Assembly (NCBI RefSeq): GCF_002105155.1
Contig: NW_019028989.1
Coordinates: forward strand, 310,001 to 374,000
Reading direction: 5' to 3'
Length of the DNA stretch: 64,000 nucleotides
Source of the DNA: Lobosporangium transversale
Lineage: Eukaryota
Shown: one piece after another, positions 1 through 64,000 of the stretch
Layout of the letters: each line of letters begins with the position of its first letter
How positions within the stretch are numbered: the stretch's first letter is position 1
The notes under the pieces: generated by a model
Database searches by the model: none
Told to the model about the DNA's origin: nothing
What the model saw: the letters and a program-made list of their open reading frames with translations, nothing else
Program-made: the position numbers and the translations under genes

Positions 1-2048
1 GATCTTTGAGATACAGAAAAAAAAAATATACACATCATAAAAAGGTAGGCATTTGAATAAATAGAATGCAAGAAATAACGCGCATGGGAAACAATTGGAA
101 ATAAGGAGTTTCGCAAACTTAATATACATACAGGTGGAAGTTCACTAGACTCTTCCTCTTTGATAATTGTGCCAGCAAGAGTAGCGCTTTCTTTGCTCTC
201 TGTTGGTATCTGGACACGAAGTTTTGGCTTCTTGATACCGCCATTAGTTGGGCTGAGAACAGGCGATATAGCTCCTGATGCTGAGTTAGGAGGATTTGGA
301 GCTGTGATCGAAGACCCATCTGTCATGGGCGAGTCTCCGTTCATTGGTGAATGGCCTGCTTTCATGGCGTTTTGAGTGCTTATAGTTGGCGAAGCTGACT
401 GTGAAAGCGGTTGCTGCTGAACTGGGAGTGTGATAGGGGTTGGCAAAGTTGTTGATATCGATGTGTTTGTCGTCACAGGGAGCTGAATATTCTGTGAGCT
501 CTGAGGCGGAGGCATAACTCGGTTTACGAATGGAGCAGGTTGATGAAATTGTTGTGGTTGATAGGACCGATTTTGAGACTGCATTGGATCTTGATGATAC
601 ATAGTATCTTGGATTGCCTGTGGCTGCGGTTGTTGCTGGTGTTGCGATTGCTGTTGCTGGTGTTGCTGCTGGCGGGGTGGTTGAGGTGACGAATGCTGTG
701 ACGCTGGAAGCTGTTGAAGATGCGGGGGATGCTGGGGTTGTTGTTGCTGATAGTGCTGGGGTTGGTAATGCTGTGACTGCTGCTGCAGAAATAAATGTTG
801 TTGTTGATGTTGCTGGGAATACTGAGGCTGTGCAGGGTACTGCTGTTGTTGGACATAGGCCTGTGAACGATACTGAGGGTCTAGATGCTGTGGTGGCTGT
901 TGGTATTGGATGCCGTCGTACTGCTGAGGATGGATAACCACATTCGGCGGGACCTGGAATGTGCTACGAGGCATGTGGGGTGATATGGATGAGGGTGTAT
1001 GTTGGAGAACCTGCTGTTGGGGAGGCGTATGCATGTGAACTTGAGCAGGAGTACTGTGTGGCTGCGGTGTTACTGATAGTTTACCCCTGTCATCTCCTGC
1101 CACGGATAATACATCATCATCATCGTCCTCCTCTTTGCTTTCTGTTGCATTAAGAAACTCCTTATTGGTGTAAGTCTCGCACGTGTCATTGTACTATATA
1201 ATAAATAAAAGTGACAGTTATTATTAAAATGCAATTGGATCATCCGACAATCCTCTGTTGAGTGATGTTGTTCCCGAATTAGCTGTCCCATTTGAATTGT
1301 TGTTTGATAACAGCCATATTAATGCTCTTTCTCGAATACTATACACAGAGTTCTTGGCCGTATAATCCCACTGTCTTGGCGCATAAAATGTCAGAGAACA
1401 ATTTAGCATTTATCTTATGTATTAGGTTTTTATCCTTACCTCTGTATATCTGAGAAGAATTTGGTCAATGTCGTGCGAAGAGTACTGAACTAGTTTGTTA
1501 TTCGAATTAAAAATAATCAGACCAATCTGGCAGTCGCAGAGGACACTCAGCTCCATCGCTTTTTTCATTAGACCAAAGCGTCTCTTCTGGAACGTAACCT
1601 ACATCAAAAGTCCACCAACAAGAGTGTTATTGCCATGAATGAATTGAACAAGTGGGTTAACAAACTATACTGCTTGATAATTGAAAGCGAAGAAATATGC
1701 TCCCGAAGTTTGTGCCAAGGCCCTATTCCGTTCTCCTGGAAATCCAATTGCTATTAATAAAACAAGCTATGCTAGAGAATTCCTTTAGACCAAGATGCAG
1801 GACAGGAGAGCCTCGAAAAGAAAGTTGGGCAAAGCCAGTCGGATAAAAGAATGAAGTTTTATCCTTTGTTTCTGATAGTGCTGATTGCTTATTTCTGCAA
1901 GTTACACCTTACGTGTTAAGCATTATAGGCAGTGTTTCTGCAACTAATATGTTGAGTGCTATGAAGGAATTATAAATTTCTATGAGGTTTGTACCTGACG
2001 GTTACGTTCGTCCATGATGGTTTTAATCTGAATCTTCTTTCGACCCAT
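1..2048 (-). CDS. MADS-box transcription factor, MEF2/RLM1-like (multi-exon, 3' end probably runs off window)
   Basis: Manual translation: exon 2048-1995 [18 protein letters not shown]; exon 1598-1440 [57 protein letters not shown] junctions; followed by Q/P/S-rich exons. Missed by the ORF track. Confidence 0.9.
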
Positions 2049-3147
2049 TTTGATCTTATTAGCAATGTCAAGGAAGTTAGATTGGATCCTTTCTGCAGAC
2101 AGTAGTTGTGCAGTGTGGGATGTGGATTAACTGGTGTTATTGCCAAAAAGGAATCACTAAAACGAAGAAGGAAAAAAAAATGTGACTGCGCTAGCAGGTC
2201 GACAGAAGAGCCTAGAAATTCAATTGGGTCTCCCTCATGCCTCTGGGTCCGAACAACTGGTCTTCGTTTTTTCTCCCCTTTTTTGAACGTGTCTCTCAAT
2301 GCCTTTCTGTGTTGTGGCCCTTAAAATTTCAATGTGAACATCTCTTTCTCTCAAGTTTGTTATATGGTCTCCACGATACAGATGAAATACTGAGATACAC
2401 CGTCGTAACTAATGCAAGAAAACAGGGGTGGGTCAGACAAGCGCCAAAAATAATTTCCATACAGCTCATAGCACTCATTTTGTACGGATTCATTTTTATT
2501 ATAGTAAACGATACACGGAAGTAATGAAAGACACAAAGCGTGTATGGTGCAAAGCTTGCATGTAGAACGACAGATTGTTAAATGTGGTCTGTCAGAAGCT
2601 AGTCTTGGTAAAAGAGACGGGTTCCAAGATGCCGACAAAAACAGCAATGACTAGTAAGAAATGAGACTGAGGAAATGAAGAAGGAAACAATAAGTAAAGG
2701 GGAGAAGGACGTTTTTTTTATCCGTCTTTACTTATCGATTCCTCTCTCACATATTCACTCAGTAGCTCCCTTCGCCGGATGATCTTCCTGACCACTGATA
2801 CATCTACCCCTATATGCCATGGTGCTCCACACAAGGAGAGAAGTGGTTTTCTTGTTGTTGTGAGAATGAAGGAACGGACAACGGTGTTTAATAATTTGTT
2901 TTACGCCCCTGCATAAGATTGCGTCAATGTACCACTTCACCTGGCCCAACCCCTTCTTTTAGATGCCTTTTTGGTAATGCTCACGCGACACCCTTTCCTT
3001 TTTCATCATTTCAAGCACATCTCAGAGACTGCACTAACAACCTCTTCTCTTTCGTCCCCTCACTTTTCCTTTCTTTTCTTTCGAACCATCTCTCTTCATT
3101 CAACCTTCTTACTACTTATTAAGACCTTGAACCATACCAGTTCTCTC

Positions 3148-3178
<31 letters not shown>

Positions 3179-3232
3179 CATATTATTTCCACTTTCGAGC
3201 TGTATATATAATTTAGTCATATCATTATCGTA

Positions 3233-6200
3233 ATGAAGTTTGCAAAATATCTCCAGAATGAGGCCGTTCCTGAATGGAGAAAGGCCTATATCAACTATAA
3301 ACAAGGGAAAAAGTACCTTAAAGCAATTGAACGCACCCTAGACCAAATAGAAGCAGATGCACAAGCAGAAGCAGAAGTAGAAGAAACAGGAACATATGCT
3401 GCAGAAAACAACCGAATCCCTTCCCATATGCTCCAGATCAATGATCTGGAAAGGAAAGTGCTCGCATCAGATCAATTATCACTTCCTTTGCAGTATGATC
3501 CATCACCCCCTCTCTCCAGCCTTCCTCTCCTACCACCTGAGAGCTTTCCGACAGGTTTACCCAACACAGGTGCATCAACCCCTATTCTGTCAGGAAAGCA
3601 CGGTCGCACAAGGAATTATTCTGCTATTGTAATTTCTCCACCACCGACAAAACCTACATTCTCATTATCTGAAGGCACCGGTTTTTCGCAAGACTCTATA
3701 GATACCGATAACCGATCGAGGCCAATAGAGCCTACTATGCTTAATGACTCCTCTCAGATGGAAGTTCCTTCTTCTGGACAAAATCTCCGAAGGCTTATCA
3801 AATCAGCCTCATCAGGTTCTCGGTTTAGTCATGCAGCCTTATCTCGGGGCTCGCGTTTTTTTAAAAGTATCTCAAGACGCTTTACTATTATTAGCCCACA
3901 CTTAGATATACCTCTACGGACACGGGCGATTCAGAGTAAGCTATTACTTTACAAAGAGTTTTTCAAGGATTCTAATACAGAAGAGCTGAACATCGCTCAC
4001 TGTTGCTCCTGTTGCTCCTGTTCTTCATAGTTGACGATGGTGACATCCACAATGTGCTCGAACAACTCTTACCAGAGGAAAGGGCCTTCTTCCAATTTTT
4101 GGATTCACAACTTGAGATAGTCAATAACTTTTATCGAGGTAAATTTGCATGTATCGAAAAGTTTTCGCTCACCGCGCTAGAATTATATTTTCACTGCATT
4201 GTTGTAACGCTATTTGTTTTCTGCTCATCTTATCGTATTCATTTCCTAAAAAACAAGAGAAGGAGCTTGAAGCGGTAGCAAAACTCAAAGTCATCAAGCA
4301 GCAGCTTTATGTTGCCAATGAATGGCAACGTCGATATGACGACAAAATGGTACCAGTCATCATCAATACCACTTAAAAACCTATCAATCTCTACTTAGCT
4401 TTTTCTTTCGATTTATCACTCGTGCGGATATTGCTGGAATTCTTTTTATTTTTATTTTTATTATTTATGTTTTTTTGTTTCATTTTGTTTTATTGGCTAG
4501 GCAAAAGCTGATGTCGATCAAGGCTGGTATGCTACAGAATGGTCAAAAGTCCGTAAGGGCTTTGATAATCTTATGCGAGCGGATAATCCTGTAACAGAGA
4601 ACGTGGTCATAGCGCCGTCGAAAAGGTCACTTCAACCAGCTACTACAGCAGTTGGCGGACAACTTGACTTTAACAAGCCCAACGCTCTAGGCTATGACGA
4701 AGAACTTGTTTTGCAGGCAGAAGAAAACCGTCGTCAGAGACTAAATCACAAAGTTGCAAGGACCAGAATCAAAGCGGCATTGTATGAATTCTATCGTAGC
4801 CTTGAGATGATCAGGAATTACAAGGTGCTAAACCACACAGGCTTTGCAAAGATTCTTAAAAAGTTTGATAAAACAGCAGGTTGGAAAGCTTCAAAGTCAT
4901 ACATGAACTCCAAGCTAAGGTTCGCATATTTTATGACGTCAGGGTCAATTGAACAACTTACCAAGGAAACGGAAGATGTATTTATCGATGCCTTTGAAAA
5001 AGGTCACAGACGCAAGGGGATGGCCAAGCTAAGAATACCAGATTCGAAGAATCAGGTAAAACTGCTCTTGAGTATTTCAAAGTTAGTGTTTGTTGAAATG
5101 AAATGAAGCATACTGATGTTTATTTTATTACTACCAGACACATCATCTGACGTCGACAAGAGTTGGGCTGTATCTCGGCTTGGCCGTACCCTTAATGGTC
5201 CAGGCTCTTCAAGGGGCATTTTCAAGCGAAGCAGCTGAAAGTATTCCATACTGGGATGGCCTCCTGCTCGTCTACGCGGGGTTTTTCTTGACCATATTGT
5301 TTGCATGCCTATTCGGAGTCAATATGTACGTCTGGGCAAAAGCACGGATCAATTACAAGTTTATATTTGAGTTCGATCCACGCGACAATCTTGATTTTCA
5401 TGAGTATTTTGAGGTAAAAGTCGATAGCGCATACTTAAACAGCCTTAACACCTAAAAGCTACTTTGCAAATGTTAATTTTTTTATGGCCTATCATATTGA
5501 TATCTTTTAGCTCCCCGTATTCCTAATGCTTCTATTGACATTGGCGGTGTATCTTGATTTCGGCTCTAAACTTACTGCTCATGTTGCCACTGCGTATTGG
5601 CCTCTGATTTTCATGGCTACAACAGCAGCCATCCTCTTCTGCCCTCTACCTATTACGCATTTTACTTCTCGGCGTTGGTTTATTTCGAGTATCGGCCGAA
5701 TCCTCGCTAGCGGATACTACCGGGTCGAATTCCGAGACTTTTTCCTTGCAGATGAAATGAATTCTCTTTCATATTCAATTGAGCAATTTGAATTTGCTAT
5801 TTGTGCCTACTCTCAACAATGGAACGACCTCGGTAGGATTTACTTCCCAAATGATATAAAAACATATTAACAAAGATGAGTTAAGCAGTCTAATATTTTG
5901 ATACCGGTTGACTATATGTATAGGAAGCACCTGTTCTACTAGCCATATGTGGATCACTCCATTTTTGACTGCTTTACCAGCCTGGTTCCGTTTTCTGCAA
6001 TGCCTGCGCCGTTATCGTGATACTTTAGAGTGGTTTCCTCACCTGTTAAACGCTGGGAAATATTCTGCTAGCCTCGTCAATTTATTTGTGTATTTTTCCT
6101 ACCGGCATTTTGGCGGCCCACATCTCAAGATTACTTGGATCTGCTTCTCAATTTTGACAAGTATTTACACATTTACCTGGGATGTTTATATGGATTGGGG

Positions 6201-7541
6201 CTTGTTTCGATTTGGGAAACACGGCGGGGGAGCATATGGACACCCGTTTTTGAGACAAGAGTTAGTTTATTCAAAAACATGGGTTTACTACATGGCAATT
6301 ATATTAGATTTTTTAGGAAGATTTTCATGGACTCTTAGATTAATCCCTATGAAAGTAAATGTGATGCTGCTGTCGTTCGGCCTAGCGTTACTAGAGGTTT
6401 TACGGTAAGTTGTTTGCTTTACAATAGAGGGCATGTCTCAGTGCAATGCTATAGATTATCATTCCCAATCTGACAAAAATACGTGAATCGTAGACGATGG
6501 CAGTGGAATTTTTTTCGATTAGAGAACGAGCATTTGAATAACTGTGGACAGTTCAGGGCTATTAAAGACATCCCCCTTCCGTTCCACATTCGCGTCGCGG
6601 GGGATTCTGATGAAGATGAAGAGGAGGAAGAAGTCGAAGAGGAGGAAGAAGTCGAAGAGGAGGAAGAAGTCGAAGAGGAGAGGCTGGGAGCAAATGAACA
6701 GAGAGAATATGAAGCTCAACCAAATCACGACCTACAAACATTATATACCGACAGCAATAGAAAGTCTTCAGCTTCGCGGTTTGAGAGTAACCTGCCGAGA
6801 AACTCTAGATTAGTCCACTCACCAAGTTCACATAGTGCCTGCGGAAGGGATAGTAATTTAAATCAAGGCTGTGGCCTCTCCAATTCTTATGGTGGATATT
6901 GCAAGGCAAGTTCGCGCCGTGGCTCAGTGTACTCTACAAGATCTCGAAGCAGCTTGGAAACCGCACCGAATGCGAATTTACGGACAGAATTGCCTTCAAA
7001 ATCCCTCAGCTACACTCATATACCCAGAGCCAGCATTGAAGCCAGATCTGGTTTAATTTCTATGTATGGAAGCTCTTCTAGTGCTCGGAGAAGTTTTCCT
7101 GGATGTATCAAAGATGACCAATCGGAGAACCCTTTTAAAGTCGCGCGTAGCAATTCGTTTGTTGAAGCTGCGGTTGCTGAGGCTGGTTTTAAAGACTCGC
7201 AACTTGAGGCTCTAGAGCGCGAGGCTAACAGCAAGAATAAGTTTTATGATCGACGTGACTTCGATTCTAAGATTATCGACACAGACGCTGACCTTTGGAG
7301 CAATAGCGCCACCACAAAGGAATGCAGACCTCCAGTTAGCTCACGCTCATTACATGGCCAGCAATTCCTTAGTCTTGGGTCTGACCAACGGATGGCAATA
7401 GGGAATAGTGGGGACATGAGGAGGAGATCGCAGAGATTGCCACGCAGAAGGAATATGAGTATTGGCGTACTTATGAGAAATACGATATTTGGATACCCTA
7501 AACGCAGCGATTCAGATGAGGAAGATGAAGATTCAGAATAA
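3233..7541 (+). CDS. SYG1: SPX-EXS domain protein (SYG1/XPR1 phosphate exporter family), multi-exon
   Basis: N-terminal [27 protein letters not shown] (SPX), [18 protein letters not shown] motifs [51 protein letters not shown]. Confidence 0.93.
6618..6680 (+). repeat. 18-bp coding tandem repeat (EEEEEV x3)
   Basis: gaagaggaggaagaagtc repeated three times within the SYG1 C-terminal exon. Confidence 0.85.
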
Positions 7542-7700
7542 AACAATCTTTCATTCTTAGTTCCTAGTTTGACTTGATATATTACTAGCTTTTTTCTATT
7601 CCTTTCATGTTTGTTTATAATACACTGTGGTATATTTTAATAGCATTCCCTAGGCTAGATATATCCAGATGTACCCCTTCCCTTCCTTTTGTGATGTTCC

Positions 7701-9250
7701 CTACTGAGTGCTTTGTACACTGGTTCTAACTGTACTAACATCATCAAATATATCTAATTTCGTGACATCTGATTGACCAACTTCTATAACTTGGCAAATA
7801 TCTCTATGATTACCCGTGGCCATCTTATGTCCTTCCGTGCGGGCATTCATGACGCTTAATACATGACCAAGCGGCACTAGCATCCCGAAAAGCAGACAGA
7901 CGAATGAAAATACAAGCATTTGTCTCTTACTACGTTGGTAAAAGAATCTGAAATTCAAGAGAGGGTTTGTATCCCCCTTTGCTGGGGACTTCAAAGTGGA
8001 GAGTAAGGAGCTCATTAAAAATTCAAAAGTGTTCTGCGATGGAGGTTCTGTTTCTCTCATGATCTCATTCATGCTTGTCTTTTTGGGCCCTTCGGCGGTC
8101 GACATAATGATAGAAGGATGTCTTTGGAGATTTAAAGATGTAGAGTTGCGTTTCGATGAAAGCTCTTTTGAGTTAACGCCTACTGGTGACGTTAGTACCG
8201 GACTCGGAAGCGAGTCAAAAGATTGCCTGGAGTCGGTGAATTGGATTGGGTATGAGCCAGGGGATGTCGTTGCAGAGGAGCATGCTGATGAGCTATTGGA
8301 GAGTCGTCTTCCAAGTCCATCCATCGATATGTTAAGTCTTGTCGACTCCGTATACTGCCAACGCTCAAACACTTGTTGATTTCGTTGTCGAACAGAGGCT
8401 GTGGCACCAAGACTAGCGTTAGCCAGATGCTGTTGGTTATGTAGGCTAGGAGTTGAATGGCCCACATCAAATTGTGCGGAAGATGGAATGTATGCTGCGG
8501 CAGCGGATGAAATAGGCGAAGAAGAAGTGACGGATGAAGAGGATAGAGATCCTACATCATCCTCCGGTTCTTGTAGCGAGAGCGCTGACTGAGAAGAACA
8601 AGTGATGTAATTTTCGAGAATTCGTTTTGAGTCAAGAGCCTTCCACTGTTCCAAAAAAGCCAGTACAAGGAAATCATTTCAAGCGAGGGAAAGAAGCAAA
8701 AAGGTAAAAAAAAAAAAAAAAAGGTTAAAAATGAAAACAAAGAATTACGGATGAAGAGAAGAGCACCCTCACCGCTAGCGTTGGAACCAGGAACAGATTG
8801 CCAAACTCACGCTGAGAGGACTGAGCGATAGCGTTTCCTCATTCGTCAATGCAACTGTTTGCAGTAGGAACTTATCTTGAGGACTGACCCATTTATCAGA
8901 GCGAACTATGTACGATGTCATACATGTTATTAAAACATCTATTCACATGGGCAAGCGAAAAGAAATAAAATAAAATAAAAGTGGATAAAGGTCATGTACG
9001 TACCAAAGATTTTAACGGATTCACCTGGCCTCAATGTGCCGAACACGGGCTTGACTGAGTATTTCATTGGCGCATTCGTCTTAAACTTGTACCCAACAGG
9101 TGTTGAGGCTAAGTTTTTTAGCTTAACTTTAGACACTTGGCCAATTGAGACCTTTGAAGCTGACTCGTTTAAGGTACAAAGTATCAAAAGTTAAAACGCG
9201 TCTGCTACGAAATTTTTCTAGCCAACCAAATTAAAGCATTTTGCCATGGG
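7701..9250 (-). CDS. MSP (major sperm protein/VAP-like) domain protein with C-terminal hydrophobic segment; start approximate
   Basis: KLKNLASTPVGYKFKTNAPMKYSVKPVFGTLRPGESVKI resembles the MSP domain; next exon contains DKFLLQTV; last exon has hydrophobic MLVFSFVCLLFGMLVPL. Confidence 0.7.
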
Positions 9251-9523
9251 GTGTGTTCTTGGTTATGCCTTCATCGAAATCAAGAACGTGGAAGTGTATG
9301 TGGCACCCCAATGAATTATTTATCTCCTCACGCTGTAGCCATCTATTGTATCGACATGAACTAAGCCCTCATGTACTAGCTTGAGCGTGATGAACCATAT
9401 TTTCCTCCTCTGCTCCACTTAGCCAAGATTCTCTTGCCATGTGCTCATTAGCTTTTCCAGAGAAAAGTAACAAAGCAGCAATATCGAACGATAAAACGAT
9501 TTGACAGAGCAAATTGTGTTGAA

Positions 9524-9554
<31 letters not shown>

Positions 9555-9780
9555 GAGCCACGATTCAACTCAAACACCTTTTCCTTATCGCAAACAGGCT
9601 TATGTGAGCCAATTAGCCGTGCACAATAGGAGCAAGCACGCGCATCTGATCACCAAAGCGGCATTGAATTGTGACCTCCTGAACGTGTTGTTTGATCGAA
9701 CATATCCCGATGAAGGAGCTGTAGTATAAGGGTTGTATAAATGATATATATCTGTATTGCTGAGGATTGGAAGAGTACGA

Positions 9781-9816
<36 letters not shown>

Positions 9817-10781
9817 GCAAATAGTAAAATAGTGAATAAGGATAGAAATGACCATAAAATATTGTCTCAGGGACCTTCAGTTAAGATATCACACCCTGTT
9901 TCTTCTTAGCCATTAATGGTTGGGGTGGATCTCCGTCATTGTATTTAAGATGAGTAGTGGTAATGGTTGTTTTTTATCAATATTTATTTATTTTTTTTTT
10001 TACCTGTAAAATGGAGTTGCTGCGGAGACACTTGAATAAGCCCAATTGGGGTAGATTCGAAGGAACTCTGGGGATGTATTGAAGACATGTTGCTATTACG
10101 AGCTGCTAACGAGATAACAAGTTGCAAGCCATTCAGTGTAAATGGAATATGGGAATAGCTACTGATATGAGATGGATTTATTTAAAGAGAGCGCTGATAC
10201 AGACGAAAGAAGGAGGGAATGAAATAAACAGACGATGGGTACTTTTTAAGTTTCGATCTCATTGAAGCTCATACGATAATTCAGCTTCGATTCATCACAT
10301 GACTTTTATTTACTATTTATTTTTCTTATCAAATTTTTTTCTTTTTTCTCCAACCTTCTCCATCATAATCACCTTGCTCATGCCTTCATCTCGATGAAGC
10401 GAGTTAAACGATCGGAGAGAGACACAATCAGCCTGCACTCTATCTCTTCTCACATAGCCTTCTTGCTTTGTTCTTATTACTCTTCTCGTCCTCTTCGGAG
10501 AGCAGGGAATGTGAAACGGAGCAAAAGCTCGAAGGGTGAGTAGGGAAAGGAGCCTGGCATATCCTTGCTGCAGATCGTTCTGGATTCGGGACTCTGGTGA
10601 CTCTAACCATGGCACCAGATCAGCCCATTACCTTTTGACGATTTGAAGCGAGTGATACATACTCATTTTTATAATTATAATTTACTATATGGTATCAGGG
10701 ATCTATTTCTTATTGTGAATGTGGTGTAAAAAAAAAAATCCTTGATGTTGGGGTACATGGATACATAACGTAGATTTGATT

Positions 10782-13176
10782 TTAATAATCGGCATTTTCA
10801 GGTGCCCAAAGTTTGAATGTTCTATCGAATCCACTAGAGCCAAGGAATCGGCCATCACTTGAGATATCTAATCCAGTAACTTTTCCTGTGTGGCCTACTA
10901 AACTCTTTTGTAACTTCCAATCATCTGCACTCCATAACTTAACCGTCCCGTCAAAGCTACAACTTCCCAAATAAATACCGCTCTTGCTCGGTCGTACTAT
11001 TTCTCCGTCGACTTGCATGTTCGAGTCTGTGTTATTATCACCCAAAACAGGGCCTGGATAGAATTTGATGTCGGAGACAAGATTGGTGTGCGCAGGAATA
11101 GAATGAATGGACCGTAACGTCCTCAAATCCCAGATGCGGATTGAATTGTCAGCGCTTCCAGTGGCGATCTGGTATCCGTTAGGTGCAAAGTCAATTCCTA
11201 AGATATCGGAAACATGGCCCTCCATCGTCAGCGCTGACCGTCCTGTCCTTAAATCCCATACACGCCCGATAGCGTCCAGACCTCCAGTGGCAGCGAGTGA
11301 TCCGTCACACTGGAATCCGATTGCATACACTTCACGGGAGTGGCCTCGCTGTGTTAAAAGCTCGATTCCAGATTCGATATCCCAGAGCCTCCATGTACCA
11401 TCAAACGCTGCGCTCCCCAAAAATCGACCCATTGGATGGAAGCCTATACGAGCCACCCTTGCCTCGTGACCTTTCAATGACTGTATAGGAGTCTCACTTT
11501 CCAGCGACCACAGATTAACCTTTCCATCTCCACCGCCTGTAGCTAGATTCACGGCCCCACGATCTTGTGAAATGTGTGCTTTTGGGTGCCATCTGAGGCC
11601 TCCGATCTTGTCAGTATGCCCTGAATGAAAGCATATGTGTTAGTTTGGCAAAGTCTGATCGATAACAGTGAGGTACTGTTCCAAAAGCATATTAACAATC
11701 CATACCACGTAATGTGTGCACTTGTTTCGAGTCGGGGACGCTCCAAATCTTGCATAAACCACTAAATGAACCTGTTGCTAGAAATTTACTATCTGGGGAA
11801 AATGCACACTGCGATAATGGCCGGTCATCTCCAATTTGGGATGAATAATTGGTATAAACCTAACAAGTATATATTTACATGTATCAAGAGTTAGGCATCC
11901 AGTGCTTTTAACGAGTAAACAATAAGCTAAAAATGATCATTCTCAAATTCAGTCTGGAAAAGTACCCTCAGTTTCTCAAACTCCTCAGACCGCATGCTCT
12001 TGTATACTACGACTGATATTTTGCTCTCTTCGTTTTGCCTTGCTACTCTCATGGCAGCTTTTTGTAGAGAGAACCGTGCAATATCTCTTCGAGCCTTTAA
12101 TAAGTTTTCTGTCCCTGGCGTGTATACTTCCCCCTGAAATTAATTATTTTTCGAATGAATTCTAATCAGCCTTCTATATACGAGTCAATTGTTTTTTTTT
12201 TTTTTTTTTTTTTTTTTTTTGTTTTTCCATAAGTAATAATTAACAAACAACAAATTACCTCCTCTTCGTCAGAACTACTTTCTTCCGCCTCATCTCCTGA
12301 AGCCATTTTTTCGTCATCCCCTTCCGTGGGTGCGTCTTTTGCCATCAACTCTCTTAAACGTGATCGACGGTCCATATTCTAAGGAAAAAGCAAGTAATTG
12401 AGATTGACTTCAGGTTAGAGCATAAAATCCTGTTATGCAAGACCTCCTCATCCCATGCATTTGACTTCCATTGAGCGCTTACATCTTCACCAAACAAGCA
12501 TTGAGGCTCTCCAAGTTCTCTTAGCTTTTCCCGGACTTTTTTGTCATCGGTTGGGACTGCTATTGTCCTGGCTCTCTTCTTACGTTCAAACATCTCAAGG
12601 ATTTCAGAGTGCTGATCCCGCGCCCTCTTTGATGATGCGGAGTGCTCGAACTTGTCATCAACCTCTAATAAAGTCGATATATACCACAGAGATTAGAAAC
12701 GGGATGTAGGTGTTATATATCAATCCATAGCTTTTATGGATTTCACTTTGCACACCACCATACCATCTATATCTCTAATCTTTTTCTTTCTTTTTCTTTT
12801 TCTTTTTCTTTTTCTTTTTCTTTTTCTTTTTCTTTTGCTTACTGAGATCTTCTATGGCTGTAGCCCCCTTGAGTGCAGTTGTTGACGTAGAAGGTGAAGA
12901 AGTAGCAGGAGCTGCTGCTGCCGCTGCTGCCTGGCGATTCCTTGCCTCAATGGCTTCAAGAGACCCAAAATGAATGCGGCCTCCTGTAGGATTTCCATTT
13001 GCGCCTTCCATGATTCGGGCCTTTCTGTAATAAAATTGAATGAGAAGAGTTAAATGAGCAAGAATGTTGTTGAGGTCGCGTTATACTATTGGGCTGGGCG
13101 CAGGGCTCAGTGGCTTGAATTGATCTGTTTTATTTTGCCAGTTAAACCTGACTGTAGAGACTTATACCGATGCCAT
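10782..13176 (-). CDS. PRP4: U4/U6 snRNP WD40 protein Prp4, multi-exon; start approximate (13011-13176)
   Basis: SFM/PRP4 motif [38 protein letters not shown] exon, and WD40 repeats ([44 protein letters not shown]). Confidence 0.92.
12777..12836. repeat. (TTTTTC)n microsatellite in PRP4 intron
   Basis: About nine tandem tttttc units. Confidence 0.85.
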
Positions 13177-13219
13177 TTTTGGTTAGTCCGATATCAATTA
13201 CTAAAGTAGTAGGCTTATC

Positions 13220-13349
13220 CTAGGCTCGTCACCAGCCTGAGAGAGAAGCATCTGCAAGAGCAAGCCACCAGTTGCCTTTTTAGGCACGCTTGCCTTGCAG
13301 CACGTGTAAACACACGTGCGCTTCGTCCTCAGGCTGGTGACGAGCCTAG
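13220..13349. mobile_element. Short MITE-like element with terminal inverted repeats, possible TA TSD
   Basis: ctaggctcgtcaccagcctgag (13220-13241) and its exact reverse complement (13328-13349); the same core recurs at 56909 and 57332. Confidence 0.7.
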
Positions 13350-13825
13350 ATTGAAACAAGTCGTGCGAGACAGAGGTATACGCCTCAGTTGCTTTTTCCT
13401 ATGACCTCTTTCAATACAAGTGGGTCTTCTGGTCCCGATTCTGCAATATCCTTTGATGTCATATCCACCATGGATTGTTCTGAGCTTGGCATTGGGCCGG
13501 GAGCTTGAACCGATTGTGAGTGTGTATCTTTGGTGGTTCGCCTGTAGAGAAAGAGAGGCCGAAGCGAAGTATAAAGTCTATACAGAGATTTAGAGCCGAA
13601 GAGCAATTTGAACGCTTTTTGTGTAAAATAAAAGGAGACATCCTCTGTCCCATTTTTCCTCCTTGCCTTTCCTTTCTTCATTTTCTATCTTTCTATCTGT
13701 CCCTTTTGATCAACCCAATAATCTAATAACCCAGTAACTCCGATACTTGAAATAATTCAAAGATCAGGGAGGTTCACTCTTTATCATTCACTTTGAAGAC
13801 GCTTGATATTCTATAAAGGTTCATT

Positions 13826-15552
13826 ATGGCCATTCCGTCCGACGCAGTAAAGCCTACCCTTACCAGCGACCAAGTCAAGGTCCTGATCGCTATTGTAGAC
13901 ACCTTCATCCCTGAATTAACCGGTCAGGAACTCGAAAATTTTGTTCGGGACTATTCTGATGGGACAAATGAAGAAGCTTTACGTGCCTTTGCCAAAGCAG
14001 GGATCGTGAATCAAAACCTCGCTGATACCATCGTTGAAAAGATTCATTCACTTCCACCCGAGAAAATTGAAGAACTCGGCACAGTTTTCAAGCTTCTTTC
14101 CACAAAGTAAGCTGTAGTTGTTCACTTTGCATGAAAATCAAATAATTCTGCGGGCAGAGGATACATCAACAGGTTCCATTCTTGGATCTTCATTCTAACA
14201 ACGAACTTTGTCAATATTGGATTTATTTGATTTATGGATGGACATAAGACTCGGAACGTTGGCTCTAGGAGGCACTTATGGAGATTTTCCGTCTCTTTCA
14301 AGAGAGCAGCGCACCCAAATTGTGCTTTCGTGGTCTAACAGCATGATCACCAAGTTCCGTATCCTTTCACGTGCCATGTGTAGCTTGGCTGCCGTCACCT
14401 TTTATTCTTCCCCCCTTGAGGCCGTTCACCGTGGTATTGGTTATCCAGGCCCTGACCCTCAGATGCACTCGGAGCGCTACTCAGCAAAGACATTTCCTTC
14501 GTACGACTTTATTGAAGTACCACCAGAGGGACTTGAGCTCACATTCGATGTCGTCGTTGTCGGTTCAGGTGCAGGTGGTGGAGTTGCTGCTGCTGAGTTG
14601 GCTAAGGCTGGCAAGAGCGTCTTGGTGATTGAGAAAGGCCATTGCTATGCTCAGAGCGAGCTGACTCTTGATCAAGCTGATGCTTTTCAGAAGTTGTATG
14701 AGAATGGTAATGCAATCCAGTGACGAAAAAGTTTGTTTCATGCACATGTTTGCTTTAGTGATGTTTGACACAAAGTGAACCCCCACACTTGCAAATAACG
14801 TACTTTCCTGCGAAGTTAATGGCAATACTTTATTTGTTTTTTCTTTATCCCACATACTTTGTCTAGGCGGATCATTGGCGAACCACGATGGAGCCATCAC
14901 AATTCTTGCCGGCAATACATGGGGCGGTGGAACGACCGTCAACTGGTGCGCATCCTTACAGCTCCCATACTATGTCCGTGAAGAATGGGCCAAGCTAGGT
15001 CTACCCCACTTTGTATCTCCAGCTTACCAACAATCGATTGATACGATTATCGAACGTCTACACGTCACGGACAAGTTCATTGAGCATAACCGTCCTAACG
15101 CTCTTTTATTGGAGGGTTGCCGCCGACTTGGCTATCCTACTGGGAATATTCCTCAAAACACTGGTGGTCATAAGCACTCTTGCGGTTGGTGTGGGTTCGG
15201 ATGTCGCTTTGGTGAGAAACAAGGAACCTTAATGACCTTTTTGGTTGACGCCAAGAATCATGGAGCACAGTTCATGCAGGATACATTTGTTGAACATGTT
15301 CTGATCCAAAAGGGTAAGGCTGTGGGTGTTGTTGCTTACCAAAACGGGCGAAAGATTACAGTCCATGCAGAAAAGGTCGTAGTCTCGGCTGGTTCAATTC
15401 ACACACCTGCGATTCTGCAACGAAGTGGACTCAAGAATAAGCATATCGGACGTCACTTACATCTCCATCCTGTCAACTATGTCTTTGGCAAGTTTGATGA
15501 GAAGATTGAGTGTTACCAAGGTTCAATTATGACTGCTGTAAGTATGCCCCCC

Positions 15553-15588
<36 letters not shown>

Positions 15589-16390
15589 TTCATATTCATT
15601 TGCCATTCTATTTCTTTCATTTTATTTTAAAGATTACGACTGTAGCTGAAAACACGGATGGAAAAGGATATGGGTCCAAGATTGAGGTTCCATCAAACCA
15701 CCCCGCATTAAACTCTGTCTTCCTTAAATGGAGAAATGCCGCTGATCATAAGCGTCGGATGATGGAAATGAACCACATCATGCCTCTCCTTGTACTTTGC
15801 CGCGATCGGGAGGGAGGCTTTATTAGTATTGGCTCCGACGGACTACCACGCATTAATTACAGTCTCTCAAAGCACGACGCTGTTTCAATCGAAGAGGGAA
15901 TTGATCGTTGTCTCCGTATTCTAGTTGCCGCTGGCGCCAAATCCGTCTGGACCACGCATCGTGATCTCGAGCCATTCGATGTTAATCCCGAGTTGGGATA
16001 TGATGACCCCGCTTTCAAGAAGTATTTAGCGCAGGTCAAGAAGATTGGTGTTAGTGCCCATACCACAAATATTGGCTCAGCACATCAAATGGGAACTTGG
16101 TAAGTTTTATTAAAGTATAGCTGAGTATTTGGGCAGACTAAAGTGTCTTTTTCTTTTTTATTGAAAATTAATTCACTCTTCATTATTTTACTAGTCGCAT
16201 GGGAGGCAGCCCCAGCAAATCGGCTCTTAAGCCTACAGGAGAGACCTGGGAGGTCAAGAATCTGTATGTGGCTGATGCTTCCGCCTTCCCTACAGCCAGT
16301 GGTGTTAATCCCATGTTGACAACTTACTCACTGTCGCACTCGATCGCCCAATTCATCAAGAAGTCGTATGAGACCACTTCCAAGCTTTAA
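13826..16390 (+). CDS. Long-chain fatty alcohol oxidase (GMC oxidoreductase), multi-exon
   Basis: FAD-binding DVVVVGSGAGGGV, GGGTTVNW, CGWCGFGC, IGRHLHLHP, SAHQMGT, LYVADASAFPTASGVNPMLT. Confidence 0.92.
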
Positions 16391-16447
16391 ACATTATTGA
16401 TCTTTAGAATAGACATAATATCAGAAAGGTGGCAACATAAAGTATTT

Positions 16448-16977
16448 TTATTCTATCATGCCAACAATCTCTTCTCCATCGTCTTCATCTTGTACATTTT
16501 GTATCACTTCTTCCCCTCCATCGTCGTAATCTTCTTCAGAGGCATTTTCTGCCAACAACTCTTGGTTATCCTCCGCATCTTCAGGCAGCTTGATTGCTTC
16601 AAGGTCATCAACTTCAGGAAACTCCCTTTGTACCATTTTCGAGTAATTATCCAAGTCTACACATAAAGAGTAATTGTGCATGTTAATAGGAGCACATTCA
16701 AATAGTGATATTATGCGCGAGTATAATATGAATAAGAAACTATAGCTCGTTACCTATAGGTGCCTTCTTATTCATGGCTGCAGCAAGACGGTTATGGTTG
16801 AGCCGATCTTCTCGTTTATACTTATTTCTAACCGCGATCCGTGTTTTGCTTGGGAATAATCTACAAATGATGCCAAAATCTGTACCCCATTGCGAAATAG
16901 CCTACATAAAGTGAAGATGAAGGAATTAATAGAGAGTAACCCTTTCTTCTTTGATTCTCTGCTTCCCAATCCATACT

Positions 16978-17011
<34 letters not shown>

Positions 17012-18567
17012 TATGGCTTACTTCATAAAAAAGTTCCGTCTCTGCCTCTGTCCATCTTTCTGAACGAATCTTTTTGCTAAATGATGCGCTGTTGACGAAT
17101 TTAGTTGCTGACGATTCTTCGACGTATTCTAGAGGTCCTCGATGGCCATTTGCCTCTACTACTGCATGATCAACAGTTAATGAATCCATGTCCAATTCGA
17201 TTCGACCATCAATCACCCGAACCTGAGGAGCAAGACTGTTTTGTGTGTAATTAGTAACAATACTAACTATAAAAGATAATAAAGACAAGAGTAGCATTAC
17301 GAGTCGGCTATATTCCTTTACGTTTTATGAGTTTGTGGAGGTTTCGGAGCGATGTTTTCGCTTTTCGCTCGTTTCATCTTTTCGTTTTTAACTTGCTCGT
17401 CGGTCGTATTGCCTGTGTTACTTGCATCGTCTGCATCATTTACCTCATCGTCGCTTTCCTGAGGCGGCGATGGCCCACGTCCTTCCATGCGTCGAATATC
17501 CCTTATCCGCTGTGCCTTCTTGTCAACCTTTTTCTTGGTCTCCAAAGCCTTCTGGATCTCTGAATATATTTTAGATCGCCTTCCGACGCCGAGATCTCTT
17601 GTAAATTCATACATGTACATGTTGGAGTAGTCGGGCATTAATTCCTCGCCGTCCTCTCCTTCGATGCCATCGCCAGTCCCATCGGCATCATCTGCTGTAT
17701 GGTGACGACTAGCACTGATTACAACAGCAGTGTGACTCCTCGGTCGAGCAATTTGCTTCCCTTTAACCCGCTTCCTAACCGATATATGGCTTGGGACTTC
17801 AATGCTGCTATTCCCGTCATAATCATCAAGGTCATGCGCATCTGAATATCGTTTTGCGGTAGGGGCATGTATAATTGAACCCCCTTTGACTGGTTTTTGA
17901 GATAATGAAGCGGATGATGCTGGTGCTGCAACTATTGACGAAGATGCTTGTGTTATCGCTGCTGCTGAGGAAGAAGACGGTACGCTATCTGAAGAAGGCG
18001 AAGGTGGCGGTGATGGAGATAATGGTTTTGTAGTAGCCTGGGATGTTGATACAGAGATGGTCTGTCCAGAGGATCGATTAGCCTTAGTGGAAGTCAAAGT
18101 TGAAATGTTTGATGAGTTAGCCGCTGGGGTTGCAATTGACATTCTCCGGGCAGTTTCTTTTTGAGCTTGCTGTGGACTGAAGAGGGTATTAGAAGAGCGT
18201 GGCGTTGCTGCTGTCGGAGTCGTAAGGTTGTTTTCGGTATCAAGCTCTGCCAGCAAGGTGGCTCCGAAGGATCCTGCATCGCTTCCTGTAATAGATGGTG
18301 TGGCTGTAGAGGCTCCATCCTCTGATACGACAGTTTTATTACGATTTGGCCGGGTTTTGAGTGTTGGAGCGAATCTTTTTTGACCCTTGTCTAAATGAAA
18401 AAAAAAATAAAATAAAAAAAAATAAATAAATAAAAATAAAAAGTACGAATTTAGATGACATGCAAAAAAAAAAAGGGAGACGAGTGAGGAAAGTAAACTC
18501 AAAACCATTCCATCGCTCGCGATTAGTCCGGACTCAATTTACCGATGCGAGTGCTGATGCCAGACAT
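16448..18567 (-). CDS. BDP1: TFIIIB subunit B'' (Bdp1), multi-exon
   Basis: N-terminal DKGQKRFAPTLKTRP, APQVRVIDGRIELDMDSL, VNSASFSKK, SANT domain ERWTEAETELFYE..LFRNGVQIL region. Confidence 0.85.
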
Positions 18568-18788
18568 GGATGCTGTTTTGTGAAACTATTAAAGTGCGTT
18601 TGACGTATGTGCCTGGCTCCGTTCTTTGTGCTGTTGGAAGAAGTGTGGGACAACTGGCGAACGGCCAACTAATGTTGTTCGTGGCTTTTTTTTGGGCGAA
18701 ACAAGTTGCCACCAAATCTATCACTAAGAAAAAAAAAAAAAAAAAAAACATGGTAAGCACTCACTTTCAGAGTTCATGCCATTCCATC

Positions 18789-20047
18789 ATGTTGCCAACA
18801 CCAGATCTCTCACATCTCAAACGACAGGATTATGAACACATTTATGAACCTGCAGGTGATTTTCACAGTGGCATTTAAAGGCTCATGGAGGCCCTTCTAG
18901 TAAAGGAAGATCTATTAAATTATGACAGCTCTTTTACGTTATTTTATTCTATCTTTCTTTAAAACAGAGGATACATTTTTATTCTTGGACGCTTTCGAGG
19001 ATGAGGCTCTCTTTCTGAAAGAGCTACAGCCAAAAATTTCTTTAGAAATTGGGTTAGTTACCCCGGGCACACCCTAAATATCCATTATACGCTCAATGTA
19101 CAATCCATATGTTTATCTTTTTTGCCTGCTTGCATCACTTGGAACAGATCCGGATCGGGTTGCGTCACTGCATTCGTCGCCAAAATTTTGGGTGAATCGA
19201 ATTGCTGTAAGTTCAGATTGGCTTAATAGATAGTCCCAAAGTCGAGCCCGATGATCCTGGACGAACGCTGATAGATGCTTTAATTTATTTGCAATGTCAG
19301 TAAAGTTCTGCACAGATATCAATCCTAGAGCAACAAGAGCCACTAAAAGAACAGCTAAACATAATCAGGCATGCTACTTTAAAAAAGCGTTAACGACTCT
19401 ATGAATATGAAAACTGATAGTTACTAACACATTCCCGTTTCAATCGACACCTTATTTCAAGGTCTCTGTTGAAATTATTGAGACTCATCTGATTTCTGGT
19501 CTACTGCCAAGATTGCAGGGTCAATTTGATTTAATTTACTTCAACCCACCGTATGTTCTCACTCCATCAGAAGAAGTTGGATCAAATTCTGTGGAAGCTG
19601 CTTGGGCTGGTGGAATTGATGGTCGTGAAGTAATTGATGAATTGCTACCCTACATTAAGGTAATACAAGCGATACTTTTTCTATTTTTTTTTTTTTTTTT
19701 TTTTTTCAATTTTACAGCGAGCCTTTCTCTTACTGATTTACCGTGATTTTGATTTAATAGTGTCTCCTCTCCTCGATAGGTGTCTTTTATATGGTGGTCA
19801 TTAATGAAAATAAGCCGGATGAAATAAGGAATATTATGCGGCAAGACGGATTTGATTCAAGTGTATGTAGTTAGTAGGGAGTAAAAGTGGCAAACGAAAA
19901 AAAAAAAAAAAAAAATGCCAGTGTTTAGCTATTTTTATGAATGATACCTGTATTTATATCATTTTTTGTAACTTTTAGATTGTCAAAACCCGTTTGGCAG
20001 GACGAGAAAAACTCTTTATTCTGAAGTTCGTTAGAGCAACACTTTAA
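18789..20047 (+). CDS. MTQ2: HemK2/N6AMT1 (eRF1 glutamine methyltransferase), multi-exon
   Basis: MLPTPDLSHL..IYEPAEDTFLFLDA, LEIG-SGSGCV (SAM motif I), TDINP, FNPPYV, WAGGIDGREV. Confidence 0.92.
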
Positions 20048-20433
20048 TATTATTTCCTCATGATAGAAATAAAATAACAGTTAATAAGTCAACAAGTCAT
20101 TCGATAGTAGCTGAATAAATGTTGGCACTGACCACATCAAGTGATTGGGAAAATCAATTCACTTTTGGTTCTACGGACTTGGCAGCAAATCCTTTTGTTC
20201 AAAGCCACCGAATTACCATAGTAACCCACCCGAACAACAAAAAATTGCAGAACATTGGTGCCATTCTTTGCATCCTTCTCATCCTTGAAAGACTCGCCAA
20301 CCATGGGTAAATGCAACTGTTAACCACATTTAAGAAGCATATTTGAAGTAGCACCATGAGGATAATCCATAATTCCTCTAGTCGATTCACTTTCATAATA
20401 ACAACAGGATTTGTAAATACTAATCTCAATCCG

Positions 20434-22970
<2,537 letters not shown>

Positions 22971-24423
22971 TATTTTGAAGATACAAGGAATCAATGCTTC
23001 ATGCTTTTTCAAATGCCTTGTACTTTAGACTGCGCTGCGATCTAATCAAATGTATAACAATATCTAGGAGAAATGCAGTGGAGAATGAAGAATTTTTTTT
23101 AAAGAAAAGAAACTTAAAGAAATAATGTGACGAACTATCCTTTGTTTCCATGAGGAAATTTTCACTGAATGAGGTCATGAATGGGAAGCAACGACAACAG
23201 ACATAGTCCGTCCCATTAAAAAACGGGACTGTCCAAGAATGTTGTAAAAGGAACAAGAAACACATTAGTGCAAAGAATTAAATAAATTAAGACGAAGACC
23301 TTTCAGGATCTAGCCATATTTGTAGTAGACTAAATCCTATTGTTGGTGCCGGCTTGATACCTCTCCTCCTCCTGGGCTCAACAAAGGTTCTTTCAGTATT
23401 TCGAGTTTGGACCCAGCCTGTCAGTGCATTACACGTAAGCCACAGAGGCTCCCAATGCATCGTAAGGATTCGTGGCTGTGTGCTAAATAAGATTGTGGAC
23501 CGTGAATAAATACATTTTATGCCCGTTCAGACCGAATGATTGGCCTTTTCAAACGTCGTCCATGGCCTTCATGATATAACCAGGTTTCAATGATGAGTTC
23601 CTCTAACCATTAATACACGTACATGATTAAATTGATTGGACATCTTAAGGCGTAGAACATTTTTGTGCCATGAGCGTTGAGAAACAGCTATTAAGAAATT
23701 GAAATTTCGTACGCGTCTTTTTTAGTGGCAGGGCTGATATATGATAATCGATGGGTTTCTCGATGCGTTCCAAAAAAAAAAAAAAAAAAAAAAAAATACA
23801 AGCCGGTGGCACGAAGGCAAGATCTTGGTTCTTCTATGGGCTTAATCACTTAGTTTATCCCTTGAACCGTAAAACAGAAAATATTTGCCCATCTAGCTTT
23901 CATCAATTCATGGACAGAAAAGACCTAGTTCTCCGTGCTTTCAAGGAAGAAAAAAATCAGTAAAAATCAATTGGCAAAAAAAAATCGGCATATATCAAGC
24001 TATAATCACTATGTCTATCATTCACTTGCCTCCACTTCTTTGCGCATCTAACAACTTTTGCAGCTTTTTCATTTCTTGTTGTTAGTCATACTGAAGCCTG
24101 GATTTAGCATGTGTAGATTGGAGAAGTGTTTTTTTTAAATGTGATCCTTTTGTTTCGAGTTGCATTGCTGCTCAGCCTTTGTTTTGCTCTCTTTCATACA
24201 CCTAAAAATACACCTCTCTCTTCCTCTCTCTCTCTCTCATTTCACGCTGATACAACGACATTTATCTCTCACCTTTTCATCCTCTCACCTCATACTTTCA
24301 CACTCTCACAGATTACAACCTTTTGCTTAAAAGTAAACCATGTCTACTCGAACAACCTCAACTTCAATCTTTAGCTGCATAGACTAACATTGCTTACATT
24401 CTTTTATAGTATACTTTCTCTAG

Positions 24424-25720
24424 ATGGGTATAAAAGACTTCTGTTCATACCTTTCAAGGAGAGGTCTGCCACCAAAGGAGATTGATGTAACATGAGCTTG
24501 CTGCTGAACCCGACTCATCTTTTGAGTTGGATCTGCTTGGCACTTTCCACAGTGATATACACAATATCATCCTAAGGAAACTCAGTCGAAGCTCTTTCAC
24601 TGCCTATGGCTAATATCATTCTAAAGATCTTTGGTCCTCTTGCCACAGTGACGATACACATTGATGGGCCTCGCTCCAATAAAAAAAGTCCACGCTTATA
24701 GAGATCAAGATGCTAAGCGTACAGCAGCTGATACAGAGCTTGATACACACATAGCCAACATGGAAACCAAGTCCACCGAGGGGAATGGGGTCTCGAAGCC
24801 ACATGATTTCCATTAAAAAGAGTCCTCGATAGCTCTCCACATTCAGTCATAACGAGAAGAAGGAACTCGCAACGCCATTTGGCCGATACAATAACTTTGT
24901 ATCTGCCATTGTAGCAATGAGGCTGATGTATATATTGCCGCCAAATGTATCTGGAGATTCTGATCTTCTCATATATCCTTCAACTCCTAGTCTATGGCAT
25001 TATATACGATAACTTACATTTCAAATATCCCAACCTTTGGTCTTGTCACAAACGCTGAGGTTATCTCATCGCTCACTGACACTGATGCCGAAAAGTTGAC
25101 GGTATCATATGTTCGTGAGGTCCATGCCGTAGCCGTTGAGCTCCTTCAGAGGCCGATTTGACCACTCAACCAGTGTTTTCTTTGGTAGAATTCAAACCCA
25201 GATTTCGCAACAACCAACCTCTGGAAGGCTCCTTCATTACCATGACAAAATGAGGGCTACGATATCCGCTAGGTACCAAAACAAAAATAATCAACCTCAA
25301 CCCAGGTAAACTCCTTTAAATGAACATTTTCCGGGGCATATATAAAAAAAAAGTAATCTAACCCTTGACATTGTTGCTTTGTAATAAGATTCTTTATACC
25401 TAAACGCGCAAAGCCGAATCACTAACGACCTGTTTCCCCTACCGAGAAAGGGAACTCTCTCCCAAAAAATATGAGCTGATCAACTGTAAACCACACGACC
25501 GTCCCGTCAGCTCCGATCATCAAAGAAAGCCCAAGAAAAAAATGGAAAAGGAAAAGAAAGAGGATGAGAAAGAAGAGGCGACTAAGGAGGAAAAGAAGAA
25601 GAAAAAAAAGAACAAAGGGAAGGGCGGCAAGTACATCAGAAAGACTGATAAATCTAGGAAGGTGAAGAAGGCTACTACCGAGGATTGACGGTTGAAGAGA
25701 GAGTGGCGCTAAACTGTAGA
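24424..25720 (+). pseudogene. Decayed XPG/FEN1-like PIN nuclease gene fragment (copy 1)
   Basis: Frameshifted segments MGIKDFCSYLSRRG, FELDLLGTF, IHIDGP, CHCSNEADVYIA, SGDSDLLIY, then a K-rich tail; paralogous to the 25935 copy. Confidence 0.65.
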
Positions 25721-25934
25721 TATTTTTTTACACAACATGGATGTTGTGCGTGGACCCACGTCTGATTTTCTTACAAAAAACAAAAAAAAAAACTGAATAG
25801 ACGTGATGTGTAGATCCACATTTTATTCTCACTTTCCAATCCATCATCTGTCCTACCAAAGCTCCTCAAGCTGTCCAAAACCCCATCTCTAATTACCTGC
25901 CCTGACCCCTTTTTTTCCTTGCCCGATCTATACC

Positions 25935-28900
25935 ATGGTGTGCAGGGTCTGTACCAGTATCTGAAGGAACGTGGGCTTCAAGGTGTTCCTATTGCCCGTT
26001 TGACACAACCTGGGGTGCATTTTGGCCTCGATATCTTTGGCACTTATTACCAGTTTATTTTGGCCAGCTTGGCCTCAACCTCTAGTTTCGACCCATATCA
26101 AGCGGGCATAAGGCTAACGTACGCCATATCGTCGTCGTTTGACCCGCGTTGTTATACGTTACCTCTCGAGGATGCGCACAGGGAAGAAAAGCTAAAAGCT
26201 TACGATGGGCGCCAAAATAGCCGAATACAGGCAAACAAGCAGCTGCAGGAAACCTCACCATGACGCGCTCGGTCAGTTCAGGGAAGATGGAGTTCCAAAT
26301 CTATTATCCACCGGAATGAAGCTTGCCTGAGGAGAGTCTTCGTTGCCACCACTGAGGCACGAAACAGATTGGCAGATGACCTTGCAACTGTATTCACTAT
26401 ATGCCGCTGCTAAGGAGAATCTGACGCATGCATTGCTGCTTTATGTCGTGGCCAGCCCGGCTTAATAGATCCTTGAGTGTATTTGAAAGCTTTGCTGTGT
26501 CGTCGGATAGTAATTTCGTTATCTATCCAAATATCTTCTACGTAGTTAGGACAAGAAGGGTTTGTTTATTGAGGAGGGTCGATGTAATGCAAGCTCTTCG
26601 GCTACCGTCCCCTGATCACCTTGCGGCCCTCGGGGTGGTGCCTAAAACCGACTATACAGATAATATCCCACAGTATGGCCTAACAAGGAATCTATACATC
26701 ATCCGAGACTTGCCTCAAGCTCAATTGGCTCATGTGTTACTGAGATGTTTCCTAGAGTTCGCTAAGTCAAGAAGATCAAAGTTGTTTTTATTATTGGTGC
26801 CAGGCGGGAGCCTTTTATTAAGGACCCGCCATGACCGTCACAAATGTTCTAGCCTTATGAATAAAAATGTGAGCCTCGGTACGTAACAGTTACTAGCCTC
26901 CCATATCACCACGATGAACCAAAGGCCAATCACGGCTATCACTCTCAACTACTTTGCTCTGGTTGTTAATGCCTTTTTAGATATCAGACCGCTTCTACCA
27001 ACCAGATGTTCATATCCGGGCTCGCCACCTTCAACCAATTGAAAGCTCTTCGTGCCACTGCGATTGTAGTCCAAAGGTTAGTTCAACACACCTCCTTCTT
27101 GCTATCAACACTAGCACACAATTAACTAGTGATTGAGGTAATTTGCAGCTGGCAAACAACTGACTTTTTTATTTGTTTTCTTTTTATGTTGAATGACTGG
27201 TAGGCCGAACACATCATATATCTGCGAAGGATCGAATTCTAGTCAGCTCCGGCCGCACTTCGAGAGCAAGAAAGCAAAGCTGCATCCTCAAACAGCGACT
27301 TTGGGTGCTGGCACGCGTACTTCTCGTCCAGCACCACCGCGAGATCTATCAGCTCTATAAGGTGAAGAAAATGACCATCGAGAAGAAGGCACTACCAAGG
27401 AAAGGTAGTACATCAGAACCAGAAAAGAGGAGAGGCGTCGTTGCTGCCACGAAAAGGGACTGCACCATATAGATAGACATAGCGTATACGATGACTTAGA
27501 ATACTACACGTGGTACAGATATCATAACATATGAGATCTCGTCTGTCCTGAAAATAAAGACCTCTCTCTTTGTCCTATTGAACTTTAGTTCGTAAGTTTA
27601 TATTAATCAGGTTAAAACATTGCAGGACCATAGCTTGCATGAGAGATACTTCACCAAGACCTTGACTGTAGGAGGTATCGAGGCGAACACGCTGCGGTGT
27701 GGAAACATCCCTAACCCTGCAGCGAAGCTGTTCAATGTCCTGCAGTCCCATGTGTTCTATCTTCATTCGCCGAGGACTATATGCTATGAGATTATTGCCC
27801 CGATATCGCCAAGGTTCTCGGGTAGAAATGCAGCCGCACGTTCGTTCTACTGGTAGTTTCTTCCAATATGCCTTTGGCGGCCCAGACACAACTAGGACTC
27901 TCGCAGCAAGGTATCCTCCATATCTCCAAGACCCTCGAACAGCAATACAGCCGCTTGTGCTGGCAATCCCCTCCAATACCTCGTCGTCGGCTCGGGCGTA
28001 ACATGTCCCAGCAAGGTATCACGGATCTTGAAGACATCCTTGAAAACGAGGATTTTTACTTTCATTGGGTACGCTAATTCAAAATGGGTGACTCGGGAGG
28101 ATGTCCGGATATGAAAGGGCTTTGCATGCTTCAAAGACAACCATAACAACACGTTCAACTCCCATTCGTCACCATCGGCTGCCTCCTCAATAGCCCATCC
28201 CCTGCGAGCCTTCGAGCACTACAAAGCTACAACAAATTCCCTAGTTTCGTCGAACGGCCAGGGCATACGACGGCCCACGTCCGCACTACAGCACTAAGAT
28301 TGACAGCGCTTTCCGCTAAGCATGCTATGCGGATGCGTTTCCTGGGATCACTGATAGGTCACATTTTCATATCCAATATCTAAATATGAGGTGATGCTCC
28401 TGCATCATGAAATAACAATTAGGTCTGGGAGGTTTTTTTTCCAGCGTCCAGGAAACGGAAACCCGATTGACTACTTTCTCGAGGAAAATAGTCAGGCAGG
28501 AATGTTTGCAGACTTCTCAAAAAGCAAACACAGGTCTATGTACGTCTACCTATCTGAGGAGGGTTTGTTCCACATCTTCCATGGGCACGAGGACACGAGT
28601 CGTAGGGTCCTTCATGCATTGGAATCGGTAAATGAAGCGACCGTTGAGGACGCTGTCCAAAAGGTTCTGAGGTGCAAGGGGTTGTTGATCAGTAGCTTGC
28701 TCTGTCCTGTTCGAACCCATCGGTGCATAATCGGCTATCAACAAGGTGCCACTATAAATGTTAGAATCCTCGAGTCAGTTCAGAACGAAGGGACCATCTG
28801 TACCAATGGACTCGTGCTTTACCTGTTGGCATATGACACCACTAAGGAACATCCGAGGGCTCGAGCGTTCTTATCTAGATCCCGCGATGATGAGAATAAT

Positions 28901-29850
28901 GATATCTTTACCGAGGATGACGATGAGTTCGACCTGGACGAGGCATTCATTGATGACATGGAAGACACTCTTTCGCAACCAGCGGAGCAGGAAGCTGAAA
29001 GCTGAAAGCTCATCGTCAAGGGCTCATTTACGTACTAGTGCTAAGCGAAAGTTCAGCACCACCCTGTCTGCGGCTGCGAAACGTGTGCAAGGTGAAGCAC
29101 CACGTACTTCTGTGCCCTCGGGGGGCCCTAGCTCTGGACCAGCTGCCTCGAACGATGAGTCAGACACTTCAGATACGCAAAGAGCGCATGTCACTAGCGT
29201 CAACTGGAAACGAAGCTTTAAGATACTGAAGAATCTCGAGGTTGTTTCGATGGAACGTTCTCAAGTTCCGGTTCGACACCGCTTGTCGTTGGGACGGGTC
29301 CTGGAGAGGGAGAAAACTCCGGTCTTTTTTATCTCAGCAAGTGGCACCTACGAAAGACTTGGAACTTGAGAATAGCTCAGAAAGCTGCATACGACTATGG
29401 GATTAATTCAATTCTTCGACTTGCTGGAGGGAGCAGCGGGATGAAGATGGATGCCTCCAATCGGCCTTGGTTCTTTCAACACATAAACTGGATTATCCAT
29501 TCCGAGTTCGAAAAGAGAATCTAACGAGAGTAAGTATCGAAAAAAAGGGCATTTTGGTCACTCCATTCTCTGTTCAATTCGTATTTATTTATTTTATTTT
29601 TTTTCTCAAACAGGCCAAATCCCTTGGATACGAAGTTGTTGGTGTTCATGCCTCAACTGCAACGCATTCCTGGAAAGTCATGTCAACAGGTCCAAATATT
29701 GTCGAAGCCGTCAGACATATTGTGATCGTGATATGGTCGGGTCCGAGAACCTTACGCGTGTATGCCTTTCCATATGACTACACAAAGGAGGCCCGACAAG
29801 TTCAAGCCAACAAGCTCATGGGCGTTAGAAGCGCCTTCCAAAGTTTGTAA
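25935..29850 (+). pseudogene. Decayed XPG/PIN-like nuclease plus Fanzor (TnpB-like RuvC/Zn-finger) gene
   Basis: 5' part: (M)GVQGLYQYLKERG, FGLDIFGTYY, GESDACIA, SSDSNFVIY, KTDYTDNIPQYG. 3' part: ICTNGLVLYLLAYD, LVVGTGPGE (RuvC-I-like, D lost), IGLGSFNT, AKSLGYEVVGVH, CLNC..KYCRSR..DRDMVGSEN. Many frameshifts and stops. Confidence 0.72.
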
Positions 29851-30952
29851 GCTTTCATTTATTATGTCAGAAATATAATGCATCTTTCAGAGTTGCCTTT
29901 TTTTTTAAAAAAATAAATAAATAGACAATACGTTGTCAAGACTTAATTTTCAAATATTGTCCCACAATCTTACCGCTTTCATTATGTTATACTTCAATGC
30001 AGTTCTGTTATTTATTTTAAATAAACATCACTTTGCATGCTCTTAATAAAAAGAAGGCATCATCCTTTGATATTTATCCAGGCGTTCAAAACAATTGAAA
30101 TTCCAGGATGAGCATGTGGCTATTAGCTGCGAATCACTTCTTAACGTCAACCTCCCTTGGGTGGAGGGTTTTCTTTTTTTTGTCTCTAGTTAAAACTTTA
30201 TGAGAAACAGGCTAAAATACCAAAAGTGCCTGAAAGTGGGTCGTAAACTAATGAAGTGTTTGCTGTTTGATCCATTTCATGTAGTTTGACCCAAAGACCT
30301 TTCGTAACTTTTCATACTTCTGTATCCAACATTCTTTTGCTGTCACTCTGGCCTCATTTTTGGGGAAGCCTTTCAGTGTTCTCCATTCCCTCATCTCACA
30401 CCCTCTCTCATTCATCGTCACTTTTCCCAAGCCAGGAGCAAAGCATCTCTCACAACCTCACCCTCACTCACACCCTCACTCACACCCTCATGCTCCGTTC
30501 TCTTGTAGCCTCGTAGTGCTGTCTTTATTTTTTTTTTTTTTCCTAAATTCAACCCATCTTGTTTGCTTCCGCTCGTCAGCCTGCATTATACGTTCATCAT
30601 CACTAAACCGTACTTTTACTCTCCTTTTTTCCTTCCTATTCATTTTCATATACCCAAACTCCTTCCATCTTCGTCTGTTTAGCTCACATTTTGCGGCTCT
30701 ACAGACTACCACTGTACGCTCCATTCATACTATTCTCTTAACCCTGACCTTCTAGCATTCCTCTCTTCTTCTCACCTCCTATTCTCTCACGTCTTGGTCA
30801 ACTTTTTTTTGTTTGTGCCTTGCTCTCTGTGCCTTAATCGAAATTCATCTTGACAGCTCATTTTCTCTTGAGCCATCAGCGTCGTACACTCACCCCGCAA
30901 TAAGAAAAGTGAACACGCTGGCACCTGCTCGACCCTTGCCACTTCCTTCGCC

Positions 30953-33900
30953 ATGAGTGAAGCCCAGTCGAGTATGTCACATCCATCGCCACAGGACCCT
31001 TCTCAGCAACTTGACAGATCTGGAGACATGGCATCCCATTCTTTTCCGCAACAGACAGACCAAACACGTCTTCAAAGTCAACCCGTCCAAACGACGCCTG
31101 TCGTGGAGCTGGCTCCTGCAGTGCAACGGTGCGGAAAATGTAATCTCCAAATGAAAGGCTCGTTTGTGCGTGCGCTGGGCAGTACATATCATCTCGACTG
31201 TTTCAAGTGCATGGTAAGACAGCGGCATCTGACTTGGCCTAGACCATCCTCATGAGCGTGTTCTTTTTTTTTTTTTTTTTTTTTTTTCCTATTCAGTGAC
31301 CCTATTTTTAACTCATCACTCCGATTTTGATGCATTCAAATCTTTCATTACGTTACAAAATGGGTACATCATCAAGGACTGTGGCCAGATTGTTGCCTCC
31401 AAGTTTTTCCCCATCACCGAGCCCGATGGAAAGCAGTATCCACTGTGTGAGCGCGACTATTTCCGGCGACTCAACCTTGTGTGCCAGTCTTGTGGAGGAG
31501 CTCTTCGTGGCTCCTATATAACAGCACTCGACTACAAATATCATATTGAGCACTTTACATGCTCGGTCTGCCCAACCGTCTTTGGACCTAAAGATTCTTA
31601 TTACGAACATGATGGCAAAGTTTATTGTCACTATCACTATTCGCTCTGTTATGCTGTCAAGTGTGCAGGATGTAGGACTGCCATCCTTAAGCAGTTTGTC
31701 GAAATAAACCGCAACAGCCAGGACGAACATTGGCACCCAGAGTGTTACATGATCCATAAGGTAAATGGAGAACTTTCTTCCTTCTTTTTGTCGATCTCGC
31801 TCACCCCCGCTGCATTGTAGTATCTCCACTGTTTATTATATTTGCTTTTCTTTTTCCGGACGTACTCTCTCCTTTGTTCGCAGAGATACCTTTTTATTTA
31901 ATTGTTGAAACCAAGTAATTGAAGTCTAATTTTTCAATTCCGCTATATTGTATCACATGACACGTATTAGTTCTGGAACGTGAAACTCTCCTCAGTTCCG
32001 CAGAAAGAAGATCTATCCCAGGACGAAGCAGATCCAGGGTCACAACCAGAAGGGACAGAGTTTGGAGCAGGCACAGACATAGAGTTTAGATCAGCAGTAG
32101 GACCAGGGCCAACACTTGAACGGCGACAAATTGAAATTGACGGTAATGCAGATCCAGCCGTTAGTGACAGAGAGGTTGTAAATACAACTGCATCCCCAGG
32201 AGAAGATTCAGCGTCATCTGTCGAGATTAAGACGCCTGAGGAACTTAAACTCGCTCAGCAGCAGATGGAGGAAAAGGTCTACCAAATCTGGACTGTTCTC
32301 TCAGCATTTGAAGAGTCCTCAGCGGGCTGTATTTCCGATATGCTGCTCCATGTTTCCAATGGCGCCTACTATGAAGGTGTGCTTATGGCTGGGAGATTTA
32401 TTCTCCATGTCGATATCCTTTTTAGCGCAATTGATGACCTTGAGGCTCAGATGAAGGAAGTTGGTGATAAAAGTGGTAGGTTAACTGTGCATTCTGTAGA
32501 TCTTAATTGTGACCTTTTGTTGATATTGTTACGCTGGGGCGCTATCGTCAATTCTATGCTGATATAGCAGTCTTGGATGCTCAATCTCCTTCATAAAACA
32601 TAGATATGGCGCATGGGAGAGAGGCTAAGATGCTATGTAAAAAAATCGTCAACTTTTTCTCCTTACTCTCACATACTCAAGAGAGCGGCGTTCGACGACT
32701 TGGCATGACTCAGGAGTTACTCTCGTTGGTCACTGGATTGGCCCATTATCTCAAGATCCTGATCCGCATTGCACTAACCAGTGCGCTCAAACTGGTAAGT
32801 TAGCATTGCTACAGTATGCTAATAGAGCATTAAATGAACAAATTACTAATATTTGAGATGCAAATATGTATATTCTATTTATTTATCGAACAAATGGTGC
32901 TTACTATTCTCCTACTTAACGGTCGCTGCTAAATTTATATTCGAGTAGGAACGTCAATATGACTCGCCGGCGGTTATTGCCAGATTTCTCAATAAGCTGG
33001 TGGAATTAGCAAACAGGGATAAGTGTACAACTGACTTGCATGGAAAACAACCGATCGATGCAGAGGTTACGTCAGATTTGTGCTTGGCATGTCGTGTAAC
33101 GATAGAGGATGAATGTTTCACTTTTAATCACAATCATCGCTGGCACCCCAAATGCCTCAATTGCTCAAAGTGCGCCGCCTCTCAAGCGTCCATTTATTAT
33201 GATGCTTCATTTGACCCAAGCAGCGGTCAGATCCTGTGTTCAGGATGTAAGACAGCAGAATCACAAATAGGGTTCTTGCGCGTGACAAAGTTAGAACAAT
33301 ATACCTTTTTACTTCGTGTGGCGTTGATTCGACTGGAGAACCTTCTTCACCTCAAAGGTAAAACGAATTCAAATACAAAGTTATTGGATGTTGATTATGA
33401 CGCTGGAATTACAGCTGGCGGATACGAACTAATTCTGAGTCCCTTGTATATTAGGTGACGATCTAACAGGCACGGATCAAAGAAATCATCAACTGGCAAC
33501 TTCGCCAACATTGACTCCACTTTCGCCACCTGGTTTAATACGCAACGATTCACGGTCAAAATCTTATTCGGCAGATGATAATCGGCAGTACGAACCAATC
33601 CATCTTGGGGATATCAAGCGCGTAAAGTCCACTCATCTTGATCGAAAGCTTTCTAATTCCGCACGCATTCCAAGGCGACAGACAGTGATCGAACGTCAGC
33701 GACGACAACCAGCCACTAAAGACGCGATTATTAACGAGTTGGCTGTAGATGGAAATGTTGAACAAGATGATTCCGGGGGCACGGATGCGGAGGTGGAGAT
33801 CATAATTGTTGATGAGCGACCAGGACCGGACGCACTTAATCACGAGGAGGAGGAGGATAGAGAAGGACCTGATCCGAATGCACCAGCGACACTCTCAGAT

Positions 33901-35609
33901 CTGCCAGAACGACTTCGCAATACCACATCGAATACTGCCTCTACTTCTTCGAGCCGAAATCGTCATAGCAATCCTTCTCAAAGCGGACAACAACCAGAAG
34001 CATCCAACACTACTCTTCATCCTAAAAGGCAGTACCTGAGTGAGCTTTCTGCTCTAGAATTATTTATTGTCAAGCATCTGGCCGTTTTGACGCTGGCGCC
34101 AATCGTTTCAGAATACTTTACGTTGGAAGAACTTTTGGATTTGATTGGACAGCGCAAACAGACATTATGGGGTCGATTTGTAAAGGGACTCAAGACGGAC
34201 AAGAAAAAGCCCAAAGGTAGAGACTCTATTTTCTACTATTTACTCGTCTTGATGGCAGAATCTTGATGTACACATTTTACTTACTGAACTTATTTCATTA
34301 TTCCGTAACATTAGTTGAAGGTACATTTGGTGTCCCCTTAGAAGTTTTAGTGGAGAGGAATGGTGTGGATTCAGCACTAGGGGCGGGTCCTGGAAGGATT
34401 AGAATCCCTAGCTTTGTAGACGAAAGCATTACTGCCATGCGTAATATGGGTATGTAGATTATGCTCTGAGCCATGATCACAGTTCATAGCGTGTTTGATC
34501 ATTGTTTTGATACTTTTTTTTTTTTTTGACTTAATTTTTATCTTAGACATGTCGGTGGAAGGAGTTTTTAGGAAGAACGGTAATATCAGACGCCTCAAGG
34601 AACTGAGTGAATCCATTGATAAGAATCCTAGTTCGGTTACGTTGAGTGACGATAACCCGGTTCAAGTGGCAGCGCTACTCAAGAAGTTTTTACGCGATCT
34701 GCCAGACCCACTTTTAACATTCAAGCTTCATCGCCTTTTTGTTGTTTCTCAAAGTAAGTATCGCAGCTTTTGGGGCAGTTATAATATATATTATATCTAA
34801 ATCGAATTCTTTTTAAAACTTTTTTGTTTTTTGAAATAGAAATGGAAGATGAATCGATACGAAAGACAATTTTGCATTTGACATGCTGTCTGCTCCCAAA
34901 ACCTAACCGCGATAGCATGGAAGCTATCTGTATATTCTTGCGTTGGGTAGCATCATTTTCTCATGTAGATGAGGAAACGGGTAGTAAGATGGATCTCCAC
35001 AATTTAGCAACTGTAATCACACCCAATGTCCTCTATTCAAAATCCAAAGACCCAACAAAAGATGAAAGTTTTCTTGCGATTGAAGCTGTCATGGGTCTAT
35101 TAGAATACCAAGAAGAATTTTGTGTCGTAAGTCCTTTTTATTATACTGAGGTTTTTATGCAAAAAATCCTTGTTTACATACTCACTCGAAGTACTGGATT
35201 AAATCCCATTACTTATTAATAAACATAGGTCCCAATGGATCTTTCATCCATTCTTAGTGATCAGGATCTAGTGGAATCTTCAACAGATCTTTCATCCAAA
35301 GACATCTTGAAGCGCTGCGAGAACTTGGTCCGGTCCAAGATTAAGAAGTCCCATTCTTTCGGTGATCTCTATGGAGACTCTAATAATAGTTCACGGGGAG
35401 AGGGAGGAGACCTCACAAGTGTAGGCCAAGTCAATTGCGAGAATGCACAACTCAACAGCAGTAATAGCCATGGTCCGTCGACGACAAGTGCGATCCGTAT
35501 TCCGGAGCGACCGCGGCCCTACCATCATTCGCACTCGTCGCAGGCAATACCACATGAAGGGATAAGTAATGGTGGCCGAGAGCGAGGATCCACGCCCATG
35601 TCTCTATAG
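30953..35609 (+). CDS. LIM-domain Rho GTPase-activating protein (Lrg1/Rga1-like), multi-exon
   Basis: Multiple LIM domains (CGKC..YHLDCFKC, CQSC..YHIEHFTCSVC, WHPECYMIHK); RhoGAP EGVFRKNGNIRRL, AALLKKFLRDLPDPLL, SKMDLHNLATVITPN. Confidence 0.92.
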
Positions 35610-35914
35610 TGTGCGAGCCTTGGGTTTGATCTCTATTTTAATTGACTTCCAAATAAAGTCGGTATAGTTTGCATGTTAACTTTGTCATGTGATAGAACCA
35701 GCAATTATCGCTTTAAGTGTGAGCAGCCCATCAATTCAACTTATTAAGCATACTTTAAAAAAAAGAAAAGAAAAAAAAAAAAGAAAAAAAGAGTAATTCA
35801 TTATTTTTCATTCTTCATCCCCAACATTATTTGATCAATTCCTCATCATTGACATCTACTGCCTCAACCACCTTCTCCTCTTATTCTTACTGCTGTCTAG
35901 ATAAGAATTGACTA

Positions 35915-37436
35915 ATGTTCGAAAATATGGGCAATTGGCTCTTGGCTATCGCAGCCGAGATGCCCTTCGAAACTGACTGGGAATCATCCTTGAACGGATC
36001 TTGGTGAGTGCTGACATAAACAATTAGCATACACATACAAAATAAAAGATGCTTAACATTCTACAAATACCATTGATTAAAAGTTCAATGTTCAAGTATT
36101 GTTTCTCCTCCCTACTCTCTTTCTCCTTCGCTTCGCTTGCTACTCGTATCTGTCTCCACCCAAATATATACTTTTTGTTAAAATGTACTATATTCTTCTT
36201 TTTATCTTGGGCCTTCTCCTAAATTGACCTGGATTAATACTTTTATACAGGTACCTATCCCCCCGTCGCCATATGGTTGAGTTTTTTATTTATAACATGG
36301 TTTTCCTCTCTACGGCTCACTTTTTTTATCGTCGCGCTCTTTCTCCTGGGTAAGCTTTCAAGGAAGATAAAAAAATCGGACATGAAGTTTTGAGAATGCG
36401 TATTCAAGCATTGACATAGTTATTATCGTTAAGTTTTGTTAATAGCACTAAAATGGTTTCAACCTTCTTTTTTTACTATTATTATTTTTTATTGTCTTCA
36501 TAGATCACCCATTTCTCGACTGTTTTCGTCATATGTTCCGCCGGCTAAAAAGTCAAGGATCGAGATCACAGTACAATTATTATTGACGATCTCTTTGGCG
36601 ATTACAGTGTATCAAAAATGGACCCGAGGAGGACTGTTGTATTTGTTACAACCCTGCCATATGTCTGCAATGATGTTGATCTCAATTCTTGCTGGACCCA
36701 AGGATAGGAAATGGCCACATATCCTATTGAACATTTACTTCCATATCATGTGGGGAACGTATGTGTTGCAATTATTATTGATTATCCAGTATTTGTAACT
36801 TTTGGCTTTCTTTTTCACATTCAACGCTTTGACTTTTTGGGTTTGTGATTATGGATATGGACGCAAATGATTCGACGCAAGCTTATTTTTTTTTTTATTT
36901 CCCTGTGATTATGTGCTATGCATTGCTGTGTGTAACCCTTATTTATTTTGGGTTCTCCACTGATGTCAAAACAGGCCAACTAGACTAACAAACGCAAATT
37001 TTCTTTTTCCCTCTTGCAATTCACAACCACAAAAAAAAAAAAAAAAAAAAAAAAAGAATGTTGGCTCTCTTATCTCCAGATCTTCGCGACTACGACATGT
37101 TCTTTGAGGTCGAGAACTTCTATATTGAACATTATCTACTTCTTATTGCGCCTGTATACATGATTTGGTCCAATCGATATGTAATCTGGCCCGCCTCAAT
37201 GGATGTGGCACTCATGTCCTTCTCTCTGTTTGCATTATATCACTCTATGATCCTAAGCACTGTAGCCTTGGTGCGAGGACAAAATTTGAATTACTTGTTG
37301 ATGCCACCACCAGGTAAAAAAAAAAAAAAAAAAAAAAAAGGAGGACGCGCTTGCATAGAAAGAGCTTTTTTTTTTTTTTTTTTTTATTTTTTTAACAGTG
37401 ATGAGCTAATTGATAGGAGGCATCTGTTGACTTGCT

Positions 37437-37472
<36 letters not shown>

Positions 37473-37656
37473 TTTTTTAGGCCCCTTGCAGTTTTTTGGA
37501 AAGTGGTACCGCCCTGTTATGTACGCTTTCTGTGTGTTCTTGACAATGTCGCGATATTTCTTGGTTGAGCTTGTTATTCAGTACATGCCTCGCCGGAAAA
37601 TCCATCCACTGCAGAGTGAAACTAAGGATGGAACGGTCAAGCGAAAGACGCTTTAG
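35915..37656 (+). CDS. TMEM164 family membrane protein, multi-exon
   Basis: WYLSPRRHMVEF, LLYLLQPCH, FYIEHYLLL, NLNYLLMPP motifs with several hydrophobic segments. Confidence 0.8.
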
Positions 37657-37761
37657 AAGATGAGAGACATATTTATAGATATCCAAGTACATACAGTTCA
37701 TTCTATTTAAAGGGTATAGAGAGAATAATAAAGTAGACTTTATTTTATTTATTTTATTTTC

Positions 37762-37800
37762 TAGGATATTGGGTTATTAGGATATTGGGTTATTAGGATA
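37762..37800. repeat. 16-bp tandem repeat (about 2.4 copies)
   Basis: taggatattgggttat x2 + taggata. Confidence 0.8.
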
Positions 37801-37924
37801 ATAAAGAGTGAAGCGTTAAAATACTGTTACAAGTACATGGACAGAATTACAGAACAATACTTTTCATATTCATTAAGAAATGCCGCCATTAAATGCATAA
37901 AATTAGAGAGAGAAAAAAAGAAGA

Positions 37925-40900
37925 CTAGCATCTGCCAGAGAAAATCTCAGGAGGGGGCGGTGGAGTTGAAGAATAAGGTGTTGGAGAAACAGAGACTCGG
38001 ATCATGCCATCGCGCTCTCGCCGTCCTTGCACATTGCCCTGACTGCCACCTGCCAGGCGAATCACACTCATCTTCTTTTTCATCACTCTCTTGGATCGCA
38101 TAGAACGATCACTTCCTGTTCCTACGCCCGCACCTGGCCCGATACCTCCATTATCTGAAGCACCAAGATCAAACGCGATATTACTACGCTGTTGTGGTGC
38201 AGCATGATTGCTCTTTGACGGTGTAGTGATTTTCAGGGGTGGAACATCGCCAAATGATGTCCGGAACGATGTGGGCGGAGAGGGGTACGATGGTAATGGC
38301 GCTGGTGCAACCGCTGCGGTCTTGCTGAAGTGATCAAAGAATGTTGTTGGTTCTTTTGACCTCGTTTCTGCTGATGTCGAGACTGAAAAGATATCCTTTC
38401 GCTGTGTCTTGAGGTCCTCCCATCCTTTCTGTTGTTCTCTTTCCGCGGTGGCCAAGAGATCTTCAAAGTCCATCGCCTTGAGATCTGCAGGTGTCGTTGG
38501 CGGAAACTCTTTTCTTGGATCAAATTCTTTAGCGCCAGGAATGCTAAATGAGTCGCTGATGTTGTCAGACTCTAGAGTGGTGGAGTCAAATGACGCGTAT
38601 TGTTGATGATACTGAGAGTGATGATGGTGTTGACTGGTCAGAGTTTGAGCAGAGTGGGTGGAAGCCGAGCTAAGGTATCGTGAATGCTGCGGAACAAGAG
38701 TATCAGCTGAGGCTTGGTGTGGATGCCGTGTCGTAGATGACGATAGTGATGATGACGATGGCTGATATTGATAGCGCCCGAACGGAGAGGTCATATCATT
38801 TGATGGCGAAATGGACCCAGGAGACTGTGTGAGAACCACTGAAGAATGAGCAGTGCGAGATGATGGAACTATGGGACGTGTGGAAACTTGTAACGGTTGG
38901 GGAGAACCCAACTGACGAGGCTTCCACGAGACAACATCCTCGATTGACACTGGCGAGCGTGCTGACTTTGCATGGGATGAGGATCCGCCATTGCTATTGT
39001 TGGTTGCTTCTAAAGACGCTGGAGACGTGGGTGAGGTTAGAATGCTGCGGCTATCTTTTCGTGAAATGACTGGCGTATTTGAAGAGCCCATGCCGCCTGC
39101 TGCAAAACGACGAGGTGATCGAGGACTCTCACTACGCCCTTGACCGGAAAATCGATACTGCTGTTGATCATCATCCATGTCGAACGAAGATTCAGACGTT
39201 GCTCTAAATGATCTTGAAAAACCGTTATTGCTGTCCGCACCGCTTCGTCCTCCACTGCTCCTGTTAAGATCACGTGTGCGGATTGTAAGCTTAGGGAGTT
39301 CTGGGACTGTATCCGAGTCGGCGTCAATACTGGAAATCCTTCGCCTGGTGGCGGCGCTTTGTGCATCATCTGAATTAGCTTTGGATACATTGAAAGCCTT
39401 GTAATTGGAAGATGGACCGAGCTGGATCTCATCCATAGAAATGTCTGCATCCCCAGTATAGCCACTGATGGCATCCCCGTCCGAATCGAACCCTTTGAAT
39501 TCCTGATCTGTATCTAGTTCCATCATATTTGACGAGACAGTCAGTCGCGATGATCGTGTGGCCTTTGATGGGGGTTGCAGTAAATGTTGCTGTTGCTGTT
39601 GCTGCTGTTGTTGTTGTTGCTGCTGCTGCAGTGACAGTCGTTTAAAATTGAACAGCCCTGGTACAGCAGAATTATTCACTACATCTTGGGCATACATTTC
39701 CGCGAGTTCTAAAGTGAAGCTTGTGAATGTGTGGGTAACAGTCGCGCTTGATGTGTTATCCATATTGAAGAGGTAGCCTGGAGAGCGAGGAAGGGGTGGT
39801 GTCTCAGTGTTGCTGACAATGGAACGAGCAGCACTGCTCTGACGACGACGACGCATCGCCATTTCAAGTGTCTCGCGCCGCAAACCCGGTGATCTGGGCT
39901 TCGCAACTGCTGTGGCCAAAAGCGCGGGGTGGGTGGCGGAAGTAAATGAAAGGGATCGGGTGGATCGAACACTATGAGATCTGCTAGGACGTGTTACCAT
40001 CGCTCCATCATTGTCAGGCGTTATAGCATGGGTTGGAGGTTGGGCTTTTGAGGCTTCTGATATCGCTGCGAAGGGAGTAGGTGACTTTGATCGCTTGGAG
40101 TCCAATTCTGCCTCGTTATATTTGTGTTTAGGTTTCCCGAGATGAAGTGATTTCAAAAGCGACCGACGCCACTCTAATGATTGAGGCCCTGTCTTTTTAC
40201 TTGCTAATTTCTCAAGATCAAGAGAAGTCGGAGCTCGTTTCTTATTGTTGATGTTGTCAATATGCAGGCCTTGGTTTCTTTCATTGCCATCACCATCTTG
40301 ACTTTGCTTTAAGAACCGCTTCACGGCTTCTTTGCCAGCTCTTACAGAGCTAGACCCCTTATTCGATTCCGTATTAGCGAGCGACCGCTCCATCTTTTTC
40401 CGCTTTTTGAGGGGCAGCTCAGCAAACTGAGTATAGTCTTCATAGTCAGCGGGCAGGATAATATCGAGTGATTGGTCAGAATCAAGTTCTTCTCCTACTT
40501 TAAGGTCTTGGAGTTGTTGGTGCAATGTTGCTACTGAGATATCTGTCTCCGGGTTTGAAACGGGCCCTGATTGTGATGGCTTGAGTGTAGGCCTGAGCCC
40601 ATCATTTTCCCCAGTATTTGCCTCCACTTCCTTACAAGAACGAGCATCGAAAATGTCTGCCCCCATTGCCATTTGTTGTGGTTTTGAGAGCGCCTGACCG
40701 TCAGTCTCAAGACGCACTCTAGGAAAAGTCCAAAAGATCTTTGAGTGGCGCGCCTTTGAGCTATTAATTTCTGCTAGATGGTCCAGTTCCTGTTGCTGTT
40801 GCTGTGAGGGGTCCTCAGCAGGTGAAGTGACGAATGCAGACAGCCGGCGCTTATCACTGTTGCCTCTTTGAGACGACTCTGCGGTTTCCTGTGCCTTAGT

Positions 40901-42294
40901 CTTATCTCGGATATTAGAAGATGACTTCATGGAGGCGAGTGTGCTGTTGACCTTATTCTTGAACTTGACACGGAGTGAGGCATTGCCTTCAAGACAAAGC
41001 TCTTCATTATGAGGCGAGTCGACGATATCTCCTATTGACGCCGGTTCGGATGATGTAACGGTAACAAGAGGCATTTGAATAGCTCCTGATTCGTCGGCAT
41101 AGGTGGAAGGTGTGATATGAGAGGTTCGCTTATTGGTAAAGGGCACTGATGGCTCTTTAGGAGCTGGAAATAAAGAAAGTGGTGGGGCACTTGATCTGTT
41201 TTATTGGTATTATGCATATTATAATTAAATGGTGACACGAAGTAAAAGATGAAAATATATCCATTAGTAAGTCTGTTCCCCTCATCCAAAAAAAAAAAAA
41301 AAAAAAAAAACTTAATAAAAGAACCCATCCATTGGCTACGCAAAGGTAGAGAGTTAGAGAAGGAATGAACATGTTATTACCTTTTCTGCTGAAGATGCTT
41401 GTTTTTAAATTTGTTGAGGGCTTTCAAAAAGCTCGATCTTGTGGCTGGGGTCTGTAAAGCATTGCGATGTTCACTGCCATCAATCGATGACTCATTACTC
41501 GTCTGGTGCTCTTGTTGTCGTTGCTGCGGCTGTGAGAAGGATGGTTGCTGGTTGCTTTTTGATAACCTTTTGTCTGTAAAAGTTACCGCCCCTGCCGTGA
41601 GTTTTTTAGGGTTGTTATTCACATCTAATGCTTGCTCTGCTTTCCGAGGGGACAGGTTGTGGTAAGAAACAAATTTGTCATTTGTAATGATGGGTGAGGA
41701 AGGAGTTTGGGTCATTTGAAGTGTATCTCCTAGCATTTGCTTTTCTGATGAAGAGGACGGTGTTGCCAAGGATGGTATTGAGAGTGGCTGTATACCTGAA
41801 GTCCCTGTGTTGACGCCAGGACCAGGACCAAGAGCTACAGATGCCCCTACTCCTGCTCCTCCTCTTCCATTGCTTCGTACTGATGCACCGCCTCGTCCCT
41901 TAACCGCCATCTCTCCATTACTCTTGTTCGACTCCTTTGCTCTGGCTAATGTTCGATGATCAATTTTCAGTTCAATATCCCAATCACCAAAGATGGCATT
42001 CGAAGTTGTGGCTACGAACTGCTTCGATGGTCGACGTGTATGATGATGGTAACGAGGATGATGTAATGAAGCTCTTCGTGTAATGTTGGAAGTCTTTGCT
42101 TTAGTGATGGATCGAGCCCTAGACCGTTCCTGTGATAACGATTGCTCTGTTATCGTTGGCAGCCATGTGTTCGAAGTAATTGGTATCAGACAAGAGGAGG
42201 AGGGATATGATGAGGGAAGGGGTCTGCAATGGCTATGATCGAGAGATATTGAGTCTGACGTGGACTGAAGTATGGAGGGGGTCGGGGCCGACAT
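37925..42294 (-). CDS. Large low-complexity S/Q/P-rich hypothetical protein (at least two exons)
   Basis: 305-aa ORF ending at a GT donor (~41381) plus 1073-aa ORF; no recognisable domain. Confidence 0.7.
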
Positions 42295-43776
42295 CTAGTC
42301 AAGCAAAAAGGTGTAGAATGATGGAGTTGGAAATGGATCGGTGTGAATTAGGGGGAGTGTGCGAAGGGGAAGCGTGAATTTATGGGTGAGTGGCGGATTC
42401 TGTTAAGACTGCAGTCCAAGGATTCCAGTTCGATATTAAGGAAGTTCTGTAGGCAAGATTCAAAGGATGCACGCAAGTTGTGGACAGAGGGACCAGTTAG
42501 TGATCAAGGGTTCAAAGGTGGTCAAGATTGTTTTTGTTTCAACAAAGAAAAGAAAGAGTTGAAAAGAAACTGCTGTAACAAAGCAGCAAGGAACAATAGC
42601 AACAAGGCAAAGGGAGCGTGTGAACGGACCAAGGAAAGAAAATGCAAATATATTTATGAGTGTCTGTTGCTTAATTGCTTGTTTGTTTGTTTGTTTGTTT
42701 GTTTTAAGTATTATTATAATATGAAGTATGAATCAGAATGGTGAATGCGTTGAAGGAATGGTCATGAGAAGAGGATGATGAACCATTACCGATGCTGAAT
42801 AAAGGAGAGTTAACGACTTCTAGTCTAACAAGGTGCTCTATAAAATGACTGCAGCTCATATTCAACGACTTTAGATGTGCTCACACATTGGTGTTTGGAT
42901 AATAATAACAAAATGAGACACTCTTGTTTATGAACCTTGTGCGACCTTTGCCTCAGTTGGCAGGGTAATTTGCCCAGAAGAATGAAGACATGACATCGCA
43001 TGAATGGTATCCACAATCATATTGAAGAGGATCTGTGCTGGCAACGAAAAGAGGAACAAGAAAGACGAGAACATCTGCAGTGCCAACAGATACTTTTTCC
43101 TTTTCTTTCTTTCTTTTTTTTATTTTTTTTATTTTTCTGCTCACAGGCACAAATCTAGTTTACAACAATCGTAAATGCATTATTTTCATCCAAAATAAAA
43201 TTTTGTCCTTCAACTTTATTTATTTAAAAAAGGAGCTGCAACGGTCGTCCTTTCATGCCACGCGATTATCACCATCAAGAATTAAACTTTGGAGGGAGAT
43301 GGTGCCTCTAAATGCATCGGTTTTCGCGCGAAAATTCGGAAATAATAGCCTCTCCAATTGGCAGTGTACCAAAATGCATATCTAAGAGAACCTTACCTCT
43401 CTATCACAACCGTTATTACTACTTATGTGCGCTACTGCTACTTTTACTATCGGTATTATCATTATAACTTTAGACTTGGATTCAAGCGTTTGTGAATTGT
43501 ACGGATGCTTACTAAATTTTAGAGTGATGAGTACTTGCTCAATAATTGTGATTGCTTATAGTACTTGCAAAAGAAAAAGGCCATGAGGCGATATGGAAAT
43601 GTGCTATCACGAGGACCATTGCTTAGAGTCGTTAGGAGGAATGCTGTTGGGCCCGTCTAGTTGCTAAAGCTGTACTTTTTTTTTTTTTTTTTTTTTTTTT
43701 TTGAACCAAAGATCTACTCCAGATCAATATGCACACGTGAAGGGCAAGTCAGCGAAGAAGGTGATAAATGAGTGTA

Positions 43777-44326
43777 GGCGACTGTTCGGACTCCATCTGA
43801 TACTGTATAAACACCTGAATACTGCCACATGCTATTGACCACTCTACGTCCCTTAAACAATATTCTTAGCATACATCTGAACTTTTGCAAGGGATGTGTC
43901 AACACTTCGACAAACATGTAACATTTAATGGCTACATCACAGCCCTTGGATTGTGGAAGCGCTGAAAGTATGCAGAAAACGGGAACCATTTGTGTTTTTA
44001 CTAGCAACAAGCGTGGTTTTAAAAAAGTTTGCCTCCAAGGAACAAATCCTATATCCTTCATTGCTCAAAAGAGACAATCTTGTCTTTTCTGCACCCCAAA
44101 AGCTCGCCATAATCCTATTGAAGCGTTCAGAGGCATTATTTGCCTCATAGTTTGAGGATTAGCAGACTTTCAGTCAAGTTTTATTGTTTTGAACAACACA
44201 GTAAATCCTGTCCATTCGAAGTTAATCCCTTTGGATGGCAGCTATTCAGGGGATGCTAATCAATTCTGCTAAATTATGGTGAAATCAGAGCAGATTTGGA
44301 AAACCAACAAGCATCGAACAGTCGCC
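43777..44326. repeat. 550-bp direct repeat copy 1 (MITE-like, 12-bp TIR GGCGACTGTTCG)
   Basis: Matches 55557-56106 with 4 substitutions seen by eye; ends GGCGACTGTTCG...CGAACAGTCGCC. Confidence 0.92.
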
Positions 44327-44349
44327 TTAATAAGTGAGCGAGGATCTCT

Positions 44350-44434
44350 ATGACGCGCATGGACCATGGGGGCGACTTTTCAAATTCTTTTTTATATAAG
44401 AAATACAAAGTCGCCCCCGGCTAAACATTCCACC
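44350..44434 (+). repeat. Palindromic terminal motif A
   Basis: GGACCAT-GGGGGCGACTTT (44368-44379), 27-nt AT-rich spacer, AAAGTCGCCCCC (44407-44418)-GGCTAAACATTC. Confidence 0.9.
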
Positions 44435-44803
44435 GAGGAGTGTGGCCCTTCGTCTTGAAGAACAATAAATAAAGGCGAAACAAGGTAATGAGTGGAGACT
44501 TGAGTAGATCGACAGTGGCAATAAGATGGTTGATGTGAATACAATTTCTACTGAGTGGAGTCTCAACCTATTGCATAGTGCATCATTGAGAGAGATTCCT
44601 ATGTACTCGAACATTGCTTCCTCAAGTATGTGCATGAACCTGGGCAGAGAAATAATTATCGCAAATATAATATGCAGTCGGGCTCTCCAAGTTATGAGTG
44701 TTGAAGACCTTCGGCTATTTGCAACCATCTTAAGGATTCAAAATATGCCTGCAATATGACGTCTTTTTAAAAAGGAATTGCCCAAAAAATATTTTATTTG
44801 AAA

Positions 44804-46895
44804 TTAAAGTGAATCACCAAATAAGCTCCTTTTAGCTTCGTCCCAACAAACATGTCTTATCTGGGGATACTCCTGGACTTACCAGTGTGATTGGGTCTAT
44901 GTACTTCGTTGCCTTTGTCATCAAAGTCATTTTTCCCGCGAATATACAAAATCATAAAGTCCGGACACAGCACACCATCTCTCGTTACTTTGAAGTCCCT
45001 TTTATCGATTACTGATTTTCCTTCGCCAGTATTCTTAGCTTGGGTCTTTTTGGTCACCTCTGTTATTTCCATTTCTGCTCTGTGAGTTCCGCCGTATGTG
45101 TAGTCTAGGAAATACTCGATTTGGTTTCTGCCATTAGAATATTTCCGATCTGTAAATGCCAAATCAATTGCTGCAGTGCCCTCGTTGTGTTTTTGAAAAT
45201 TAGAAATCGAAACTTGAATAAAAGTGTAGCCAAGTATAAAATCGAATCGAGGTAGTTCGCCTCCATGTATCAAGATATTCTTGCCCTCATCGCCAAATCT
45301 TTTAGGTGGATCTTGAAGATGTTCAAAGCCATCGACTCTCAGCTCTAAAAGTTGTTCCTCCTTCCCAGCGAGGTTAGTCGACTTGAAGATTATGTTGTTT
45401 TGCTTGATAAGCTTCTGAAAGAAAACATCGGAAAATTGTGCGGGTTGCAAGATATTCTGCCTTGCGGCACATATGTAGTCGTTGGGGAGTGGACATAGCC
45501 TGTATAGTCCCAAAAGTGCCGCCTCAGATGCTGGTGTAATTGGGCGCTTCATAATCATACTCCTGCCCTTGTTCCGATACTCATACATTATTCCAAAATG
45601 GTAGAATCGCCAATCAAGTGGCGGTCCTGTATGATCCTTGCTTTGCAGAAACACATCGACTAGAGCTTGACGAGTAGTTGGTTGGAATATCGGTTCAATT
45701 TTACTATAACAGTTCTTCAAGATCTCCAAGAATTGTTCTTTGCGATCCTCCTCATAATCCTTTAGTCGTTGCTTGATCCCATTAGCTGTGAGCTCAATGC
45801 CTTCAATGTCTTCGCCAAAAAAAATATTGAGTTCCCGTGGCACACATCCGGTGGCTTTTTGAATCTCGCCTCGTAGCTCATTCAAATGTTGGCGGCCTGT
45901 TGGGTAGCGATTATCTATGATCACATCCAGTAGCTTATTGAAAATATCAGGCGACATTGGACCAACATACTCGACATAATGTGATGCGTCTCTGAGAATG
46001 AGCTTTGCAAATCTTACCGTACTGCTAAACACTACTCTCGCATTATTTGAGTTGTTCCAGGAGTTGAAAGTCTGTAGAGGCCCTAAAAATGGGAACCTTT
46101 CGGGCGCAGACTTACTACTTTCTGGAAATAGTGCACCATGCTCATCCACGACAAATAATGCCTTTTGACTTCTTGACTGGAGTAGTTCAGCAAAGATACA
46201 GGTGGCGCTATTCACATAAGGATCCTTCGATGTTTCAATTGCGACCATTTCTTTGAGCTCTGAGGCTGTCAAAATATCTTTGTTGATGGATAAGAAGATT
46301 TGACAGATCAGCTTTGATGCGGCAGTTTTAGTGTCACAATTGCTAAGCTTACTAGCATCGGCAATATAAAGCACTGGCCAACCATGTGCGTATGCCTTGG
46401 CCACAAGGAACCATGAAATGTATGATTTACCGACGCCCATTGGACCCGATAAACACTTCTGGACAGACCACTCACTGTTCTCGAGCTCATTCCATAGCTT
46501 CATCATCTGTTCGGTCACAAAAAACTCGCGACCTTGGTAGCCTTTCGCAAAGAATTTTGGGCTCTGACCAAGATCCATTGAAGTAATTCGATCTCCACCC
46601 TTCACCGTCAAAAGCGATTGGAACTTGGTGCGGGGTTCTGGTGCGTACTTGTTATTCTCGATCAAATCCAGTATATGGAGGGGTAAATCTACGGGTTCGC
46701 CATCGGCTGCAATATGTCGCTTCCAGGAACGACAGCGCTTTGCAAGGTGCTCTTTGAGCATATAAGAATAGCGAGACTGACGTGAGTATGAAATAAACAA
46801 ACTTCCTCAAGAATCATCAAAACTATGAGTGGGATGAACTCACCTTTTTCGTCTTCTGTGTCTTCTAGGTTCCTTTTTGGACTTCTTGGGGCTGT
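44804..46895 (-). CDS. Crinkler-type P-loop NTPase plus restriction-endonuclease-like protein, 5'-truncated, probable C-terminal frameshift
   Basis: 647-aa ORF with Walker A LSGPMGVGKS, Walker B LFVVDEH and C-terminal FDFILGYTFIQVSIS; a shifted frame continues VQEYPQIRHVCWDEAKRSLFGDSL* to 44804. Confidence 0.7.
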
Positions 46896-47026
46896 TTAAA
46901 ATCCACGCAAAAAACAACAAGAGGATAGTTAGATAGGCCTTGATAAAAGTACCTATATGCGATAGGGGAGCCGAAATAAACTTAGCAAAAAGCCTCACGA
47001 GAGGACAGTGAAGGTCAGAGCATACG

Positions 47027-47084
47027 CACGGGCCATGGGGGCAACTTTTCAAATTCTTTTTATAAAGAAATTCAAAGTCGTCCC
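47027..47084 (+). repeat. Palindromic terminal motif B (degenerate)
   Basis: CACGGGCCAT-GGGGGCAACTTT...AAAGTCGTCCC. Confidence 0.85.
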
Positions 47085-47446
47085 TGAAGTGTAAATATAA
47101 CGTAATAAAGCCTATTTGGCTTCATAAAGCATTTTTTATTTTTATTTTTTTAAACATTGTTCCAATGATGTGTCCAATGCGCCGAGCCTCATCAATACGA
47201 CGAGAGACAACAACGATGTGACTCTTCCCGAAACTATCAAGGCTATCAAGCGCTCTATGATCGGAAATATTGATAGGTATTTTTAAACAGTCTTTATCCA
47301 TAATAAATGACTCGGAAACAGAACTTGTAATGTCCCTCCAGACTATGAAGAGCTTAATTCAAACAATGTGATTATGTGGGTTTTATCATGAAGAACTGTT
47401 TTATTTGAACAAAATACGTTGGTGTATTTTTCATAATGATCGAGTA

Positions 47447-49315
47447 CTACGATTGAGTTCCTGAGGCACGCCTCTTGTTCGCTGAAGCTGATGCTGAAGC
47501 TGATGCTGAAGCTGATGCTGAAGCTGATGCTGAAGATGAACGTGAGACTACAGGGCTATTATAGCTGAATCTGTTTACAATCTCATCTTTCATGCGATCG
47601 TACAGAGAAAGAACATAACAAAAGAGAGTTTCTGCATCCTCTCTTAGCGTCTCCTCCTCCTTGAGTCTTAGATCTCTCAAAACCTCCTTGGCTTTGTACG
47701 TCAATGAGTCGTCTTCCTCCATCGTGCACTCTACGAAAGTCCATTTGAATGCGTCGGTTACAATGCCGAATGACTTGATGCGTGTGGCGGGCCTCTCTTG
47801 TCCATCGTCATCCGCCTCAGTCCGCTTTCGTTTTTTTTGTTGAAGTGCGACGTCGAGCTGTACTATATTTTGAGCCATACCTTTCACATGATCGTCCTTT
47901 TTCACCTCCGTGACTCCAAGAACTTGCGACTGGTGGATACGATCCAACACAGCAAAATCCACCGGTCCATGTCCCCGTAGGCCGGTTATCAGTTCTTGTT
48001 GCTCAAGATACATATCCACTTTGTAGGACTGCATGGCTCCAACCATGAAAGAGTCGACGATCGAGTTCCTTGTGAACTCGCTAGAGCTAGGACCAAAAAT
48101 GTAGGCCTCGTTTTTCCGGCTGCATTCTTTGATTATTTCCTCCAACATCAGCTTCTCATCGTCAGTCATCGCCCTTGGTTCAATATCAAACAGTGGGAGA
48201 AACTCAGGGCCTTTACCGACGTTGTATTCTTCCATCACTTCTTTCCAAGTGAATTTCGAAAAACTCTTTCCAGGATTGTCCAGGGATATGACAAGGTTTT
48301 TCCAGCTACTCTCCTTTGCAATCGCCAAAATAGACCGAAGTTGGGGATCGCTAATGAGCATTGTCGGTATTGAGCTACCCGGCAGATGCAAGAATATCTT
48401 GAGGTCCTTGTCCTCAGCAAACTGGTCAAAGTACTTCTCAAGGAAAAGATGAAATTCAGCGAGAGTTGCCGTCTTGGTATCCGTCACGAAGGTGCAAACA
48501 ATCTTCTTTCCTCCTCTTTTGTCGATGATTCTCAATGCTGCAACGCAATAGAATGCAAAAAATAAAAATAAAAATAAAAAAGACATAAAAAGTGGTTATA
48601 ATTCCGTCTTTCCAAGCTGTAACGATAAAAAAAATTGCTAATTCATTCTATCCACATCTATCCACACTTACATATGGAGGTATTCTTCGTCAATGCCTCG
48701 AGGTCCGACAGCTGTTTACGCAAAGCTGCAATCTCGGGGTGTTGGGTATCTAGGTTGAACAACAGGTAATGGAGCAGGAACTAGTTGATTAATTAAGATA
48801 CATCCCAAACATAAAGGGTTATCTTTCAGAAGTCAAATCAATGACGTCATGAAAGAAAATAAGCTTCATCAATTTGAAAATATCAGTCCATCAAGAGCTA
48901 AATACATACCTTGCGGCGGCAGCTTAACAAAAATATGGATAGTTTTCCTTGGAAGTTCAGAAGTAAATATCTCCCAAAGCTCCATTGACGCGATTGCGAG
49001 AGCCTCTTTTGACTCGATTTCTGACTCAAGCACGGTGTTGCCTTCGTCAGGGATGGAAACCTTGTAGAGGGTGAGCTTGTCTGCGGCAACATGATCGAGT
49101 TCTGGCTCCTTCGCTGCCTTGATGGCTTGCTTGAGTTCGCCGACCGAACAATTGGAAGGAATCTTTACAGGAAAAGGCGTTGCTTCTCCCTCAACAATGC
49201 AAAAAATCTTTAGTTCAGTTCGCTCAGGGATTTTAGGCCCACTGGTGCTTGAACCCTCTTCATACAGACTAGATCGAGGTGATACGTTTCGAGATGATGT
49301 TCCGGTCTTTCTCAT
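47447..49315 (-). CDS. Crinkler (CRN) effector-like protein: ubiquitin-like N-terminal header plus PD-(D/E)xK nuclease-like domain, 3 exons
   Basis: Header LKIFCIVEGEATPFPVKI..VGELKQAIK..AADKLTLYKV..TIHIFVKLP; C-terminal GPVDFAV..LGVTEVKK..GMAQNIVQL..GIVTDAFKWTF; (AS)n tail. Confidence 0.82.
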
Positions 49316-49589
49316 TGTGATTTCAAACCTTTTTAAAAACAAGGATGAAATGGACAGAAGGCAGAAAATAGGAAAAGTTTGATAAAAATGTTAAAGGATG
49401 TTAATTCAGTAGCAGGATGGTTCAAAATTGTGACAATGTAGGCTGTGAAGATGAAGTTGAGGGAGGAAAAAAAAAGTTGTTTGCGTGACGAAGGAAAGGA
49501 GTGACAATTGATAAATTTGTTCCTTATAAGCCAGGACTGAGGAATATTTTTTCTTTATAATTGTCGTTCTGGCGACCAGAGCCATGCCG

Positions 49590-49667
49590 CGGTAGAATGT
49601 TTAGCCGGGGGCGACTTTGGATTTCATCTCTATAAAAGAATTTGAAAAGTCGCCCCCATGGTCCGTG
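49590..49667 (-). repeat. Palindromic terminal motif C (inverted relative to A/B)
   Basis: GGGGGCGACTTT (49607-49618)...AAAGTCGCCCCC (49646-49657)-ATGGTCCGTG; reverse complement aligns with motif A over about 75 bp. Confidence 0.9.
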
Positions 49668-50016
49668 CACAGACCATCTGCGCCGCCGTGTCACCACATC
49701 TGATAAAGTCCTGCAGATGGGGCGGTGTGGCTTTTTTTTAAATAAAGAGCAAAAGGTCAAAGGGTCATGCGATTTACTTTCCATCCAATGAAATCATGCC
49801 ATCTCATCTCTTTTCCTTATCACATCACAAAATGTTAAAACACTTTCATCGCCATGAGAAACATCCATTTTATTCCTTTCCTTCCTCCATCCCTTTCCCT
49901 TCGCTCCCTGAATTCCTCCACCAGGTCGCTATAAACCAAGACAACCAGTACGTACATGCTTTCTGCGCGCACCAATGAAGCTTGCTCTTAAACTAATACT
50001 CTGCAATTCATAAACA

Positions 50017-50580
50017 GTGCGCGAAGAACCCACTACCATCGAGATACTGCGCAAGCGGCTTGCTGCTATTTCGCTTGAACTCGCAGATGCAAAGGACGAT
50101 CTTGAAATATCACAGGCACAACTTGAGGGCACCCTATCCTGTCTTTCTGAAACTCAACTTGAGCTGAAGAACACTAAGGATGCTCTTGCCAATAGCGAGC
50201 GTGCACGCCTGGAGGCCAACCGCGACCGAGTGTTGAGTCGCCCTTATGGAAAGCAGGAGGTCTTTGCTATTTTGAAGTTCCAGCAGCCTCAGCCATTGCC
50301 TATTGGAGGCTATCGTCTCTTTGCGCTGCAGCGCAAGGCTGTCGATCGTACCTTGGACCAGTTCATTGCTGACAATCCTGACCTCGACCCCGTTGAGATT
50401 GCAGAGTTGCGATCTGATCGTTCTCCAAGAGGCGAAAACGTTTACCTACAGATGAAAGATGACGTGGCTGCACCAATCGACTTCAGCCGCCGCAACTTCG
50501 TTCTCAAGGATAGCAAGACTGAGGAGGAGATGATCGTTTATGTTCAAAAGGTCTTTAACACTCATACTCAGGAAAAATAA
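50017..50580 (+). CDS. Small coiled-coil protein with DUF3627-like C-terminus (tentative); true start probably in an upstream exon
   Basis: 187-aa ORF: heptad-rich N-terminal half, then DRVLSRP..KQEVFAILK..YRLFALQRKAV. Confidence 0.5.
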   Translation: MREEPTTIEILRKRLAAISLELADAKDDLEISQAQLEGTLSCLSETQLELKNTKDALANSERARLEANRDRVLSRPYGKQEVFAILKFQQPQPLPIGGYRLFALQRKAVDRTLDQFIADNPDLDPVEIAELRSDRSPRGENVYLQMKDDVAAPIDFSRRNFVLKDSKTEEEMIVYVQKVFNTHTQEK

Positions 50581-50673
50581 GAATCATTCCCATGATAGTC
50601 TATTGTTCACTCGATAACAAAATAAAATGAAATTGCTACTCATATACTATAAACTATCAACATATTACCTACT

Positions 50674-53600
50674 ATGTCTGAAAATACAAACCGGACTTAC
50701 AAAAAATTTGAATCAGTTTACTTTGCTGCTGACAAGAAGCAAACCTTGGGTCCACAAGCAAGGGCTCACGAATGGGCTGATGCGAACAGTAATACTTTCT
50801 TTGTGATGTACGAAAGTGGCCTTTCTCCGGATGGCAAGAAGTCGTCTTATGAGTTTGCAAGCTACAAGGATCTACCTACATTTTTGGATATATATAACAA
50901 ACTCCCGAACCCTTACAGATGCTTTTTCGAGCAAATCCGAGAAGGAAATCCCTGTTGTGAGTACTACGACATTGACTGGAAACTTACTACGACCTCCAAG
51001 GGAAACACCGATCCTCCTTCACTCGAAGACGGCGCTAGTCCACTCGTCCCTAGCGAGGGCATCGATGCTATTGCGCAACTTGAAAGACGAGTGTTTGGTG
51101 AGTTTCTTGCTGCTCGCAACCAATATGCACCGAAATATCCCATCACCGAGAATCAATGCCGAATCTTGACTTCATCCACTCATAAAAAGATATCATTGCA
51201 TGTCATGATACCAACGTACACATTCGAGAACAATCACAGACACCTTTGGACATTCCTGCTTGATTTTTTCAAGGATATCAAAGCTGACCAGGATCAGAAT
51301 GAAGGTAATCTGCTCAAGTACATTGATTCAGGTGTATACTCAAGAAGCAGAAGCATCCGATGTCTCGGAAGCTCGAAACGTAGAGACATAACCAGACGTT
51401 TCATCCGTACCCCATGGCATCAGCCATCTATGCATGCATTGGATGCAGAATTTTTCATCACCAATGTTCAGCCCAATAGTATCAAAGTGGAAAAATCTCC
51501 AGCTGCCGACAGGTTCTCAAGGCGCCAGCGTAACCAGATACCGTCAACTTCAGCAGCACTTGGAGATGCATCTAGAGATATGACATTACCACACCAGTTG
51601 TCCGTATCTGTCGTCTCTGATGCTGTACATAGAATATTTGCACAACACAAGCATGCAAACCTATACAGAATACAGTATGATGGCCAAGGCGGGATCTATA
51701 AGCTGCAACGAGTTCAATCTGGTCAATGCGATGTATGCAAGAGAAGACACGACAACGAGAATGGCTATCTTCAAGTGAGTCGAAATGGAAGAGTGACGCT
51801 GTATTGCTACAGAGCTATTGCCGAGGGTTTATCCCGCAATATCCTCGTCGGGGAATTGGATTTCGGCGAAAAGATTGTCCTGAGACAACATCTTGCTACG
51901 TTGGACACAGATCAGCACTTGCATCCAGGCGAAGTGTATGCGTCACCCTACATCAAATACCACAAATCACCGATGAGTCTCTTGATAAGGAGCGAGACTG
52001 GCACTGGAAAAACGACATTCTTGGAGCAGTTTATTCAAATGAACCCAAAGTTGACGTATCTTGCAATATCTCCAAGACAGACACTAGCCTCCAGTCTAGA
52101 GAAGAGACTCGGGTTTAAAAGCTATTTGGATTTTCCCTCCACTTATATCAAAGGTCAGAAGATTGTCATACAAGCCGAATCTTTACATAAACTGGATCTT
52201 GCATACTACACCATGGATGTTGTTCTGGTTCTGGATGAAGTGTCATCTATCTTTGATCAGATGACAAGTGTCGCCACCATGAGGGGCTTCCACAAGGCCA
52301 ATAATGATATATTACGAGACTTCATTAAGGTATCCAGGAAGGTGATTGCCTTGGATGCTGATCTAACAGACCGAGACGTTCAGGTCATCAAGGAGCTTCG
52401 AGATGATGTCCACATTATCCATAATACATTCAAGCCACAGCAAGGAGATCTCGTCTCTCTTTATGAGAATGAGGCTTCTCTGAAGTTAAAGGTTATTAAC
52501 TTAGTCAAGTCTGGAAAGAAAGTGTGGATATGTAGCACACAGAAGGCTGAAGATGCTGAAAGTTTACATAGTGAATTGAAGAATATGGGGTTCATTGGGA
52601 TGTGCATCACTGCGAATTCCCTGGAGTTGGAGAAGAGGGCATTTGCACAGAATATTAATGAAATCGCACCAACTCTCGACTATTTTATTCATACTCCAAC
52701 CATCACAGTTGGGCTTGATTGTAACATGCAACACTTTGATTATGTTGCAGGATTTTTCATGTCACAAAGTAAAGTCAATGTAGAGACATGTAGGCAAATG
52801 CTCAGAAGAGTACGGCACGTCCAGCAAAAAGAATACCTTGTCTATATCAGCAATTCAATAAACAATCTTCCAACAACACACAACGAAATAGTCAAGTATC
52901 TTTGCAGCCAAGAGGTTCAAATCAAGGGATGCGCTATGGATACGAATGGCTTTCCGCTTGATCTGAGGGTAGGGCAAGGTCCTGGAGTGAAGCATGATGT
53001 TGGCGATATTTACTACACAATATTCATCAATGCACTGATAAAGAAGCATCTATCAATGAATGATTTTCTTCAGCGTTTCATTGCTCAAATGGTTCAGGCT
53101 GGCTGCAGAGTTGTTGGGCTATCTAATCAGCCCAAGGACCTTAAGGTTTCTGAATCTCTGAAACAGAGGACAGCCACCCTACTTCAAGCCAAGTATACAG
53201 GGATATCGGAGGCCAAGGTAATTGATTACGAAGAATTACTACGACTGGAAACAAGGTCAGACCTTTCTACTGAAGAGTATTACGCAGTACAAAAATTCAG
53301 GATTATGGACGCCTACGGCATTGAGGACCCATCTATCCTTACGCCTGAATGGGTGCAGACCTACAGTAACCCAAAAGAGATGAAGGTCTTTCAGAATCTG
53401 CGAGCCTTGAAGAACGACCCAGAGTTGAAGATGACAAAGCAGAGCGACTCGTATCCTCTGGGGAAAGATCAAGAAAGGAGGGACACTGGCGCCATACTAC
53501 ATAGACTACATCATTCAAAGTATACCAAACTAAAGTATGCAAAAGACATCCTCTTTGCCTGTGGTTATGACTCCCCATTTGATCCCAAATGTAGAGCATC

Positions 53601-53865
53601 CACTGCTCTCAAATCAAGCCTGGATGAGCAATGGGAATCGCTATCGTCAAACATGCGGAATATTTGCACACAACTTCTAATCCCGTACCCATCTCATAGC
53701 AACTGGAACTTCAGAAACCGGCAGAACTTTGTCAACTCTGTCTTGAATGAGGTTTTTGGTATTCATATAGTTGGAACTAACAAGAAAGCCACAAGCTATC
53801 ATATAAAATACATGAGGGAAGTAGGGAAGAATTGGGAAGGTTTCTTCAATGATGGAACTAAATGA
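50674..53865 (+). CDS. AEP primase-polymerase + Zn finger + UL9/origin-binding-protein-like SF2 helicase (intronless)
   Basis: AEP motifs YYDID, KISLHV, IDSGVYSRSRSIRCLGSSK; Zn finger CDVCKRRH..LYCYR; helicase RSETGTGKT, VLVLDEV, IALDAD, TPTITVGLD, QMLRRVR. Confidence 0.88.
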   Translation: MSENTNRTYKKFESVYFAADKKQTLGPQARAHEWADANSNTFFVMYESGLSPDGKKSSYEFASYKDLPTFLDIYNKLPNPYRCFFEQIREGNPCCEYYDIDWKLTTTSKGNTDPPSLEDGASPLVPSEGIDAIAQLERRVFGEFLAARNQYAPKYPITENQCRILTSSTHKKISLHVMIPTYTFENNHRHLWTFLLDFFKDIKADQDQNEGNLLKYIDSGVYSRSRSIRCLGSSKRRDITRRFIRTPWHQPSMHALDAEFFITNVQPNSIKVEKSPAADRFSRRQRNQIPSTSAALGDASRDMTLPHQLSVSVVSDAVHRIFAQHKHANLYRIQYDGQGGIYKLQRVQSGQCDVCKRRHDNENGYLQVSRNGRVTLYCYRAIAEGLSRNILVGELDFGEKIVLRQHLATLDTDQHLHPGEVYASPYIKYHKSPMSLLIRSETGTGKTTFLEQFIQMNPKLTYLAISPRQTLASSLEKRLGFKSYLDFPSTYIKGQKIVIQAESLHKLDLAYYTMDVVLVLDEVSSIFDQMTSVATMRGFHKANNDILRDFIKVSRKVIALDADLTDRDVQVIKELRDDVHIIHNTFKPQQGDLVSLYENEASLKLKVINLVKSGKKVWICSTQKAEDAESLHSELKNMGFIGMCITANSLELEKRAFAQNINEIAPTLDYFIHTPTITVGLDCNMQHFDYVAGFFMSQSKVNVETCRQMLRRVRHVQQKEYLVYISNSINNLPTTHNEIVKYLCSQEVQIKGCAMDTNGFPLDLRVGQGPGVKHDVGDIYYTIFINALIKKHLSMNDFLQRFIAQMVQAGCRVVGLSNQPKDLKVSESLKQRTATLLQAKYTGISEAKVIDYEELLRLETRSDLSTEEYYAVQKFRIMDAYGIEDPSILTPEWVQTYSNPKEMKVFQNLRALKNDPELKMTKQSDSYPLGKDQERRDTGAILHRLHHSKYTKLKYAKDILFACGYDSPFDPKCRASTALKSSLDEQWESLSSNMRNICTQLLIPYPSHSNWNFRNRQNFVNSVLNEVFGIHIVGTNKKATSYHIKYMREVGKNWEGFFNDGTK

Positions 53866-53927
53866 ATACAACGGAGGGCTTGAGCAGATTACGATATTGT
53901 ATTCTTTTTGAAAAGTCATGGATTAAT

Positions 53928-54004
53928 ATTTAACCGGGGGCGACTTTGGATTTCATCTCTATAAAAGAATTTGGAAAGTCGCCCCCATGGTCTGTGCGCG
54001 TCAT
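53928..54004 (-). repeat. Palindromic terminal motif D (inverted relative to A/B)
   Basis: GGGGGCGACTTT (53936-53947)...AAAGTCGCCCCC (53975-53986)-ATGGTCTGTG-CGCGTCAT. Confidence 0.9.
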
Positions 54005-54035
54005 GATGGTTTTTGAAAGTACGTGCAATCGGTCT

Positions 54036-55424
54036 CTAGAAGCTGATTTTGGTTCTCCAATAGTCTTGGATGCACTGTTTGTAGTTGGAATGCTGTAGAG
54101 CCACCCATGTTGCCTCAGAGATATCGAAGCCTTCCCATTGAACCAGAAACTCCATGTCCTCACCTTCCCCGCGATGGTCTAAAATCCTAGCAACCTCGTA
54201 TCCCTCCTGCGCTGTCTCTGCCATAGTCTCATCTGCAGTGTCTAGTATGTTAGGCTGCGAACTAGCTACAGATAGGAACGCTTCTTGTAGTTCTAAAAGA
54301 CTTCGACCATGATTTAGTTTGACTTTGATGCTGGGGAGCTTCTCATAAGCAACCTGATACTCATTATTGTCTGGAAAGTCAAACGCATCTTGCATCCAGA
54401 ATGTGTGGTGCGTCTGAGTGGGGATATTATGGATTGACACGACTCTCTTGATATTCATAAGCAGGCAACAAAGCTTGAATTGGAGATCAAACGTCTTTGC
54501 GTCTGAGAAACGGATGGGAGCGTCGTGTGTGAACTTGGAGAAGGTGGATTGCATGTCTCCAAAGCACCCTTCGATGCTTGACCGAAACCCACCAAACGCT
54601 TTATTGTAATGTAACTCTTGGTCTGTCATGGCGATCCCCCTAGTCTTGCGCACAGGATAAGAGAAATTTTCGTAGGACAGTGCATTTGATGGTTCGACAA
54701 TTTGTCTAACGAACCCACTGTAGCCACCGTCAAGAGCAACACAGTCCAGCTTGTGTATATGCGATGCAATGTTCATCTTCACAAGCATAGTCCCATCATT
54801 GAAATCTCGACAAGGAGCTGGCTTGGATGCAAACAATATGATATTGTTCATGTCTGAACACACTTGAATACGAAAACCCGACTTCTTGAGTTTATAAGAG
54901 TAGAGACTTGGCTTGTCAGCACCGATGTAGCTGACTCTTGTGTCATGTCCGTCTAGATTCAATGTCACATGCTTGAATGGATCAGGGTTGTTCTTGGCAA
55001 GTAGCAATCGTAGCTTCAAACTCGAGCACATATCTCTCATCATTGAGGTTATGTCATCATGTAGTTTCACAGGGTCCCGAAGATAAAATTCCCTGTGCAA
55101 GTCGTAAAAGGACGTCTTTGGTATGAACCTTGACATTGTAGACAATGAATCTCCTGTGATTAGTGCATACAGGAGCAGAAGACCCTTTTCGACATTACGA
55201 TATGGGCTACCATAGTCACGCACTCCAAATACTTGTGTCAGAAAAAAGAACGTAGGGATGAATCCTAGACGGTCAAGCACCATTGACTTGACGTGTGTTA
55301 CGTCAGATATCTCTTTCATCTCTGTGCGATGAAACTTGGCTTTCTTTATAGCTGGCCACTCCTCTTGCATGAACCTCCACTGAGCCTCAACAAGGCGTAC
55401 ATATTCCTCAGAAACAGCGCTCAT
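54036..55424 (-). CDS. PIF/Harbinger/IS5-like DDE transposase with C-terminal chromodomain (intronless)
   Basis: LNLDGHD, FNDGTML, VALDGGY, YNKAFGGFRSSIEGCFG catalytic pattern; chromodomain YEVARILDHR..EFLVQWEGF..EATWV..CIQDYW. Confidence 0.85.
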   Translation of the reverse strand: MSAVSEEYVRLVEAQWRFMQEEWPAIKKAKFHRTEMKEISDVTHVKSMVLDRLGFIPTFFFLTQVFGVRDYGSPYRNVEKGLLLLYALITGDSLSTMSRFIPKTSFYDLHREFYLRDPVKLHDDITSMMRDMCSSLKLRLLLAKNNPDPFKHVTLNLDGHDTRVSYIGADKPSLYSYKLKKSGFRIQVCSDMNNIILFASKPAPCRDFNDGTMLVKMNIASHIHKLDCVALDGGYSGFVRQIVEPSNALSYENFSYPVRKTRGIAMTDQELHYNKAFGGFRSSIEGCFGDMQSTFSKFTHDAPIRFSDAKTFDLQFKLCCLLMNIKRVVSIHNIPTQTHHTFWMQDAFDFPDNNEYQVAYEKLPSIKVKLNHGRSLLELQEAFLSVASSQPNILDTADETMAETAQEGYEVARILDHRGEGEDMEFLVQWEGFDISEATWVALQHSNYKQCIQDYWRTKISF

Positions 55425-55556
55425 ACAGATATACTCTTTGCAAGCTATTGGATATAAAGCGCTTTATTACAACTCCTCTATATTATTCCATGTGTTCACT
55501 TTATTTTCATCCTACCTATTCAAATATTCACTTCAATTTACAATCCATCCGAATAT

Positions 55557-56106
55557 GGCGACTGTTCGGACTCCATCTGATACTGTATAAACACCTGAAT
55601 ACTGCCACATGCTATTGACCACTCTACGTCCCTTAAACAATATTCTTAGCATACATCTGAACTTTTGCAAGGGATGTGTCAACACTTCGACAAACATGTA
55701 ACATTTAATGGCTACATCACAGCCCTTGGATTGTGGAAGCGCTGAAAGTATGCGGAAAACGGGAACCATTTGTGTTTTTACTAGCAACAAGCGTGGTTTT
55801 AAAAAAGTTTGCCTCCAAGGAACAAATCCTATATCCTTCATTGCTCAAAAGAGACAATCTTGTCTTTTCTGCACCCCAAAAGCTCGCCATAATCCTATTG
55901 AAGCGTTCAGAGGCATTATTTGCCTCATAGTTTGAGGATTAGCAGACTTTCAGTCAAGTTTTATTGTTTTGAACAACACAGTAAATCCTGGCCATTCGAA
56001 TTTAATCCCTTTGGATGGCAGCTATTCAGGGGATGCTAATCAATTCTGCTAAACTATGGTGAAATCAGAGCAGATTTGGAAAACCAACAAGCATCGAACA
56101 GTCGCC
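55557..56106. repeat. 550-bp direct repeat copy 2 (MITE-like)
   Basis: Near-identical to 43777-44326, same orientation, same 12-bp TIR. Confidence 0.92.
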
Positions 56107-56630
56107 TTATGTTACCCAATATATGGGATATGTACTTTACACATTGATATTAACAGCAATGCCATATCTAACGCGTCTCTGAAAAGAAAAGAAAAAACAA
56201 AAACAAAAACAAAAACAAAAGTCCAGTTGAAGTTGATTGCTGTAAGTTAAAGGAGAGGCTCTTGCACGCACACATGCATAAGTTTTTGAATGGTTTACAA
56301 TGGCTGGCAAATTACAAAGTGAACATTACATAAATTGCACCTATACCGACTACGCGCTACAATCGTCTACTTCCTACACTATCGGTGGTACTGAATACCA
56401 TGAGAGAAATTGTTTGCTATTAAAAGCTCTAACATGTTGAAGGAGGGGAAATATAGTTTTGTAATTTCGTCCCATGGGAAGGGGATGCACGGTGCATGAG
56501 TATCTATTGAACGTAATACAATACGAAAAAAAGTAGATGGCTGTGAAGGAAGTGCCAAAACATTTGTATATACAGTTTTATGTGGTTCCGTAAGCTGAGA
56601 GCACGACATCGCCTTGTTGGAGCGATATTG

Positions 56631-57627
56631 ACTAACGCGCAAAAATGAGTGAGAGTTTTAGTTTTTTTTACTTTTACTTTAATGTCTCAATGAGAACTCG
56701 TTGCATCACCATGGATATTGGCTGTATGGTATCCTTTGGCCTTGGAAGAACTACCGGTTTAAGAGAATATGGTCTATCATCATCATTGTGATAGTGATAA
56801 GAGAAGTATAACTAGTCATTTACTCAGTTTTGAAGGCAAATTTTAGAAAACTCAACCCTTTGCTTTCTATTAGCTCTGGCCCGCTTGCATCAAAGCCCAT
56901 GCTTCCTATAGACTCGTCACCAGCCTAACTCCCTAAATACTACAATTCGTGTATCATAGAAGCAAGATTTCTTTTTGAGACCGATATGAAAAAAATGTTT
57001 GTGTAAAATCATATGGCGTAGAATATATGTCACAGAGCCACATACCTAGACCTCAGATCATCAGCTTTCCGTCTGAAGCCAATAGCAAGCTAAGAGATAT
57101 AGTTCCTATCTAATATATAGCAAATGAGAGTTCTTTTACAGTGCTTTGGTATTTGGCACTATCGCCTAATGTCATAGTATTCGGTAGCTCGAGGTTTGAG
57201 CTATCTTTCTTATCAGAATACTGTTGGTTGGTATGCCAAATGAAAAAGACAATCCAAAAATAATGTTTTCATATCGGTCTCAAAAAGAAATCTTGCTTCT
57301 ATGATACACGAATTGTAGTATTTAGGGAGTTAGGCTGGTGACGAGTCTATAGGAAGCATGGGCTTTGATGCAAGCGGGCCAGAGCTAATAGAAAGCAAAG
57401 GGTTGAGTTTTCTAAAATTTGCCTTCAAAACTGAGTAAATGACTAGTTATACTTCTCTTATCACTATCACAATGATGATGATAGACCATATTCTCTTAAA
57501 CCGGTAGTTCTTCCAAGGCCAAAGGATACCATACAGCCAATATCCATGGTGATGCAACGAGTTCTCATTGAGACATTAAAGTAAAAGTAAAAAAAACTAA
57601 AACTCTCACTCATTTTTGCGCGTTAGT
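56631..57627. repeat. Perfect 362-bp inverted repeat with 273-bp spacer (foldback element)
   Basis: 56631-56992 is the reverse complement of 57266-57627, with no mismatch seen by eye. Confidence 0.92.
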
Positions 57628-58794
57628 GAACTCTGATGAAAAGAATGAGGGAGGTTCTATCCAAGACACTAGAATAGCCAATTGTTATTAGCAGCAAAAA
57701 AAAGTCGATAATGATGGTCGTGCTCAGCTTAAAGCTTGCCATTTATCGTATGTATTTAGATATACAAATGAATATCTTAGAACACGCTTTCATTACCACA
57801 GAGTATTACAATACTTGACCAGCATTTTTTTTTACTTAACCTTAACAGCTCAGCAATCGGAAGAATGTTTCTTTATTTGTTTCCTCGTGGGCGCCACACT
57901 ATTTAGAACAACAAAGCCCTAGATTTTCCGAAATTCTCCATGACCTCCATCTCCCTCATTATAGCTCTGTCGTATACATCTTTAAGTTTAAAAAAATGCT
58001 CATGGCTCGATGGGCCCGACTGCACGCGAGCATTGGTATATCTGTGTGGAGAAGAGATAATGTCCAATTAGTGAAAATCGTAATTACCCTATCTTTTCTT
58101 TTTTGTTTTATATAGGCTATATATGGTGCGCTTTATCCAGCATGACCCATCTATCAAGGAGTAGATAGGCAGAGCTGATATATGTTGGATACATTTGGAT
58201 TGAAACAATGAGAAGTTATGACAAAGAGGAGAAATGAATGATAACCAAAACATGTCTCCTTTTACCCATATATTATTTTTGGTTCCCTTGAGGATTACAT
58301 GTTCTATTTGAGAATTAGGTTTTCTATCTTTGTGATATGCATGTATATCTGTGTGAATGGACTCATTTTCAGTTGAGAGAGAGAGATCAAAGGGGGTATG
58401 GCAGTCCAGAGTAACGGCGATCATGTGGGTCAATTTAGTATAAGATTAGAATTTAGTCGTGGAGTACCATGACTCGAAGCGAATGTGATACTAGGCGGGA
58501 AAGGAAAGCAAAAAAAAAAAGCAGGCACATACCCATGCATTCATACCCTAACATACCGACATAAAATTGGGAGATCGTTTCGGGTCTGTCTTTTAGTCTG
58601 TATACTTTGGAGGCGGAATAAAACGACAATACAAAAAAATTGATCGAGCTGTTATTCTTCTCTTTTTTCTTTTCTTTACTTCTCTTTCCATCAAAGTTTC
58701 CATTTTCACATTTGTACATTACTCTCCCACGCCTTTTCCCTCTTTATACATTCTATTCTCATAACTTATACAAAGTATATCAATACAAAAAGCC

Positions 58795-61502
58795 ATGTCT
58801 CTTAACAGTGCCCGTGTTGAGTCTTTGAAGGACATCATCACTCGTCCTACTCGCGTCATCTCATATCCAAAGAAGGCTGATGGCAAGCCTCTTTATACAT
58901 CTGAATTTTTCGGCGAGAATGTCTTCGACCTCCAACAGATCGCCAAGGCCCTTCCCAAGCCTGCCTATGCTTCCTTCTTAAAACAGATGCGTGGTCGCCA
59001 GGCTTTGGATCGCGCTACTGCGGATGCAATTGCCCACGCTGTCCGTATCTGGGCCATGGACCGTGGTGCCACTCATTTCACCCACTGGTTCCAGCCTCAG
59101 ACTGGTACCACTGCTGAGAAGCACGACGCCTTCTTGTCACTCAAGTCTACCTTTACTGCTGCAGGGGAGGAGGTATGCTAATGACTATGAAACAAAACCA
59201 CTTCAAGCTCAAATCCAGTGAATATGATCAATAGATGTATGAGGGGGCACAGCACTGGAAGAAGGGGAGGCGAAGGAACAGAAAAAATGGAAGGAAGGAA
59301 AAATTGAATCGGAATGAATCATAAGATTTTCTTATCTTTTTTTTATTATTGTCTTATCGGTGCACATTTTGGATGCTATTTTATTTGGTGGCGTCACGAA
59401 AAAAAACGAGAGCAATCAAAGCGATCAAGGATCGACATTGCAGCGTTACATTCATTTTTTCACTCCACAGCACAGACGTTTGCGCAAACATGTGTTTGGA
59501 TTATTTTCCCCTGGAGAAGAAAAGTCAAGCGAAAAAGACTATGTTTTAACAATTTTGTTTCCTCTCAATAATGTTCAAAAAAAAAAAAAAAAAAAAAAAG
59601 GTCACTGCTATTGATGCGTTCTCTGGCTCGCAGCTGATGCAAGCCGAACCCGATGCTTCTTCATTCCCATCTGGAGGCATGCGCACTACTTTTGAGGCAC
59701 GTGGATACACCGTCTGGGACACTACCTCACCCATGTTTATCCAGGAAGGCCCTCATGGCACCTCCATCCTATACATTCCTTCCGTCTTTATTTCTTATAA
59801 CGGTGATGCTTTGGATGAGAAGACAAATCTCCTTCGTTCCACTTCAGCCGTTTCAAAGTCTGCATGCGAACTCCTCAACCTCATTGATCCCGTCCCTGTT
59901 GGCGCCCAGCCCAAATTCAGCCATGTCTACACCACTCTTGGCACTGAGCAAGAATATTTCCTGATTGATCGCTCGCTCTACGCTCTTCGCCCCGATCTCA
60001 AGACCACCGGACGCACCTTGATCGGCAATCTGCCTCCAAAGCATCAGCAGATGGATGATCATTACTTCGGACATGTCCCCTCTAAGGTTATGGCCACTAT
60101 GTCCGAGGCTGAGCTCGAACTTTTCCGTCTTGGTGTCCCCGTCAAGACCCGCCATAACGAGGTCGCTCCTAAGCAATTCGAGCTTGCCCCTATTTTCGAG
60201 GAAGCTTCCTTGGCTGTTGATCATAATTTGTTGACCATGGATGTCCTCTCCAAGGTCGCTCATAAGAACAAGCTCAAGGTTCTCTTCCACGAGAAGCCTT
60301 TCAAGGGCGTCAATGGATCTGGCAAGCACTGTAACTGGTCGATGTCAACGGATCATGGTGAAAACTTGCTGGATCCCACTGTCAAGCCCGAGACCAACTA
60401 TCGCTTCTTGCTTATCCTTGTTGCCGTCCTTCATGCTGTTCAGCAGCATGGTGCTTTGTTACGTACCTCCATTTCTTCGGCCTCAAACGAGCATCGTCTC
60501 GGTGCTTGCGAGGCTCCTCCCTCGATTCTTTCTATCTTCTTGGGTCAACATTTGAATGAGGTCCTCAATTCGATCGAAGAGTCGCGACCCATTAAGAACT
60601 TCTCCGTCCCAGAAATCCAGACCATTAAGTTAGGTGGAACTGTTTTGGACGTCAAGGTGGCCACATTACCTAGCATCTCCCGTGACTTAACCGATCGTAA
60701 CCGCACCTCTCCATTCGCCTTCACCGGCAATAAGTTCGAGTTCCGTGCCGTTGGTTCTAAGCAGTCCCCTGCTTTCCCCGTCACTGTCCTCAACGCCGCT
60801 GTCGCCTCAGCTCTCCAGGATGTCACTGAAGCTCTTCGTGAGCAGATGGGTGACAAACCATTCCCCTCAGATGCTGACAAGTTGACTGTCATCAAAAAGT
60901 TCATTGCCTCCACCAAGAATATCCGCTTCGAGGGTGATGGCTATTCAGATGCTTGGATTGCTGAGGCCGAGAAGCGTGGTTTACCCAACATTAAGACCTG
61001 CCCCGAAGCCTTTGAGCAACTCTTGAAGCCCTCGCACGCCTCCATGCTCACCAAGTTGGGGATCTTTTCCCAATCTGAACTGAACTCGCGCTATTTTATT
61101 ATGAACGAGCGCTATGCTAAGGATCTCTTGGTTGAGGCCAATACCATGCGCACATTGCTTGCTCAGCAGATCTTGCCTGCTGCGTTTGAATATCGTGGTA
61201 GCTTGGCTAAATCTATCCAGATCTTGAATACCATCGAGGGCGAGCAGCAGTCGCCCGAGCTCGAGGCTCTCAAAGGCTTGACCCCTGTTGTCAAGGAACT
61301 CCAGGCGGCCATTGCTGGTTTGGATGAGGCCATTGCTAAGCTGCACGCCATCCACGATGATGCTGTTGCAGAGGCCAAGGCTGCCAGCGATTACATCCTC
61401 CCAGCAATGCAAGCCGCACGTTCTGCAGCTGACCATCTTGAAACCCTGACTGCTGACAGGTACTATCCCATCCCTCGCTACAGCGAGTTACTCTGGTTCT
61501 AG
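58795..61502 (+). CDS. Glutamine synthetase type III (2 exons; intron about 59173-59600)
   Basis: GSIII signatures GATHFTHWFQPQTGTTAEKHDAF, EPDASSFPSGGMRTTFEARGYT, GTEQEYFL, HEKPFKGVNGSGKHCNWS, DRNRTSPFAFTGNKFEFRAVG. Confidence 0.95.
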
Positions 61503-61724
61503 GCTCAAAACCTTATCGAAACGACAATAACCGAAAGATTGAAGCATAGAAATTAAATTCTTTCTCAATAAAAAAAAAAATTGCTTGAGGATTTTCATTT
61601 TTTGTCCGCTTTTATTTGTTTTAGTAGTAATATTTTACAAAGTCAATAGAGTAGCTTTTCTTTTGCAGGTACACATGTATTTTCAAGAAACGAACGAAAG
61701 CTGTATTGTATCATCCGTCCACTG

Positions 61725-64000
61725 TTACGAAGATTGGACAATTTCTTCCATAGCCATTTCAGGCAATGGACTCTTCTCTCCCTTTTTGGCAGCATCCAGT
61801 GCTACCTGACGTGATTCTTCTTCCTTATCCCCTAACTCTGCCCCATCTTTTATTGTATGCGAAGTAGGCGACGCCTGGGGTACCAGATCATCTTCGTCCA
61901 TTCCGGCTGGGGATGCAAACCGTCGACCATGGTCACTCCGAGCATTCTCAAGCAAGGATATTGATCTTGAAGTATGATGTTGCTGCGGTTGTTGTTGTTG
62001 TAAATATTCATGTGACGATGGCGCTCGAGACAGACTCTCATGATGAAGACTGCCTGTCACGCCCTCCATCCTGCTACCAGAGTTGTTTGAAGAGCGCTCA
62101 ACCGACACCTTTGTGGATGGATCCCAGTCCGCAGACGAGTGCACGGAAGAAGTGTGGCTGGGTGCTGAGCTACTGATGCTGCTCATGCTGGTACTGCTCT
62201 GTATACTGCTTGCAGTGCTGCTTCGGCTCGAAGTCCCGATGCTTGATACACTATTATTGATCTTGTAGTTTAGTTCTTGATCTTTGGCAGATATGGCAGG
62301 TGTAGTTGCTACTCCGCTACCCTCCTGCTTTTGCTGATTCGAAGTAGAGGCTGCCGCTGCCGCCGCCGCCGCTGCAGCCGCCGCAGCAGAGGCTTTGTGA
62401 CCACCACATCCTGCCCCTCCGCCACGACCTAAGTGTCTGCGCAATGCATCAGGTCGAATAAACTGGTGGTGACAGTACTGGCACTCGAAAGGTTTAATAC
62501 CTGTATGAAGCTTTGCGTGGCGGTTGCGATCATGCAAGCGTGAGAAAGCCAATGCACAAGTGTCGCACTTATAAGGGCGTTCAGCAGTGTGAACACGCAT
62601 ATGGGCCCTCAAATTGAAGGGACGAGTGAAGCTCTTGTTGCAGTTTGGATGTGGACATGTATGGCTCGCTTGGTTAGTTCTTCGAGCAGGCTTATCATTT
62701 TCATCTCCTCCTCCAGCCGTTGCAGAAGCTTCCTTAGTGTGATCAATATTAGATGTCTTGCCAGCAGTAGTTTCTTTGTTGTTTACGCCAGTCCGAAGCA
62801 AAGATTCTTGATGCTGGTGTGAGCGATTCTTTTCGACAGGTAGGGCGGATGCTTGACTATCGTAGTCATGCCGCTCAATTTCACTACGCGAATCATACAA
62901 CCTAGCAGCTTTTGATGTTGGGCCATCGTGAGGAGATATTTGATAGGATCCCGAGCGCTTCTGGCCAACTCCAACTTGTCCAGTCATTCCATGCCGATCA
63001 TTTGTTTCTGCAGTACCGTTGCCTTGACTACTAGGGCTGTGCGCACGGGTCCGCTCTTCTGGATGCGACGCTGATGATGTAGTATAGGGTACTGGAAGAT
63101 TCAATCCAAATGATGGCAGCATACGGTCCGATCGCCGTTCCTCATGATGGTCATAATGCTGCGGCGACTTCGGATGAGAAGGAGCATGATCGTATGATGA
63201 TGAGGATGGATACCGACTATGCGTGCTATTCCCATGCTGTTGTTGATGGCGATGCAGAGGCGAGCCTGGTCCGTTCATATTAGTGATAGGTGAGGAAGAG
63301 GGTGATGGTGGTGCGCGATGATACGATGAGCTGTGGTAGGACGAAGAACTTTGTTCACGATGGTCTGGCTCCAGCCGAATTGAAGGCAGGGAGCCTGCAC
63401 GTGTAGGATGAATATCCACTGGATGCAAGTATCTTCTAGTCCCGGATGATGATGATTGCGGATAAGGGCTTGCAAATGACTCCCTCAAAGGCGATGGCGA
63501 GCGCGTAGGTGCTCCATGAGAAGTCTGGGAATGTGAATGAGAGTGCATCGACTGCGAGGAAGGTCTCATGCGCATAGACTGCTGCTGCTGAGTTGACGAC
63601 ATTATATGTCTAGACGAGGGTTGAAGCTCGTGTAAACTATGTCCAGGGTCCCGATGGGTCTCTCCAAATGACGATTTCGAGTGGTCAAGAGATGCTGACT
63701 TGTGGTACATATTGCCATTGGATGAACGTGCCTTTTTTGCCTGGCTATAGACGGCATGCATGTTATCTTTAAGATTGTCATATGATGAAGATGCAGTCCT
63801 GGGTTGGATGTCAACATGCTGTCCTACTTTGGAGTGGTACATTTCAATGAACTCATGTGGAACGCCAGCAGCATCTGCAAACAAGTGGCGTGGAAGTGCT
63901 TGATGGCAGTTCATTGTCTCGGTAGAGGCTCCATAGCGTTCTAGTGTCTCAAAAAGTCCCGTATGGCCCAGCCATGCCGCATAATGCAGTGCTATATCCA
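61725..64000 (-). CDS. C2H2 zinc-finger transcription factor (probably 5'-truncated by the window edge)
   Basis: Three C2H2 fingers: CPHPNCNKSFTRPFNLRAHMRVH-TAERPY-KCDTCALAFSRLHDRNRHAKLH-TGIKPF-ECQYC. Confidence 0.88.
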   Translation of the reverse strand, partial: DIALHYAAWLGHTGLFETLERYGASTETMNCHQALPRHLFADAAGVPHEFIEMYHSKVGQHVDIQPRTASSSYDNLKDNMHAVYSQAKKARSSNGNMYHKSASLDHSKSSFGETHRDPGHSLHELQPSSRHIMSSTQQQQSMRMRPSSQSMHSHSHSQTSHGAPTRSPSPLRESFASPYPQSSSSGTRRYLHPVDIHPTRAGSLPSIRLEPDHREQSSSSYHSSSYHRAPPSPSSSPITNMNGPGSPLHRHQQQHGNSTHSRYPSSSSYDHAPSHPKSPQHYDHHEERRSDRMLPSFGLNLPVPYTTSSASHPEERTRAHSPSSQGNGTAETNDRHGMTGQVGVGQKRSGSYQISPHDGPTSKAARLYDSRSEIERHDYDSQASALPVEKNRSHQHQESLLRTGVNNKETTAGKTSNIDHTKEASATAGGGDENDKPARRTNQASHTCPHPNCNKSFTRPFNLRAHMRVHTAERPYKCDTCALAFSRLHDRNRHAKLHTGIKPFECQYCHHQFIRPDALRRHLGRGGGAGCGGHKASAAAAAAAAAAAAASTSNQQKQEGSGVATTPAISAKDQELNYKINNSVSSIGTSSRSSTASSIQSSTSMSSISSSAPSHTSSVHSSADWDPSTKVSVERSSNNSGSRMEGVTGSLHHESLSRAPSSHEYLQQQQPQQHHTSRSISLLENARSDHGRRFASPAGMDEDDLVPQASPTSHTIKDGAELGDKEEESRQVALDAAKKGEKSPLPEMAMEEIVQSS

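What the first reader, a model, noticed from the sequence alone, without database searches (positions are those of the whole stretch)
43777..56106. Candidate replicative DNA transposon: primase-helicase + chromodomain transposase + Crinkler cargo between 550-bp direct repeats
Seen: a 12.3-kb block bounded by two ~99% identical direct repeats. It holds an intact AEP/UL9-like primase-helicase, an intact DDE transposase convergent on it, a small accessory ORF, two Crinkler-type genes and four related palindromic termini, with no housekeeping genes. Known: PIF/Harbinger elements normally pair the transposase with a Myb/SANT protein, Polintons use pPolB plus a retroviral-type integrase, and Helitrons use HUH-Pif1, so none matches this gene set. 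Inference: a possibly undescribed element that copies itself with a virus-like primase-helicase, integrates with a DDE enzyme and carries effectors. It could instead be a pile-up of independent insertions.
Basis: partly seen in the sequence, partly recalled or inferred. Interest (0 to 1): 0.9.

Follow-up and report, generated by a model that had tools for sequence, protein, structure and literature searches.

The report
Fungal transposon with giant-virus primase-helicase
In soil fungi of the Mortierella family, a cut-and-paste enzyme sits again and again beside a giant-virus-type primase-helicase, a second virus-like gene and often a Crinkler gene, which likely makes a new kind of jumping gene that would start the copying of its own DNA.

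Summary
The block is real and is not a chance pile-up. Its primase-helicase has PrimPol-type, zinc and SF2 motifs and a fold like HSV UL9 that includes the origin-binding tail; its relatives are giant-virus proteins. The accessory ORF is DUF3627-like, also viral. The transposase is PHIS/IS5-type with a chromodomain. In other Mortierellaceae, 11 of 37 helicase hits have this transposase within 4 locus tags or in the same gene model, 6 more share a contig with the accessory gene, and a Crinkler homologous to the window's lies among them in two species. One relative pairs the same transposase with an unrelated D5-type primase-helicase. The 550-bp repeats (99.3% alike) each carry their own 12-bp inverted ends and belong to a high-copy family, as in KolobokP composite elements. 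Four 51-bp hairpins resemble the UL9 origin. Best reading: an undescribed composite-like DDE transposon lineage that likely unwinds and primes its own DNA. Not shown: the true ends (no exact target duplication, no empty site) and any replication activity.

The parts
43777..44326 (+). Left 550-bp long terminal direct repeat, with its own 12-bp terminal inverted repeats (GGCGACTGTTCG); member of a high-copy non-coding family
   Evidence: summed contig depth about 200 times (X1) and 80-100 times (X3) the flank, loose ends at 43777 and 44329
44350..44438 (+). Hairpin H1: 12-bp arms GGGGGCGACTTT around a 27-bp spacer of 85% A+T; candidate origin or transposase site
   Evidence: (z -4.3)
44857..46806 (-). 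P-loop NTPase gene of probable Crinkler C-terminal (NTPase plus nuclease) type; no Crinkler header found; probable further exon upstream; multicopy
   Evidence: weak NTPase families only; donor at 46843; depth 5-25 times flank
47025..47098 (+). Hairpin H2, degenerate copy
   Evidence: (z -1.9)
47447..49315 (-). Crinkler gene in probably three exons: ubiquitin-like header, linker, probable nuclease domain; homologous to the Crinkler found between accessory gene and helicase in related elements
   Evidence: PF20147 E 1e-22; 39% over 323 columns to P0254
49587..49668 (-). Hairpin H3, inverted relative to H1, upstream of accessory gene and helicase
   Evidence: (z -3.0)
50014..50580 (+). Accessory gene, main exon: coiled coil plus DUF3627-like domain of giant-virus KilA-N/Bro/MSV199 proteins
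   Evidence: 22 of the 24 matches at E<=0.001 listed as viral, top E 1e-6; DUF3627, score 0.89, a lead
50674..53865 (+). Primase-helicase: PrimPol-type AEP domain, zinc finger, UL9-like SF2 helicase and UL9-like C-terminal DNA-binding region
53925..54004 (-). Hairpin H4, 60 bases after the helicase stop, between the convergent genes; forms an 80-bp inverted pair with H1 (87.5%)
   Evidence: (z -2.8)
54036..55424 (-). DDE transposase of PHIS/IS5 type (DDE_Tnp_4) with C-terminal chromodomain; D, D and E invariant in 26 of 26 aligned relatives
55557..56106 (+). Right 550-bp long terminal direct repeat; its junction with the transposase upstream region is also seen in run X8

Best explanation
This is one copy of a multicopy Mortierellaceae element that links a PHIS-type chromodomain transposase to a giant-virus-type primase-helicase, a DUF3627-like gene and Crinkler genes, and it likely moves as a composite-like DNA transposon whose primase-helicase would open and prime its own DNA at the hairpins. 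Shown: the gene set, intact catalytic motifs, linkage in 12 other assemblies, several copies in this species, and the repeat-interior-repeat layout. Inferred mechanism: (1) the transposase cuts and joins at the GGCGACTGTTCG ends of the 550-bp repeats and also moves solo repeats; (2) the UL9-like tail binds the inverted 12-bp arms, the helicase melts the A+T-rich spacer and the AEP domain lays a primer; (3) host polymerases extend it, so the element gains copies in place or as an excised circle, since it has no polymerase or capsid; (4) the chromodomain steers insertion to methylated heterochromatin; (5) the Crinkler genes ride as cargo. My odds per step: conserved module 0.95; mobile unit 0.85; 550-bp repeats are the ends 0.55; hairpins are origins 0.5.
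For: Linkage: 11 of 37 fungal helicase hits have the transposase within 4 locus tags or fused in one gene model, and 6 more share a contig with the accessory gene; on contigs of 8 kb or more the counts are 10 and 15 of 24 (tallied by hand). A rough chance model gives P below 1e-11. Full sets: EC991_008112-008115 (transposase, accessory, Crinkler, helicase) and EDD11_007105-007106 (helicase+transposase, Crinkler+accessory models). All 22 linked transposases fall in one clade of 50 rows (support 100) and occur in all three of its subclades. Linked pairs co-diverge (Mantel rho 0.84, 13 pairs, p 0.0004). P0261 joins the same transposase to a Prim-Pol plus D5/SF3 primase-helicase, so the function recurs with unrelated proteins. 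Helicase: motifs conserved; top solved-structure match is HSV UL9, 510 residues aligned, model 411-1061 on chain 31-819, Z 24.7, against about 310 residues for other SF2 helicases; UL9's DNA-binding domain is 536-851 and its origin is two inverted boxes around an AT-rich spacer (PMC12543377, passages). Copies: six accessory loci on six contigs of one L. transversale assembly, 98-99.5% identical to the window's; interior depth about 5-7 times the flank. The transposase-repeat junction appears in a different study at depth 24.8 against 3-6 for flank contigs.
Against: No exact target duplication: outer flanks GTA and TTA, inner TTA and TAT. No empty site or second full copy was seen, because no genome was held and only 40000-47100 was laid with contigs. 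The 550-bp unit is roughly 100-200 copies, so two could flank the block by chance or by recombination. 20 of 37 helicase hits show no partner, including the three closest to the window's (P0001, P0002, P0003); the lists show only cluster representatives and many contigs are short, but some helicases may stand alone. The D5 swap is a single gene model. Gene order differs between species. Hairpins share GGCGACT with the repeat ends, so they may be transposase sites. Hairpins are not enriched after viral relatives of the helicase (4 of 32 against 32 of 367). Nine of the 13 Mantel pairs are one close subfamily and host kinship is not controlled. The UL9 structural match has rmsd 14 A. Summed contig depth is not a true copy number.
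Confidence: 0.55

Rival explanations
1. The mobile module is real, but its ends are not the 550-bp repeats. The unit is a hairpin-bounded replicon (H1 to H4, with or without the transposase), or a plasmid-like circle that integrated by recombination into a solo repeat; the 550-bp units are independent MITEs.
For: H1 and H4 form an 80-bp inverted pair around Crinkler genes, accessory gene and helicase. The 550-bp unit has its own ends and many other flanks. No exact target duplication.
Against: The transposase lies outside H1-H4 yet is the most regular partner of the helicase elsewhere. The transposase-repeat junction looks multicopy in X8. The two repeats are 99.3% alike and share variants that are minor in the family (43840, 44020).
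Confidence: 0.2
2. An ordinary cut-and-paste PHIS transposon that carries the primase-helicase as a helper for unwinding or donor-gap repair, like the RecQ helicase of KolobokH and AcademH; the hairpins are transposase-binding sites and no origin fires.
For: No polymerase in the block. Hairpin arms and repeat ends share GGCGACT. Helicase-carrying DDE lineages exist (PMC9587614). Relatives of the transposase in Mucorales and in two AT-rich contigs show no helicase, so the transposase works alone.
Against: The primase active site is conserved, the UL9-like DNA-binding tail is kept, and the one replacement seen is again a primase-helicase. A plain helper helicase needs none of these.
Confidence: 0.2
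3. A remnant of an integrated giant virus into which unrelated transposons and Crinkler genes piled up.
For: Helicase and accessory gene both have giant-virus relatives.
Against: The same four genes recur together across genera. Fungal helicases form one clade (20 rows, support 100). No capsid, polymerase or other viral core gene is in the block. 0 of 63 viral loci hold the transposase or accessory profile (a weak test for the narrow accessory profile).
Confidence: 0.05

Closest known systems
PHIS superfamily (PIF/Harbinger, ISL2EU, Spy; IS5-related)
   Same: DDE_Tnp_4 transposase (26 of 26 rows; IS5 family model weakly in 16 of 26); short TIRs starting GG; PIF/Harbinger is on record in Mortierella (PMC5751038, passages); accessory genes vary in the group (HarbingerS, PHISTA; PMC12730594, passages).
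   Different: No Myb/SANT partner found; chromodomain tail; carries primase-helicase, DUF3627-like gene and Crinkler; long direct repeats; no exact 2- or 3-bp target duplication at this copy.
KolobokP composite-like transposons (Kojima and Bao 2022, PMC9587614)
   Same: Interior flanked by long terminal direct repeats that have their own 11-18-bp TIRs, with many solo repeats (parts 1-3 of 6 read).
   Different: Kolobok transposase and His-Me nuclease, 450- or 660-bp repeats, 4-5 kb, animals only. Here PHIS transposase, 550-bp repeats, 12.3 kb, fungi, primase-helicase.
KolobokH and AcademH (helicase-carrying DDE transposons)
   Same: DDE transposase with an SF2 helicase in fungi (KolobokH: PMC9587614; AcademH: recalled, paper not held).
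   Different: Their helicase is RecQ-like with no primase and no origin-binding domain; different transposase superfamilies.
Polintons/Mavericks and Teratorn
   Same: DDE enzyme joined to viral replication genes (PMC6431247, passages). That review expected new elements from coupling a primase with an integrase.
   Different: No protein-primed polymerase, retroviral-type integrase, capsid or packaging gene; far smaller than Teratorn; it would depend on host polymerases.
HSV UL9 with oriS, and giant-virus AEP-UL9 primase-helicases
   Same: Helicase core and C-terminal region align with UL9; full-length structural relatives in Bodo saltans virus, Marseillevirus and klosneuviruses; hairpins are inverted boxes around an AT-rich spacer like oriS (PMC12543377).
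   Different: Sits in a 12-kb fungal element beside a transposase; arm sequence differs from the oriS boxes; binding untested.
Crinkler genes tied to transposons
   Same: CR C-termini are often NTPase plus REase and linked to helitrons (PMC5289972, passages); Crinkler-like genes amplify inside hAT and mariner elements in fish (PMC12957317, abstract and passages).
   Different: Here a Crinkler is a recurring member of one element family beside a primase-helicase.

Membership tests
PHIS superfamily (broad) | IS5-related DDE transposase (DDE_Tnp_4) with intact D, D, E | tested here: met
PHIS superfamily (broad) | Short terminal inverted repeats | tested here: inconclusive
   12-bp TIRs on each 550-bp unit; that this transposase uses them is not shown
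Canonical PIF/Harbinger | Second gene with Myb/SANT domain | tested here: not met
   no such Pfam match among the nine ORFs scanned; the small ORF is DUF3627-like
Canonical PIF/Harbinger | 3-bp TAA/TTA target duplication | tested here: not met
   GTA/TTA outside, TTA/TAT inside; one copy only, and TTA follows the right end in 3 of 3 cases seen
PHIS sub-lineage (ISL2EU, Spy, Pangu, Nuwa, PHISTA) | Placement in a tree with Repbase references | not testable with these tools
   reference sequences not held
KolobokP | Long terminal direct repeats with own TIRs and solo copies | tested here: met
KolobokP | Kolobok transposase and His-Me finger nuclease | tested here: not met
   transposase is DDE_Tnp_4; no such nuclease family among ORFs scanned
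Polinton/Maverick | Protein-primed polymerase B and retroviral-type integrase | tested here: not met
Helitron | HUH Rep fused to Pif1-type SF1 helicase | tested here: not met
   N-terminus is AEP-type and helicase is UL9-like SF2
Teratorn or endogenous giant virus | Capsid, packaging and polymerase genes | tested here: not met
   none in the 12.3-kb block
UL9-type origin system | Initiator with SF2 helicase and C-terminal DNA-binding domain | tested here: met
   model 411-1061 aligns to UL9 31-819, Z 24.7, rmsd 14.2, 510 residues
UL9-type origin system | Sequence-specific binding and opening of the inverted boxes | not testable with these tools
   needs biochemistry; indirect test in viral loci showed no enrichment
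Crinkler (CR) proteins | Ubiquitin-like header plus enzymatic C-terminus | tested here: inconclusive
   met for 47447-49315; no header found for 44857-46806

The most novel reading that the evidence does not exclude
A new class of eukaryotic mobile element: a self-priming DDE transposon. It carries oriS-like origins and an interchangeable viral primase-helicase (UL9-type or D5-type), replicates independently of host origin licensing as an excised circle or in place using host polymerases, reinserts into heterochromatin through a chromodomain transposase, and is a vehicle for Crinkler gene amplification and shuffling in early-diverging fungi.
Probability: 0.35. Interest if true: 0.92.

Novelty: new variant of a known kind. 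Interest (0 to 1): 0.8.

Why it matters
Known eukaryotic DNA transposons either rely wholly on host replication or bring a polymerase (Polintons, Teratorn) or a rolling-circle enzyme (Helitrons). An element with only an initiator, a primase-helicase plus origins, would fill the gap between cut-and-paste elements and integrating viruses. It shows giant-virus replication genes kept under selection in a fungal family with no known DNA virus of this kind. It gives a compact, testable initiator-origin pair for the giant-virus AEP-UL9 protein family. It also offers a concrete route for the spread of Crinkler genes in Mucoromycota.

Tried and rejected
No whole genome was held, so no search for second copies or empty sites was possible. 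The metagenome scan gave one 1.2-kb contig. Viral contigs held no close helicase or transposase relative and no exact hairpin match. Prokaryote genomes gave two short AT-rich contigs with the transposase and no helicase; they are probably eukaryotic contamination. No RNA holder was listed; X5 looks spliced but is only a guess. Only 40000-47100 was laid with contigs; no listed contig bridges the left outer junction, and helicase and transposase depth are unknown. X8 was hoped to show an empty site but looks base-converted (C>T 48, G>A 10) and holds the element. Hairpins after viral helicase genes: 4 of 32 against 32 of 367 control genes at the low threshold, 1 of 32 against 1 of 367 at the highest, so no support. 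The 550-bp unit shows no protein similarity to held proteins and no Rfam match, so an LTR-retrotransposon or RNA reading was dropped. The wide structure search with the accessory model was filled by its coiled coil. The NTPase gene has no clear solved relative. The careful tree did not finish; FastTree was used, and no donor virus can be named. Literature searches listed no paper describing this gene set; Repbase and subscription journals were not searchable, and Zhang et al. 2016 (PMC4857004) and the AcademH paper were not held. Supplements were not read.
Full report
Observation. The block 43777-56106 is as described. The two repeats are identical at 549 of 553 bases. Between them lie, in order: hairpin H1, an NTPase gene (-), H2, a Crinkler gene (-), H3, an accessory gene (+), the primase-helicase (+), H4 and the transposase (-). 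Host genes flank the block. The closest named proteins come from Mortierellaceae; the accessory protein is 98-99.5% identical to Lobosporangium transversale models.

The proteins. The 1063-aa ORF keeps the three AEP motifs (D99 in 22 of 22 rows, H176 in 21, D218 in 20), a C-C-H-C zinc site and SF2 motifs (K446, D521 and E522 in 22 of 22) (motif labels are recalled). Its profile matches HSV UL9 (E 2e-14) and, weakly, poxvirus D5 primase (0.009) and human PrimPol (0.04). The model (mean pLDDT 77) matches UL9 best among solved structures. The alignment runs from residue 411 to 1061 against UL9 31-819 (Z 24.7, 510 residues, rmsd 14.2), while other SF2 helicases cover about 310 residues. [quoted passage not shown] Full-length relatives are giant-virus proteins. 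In a 70-row FastTree the 20 fungal rows form one group (support 100), with no reliable sister. The accessory protein is a coiled coil plus a small domain whose structural matches are KilA-N, DUF3627, Bro and MSV199 proteins of large DNA viruses; the Atlas gives DUF3627 for residues 85-197 at 0.89, a lead only. The transposase has DDE_Tnp_4 in 26 of 26 and Chromo in 22 of 26 aligned relatives, with invariant D, D and E.

Linkage in other genomes. Locus tags and contig lengths were tallied by hand. This is a lower bound, because hits are cluster representatives, only 120 of 151 transposase hits were listed, and 13 of the 37 contigs are under 8 kb. The three helicases closest to the window's show no partner. 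With P0279, linkage covers 12 assemblies from Lobosporangium, Linnemannia, Entomortierella, Dissophora, Haplosporangium and Mortierella. Linnemannia zychae has transposase, accessory gene, Crinkler and helicase as four consecutive tags; Mortierella claussenii has helicase+transposase and Crinkler+accessory as two consecutive fused models. That Crinkler is 39% identical to the window's over 323 columns. In a tree of 126 transposase rows (6 short rows dropped), all 22 rows that I labelled linked lie in one clade of 50 (support 100) and in each of its three subclades; Mucorales relatives lie outside. Pair identities correlate (rho 0.84, 13 of 14 pairs used, p 0.0004), but nine pairs are one subfamily and host kinship is not controlled. 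One model (P0261) joins the same transposase to a Prim-Pol plus D5/SF3 primase-helicase. This is a single case, but it suggests that the function, not the protein family, is what is kept.

Copy number and ends. One L. transversale assembly has six accessory loci on six contigs in the window's 90% cluster. Contigs of four runs laid on 40000-47100 give flank depth 105-125 (X1) and about 10 (X3), depth 609 and 72 just inside H1, and 22,000-27,000 and 800-980 on the 550-bp unit. Summed depth is not a true copy number, and X1 may be the window's source, but the pattern suggests about 5-7 close copies of the interior and 100-200 of the unit. Loose ends at 43777 (4 contigs) and 44329 show the unit with other flanks, so it is also a solo element. 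The left copy's private base at 43974 has about single-copy depth, which argues against a collapsed or invented repeat. In X8, from another study and apparently base-converted, a contig carries the junction of the transposase upstream region with the unit (30 of 30 bases after conversion) at depth 24.8 against 3-6 for flank contigs, a hint that this junction is itself multicopy. No exact target duplication exists at either pair of junctions; PHIS relatives make 0-, 2- or 3-bp duplications (PMC12730594, passages). No empty site was seen. The layout repeats that of KolobokP, whose long direct repeats have their own TIRs and move as solo units (PMC9587614, parts 1-3 of 6).

Hairpins. H1, H3 and H4 have perfect 12-bp arms around 27-bp spacers of 70-85% A+T; H2 is degenerate. 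They sit at gene boundaries, and similar hairpins with other flanks exist in the runs. Inverted boxes around an AT-rich spacer is the plan of HSV oriS, and the neighbouring protein keeps a UL9-like tail, so an origin role is my first choice. The arms also share GGCGACT with the repeat ends, so transposase binding is a real rival. A test in 32 viral loci found no excess of hairpins after the helicase gene.

Mechanism. Shown: a conserved, multicopy module of transposase, primase-helicase, DUF3627-like gene and Crinkler. Inferred: the transposase acts on the repeat ends; the primase-helicase binds and melts the hairpins and primes synthesis; host polymerases finish the copy; the chromodomain guides insertion; the Crinkler genes are cargo. 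History, inferred: a stand-alone chromodomain PHIS transposon, still seen in Mucorales, took up two giant-virus genes early in Mortierellaceae. None of 63 viral loci held the transposase or accessory profile.

Comparison and novelty. It fails defining features of canonical PIF/Harbinger, KolobokP, Polinton, Helitron and Teratorn, while sharing a transposase type with PHIS and a layout with KolobokP. Seven literature searches listed no description of this gene set; passages of PMC5751038, PMC9963178 and PMC12730594 do not mention a primase, passages of PMC8647823, PMC3671162 and two preprints added nothing on it, and Repbase and Zhang et al. 2016 could not be checked. A review expected such primase-integrase couplings (PMC6431247, passages). 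I rate it a new variant of DDE transposons on present evidence, and a new class if self-priming is shown. Interest 0.8.

Noticed in passing
window 56628-57630: A separate fold-back element: 376-bp arms, 98.7% complementary, 251-bp spacer, no protein match, 520 bases right of the block.
   Followed up: partly
window 37925-42294 (-): The 305-aa and 1091-aa ORFs are probably one gene: an RNA-like contig of X5 skips a 185-base CT..AC intron at 41196-41380. No Pfam family of note.
   Followed up: partly
window 44466: All laid contigs of X1, X3 and X5 have one extra A here, so the window probably has a one-base assembly error in non-coding DNA.
   Followed up: no
window 44844-47020: The NTPase gene belongs to a larger family in this species, with diverged copies at depth near 925-975 in X1 and spliced-looking contigs in X5.
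   Followed up: no
P0261 (BGW39_001063): Prim-Pol plus D5/SF3 primase-helicase joined in one model to the same transposase family; may mark a second element type.
   Followed up: partly
P0269 and P0028: One helicase subtype is paired with two different transposase subtypes, which suggests module exchange between elements.
   Followed up: no
L034, 77 bases after the helicase ORF: A viral contig has 15-bp inverted arms around a 30-bp AT-rich spacer after the related helicase gene, like H4; only 1 of 32 loci at this strength.
   Followed up: no
L065 and L066: AT-rich contigs with this eukaryote-type transposase lie in bacterial genome bins; probably contamination.
   Followed up: partly
window 43777-56106: CpG is lower in the 550-bp units, helicase and transposase (o/e 0.53-0.66) than in the left host region (0.81) and the Crinkler and accessory genes (0.83-0.93), possibly a trace of methylation.
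   Followed up: no
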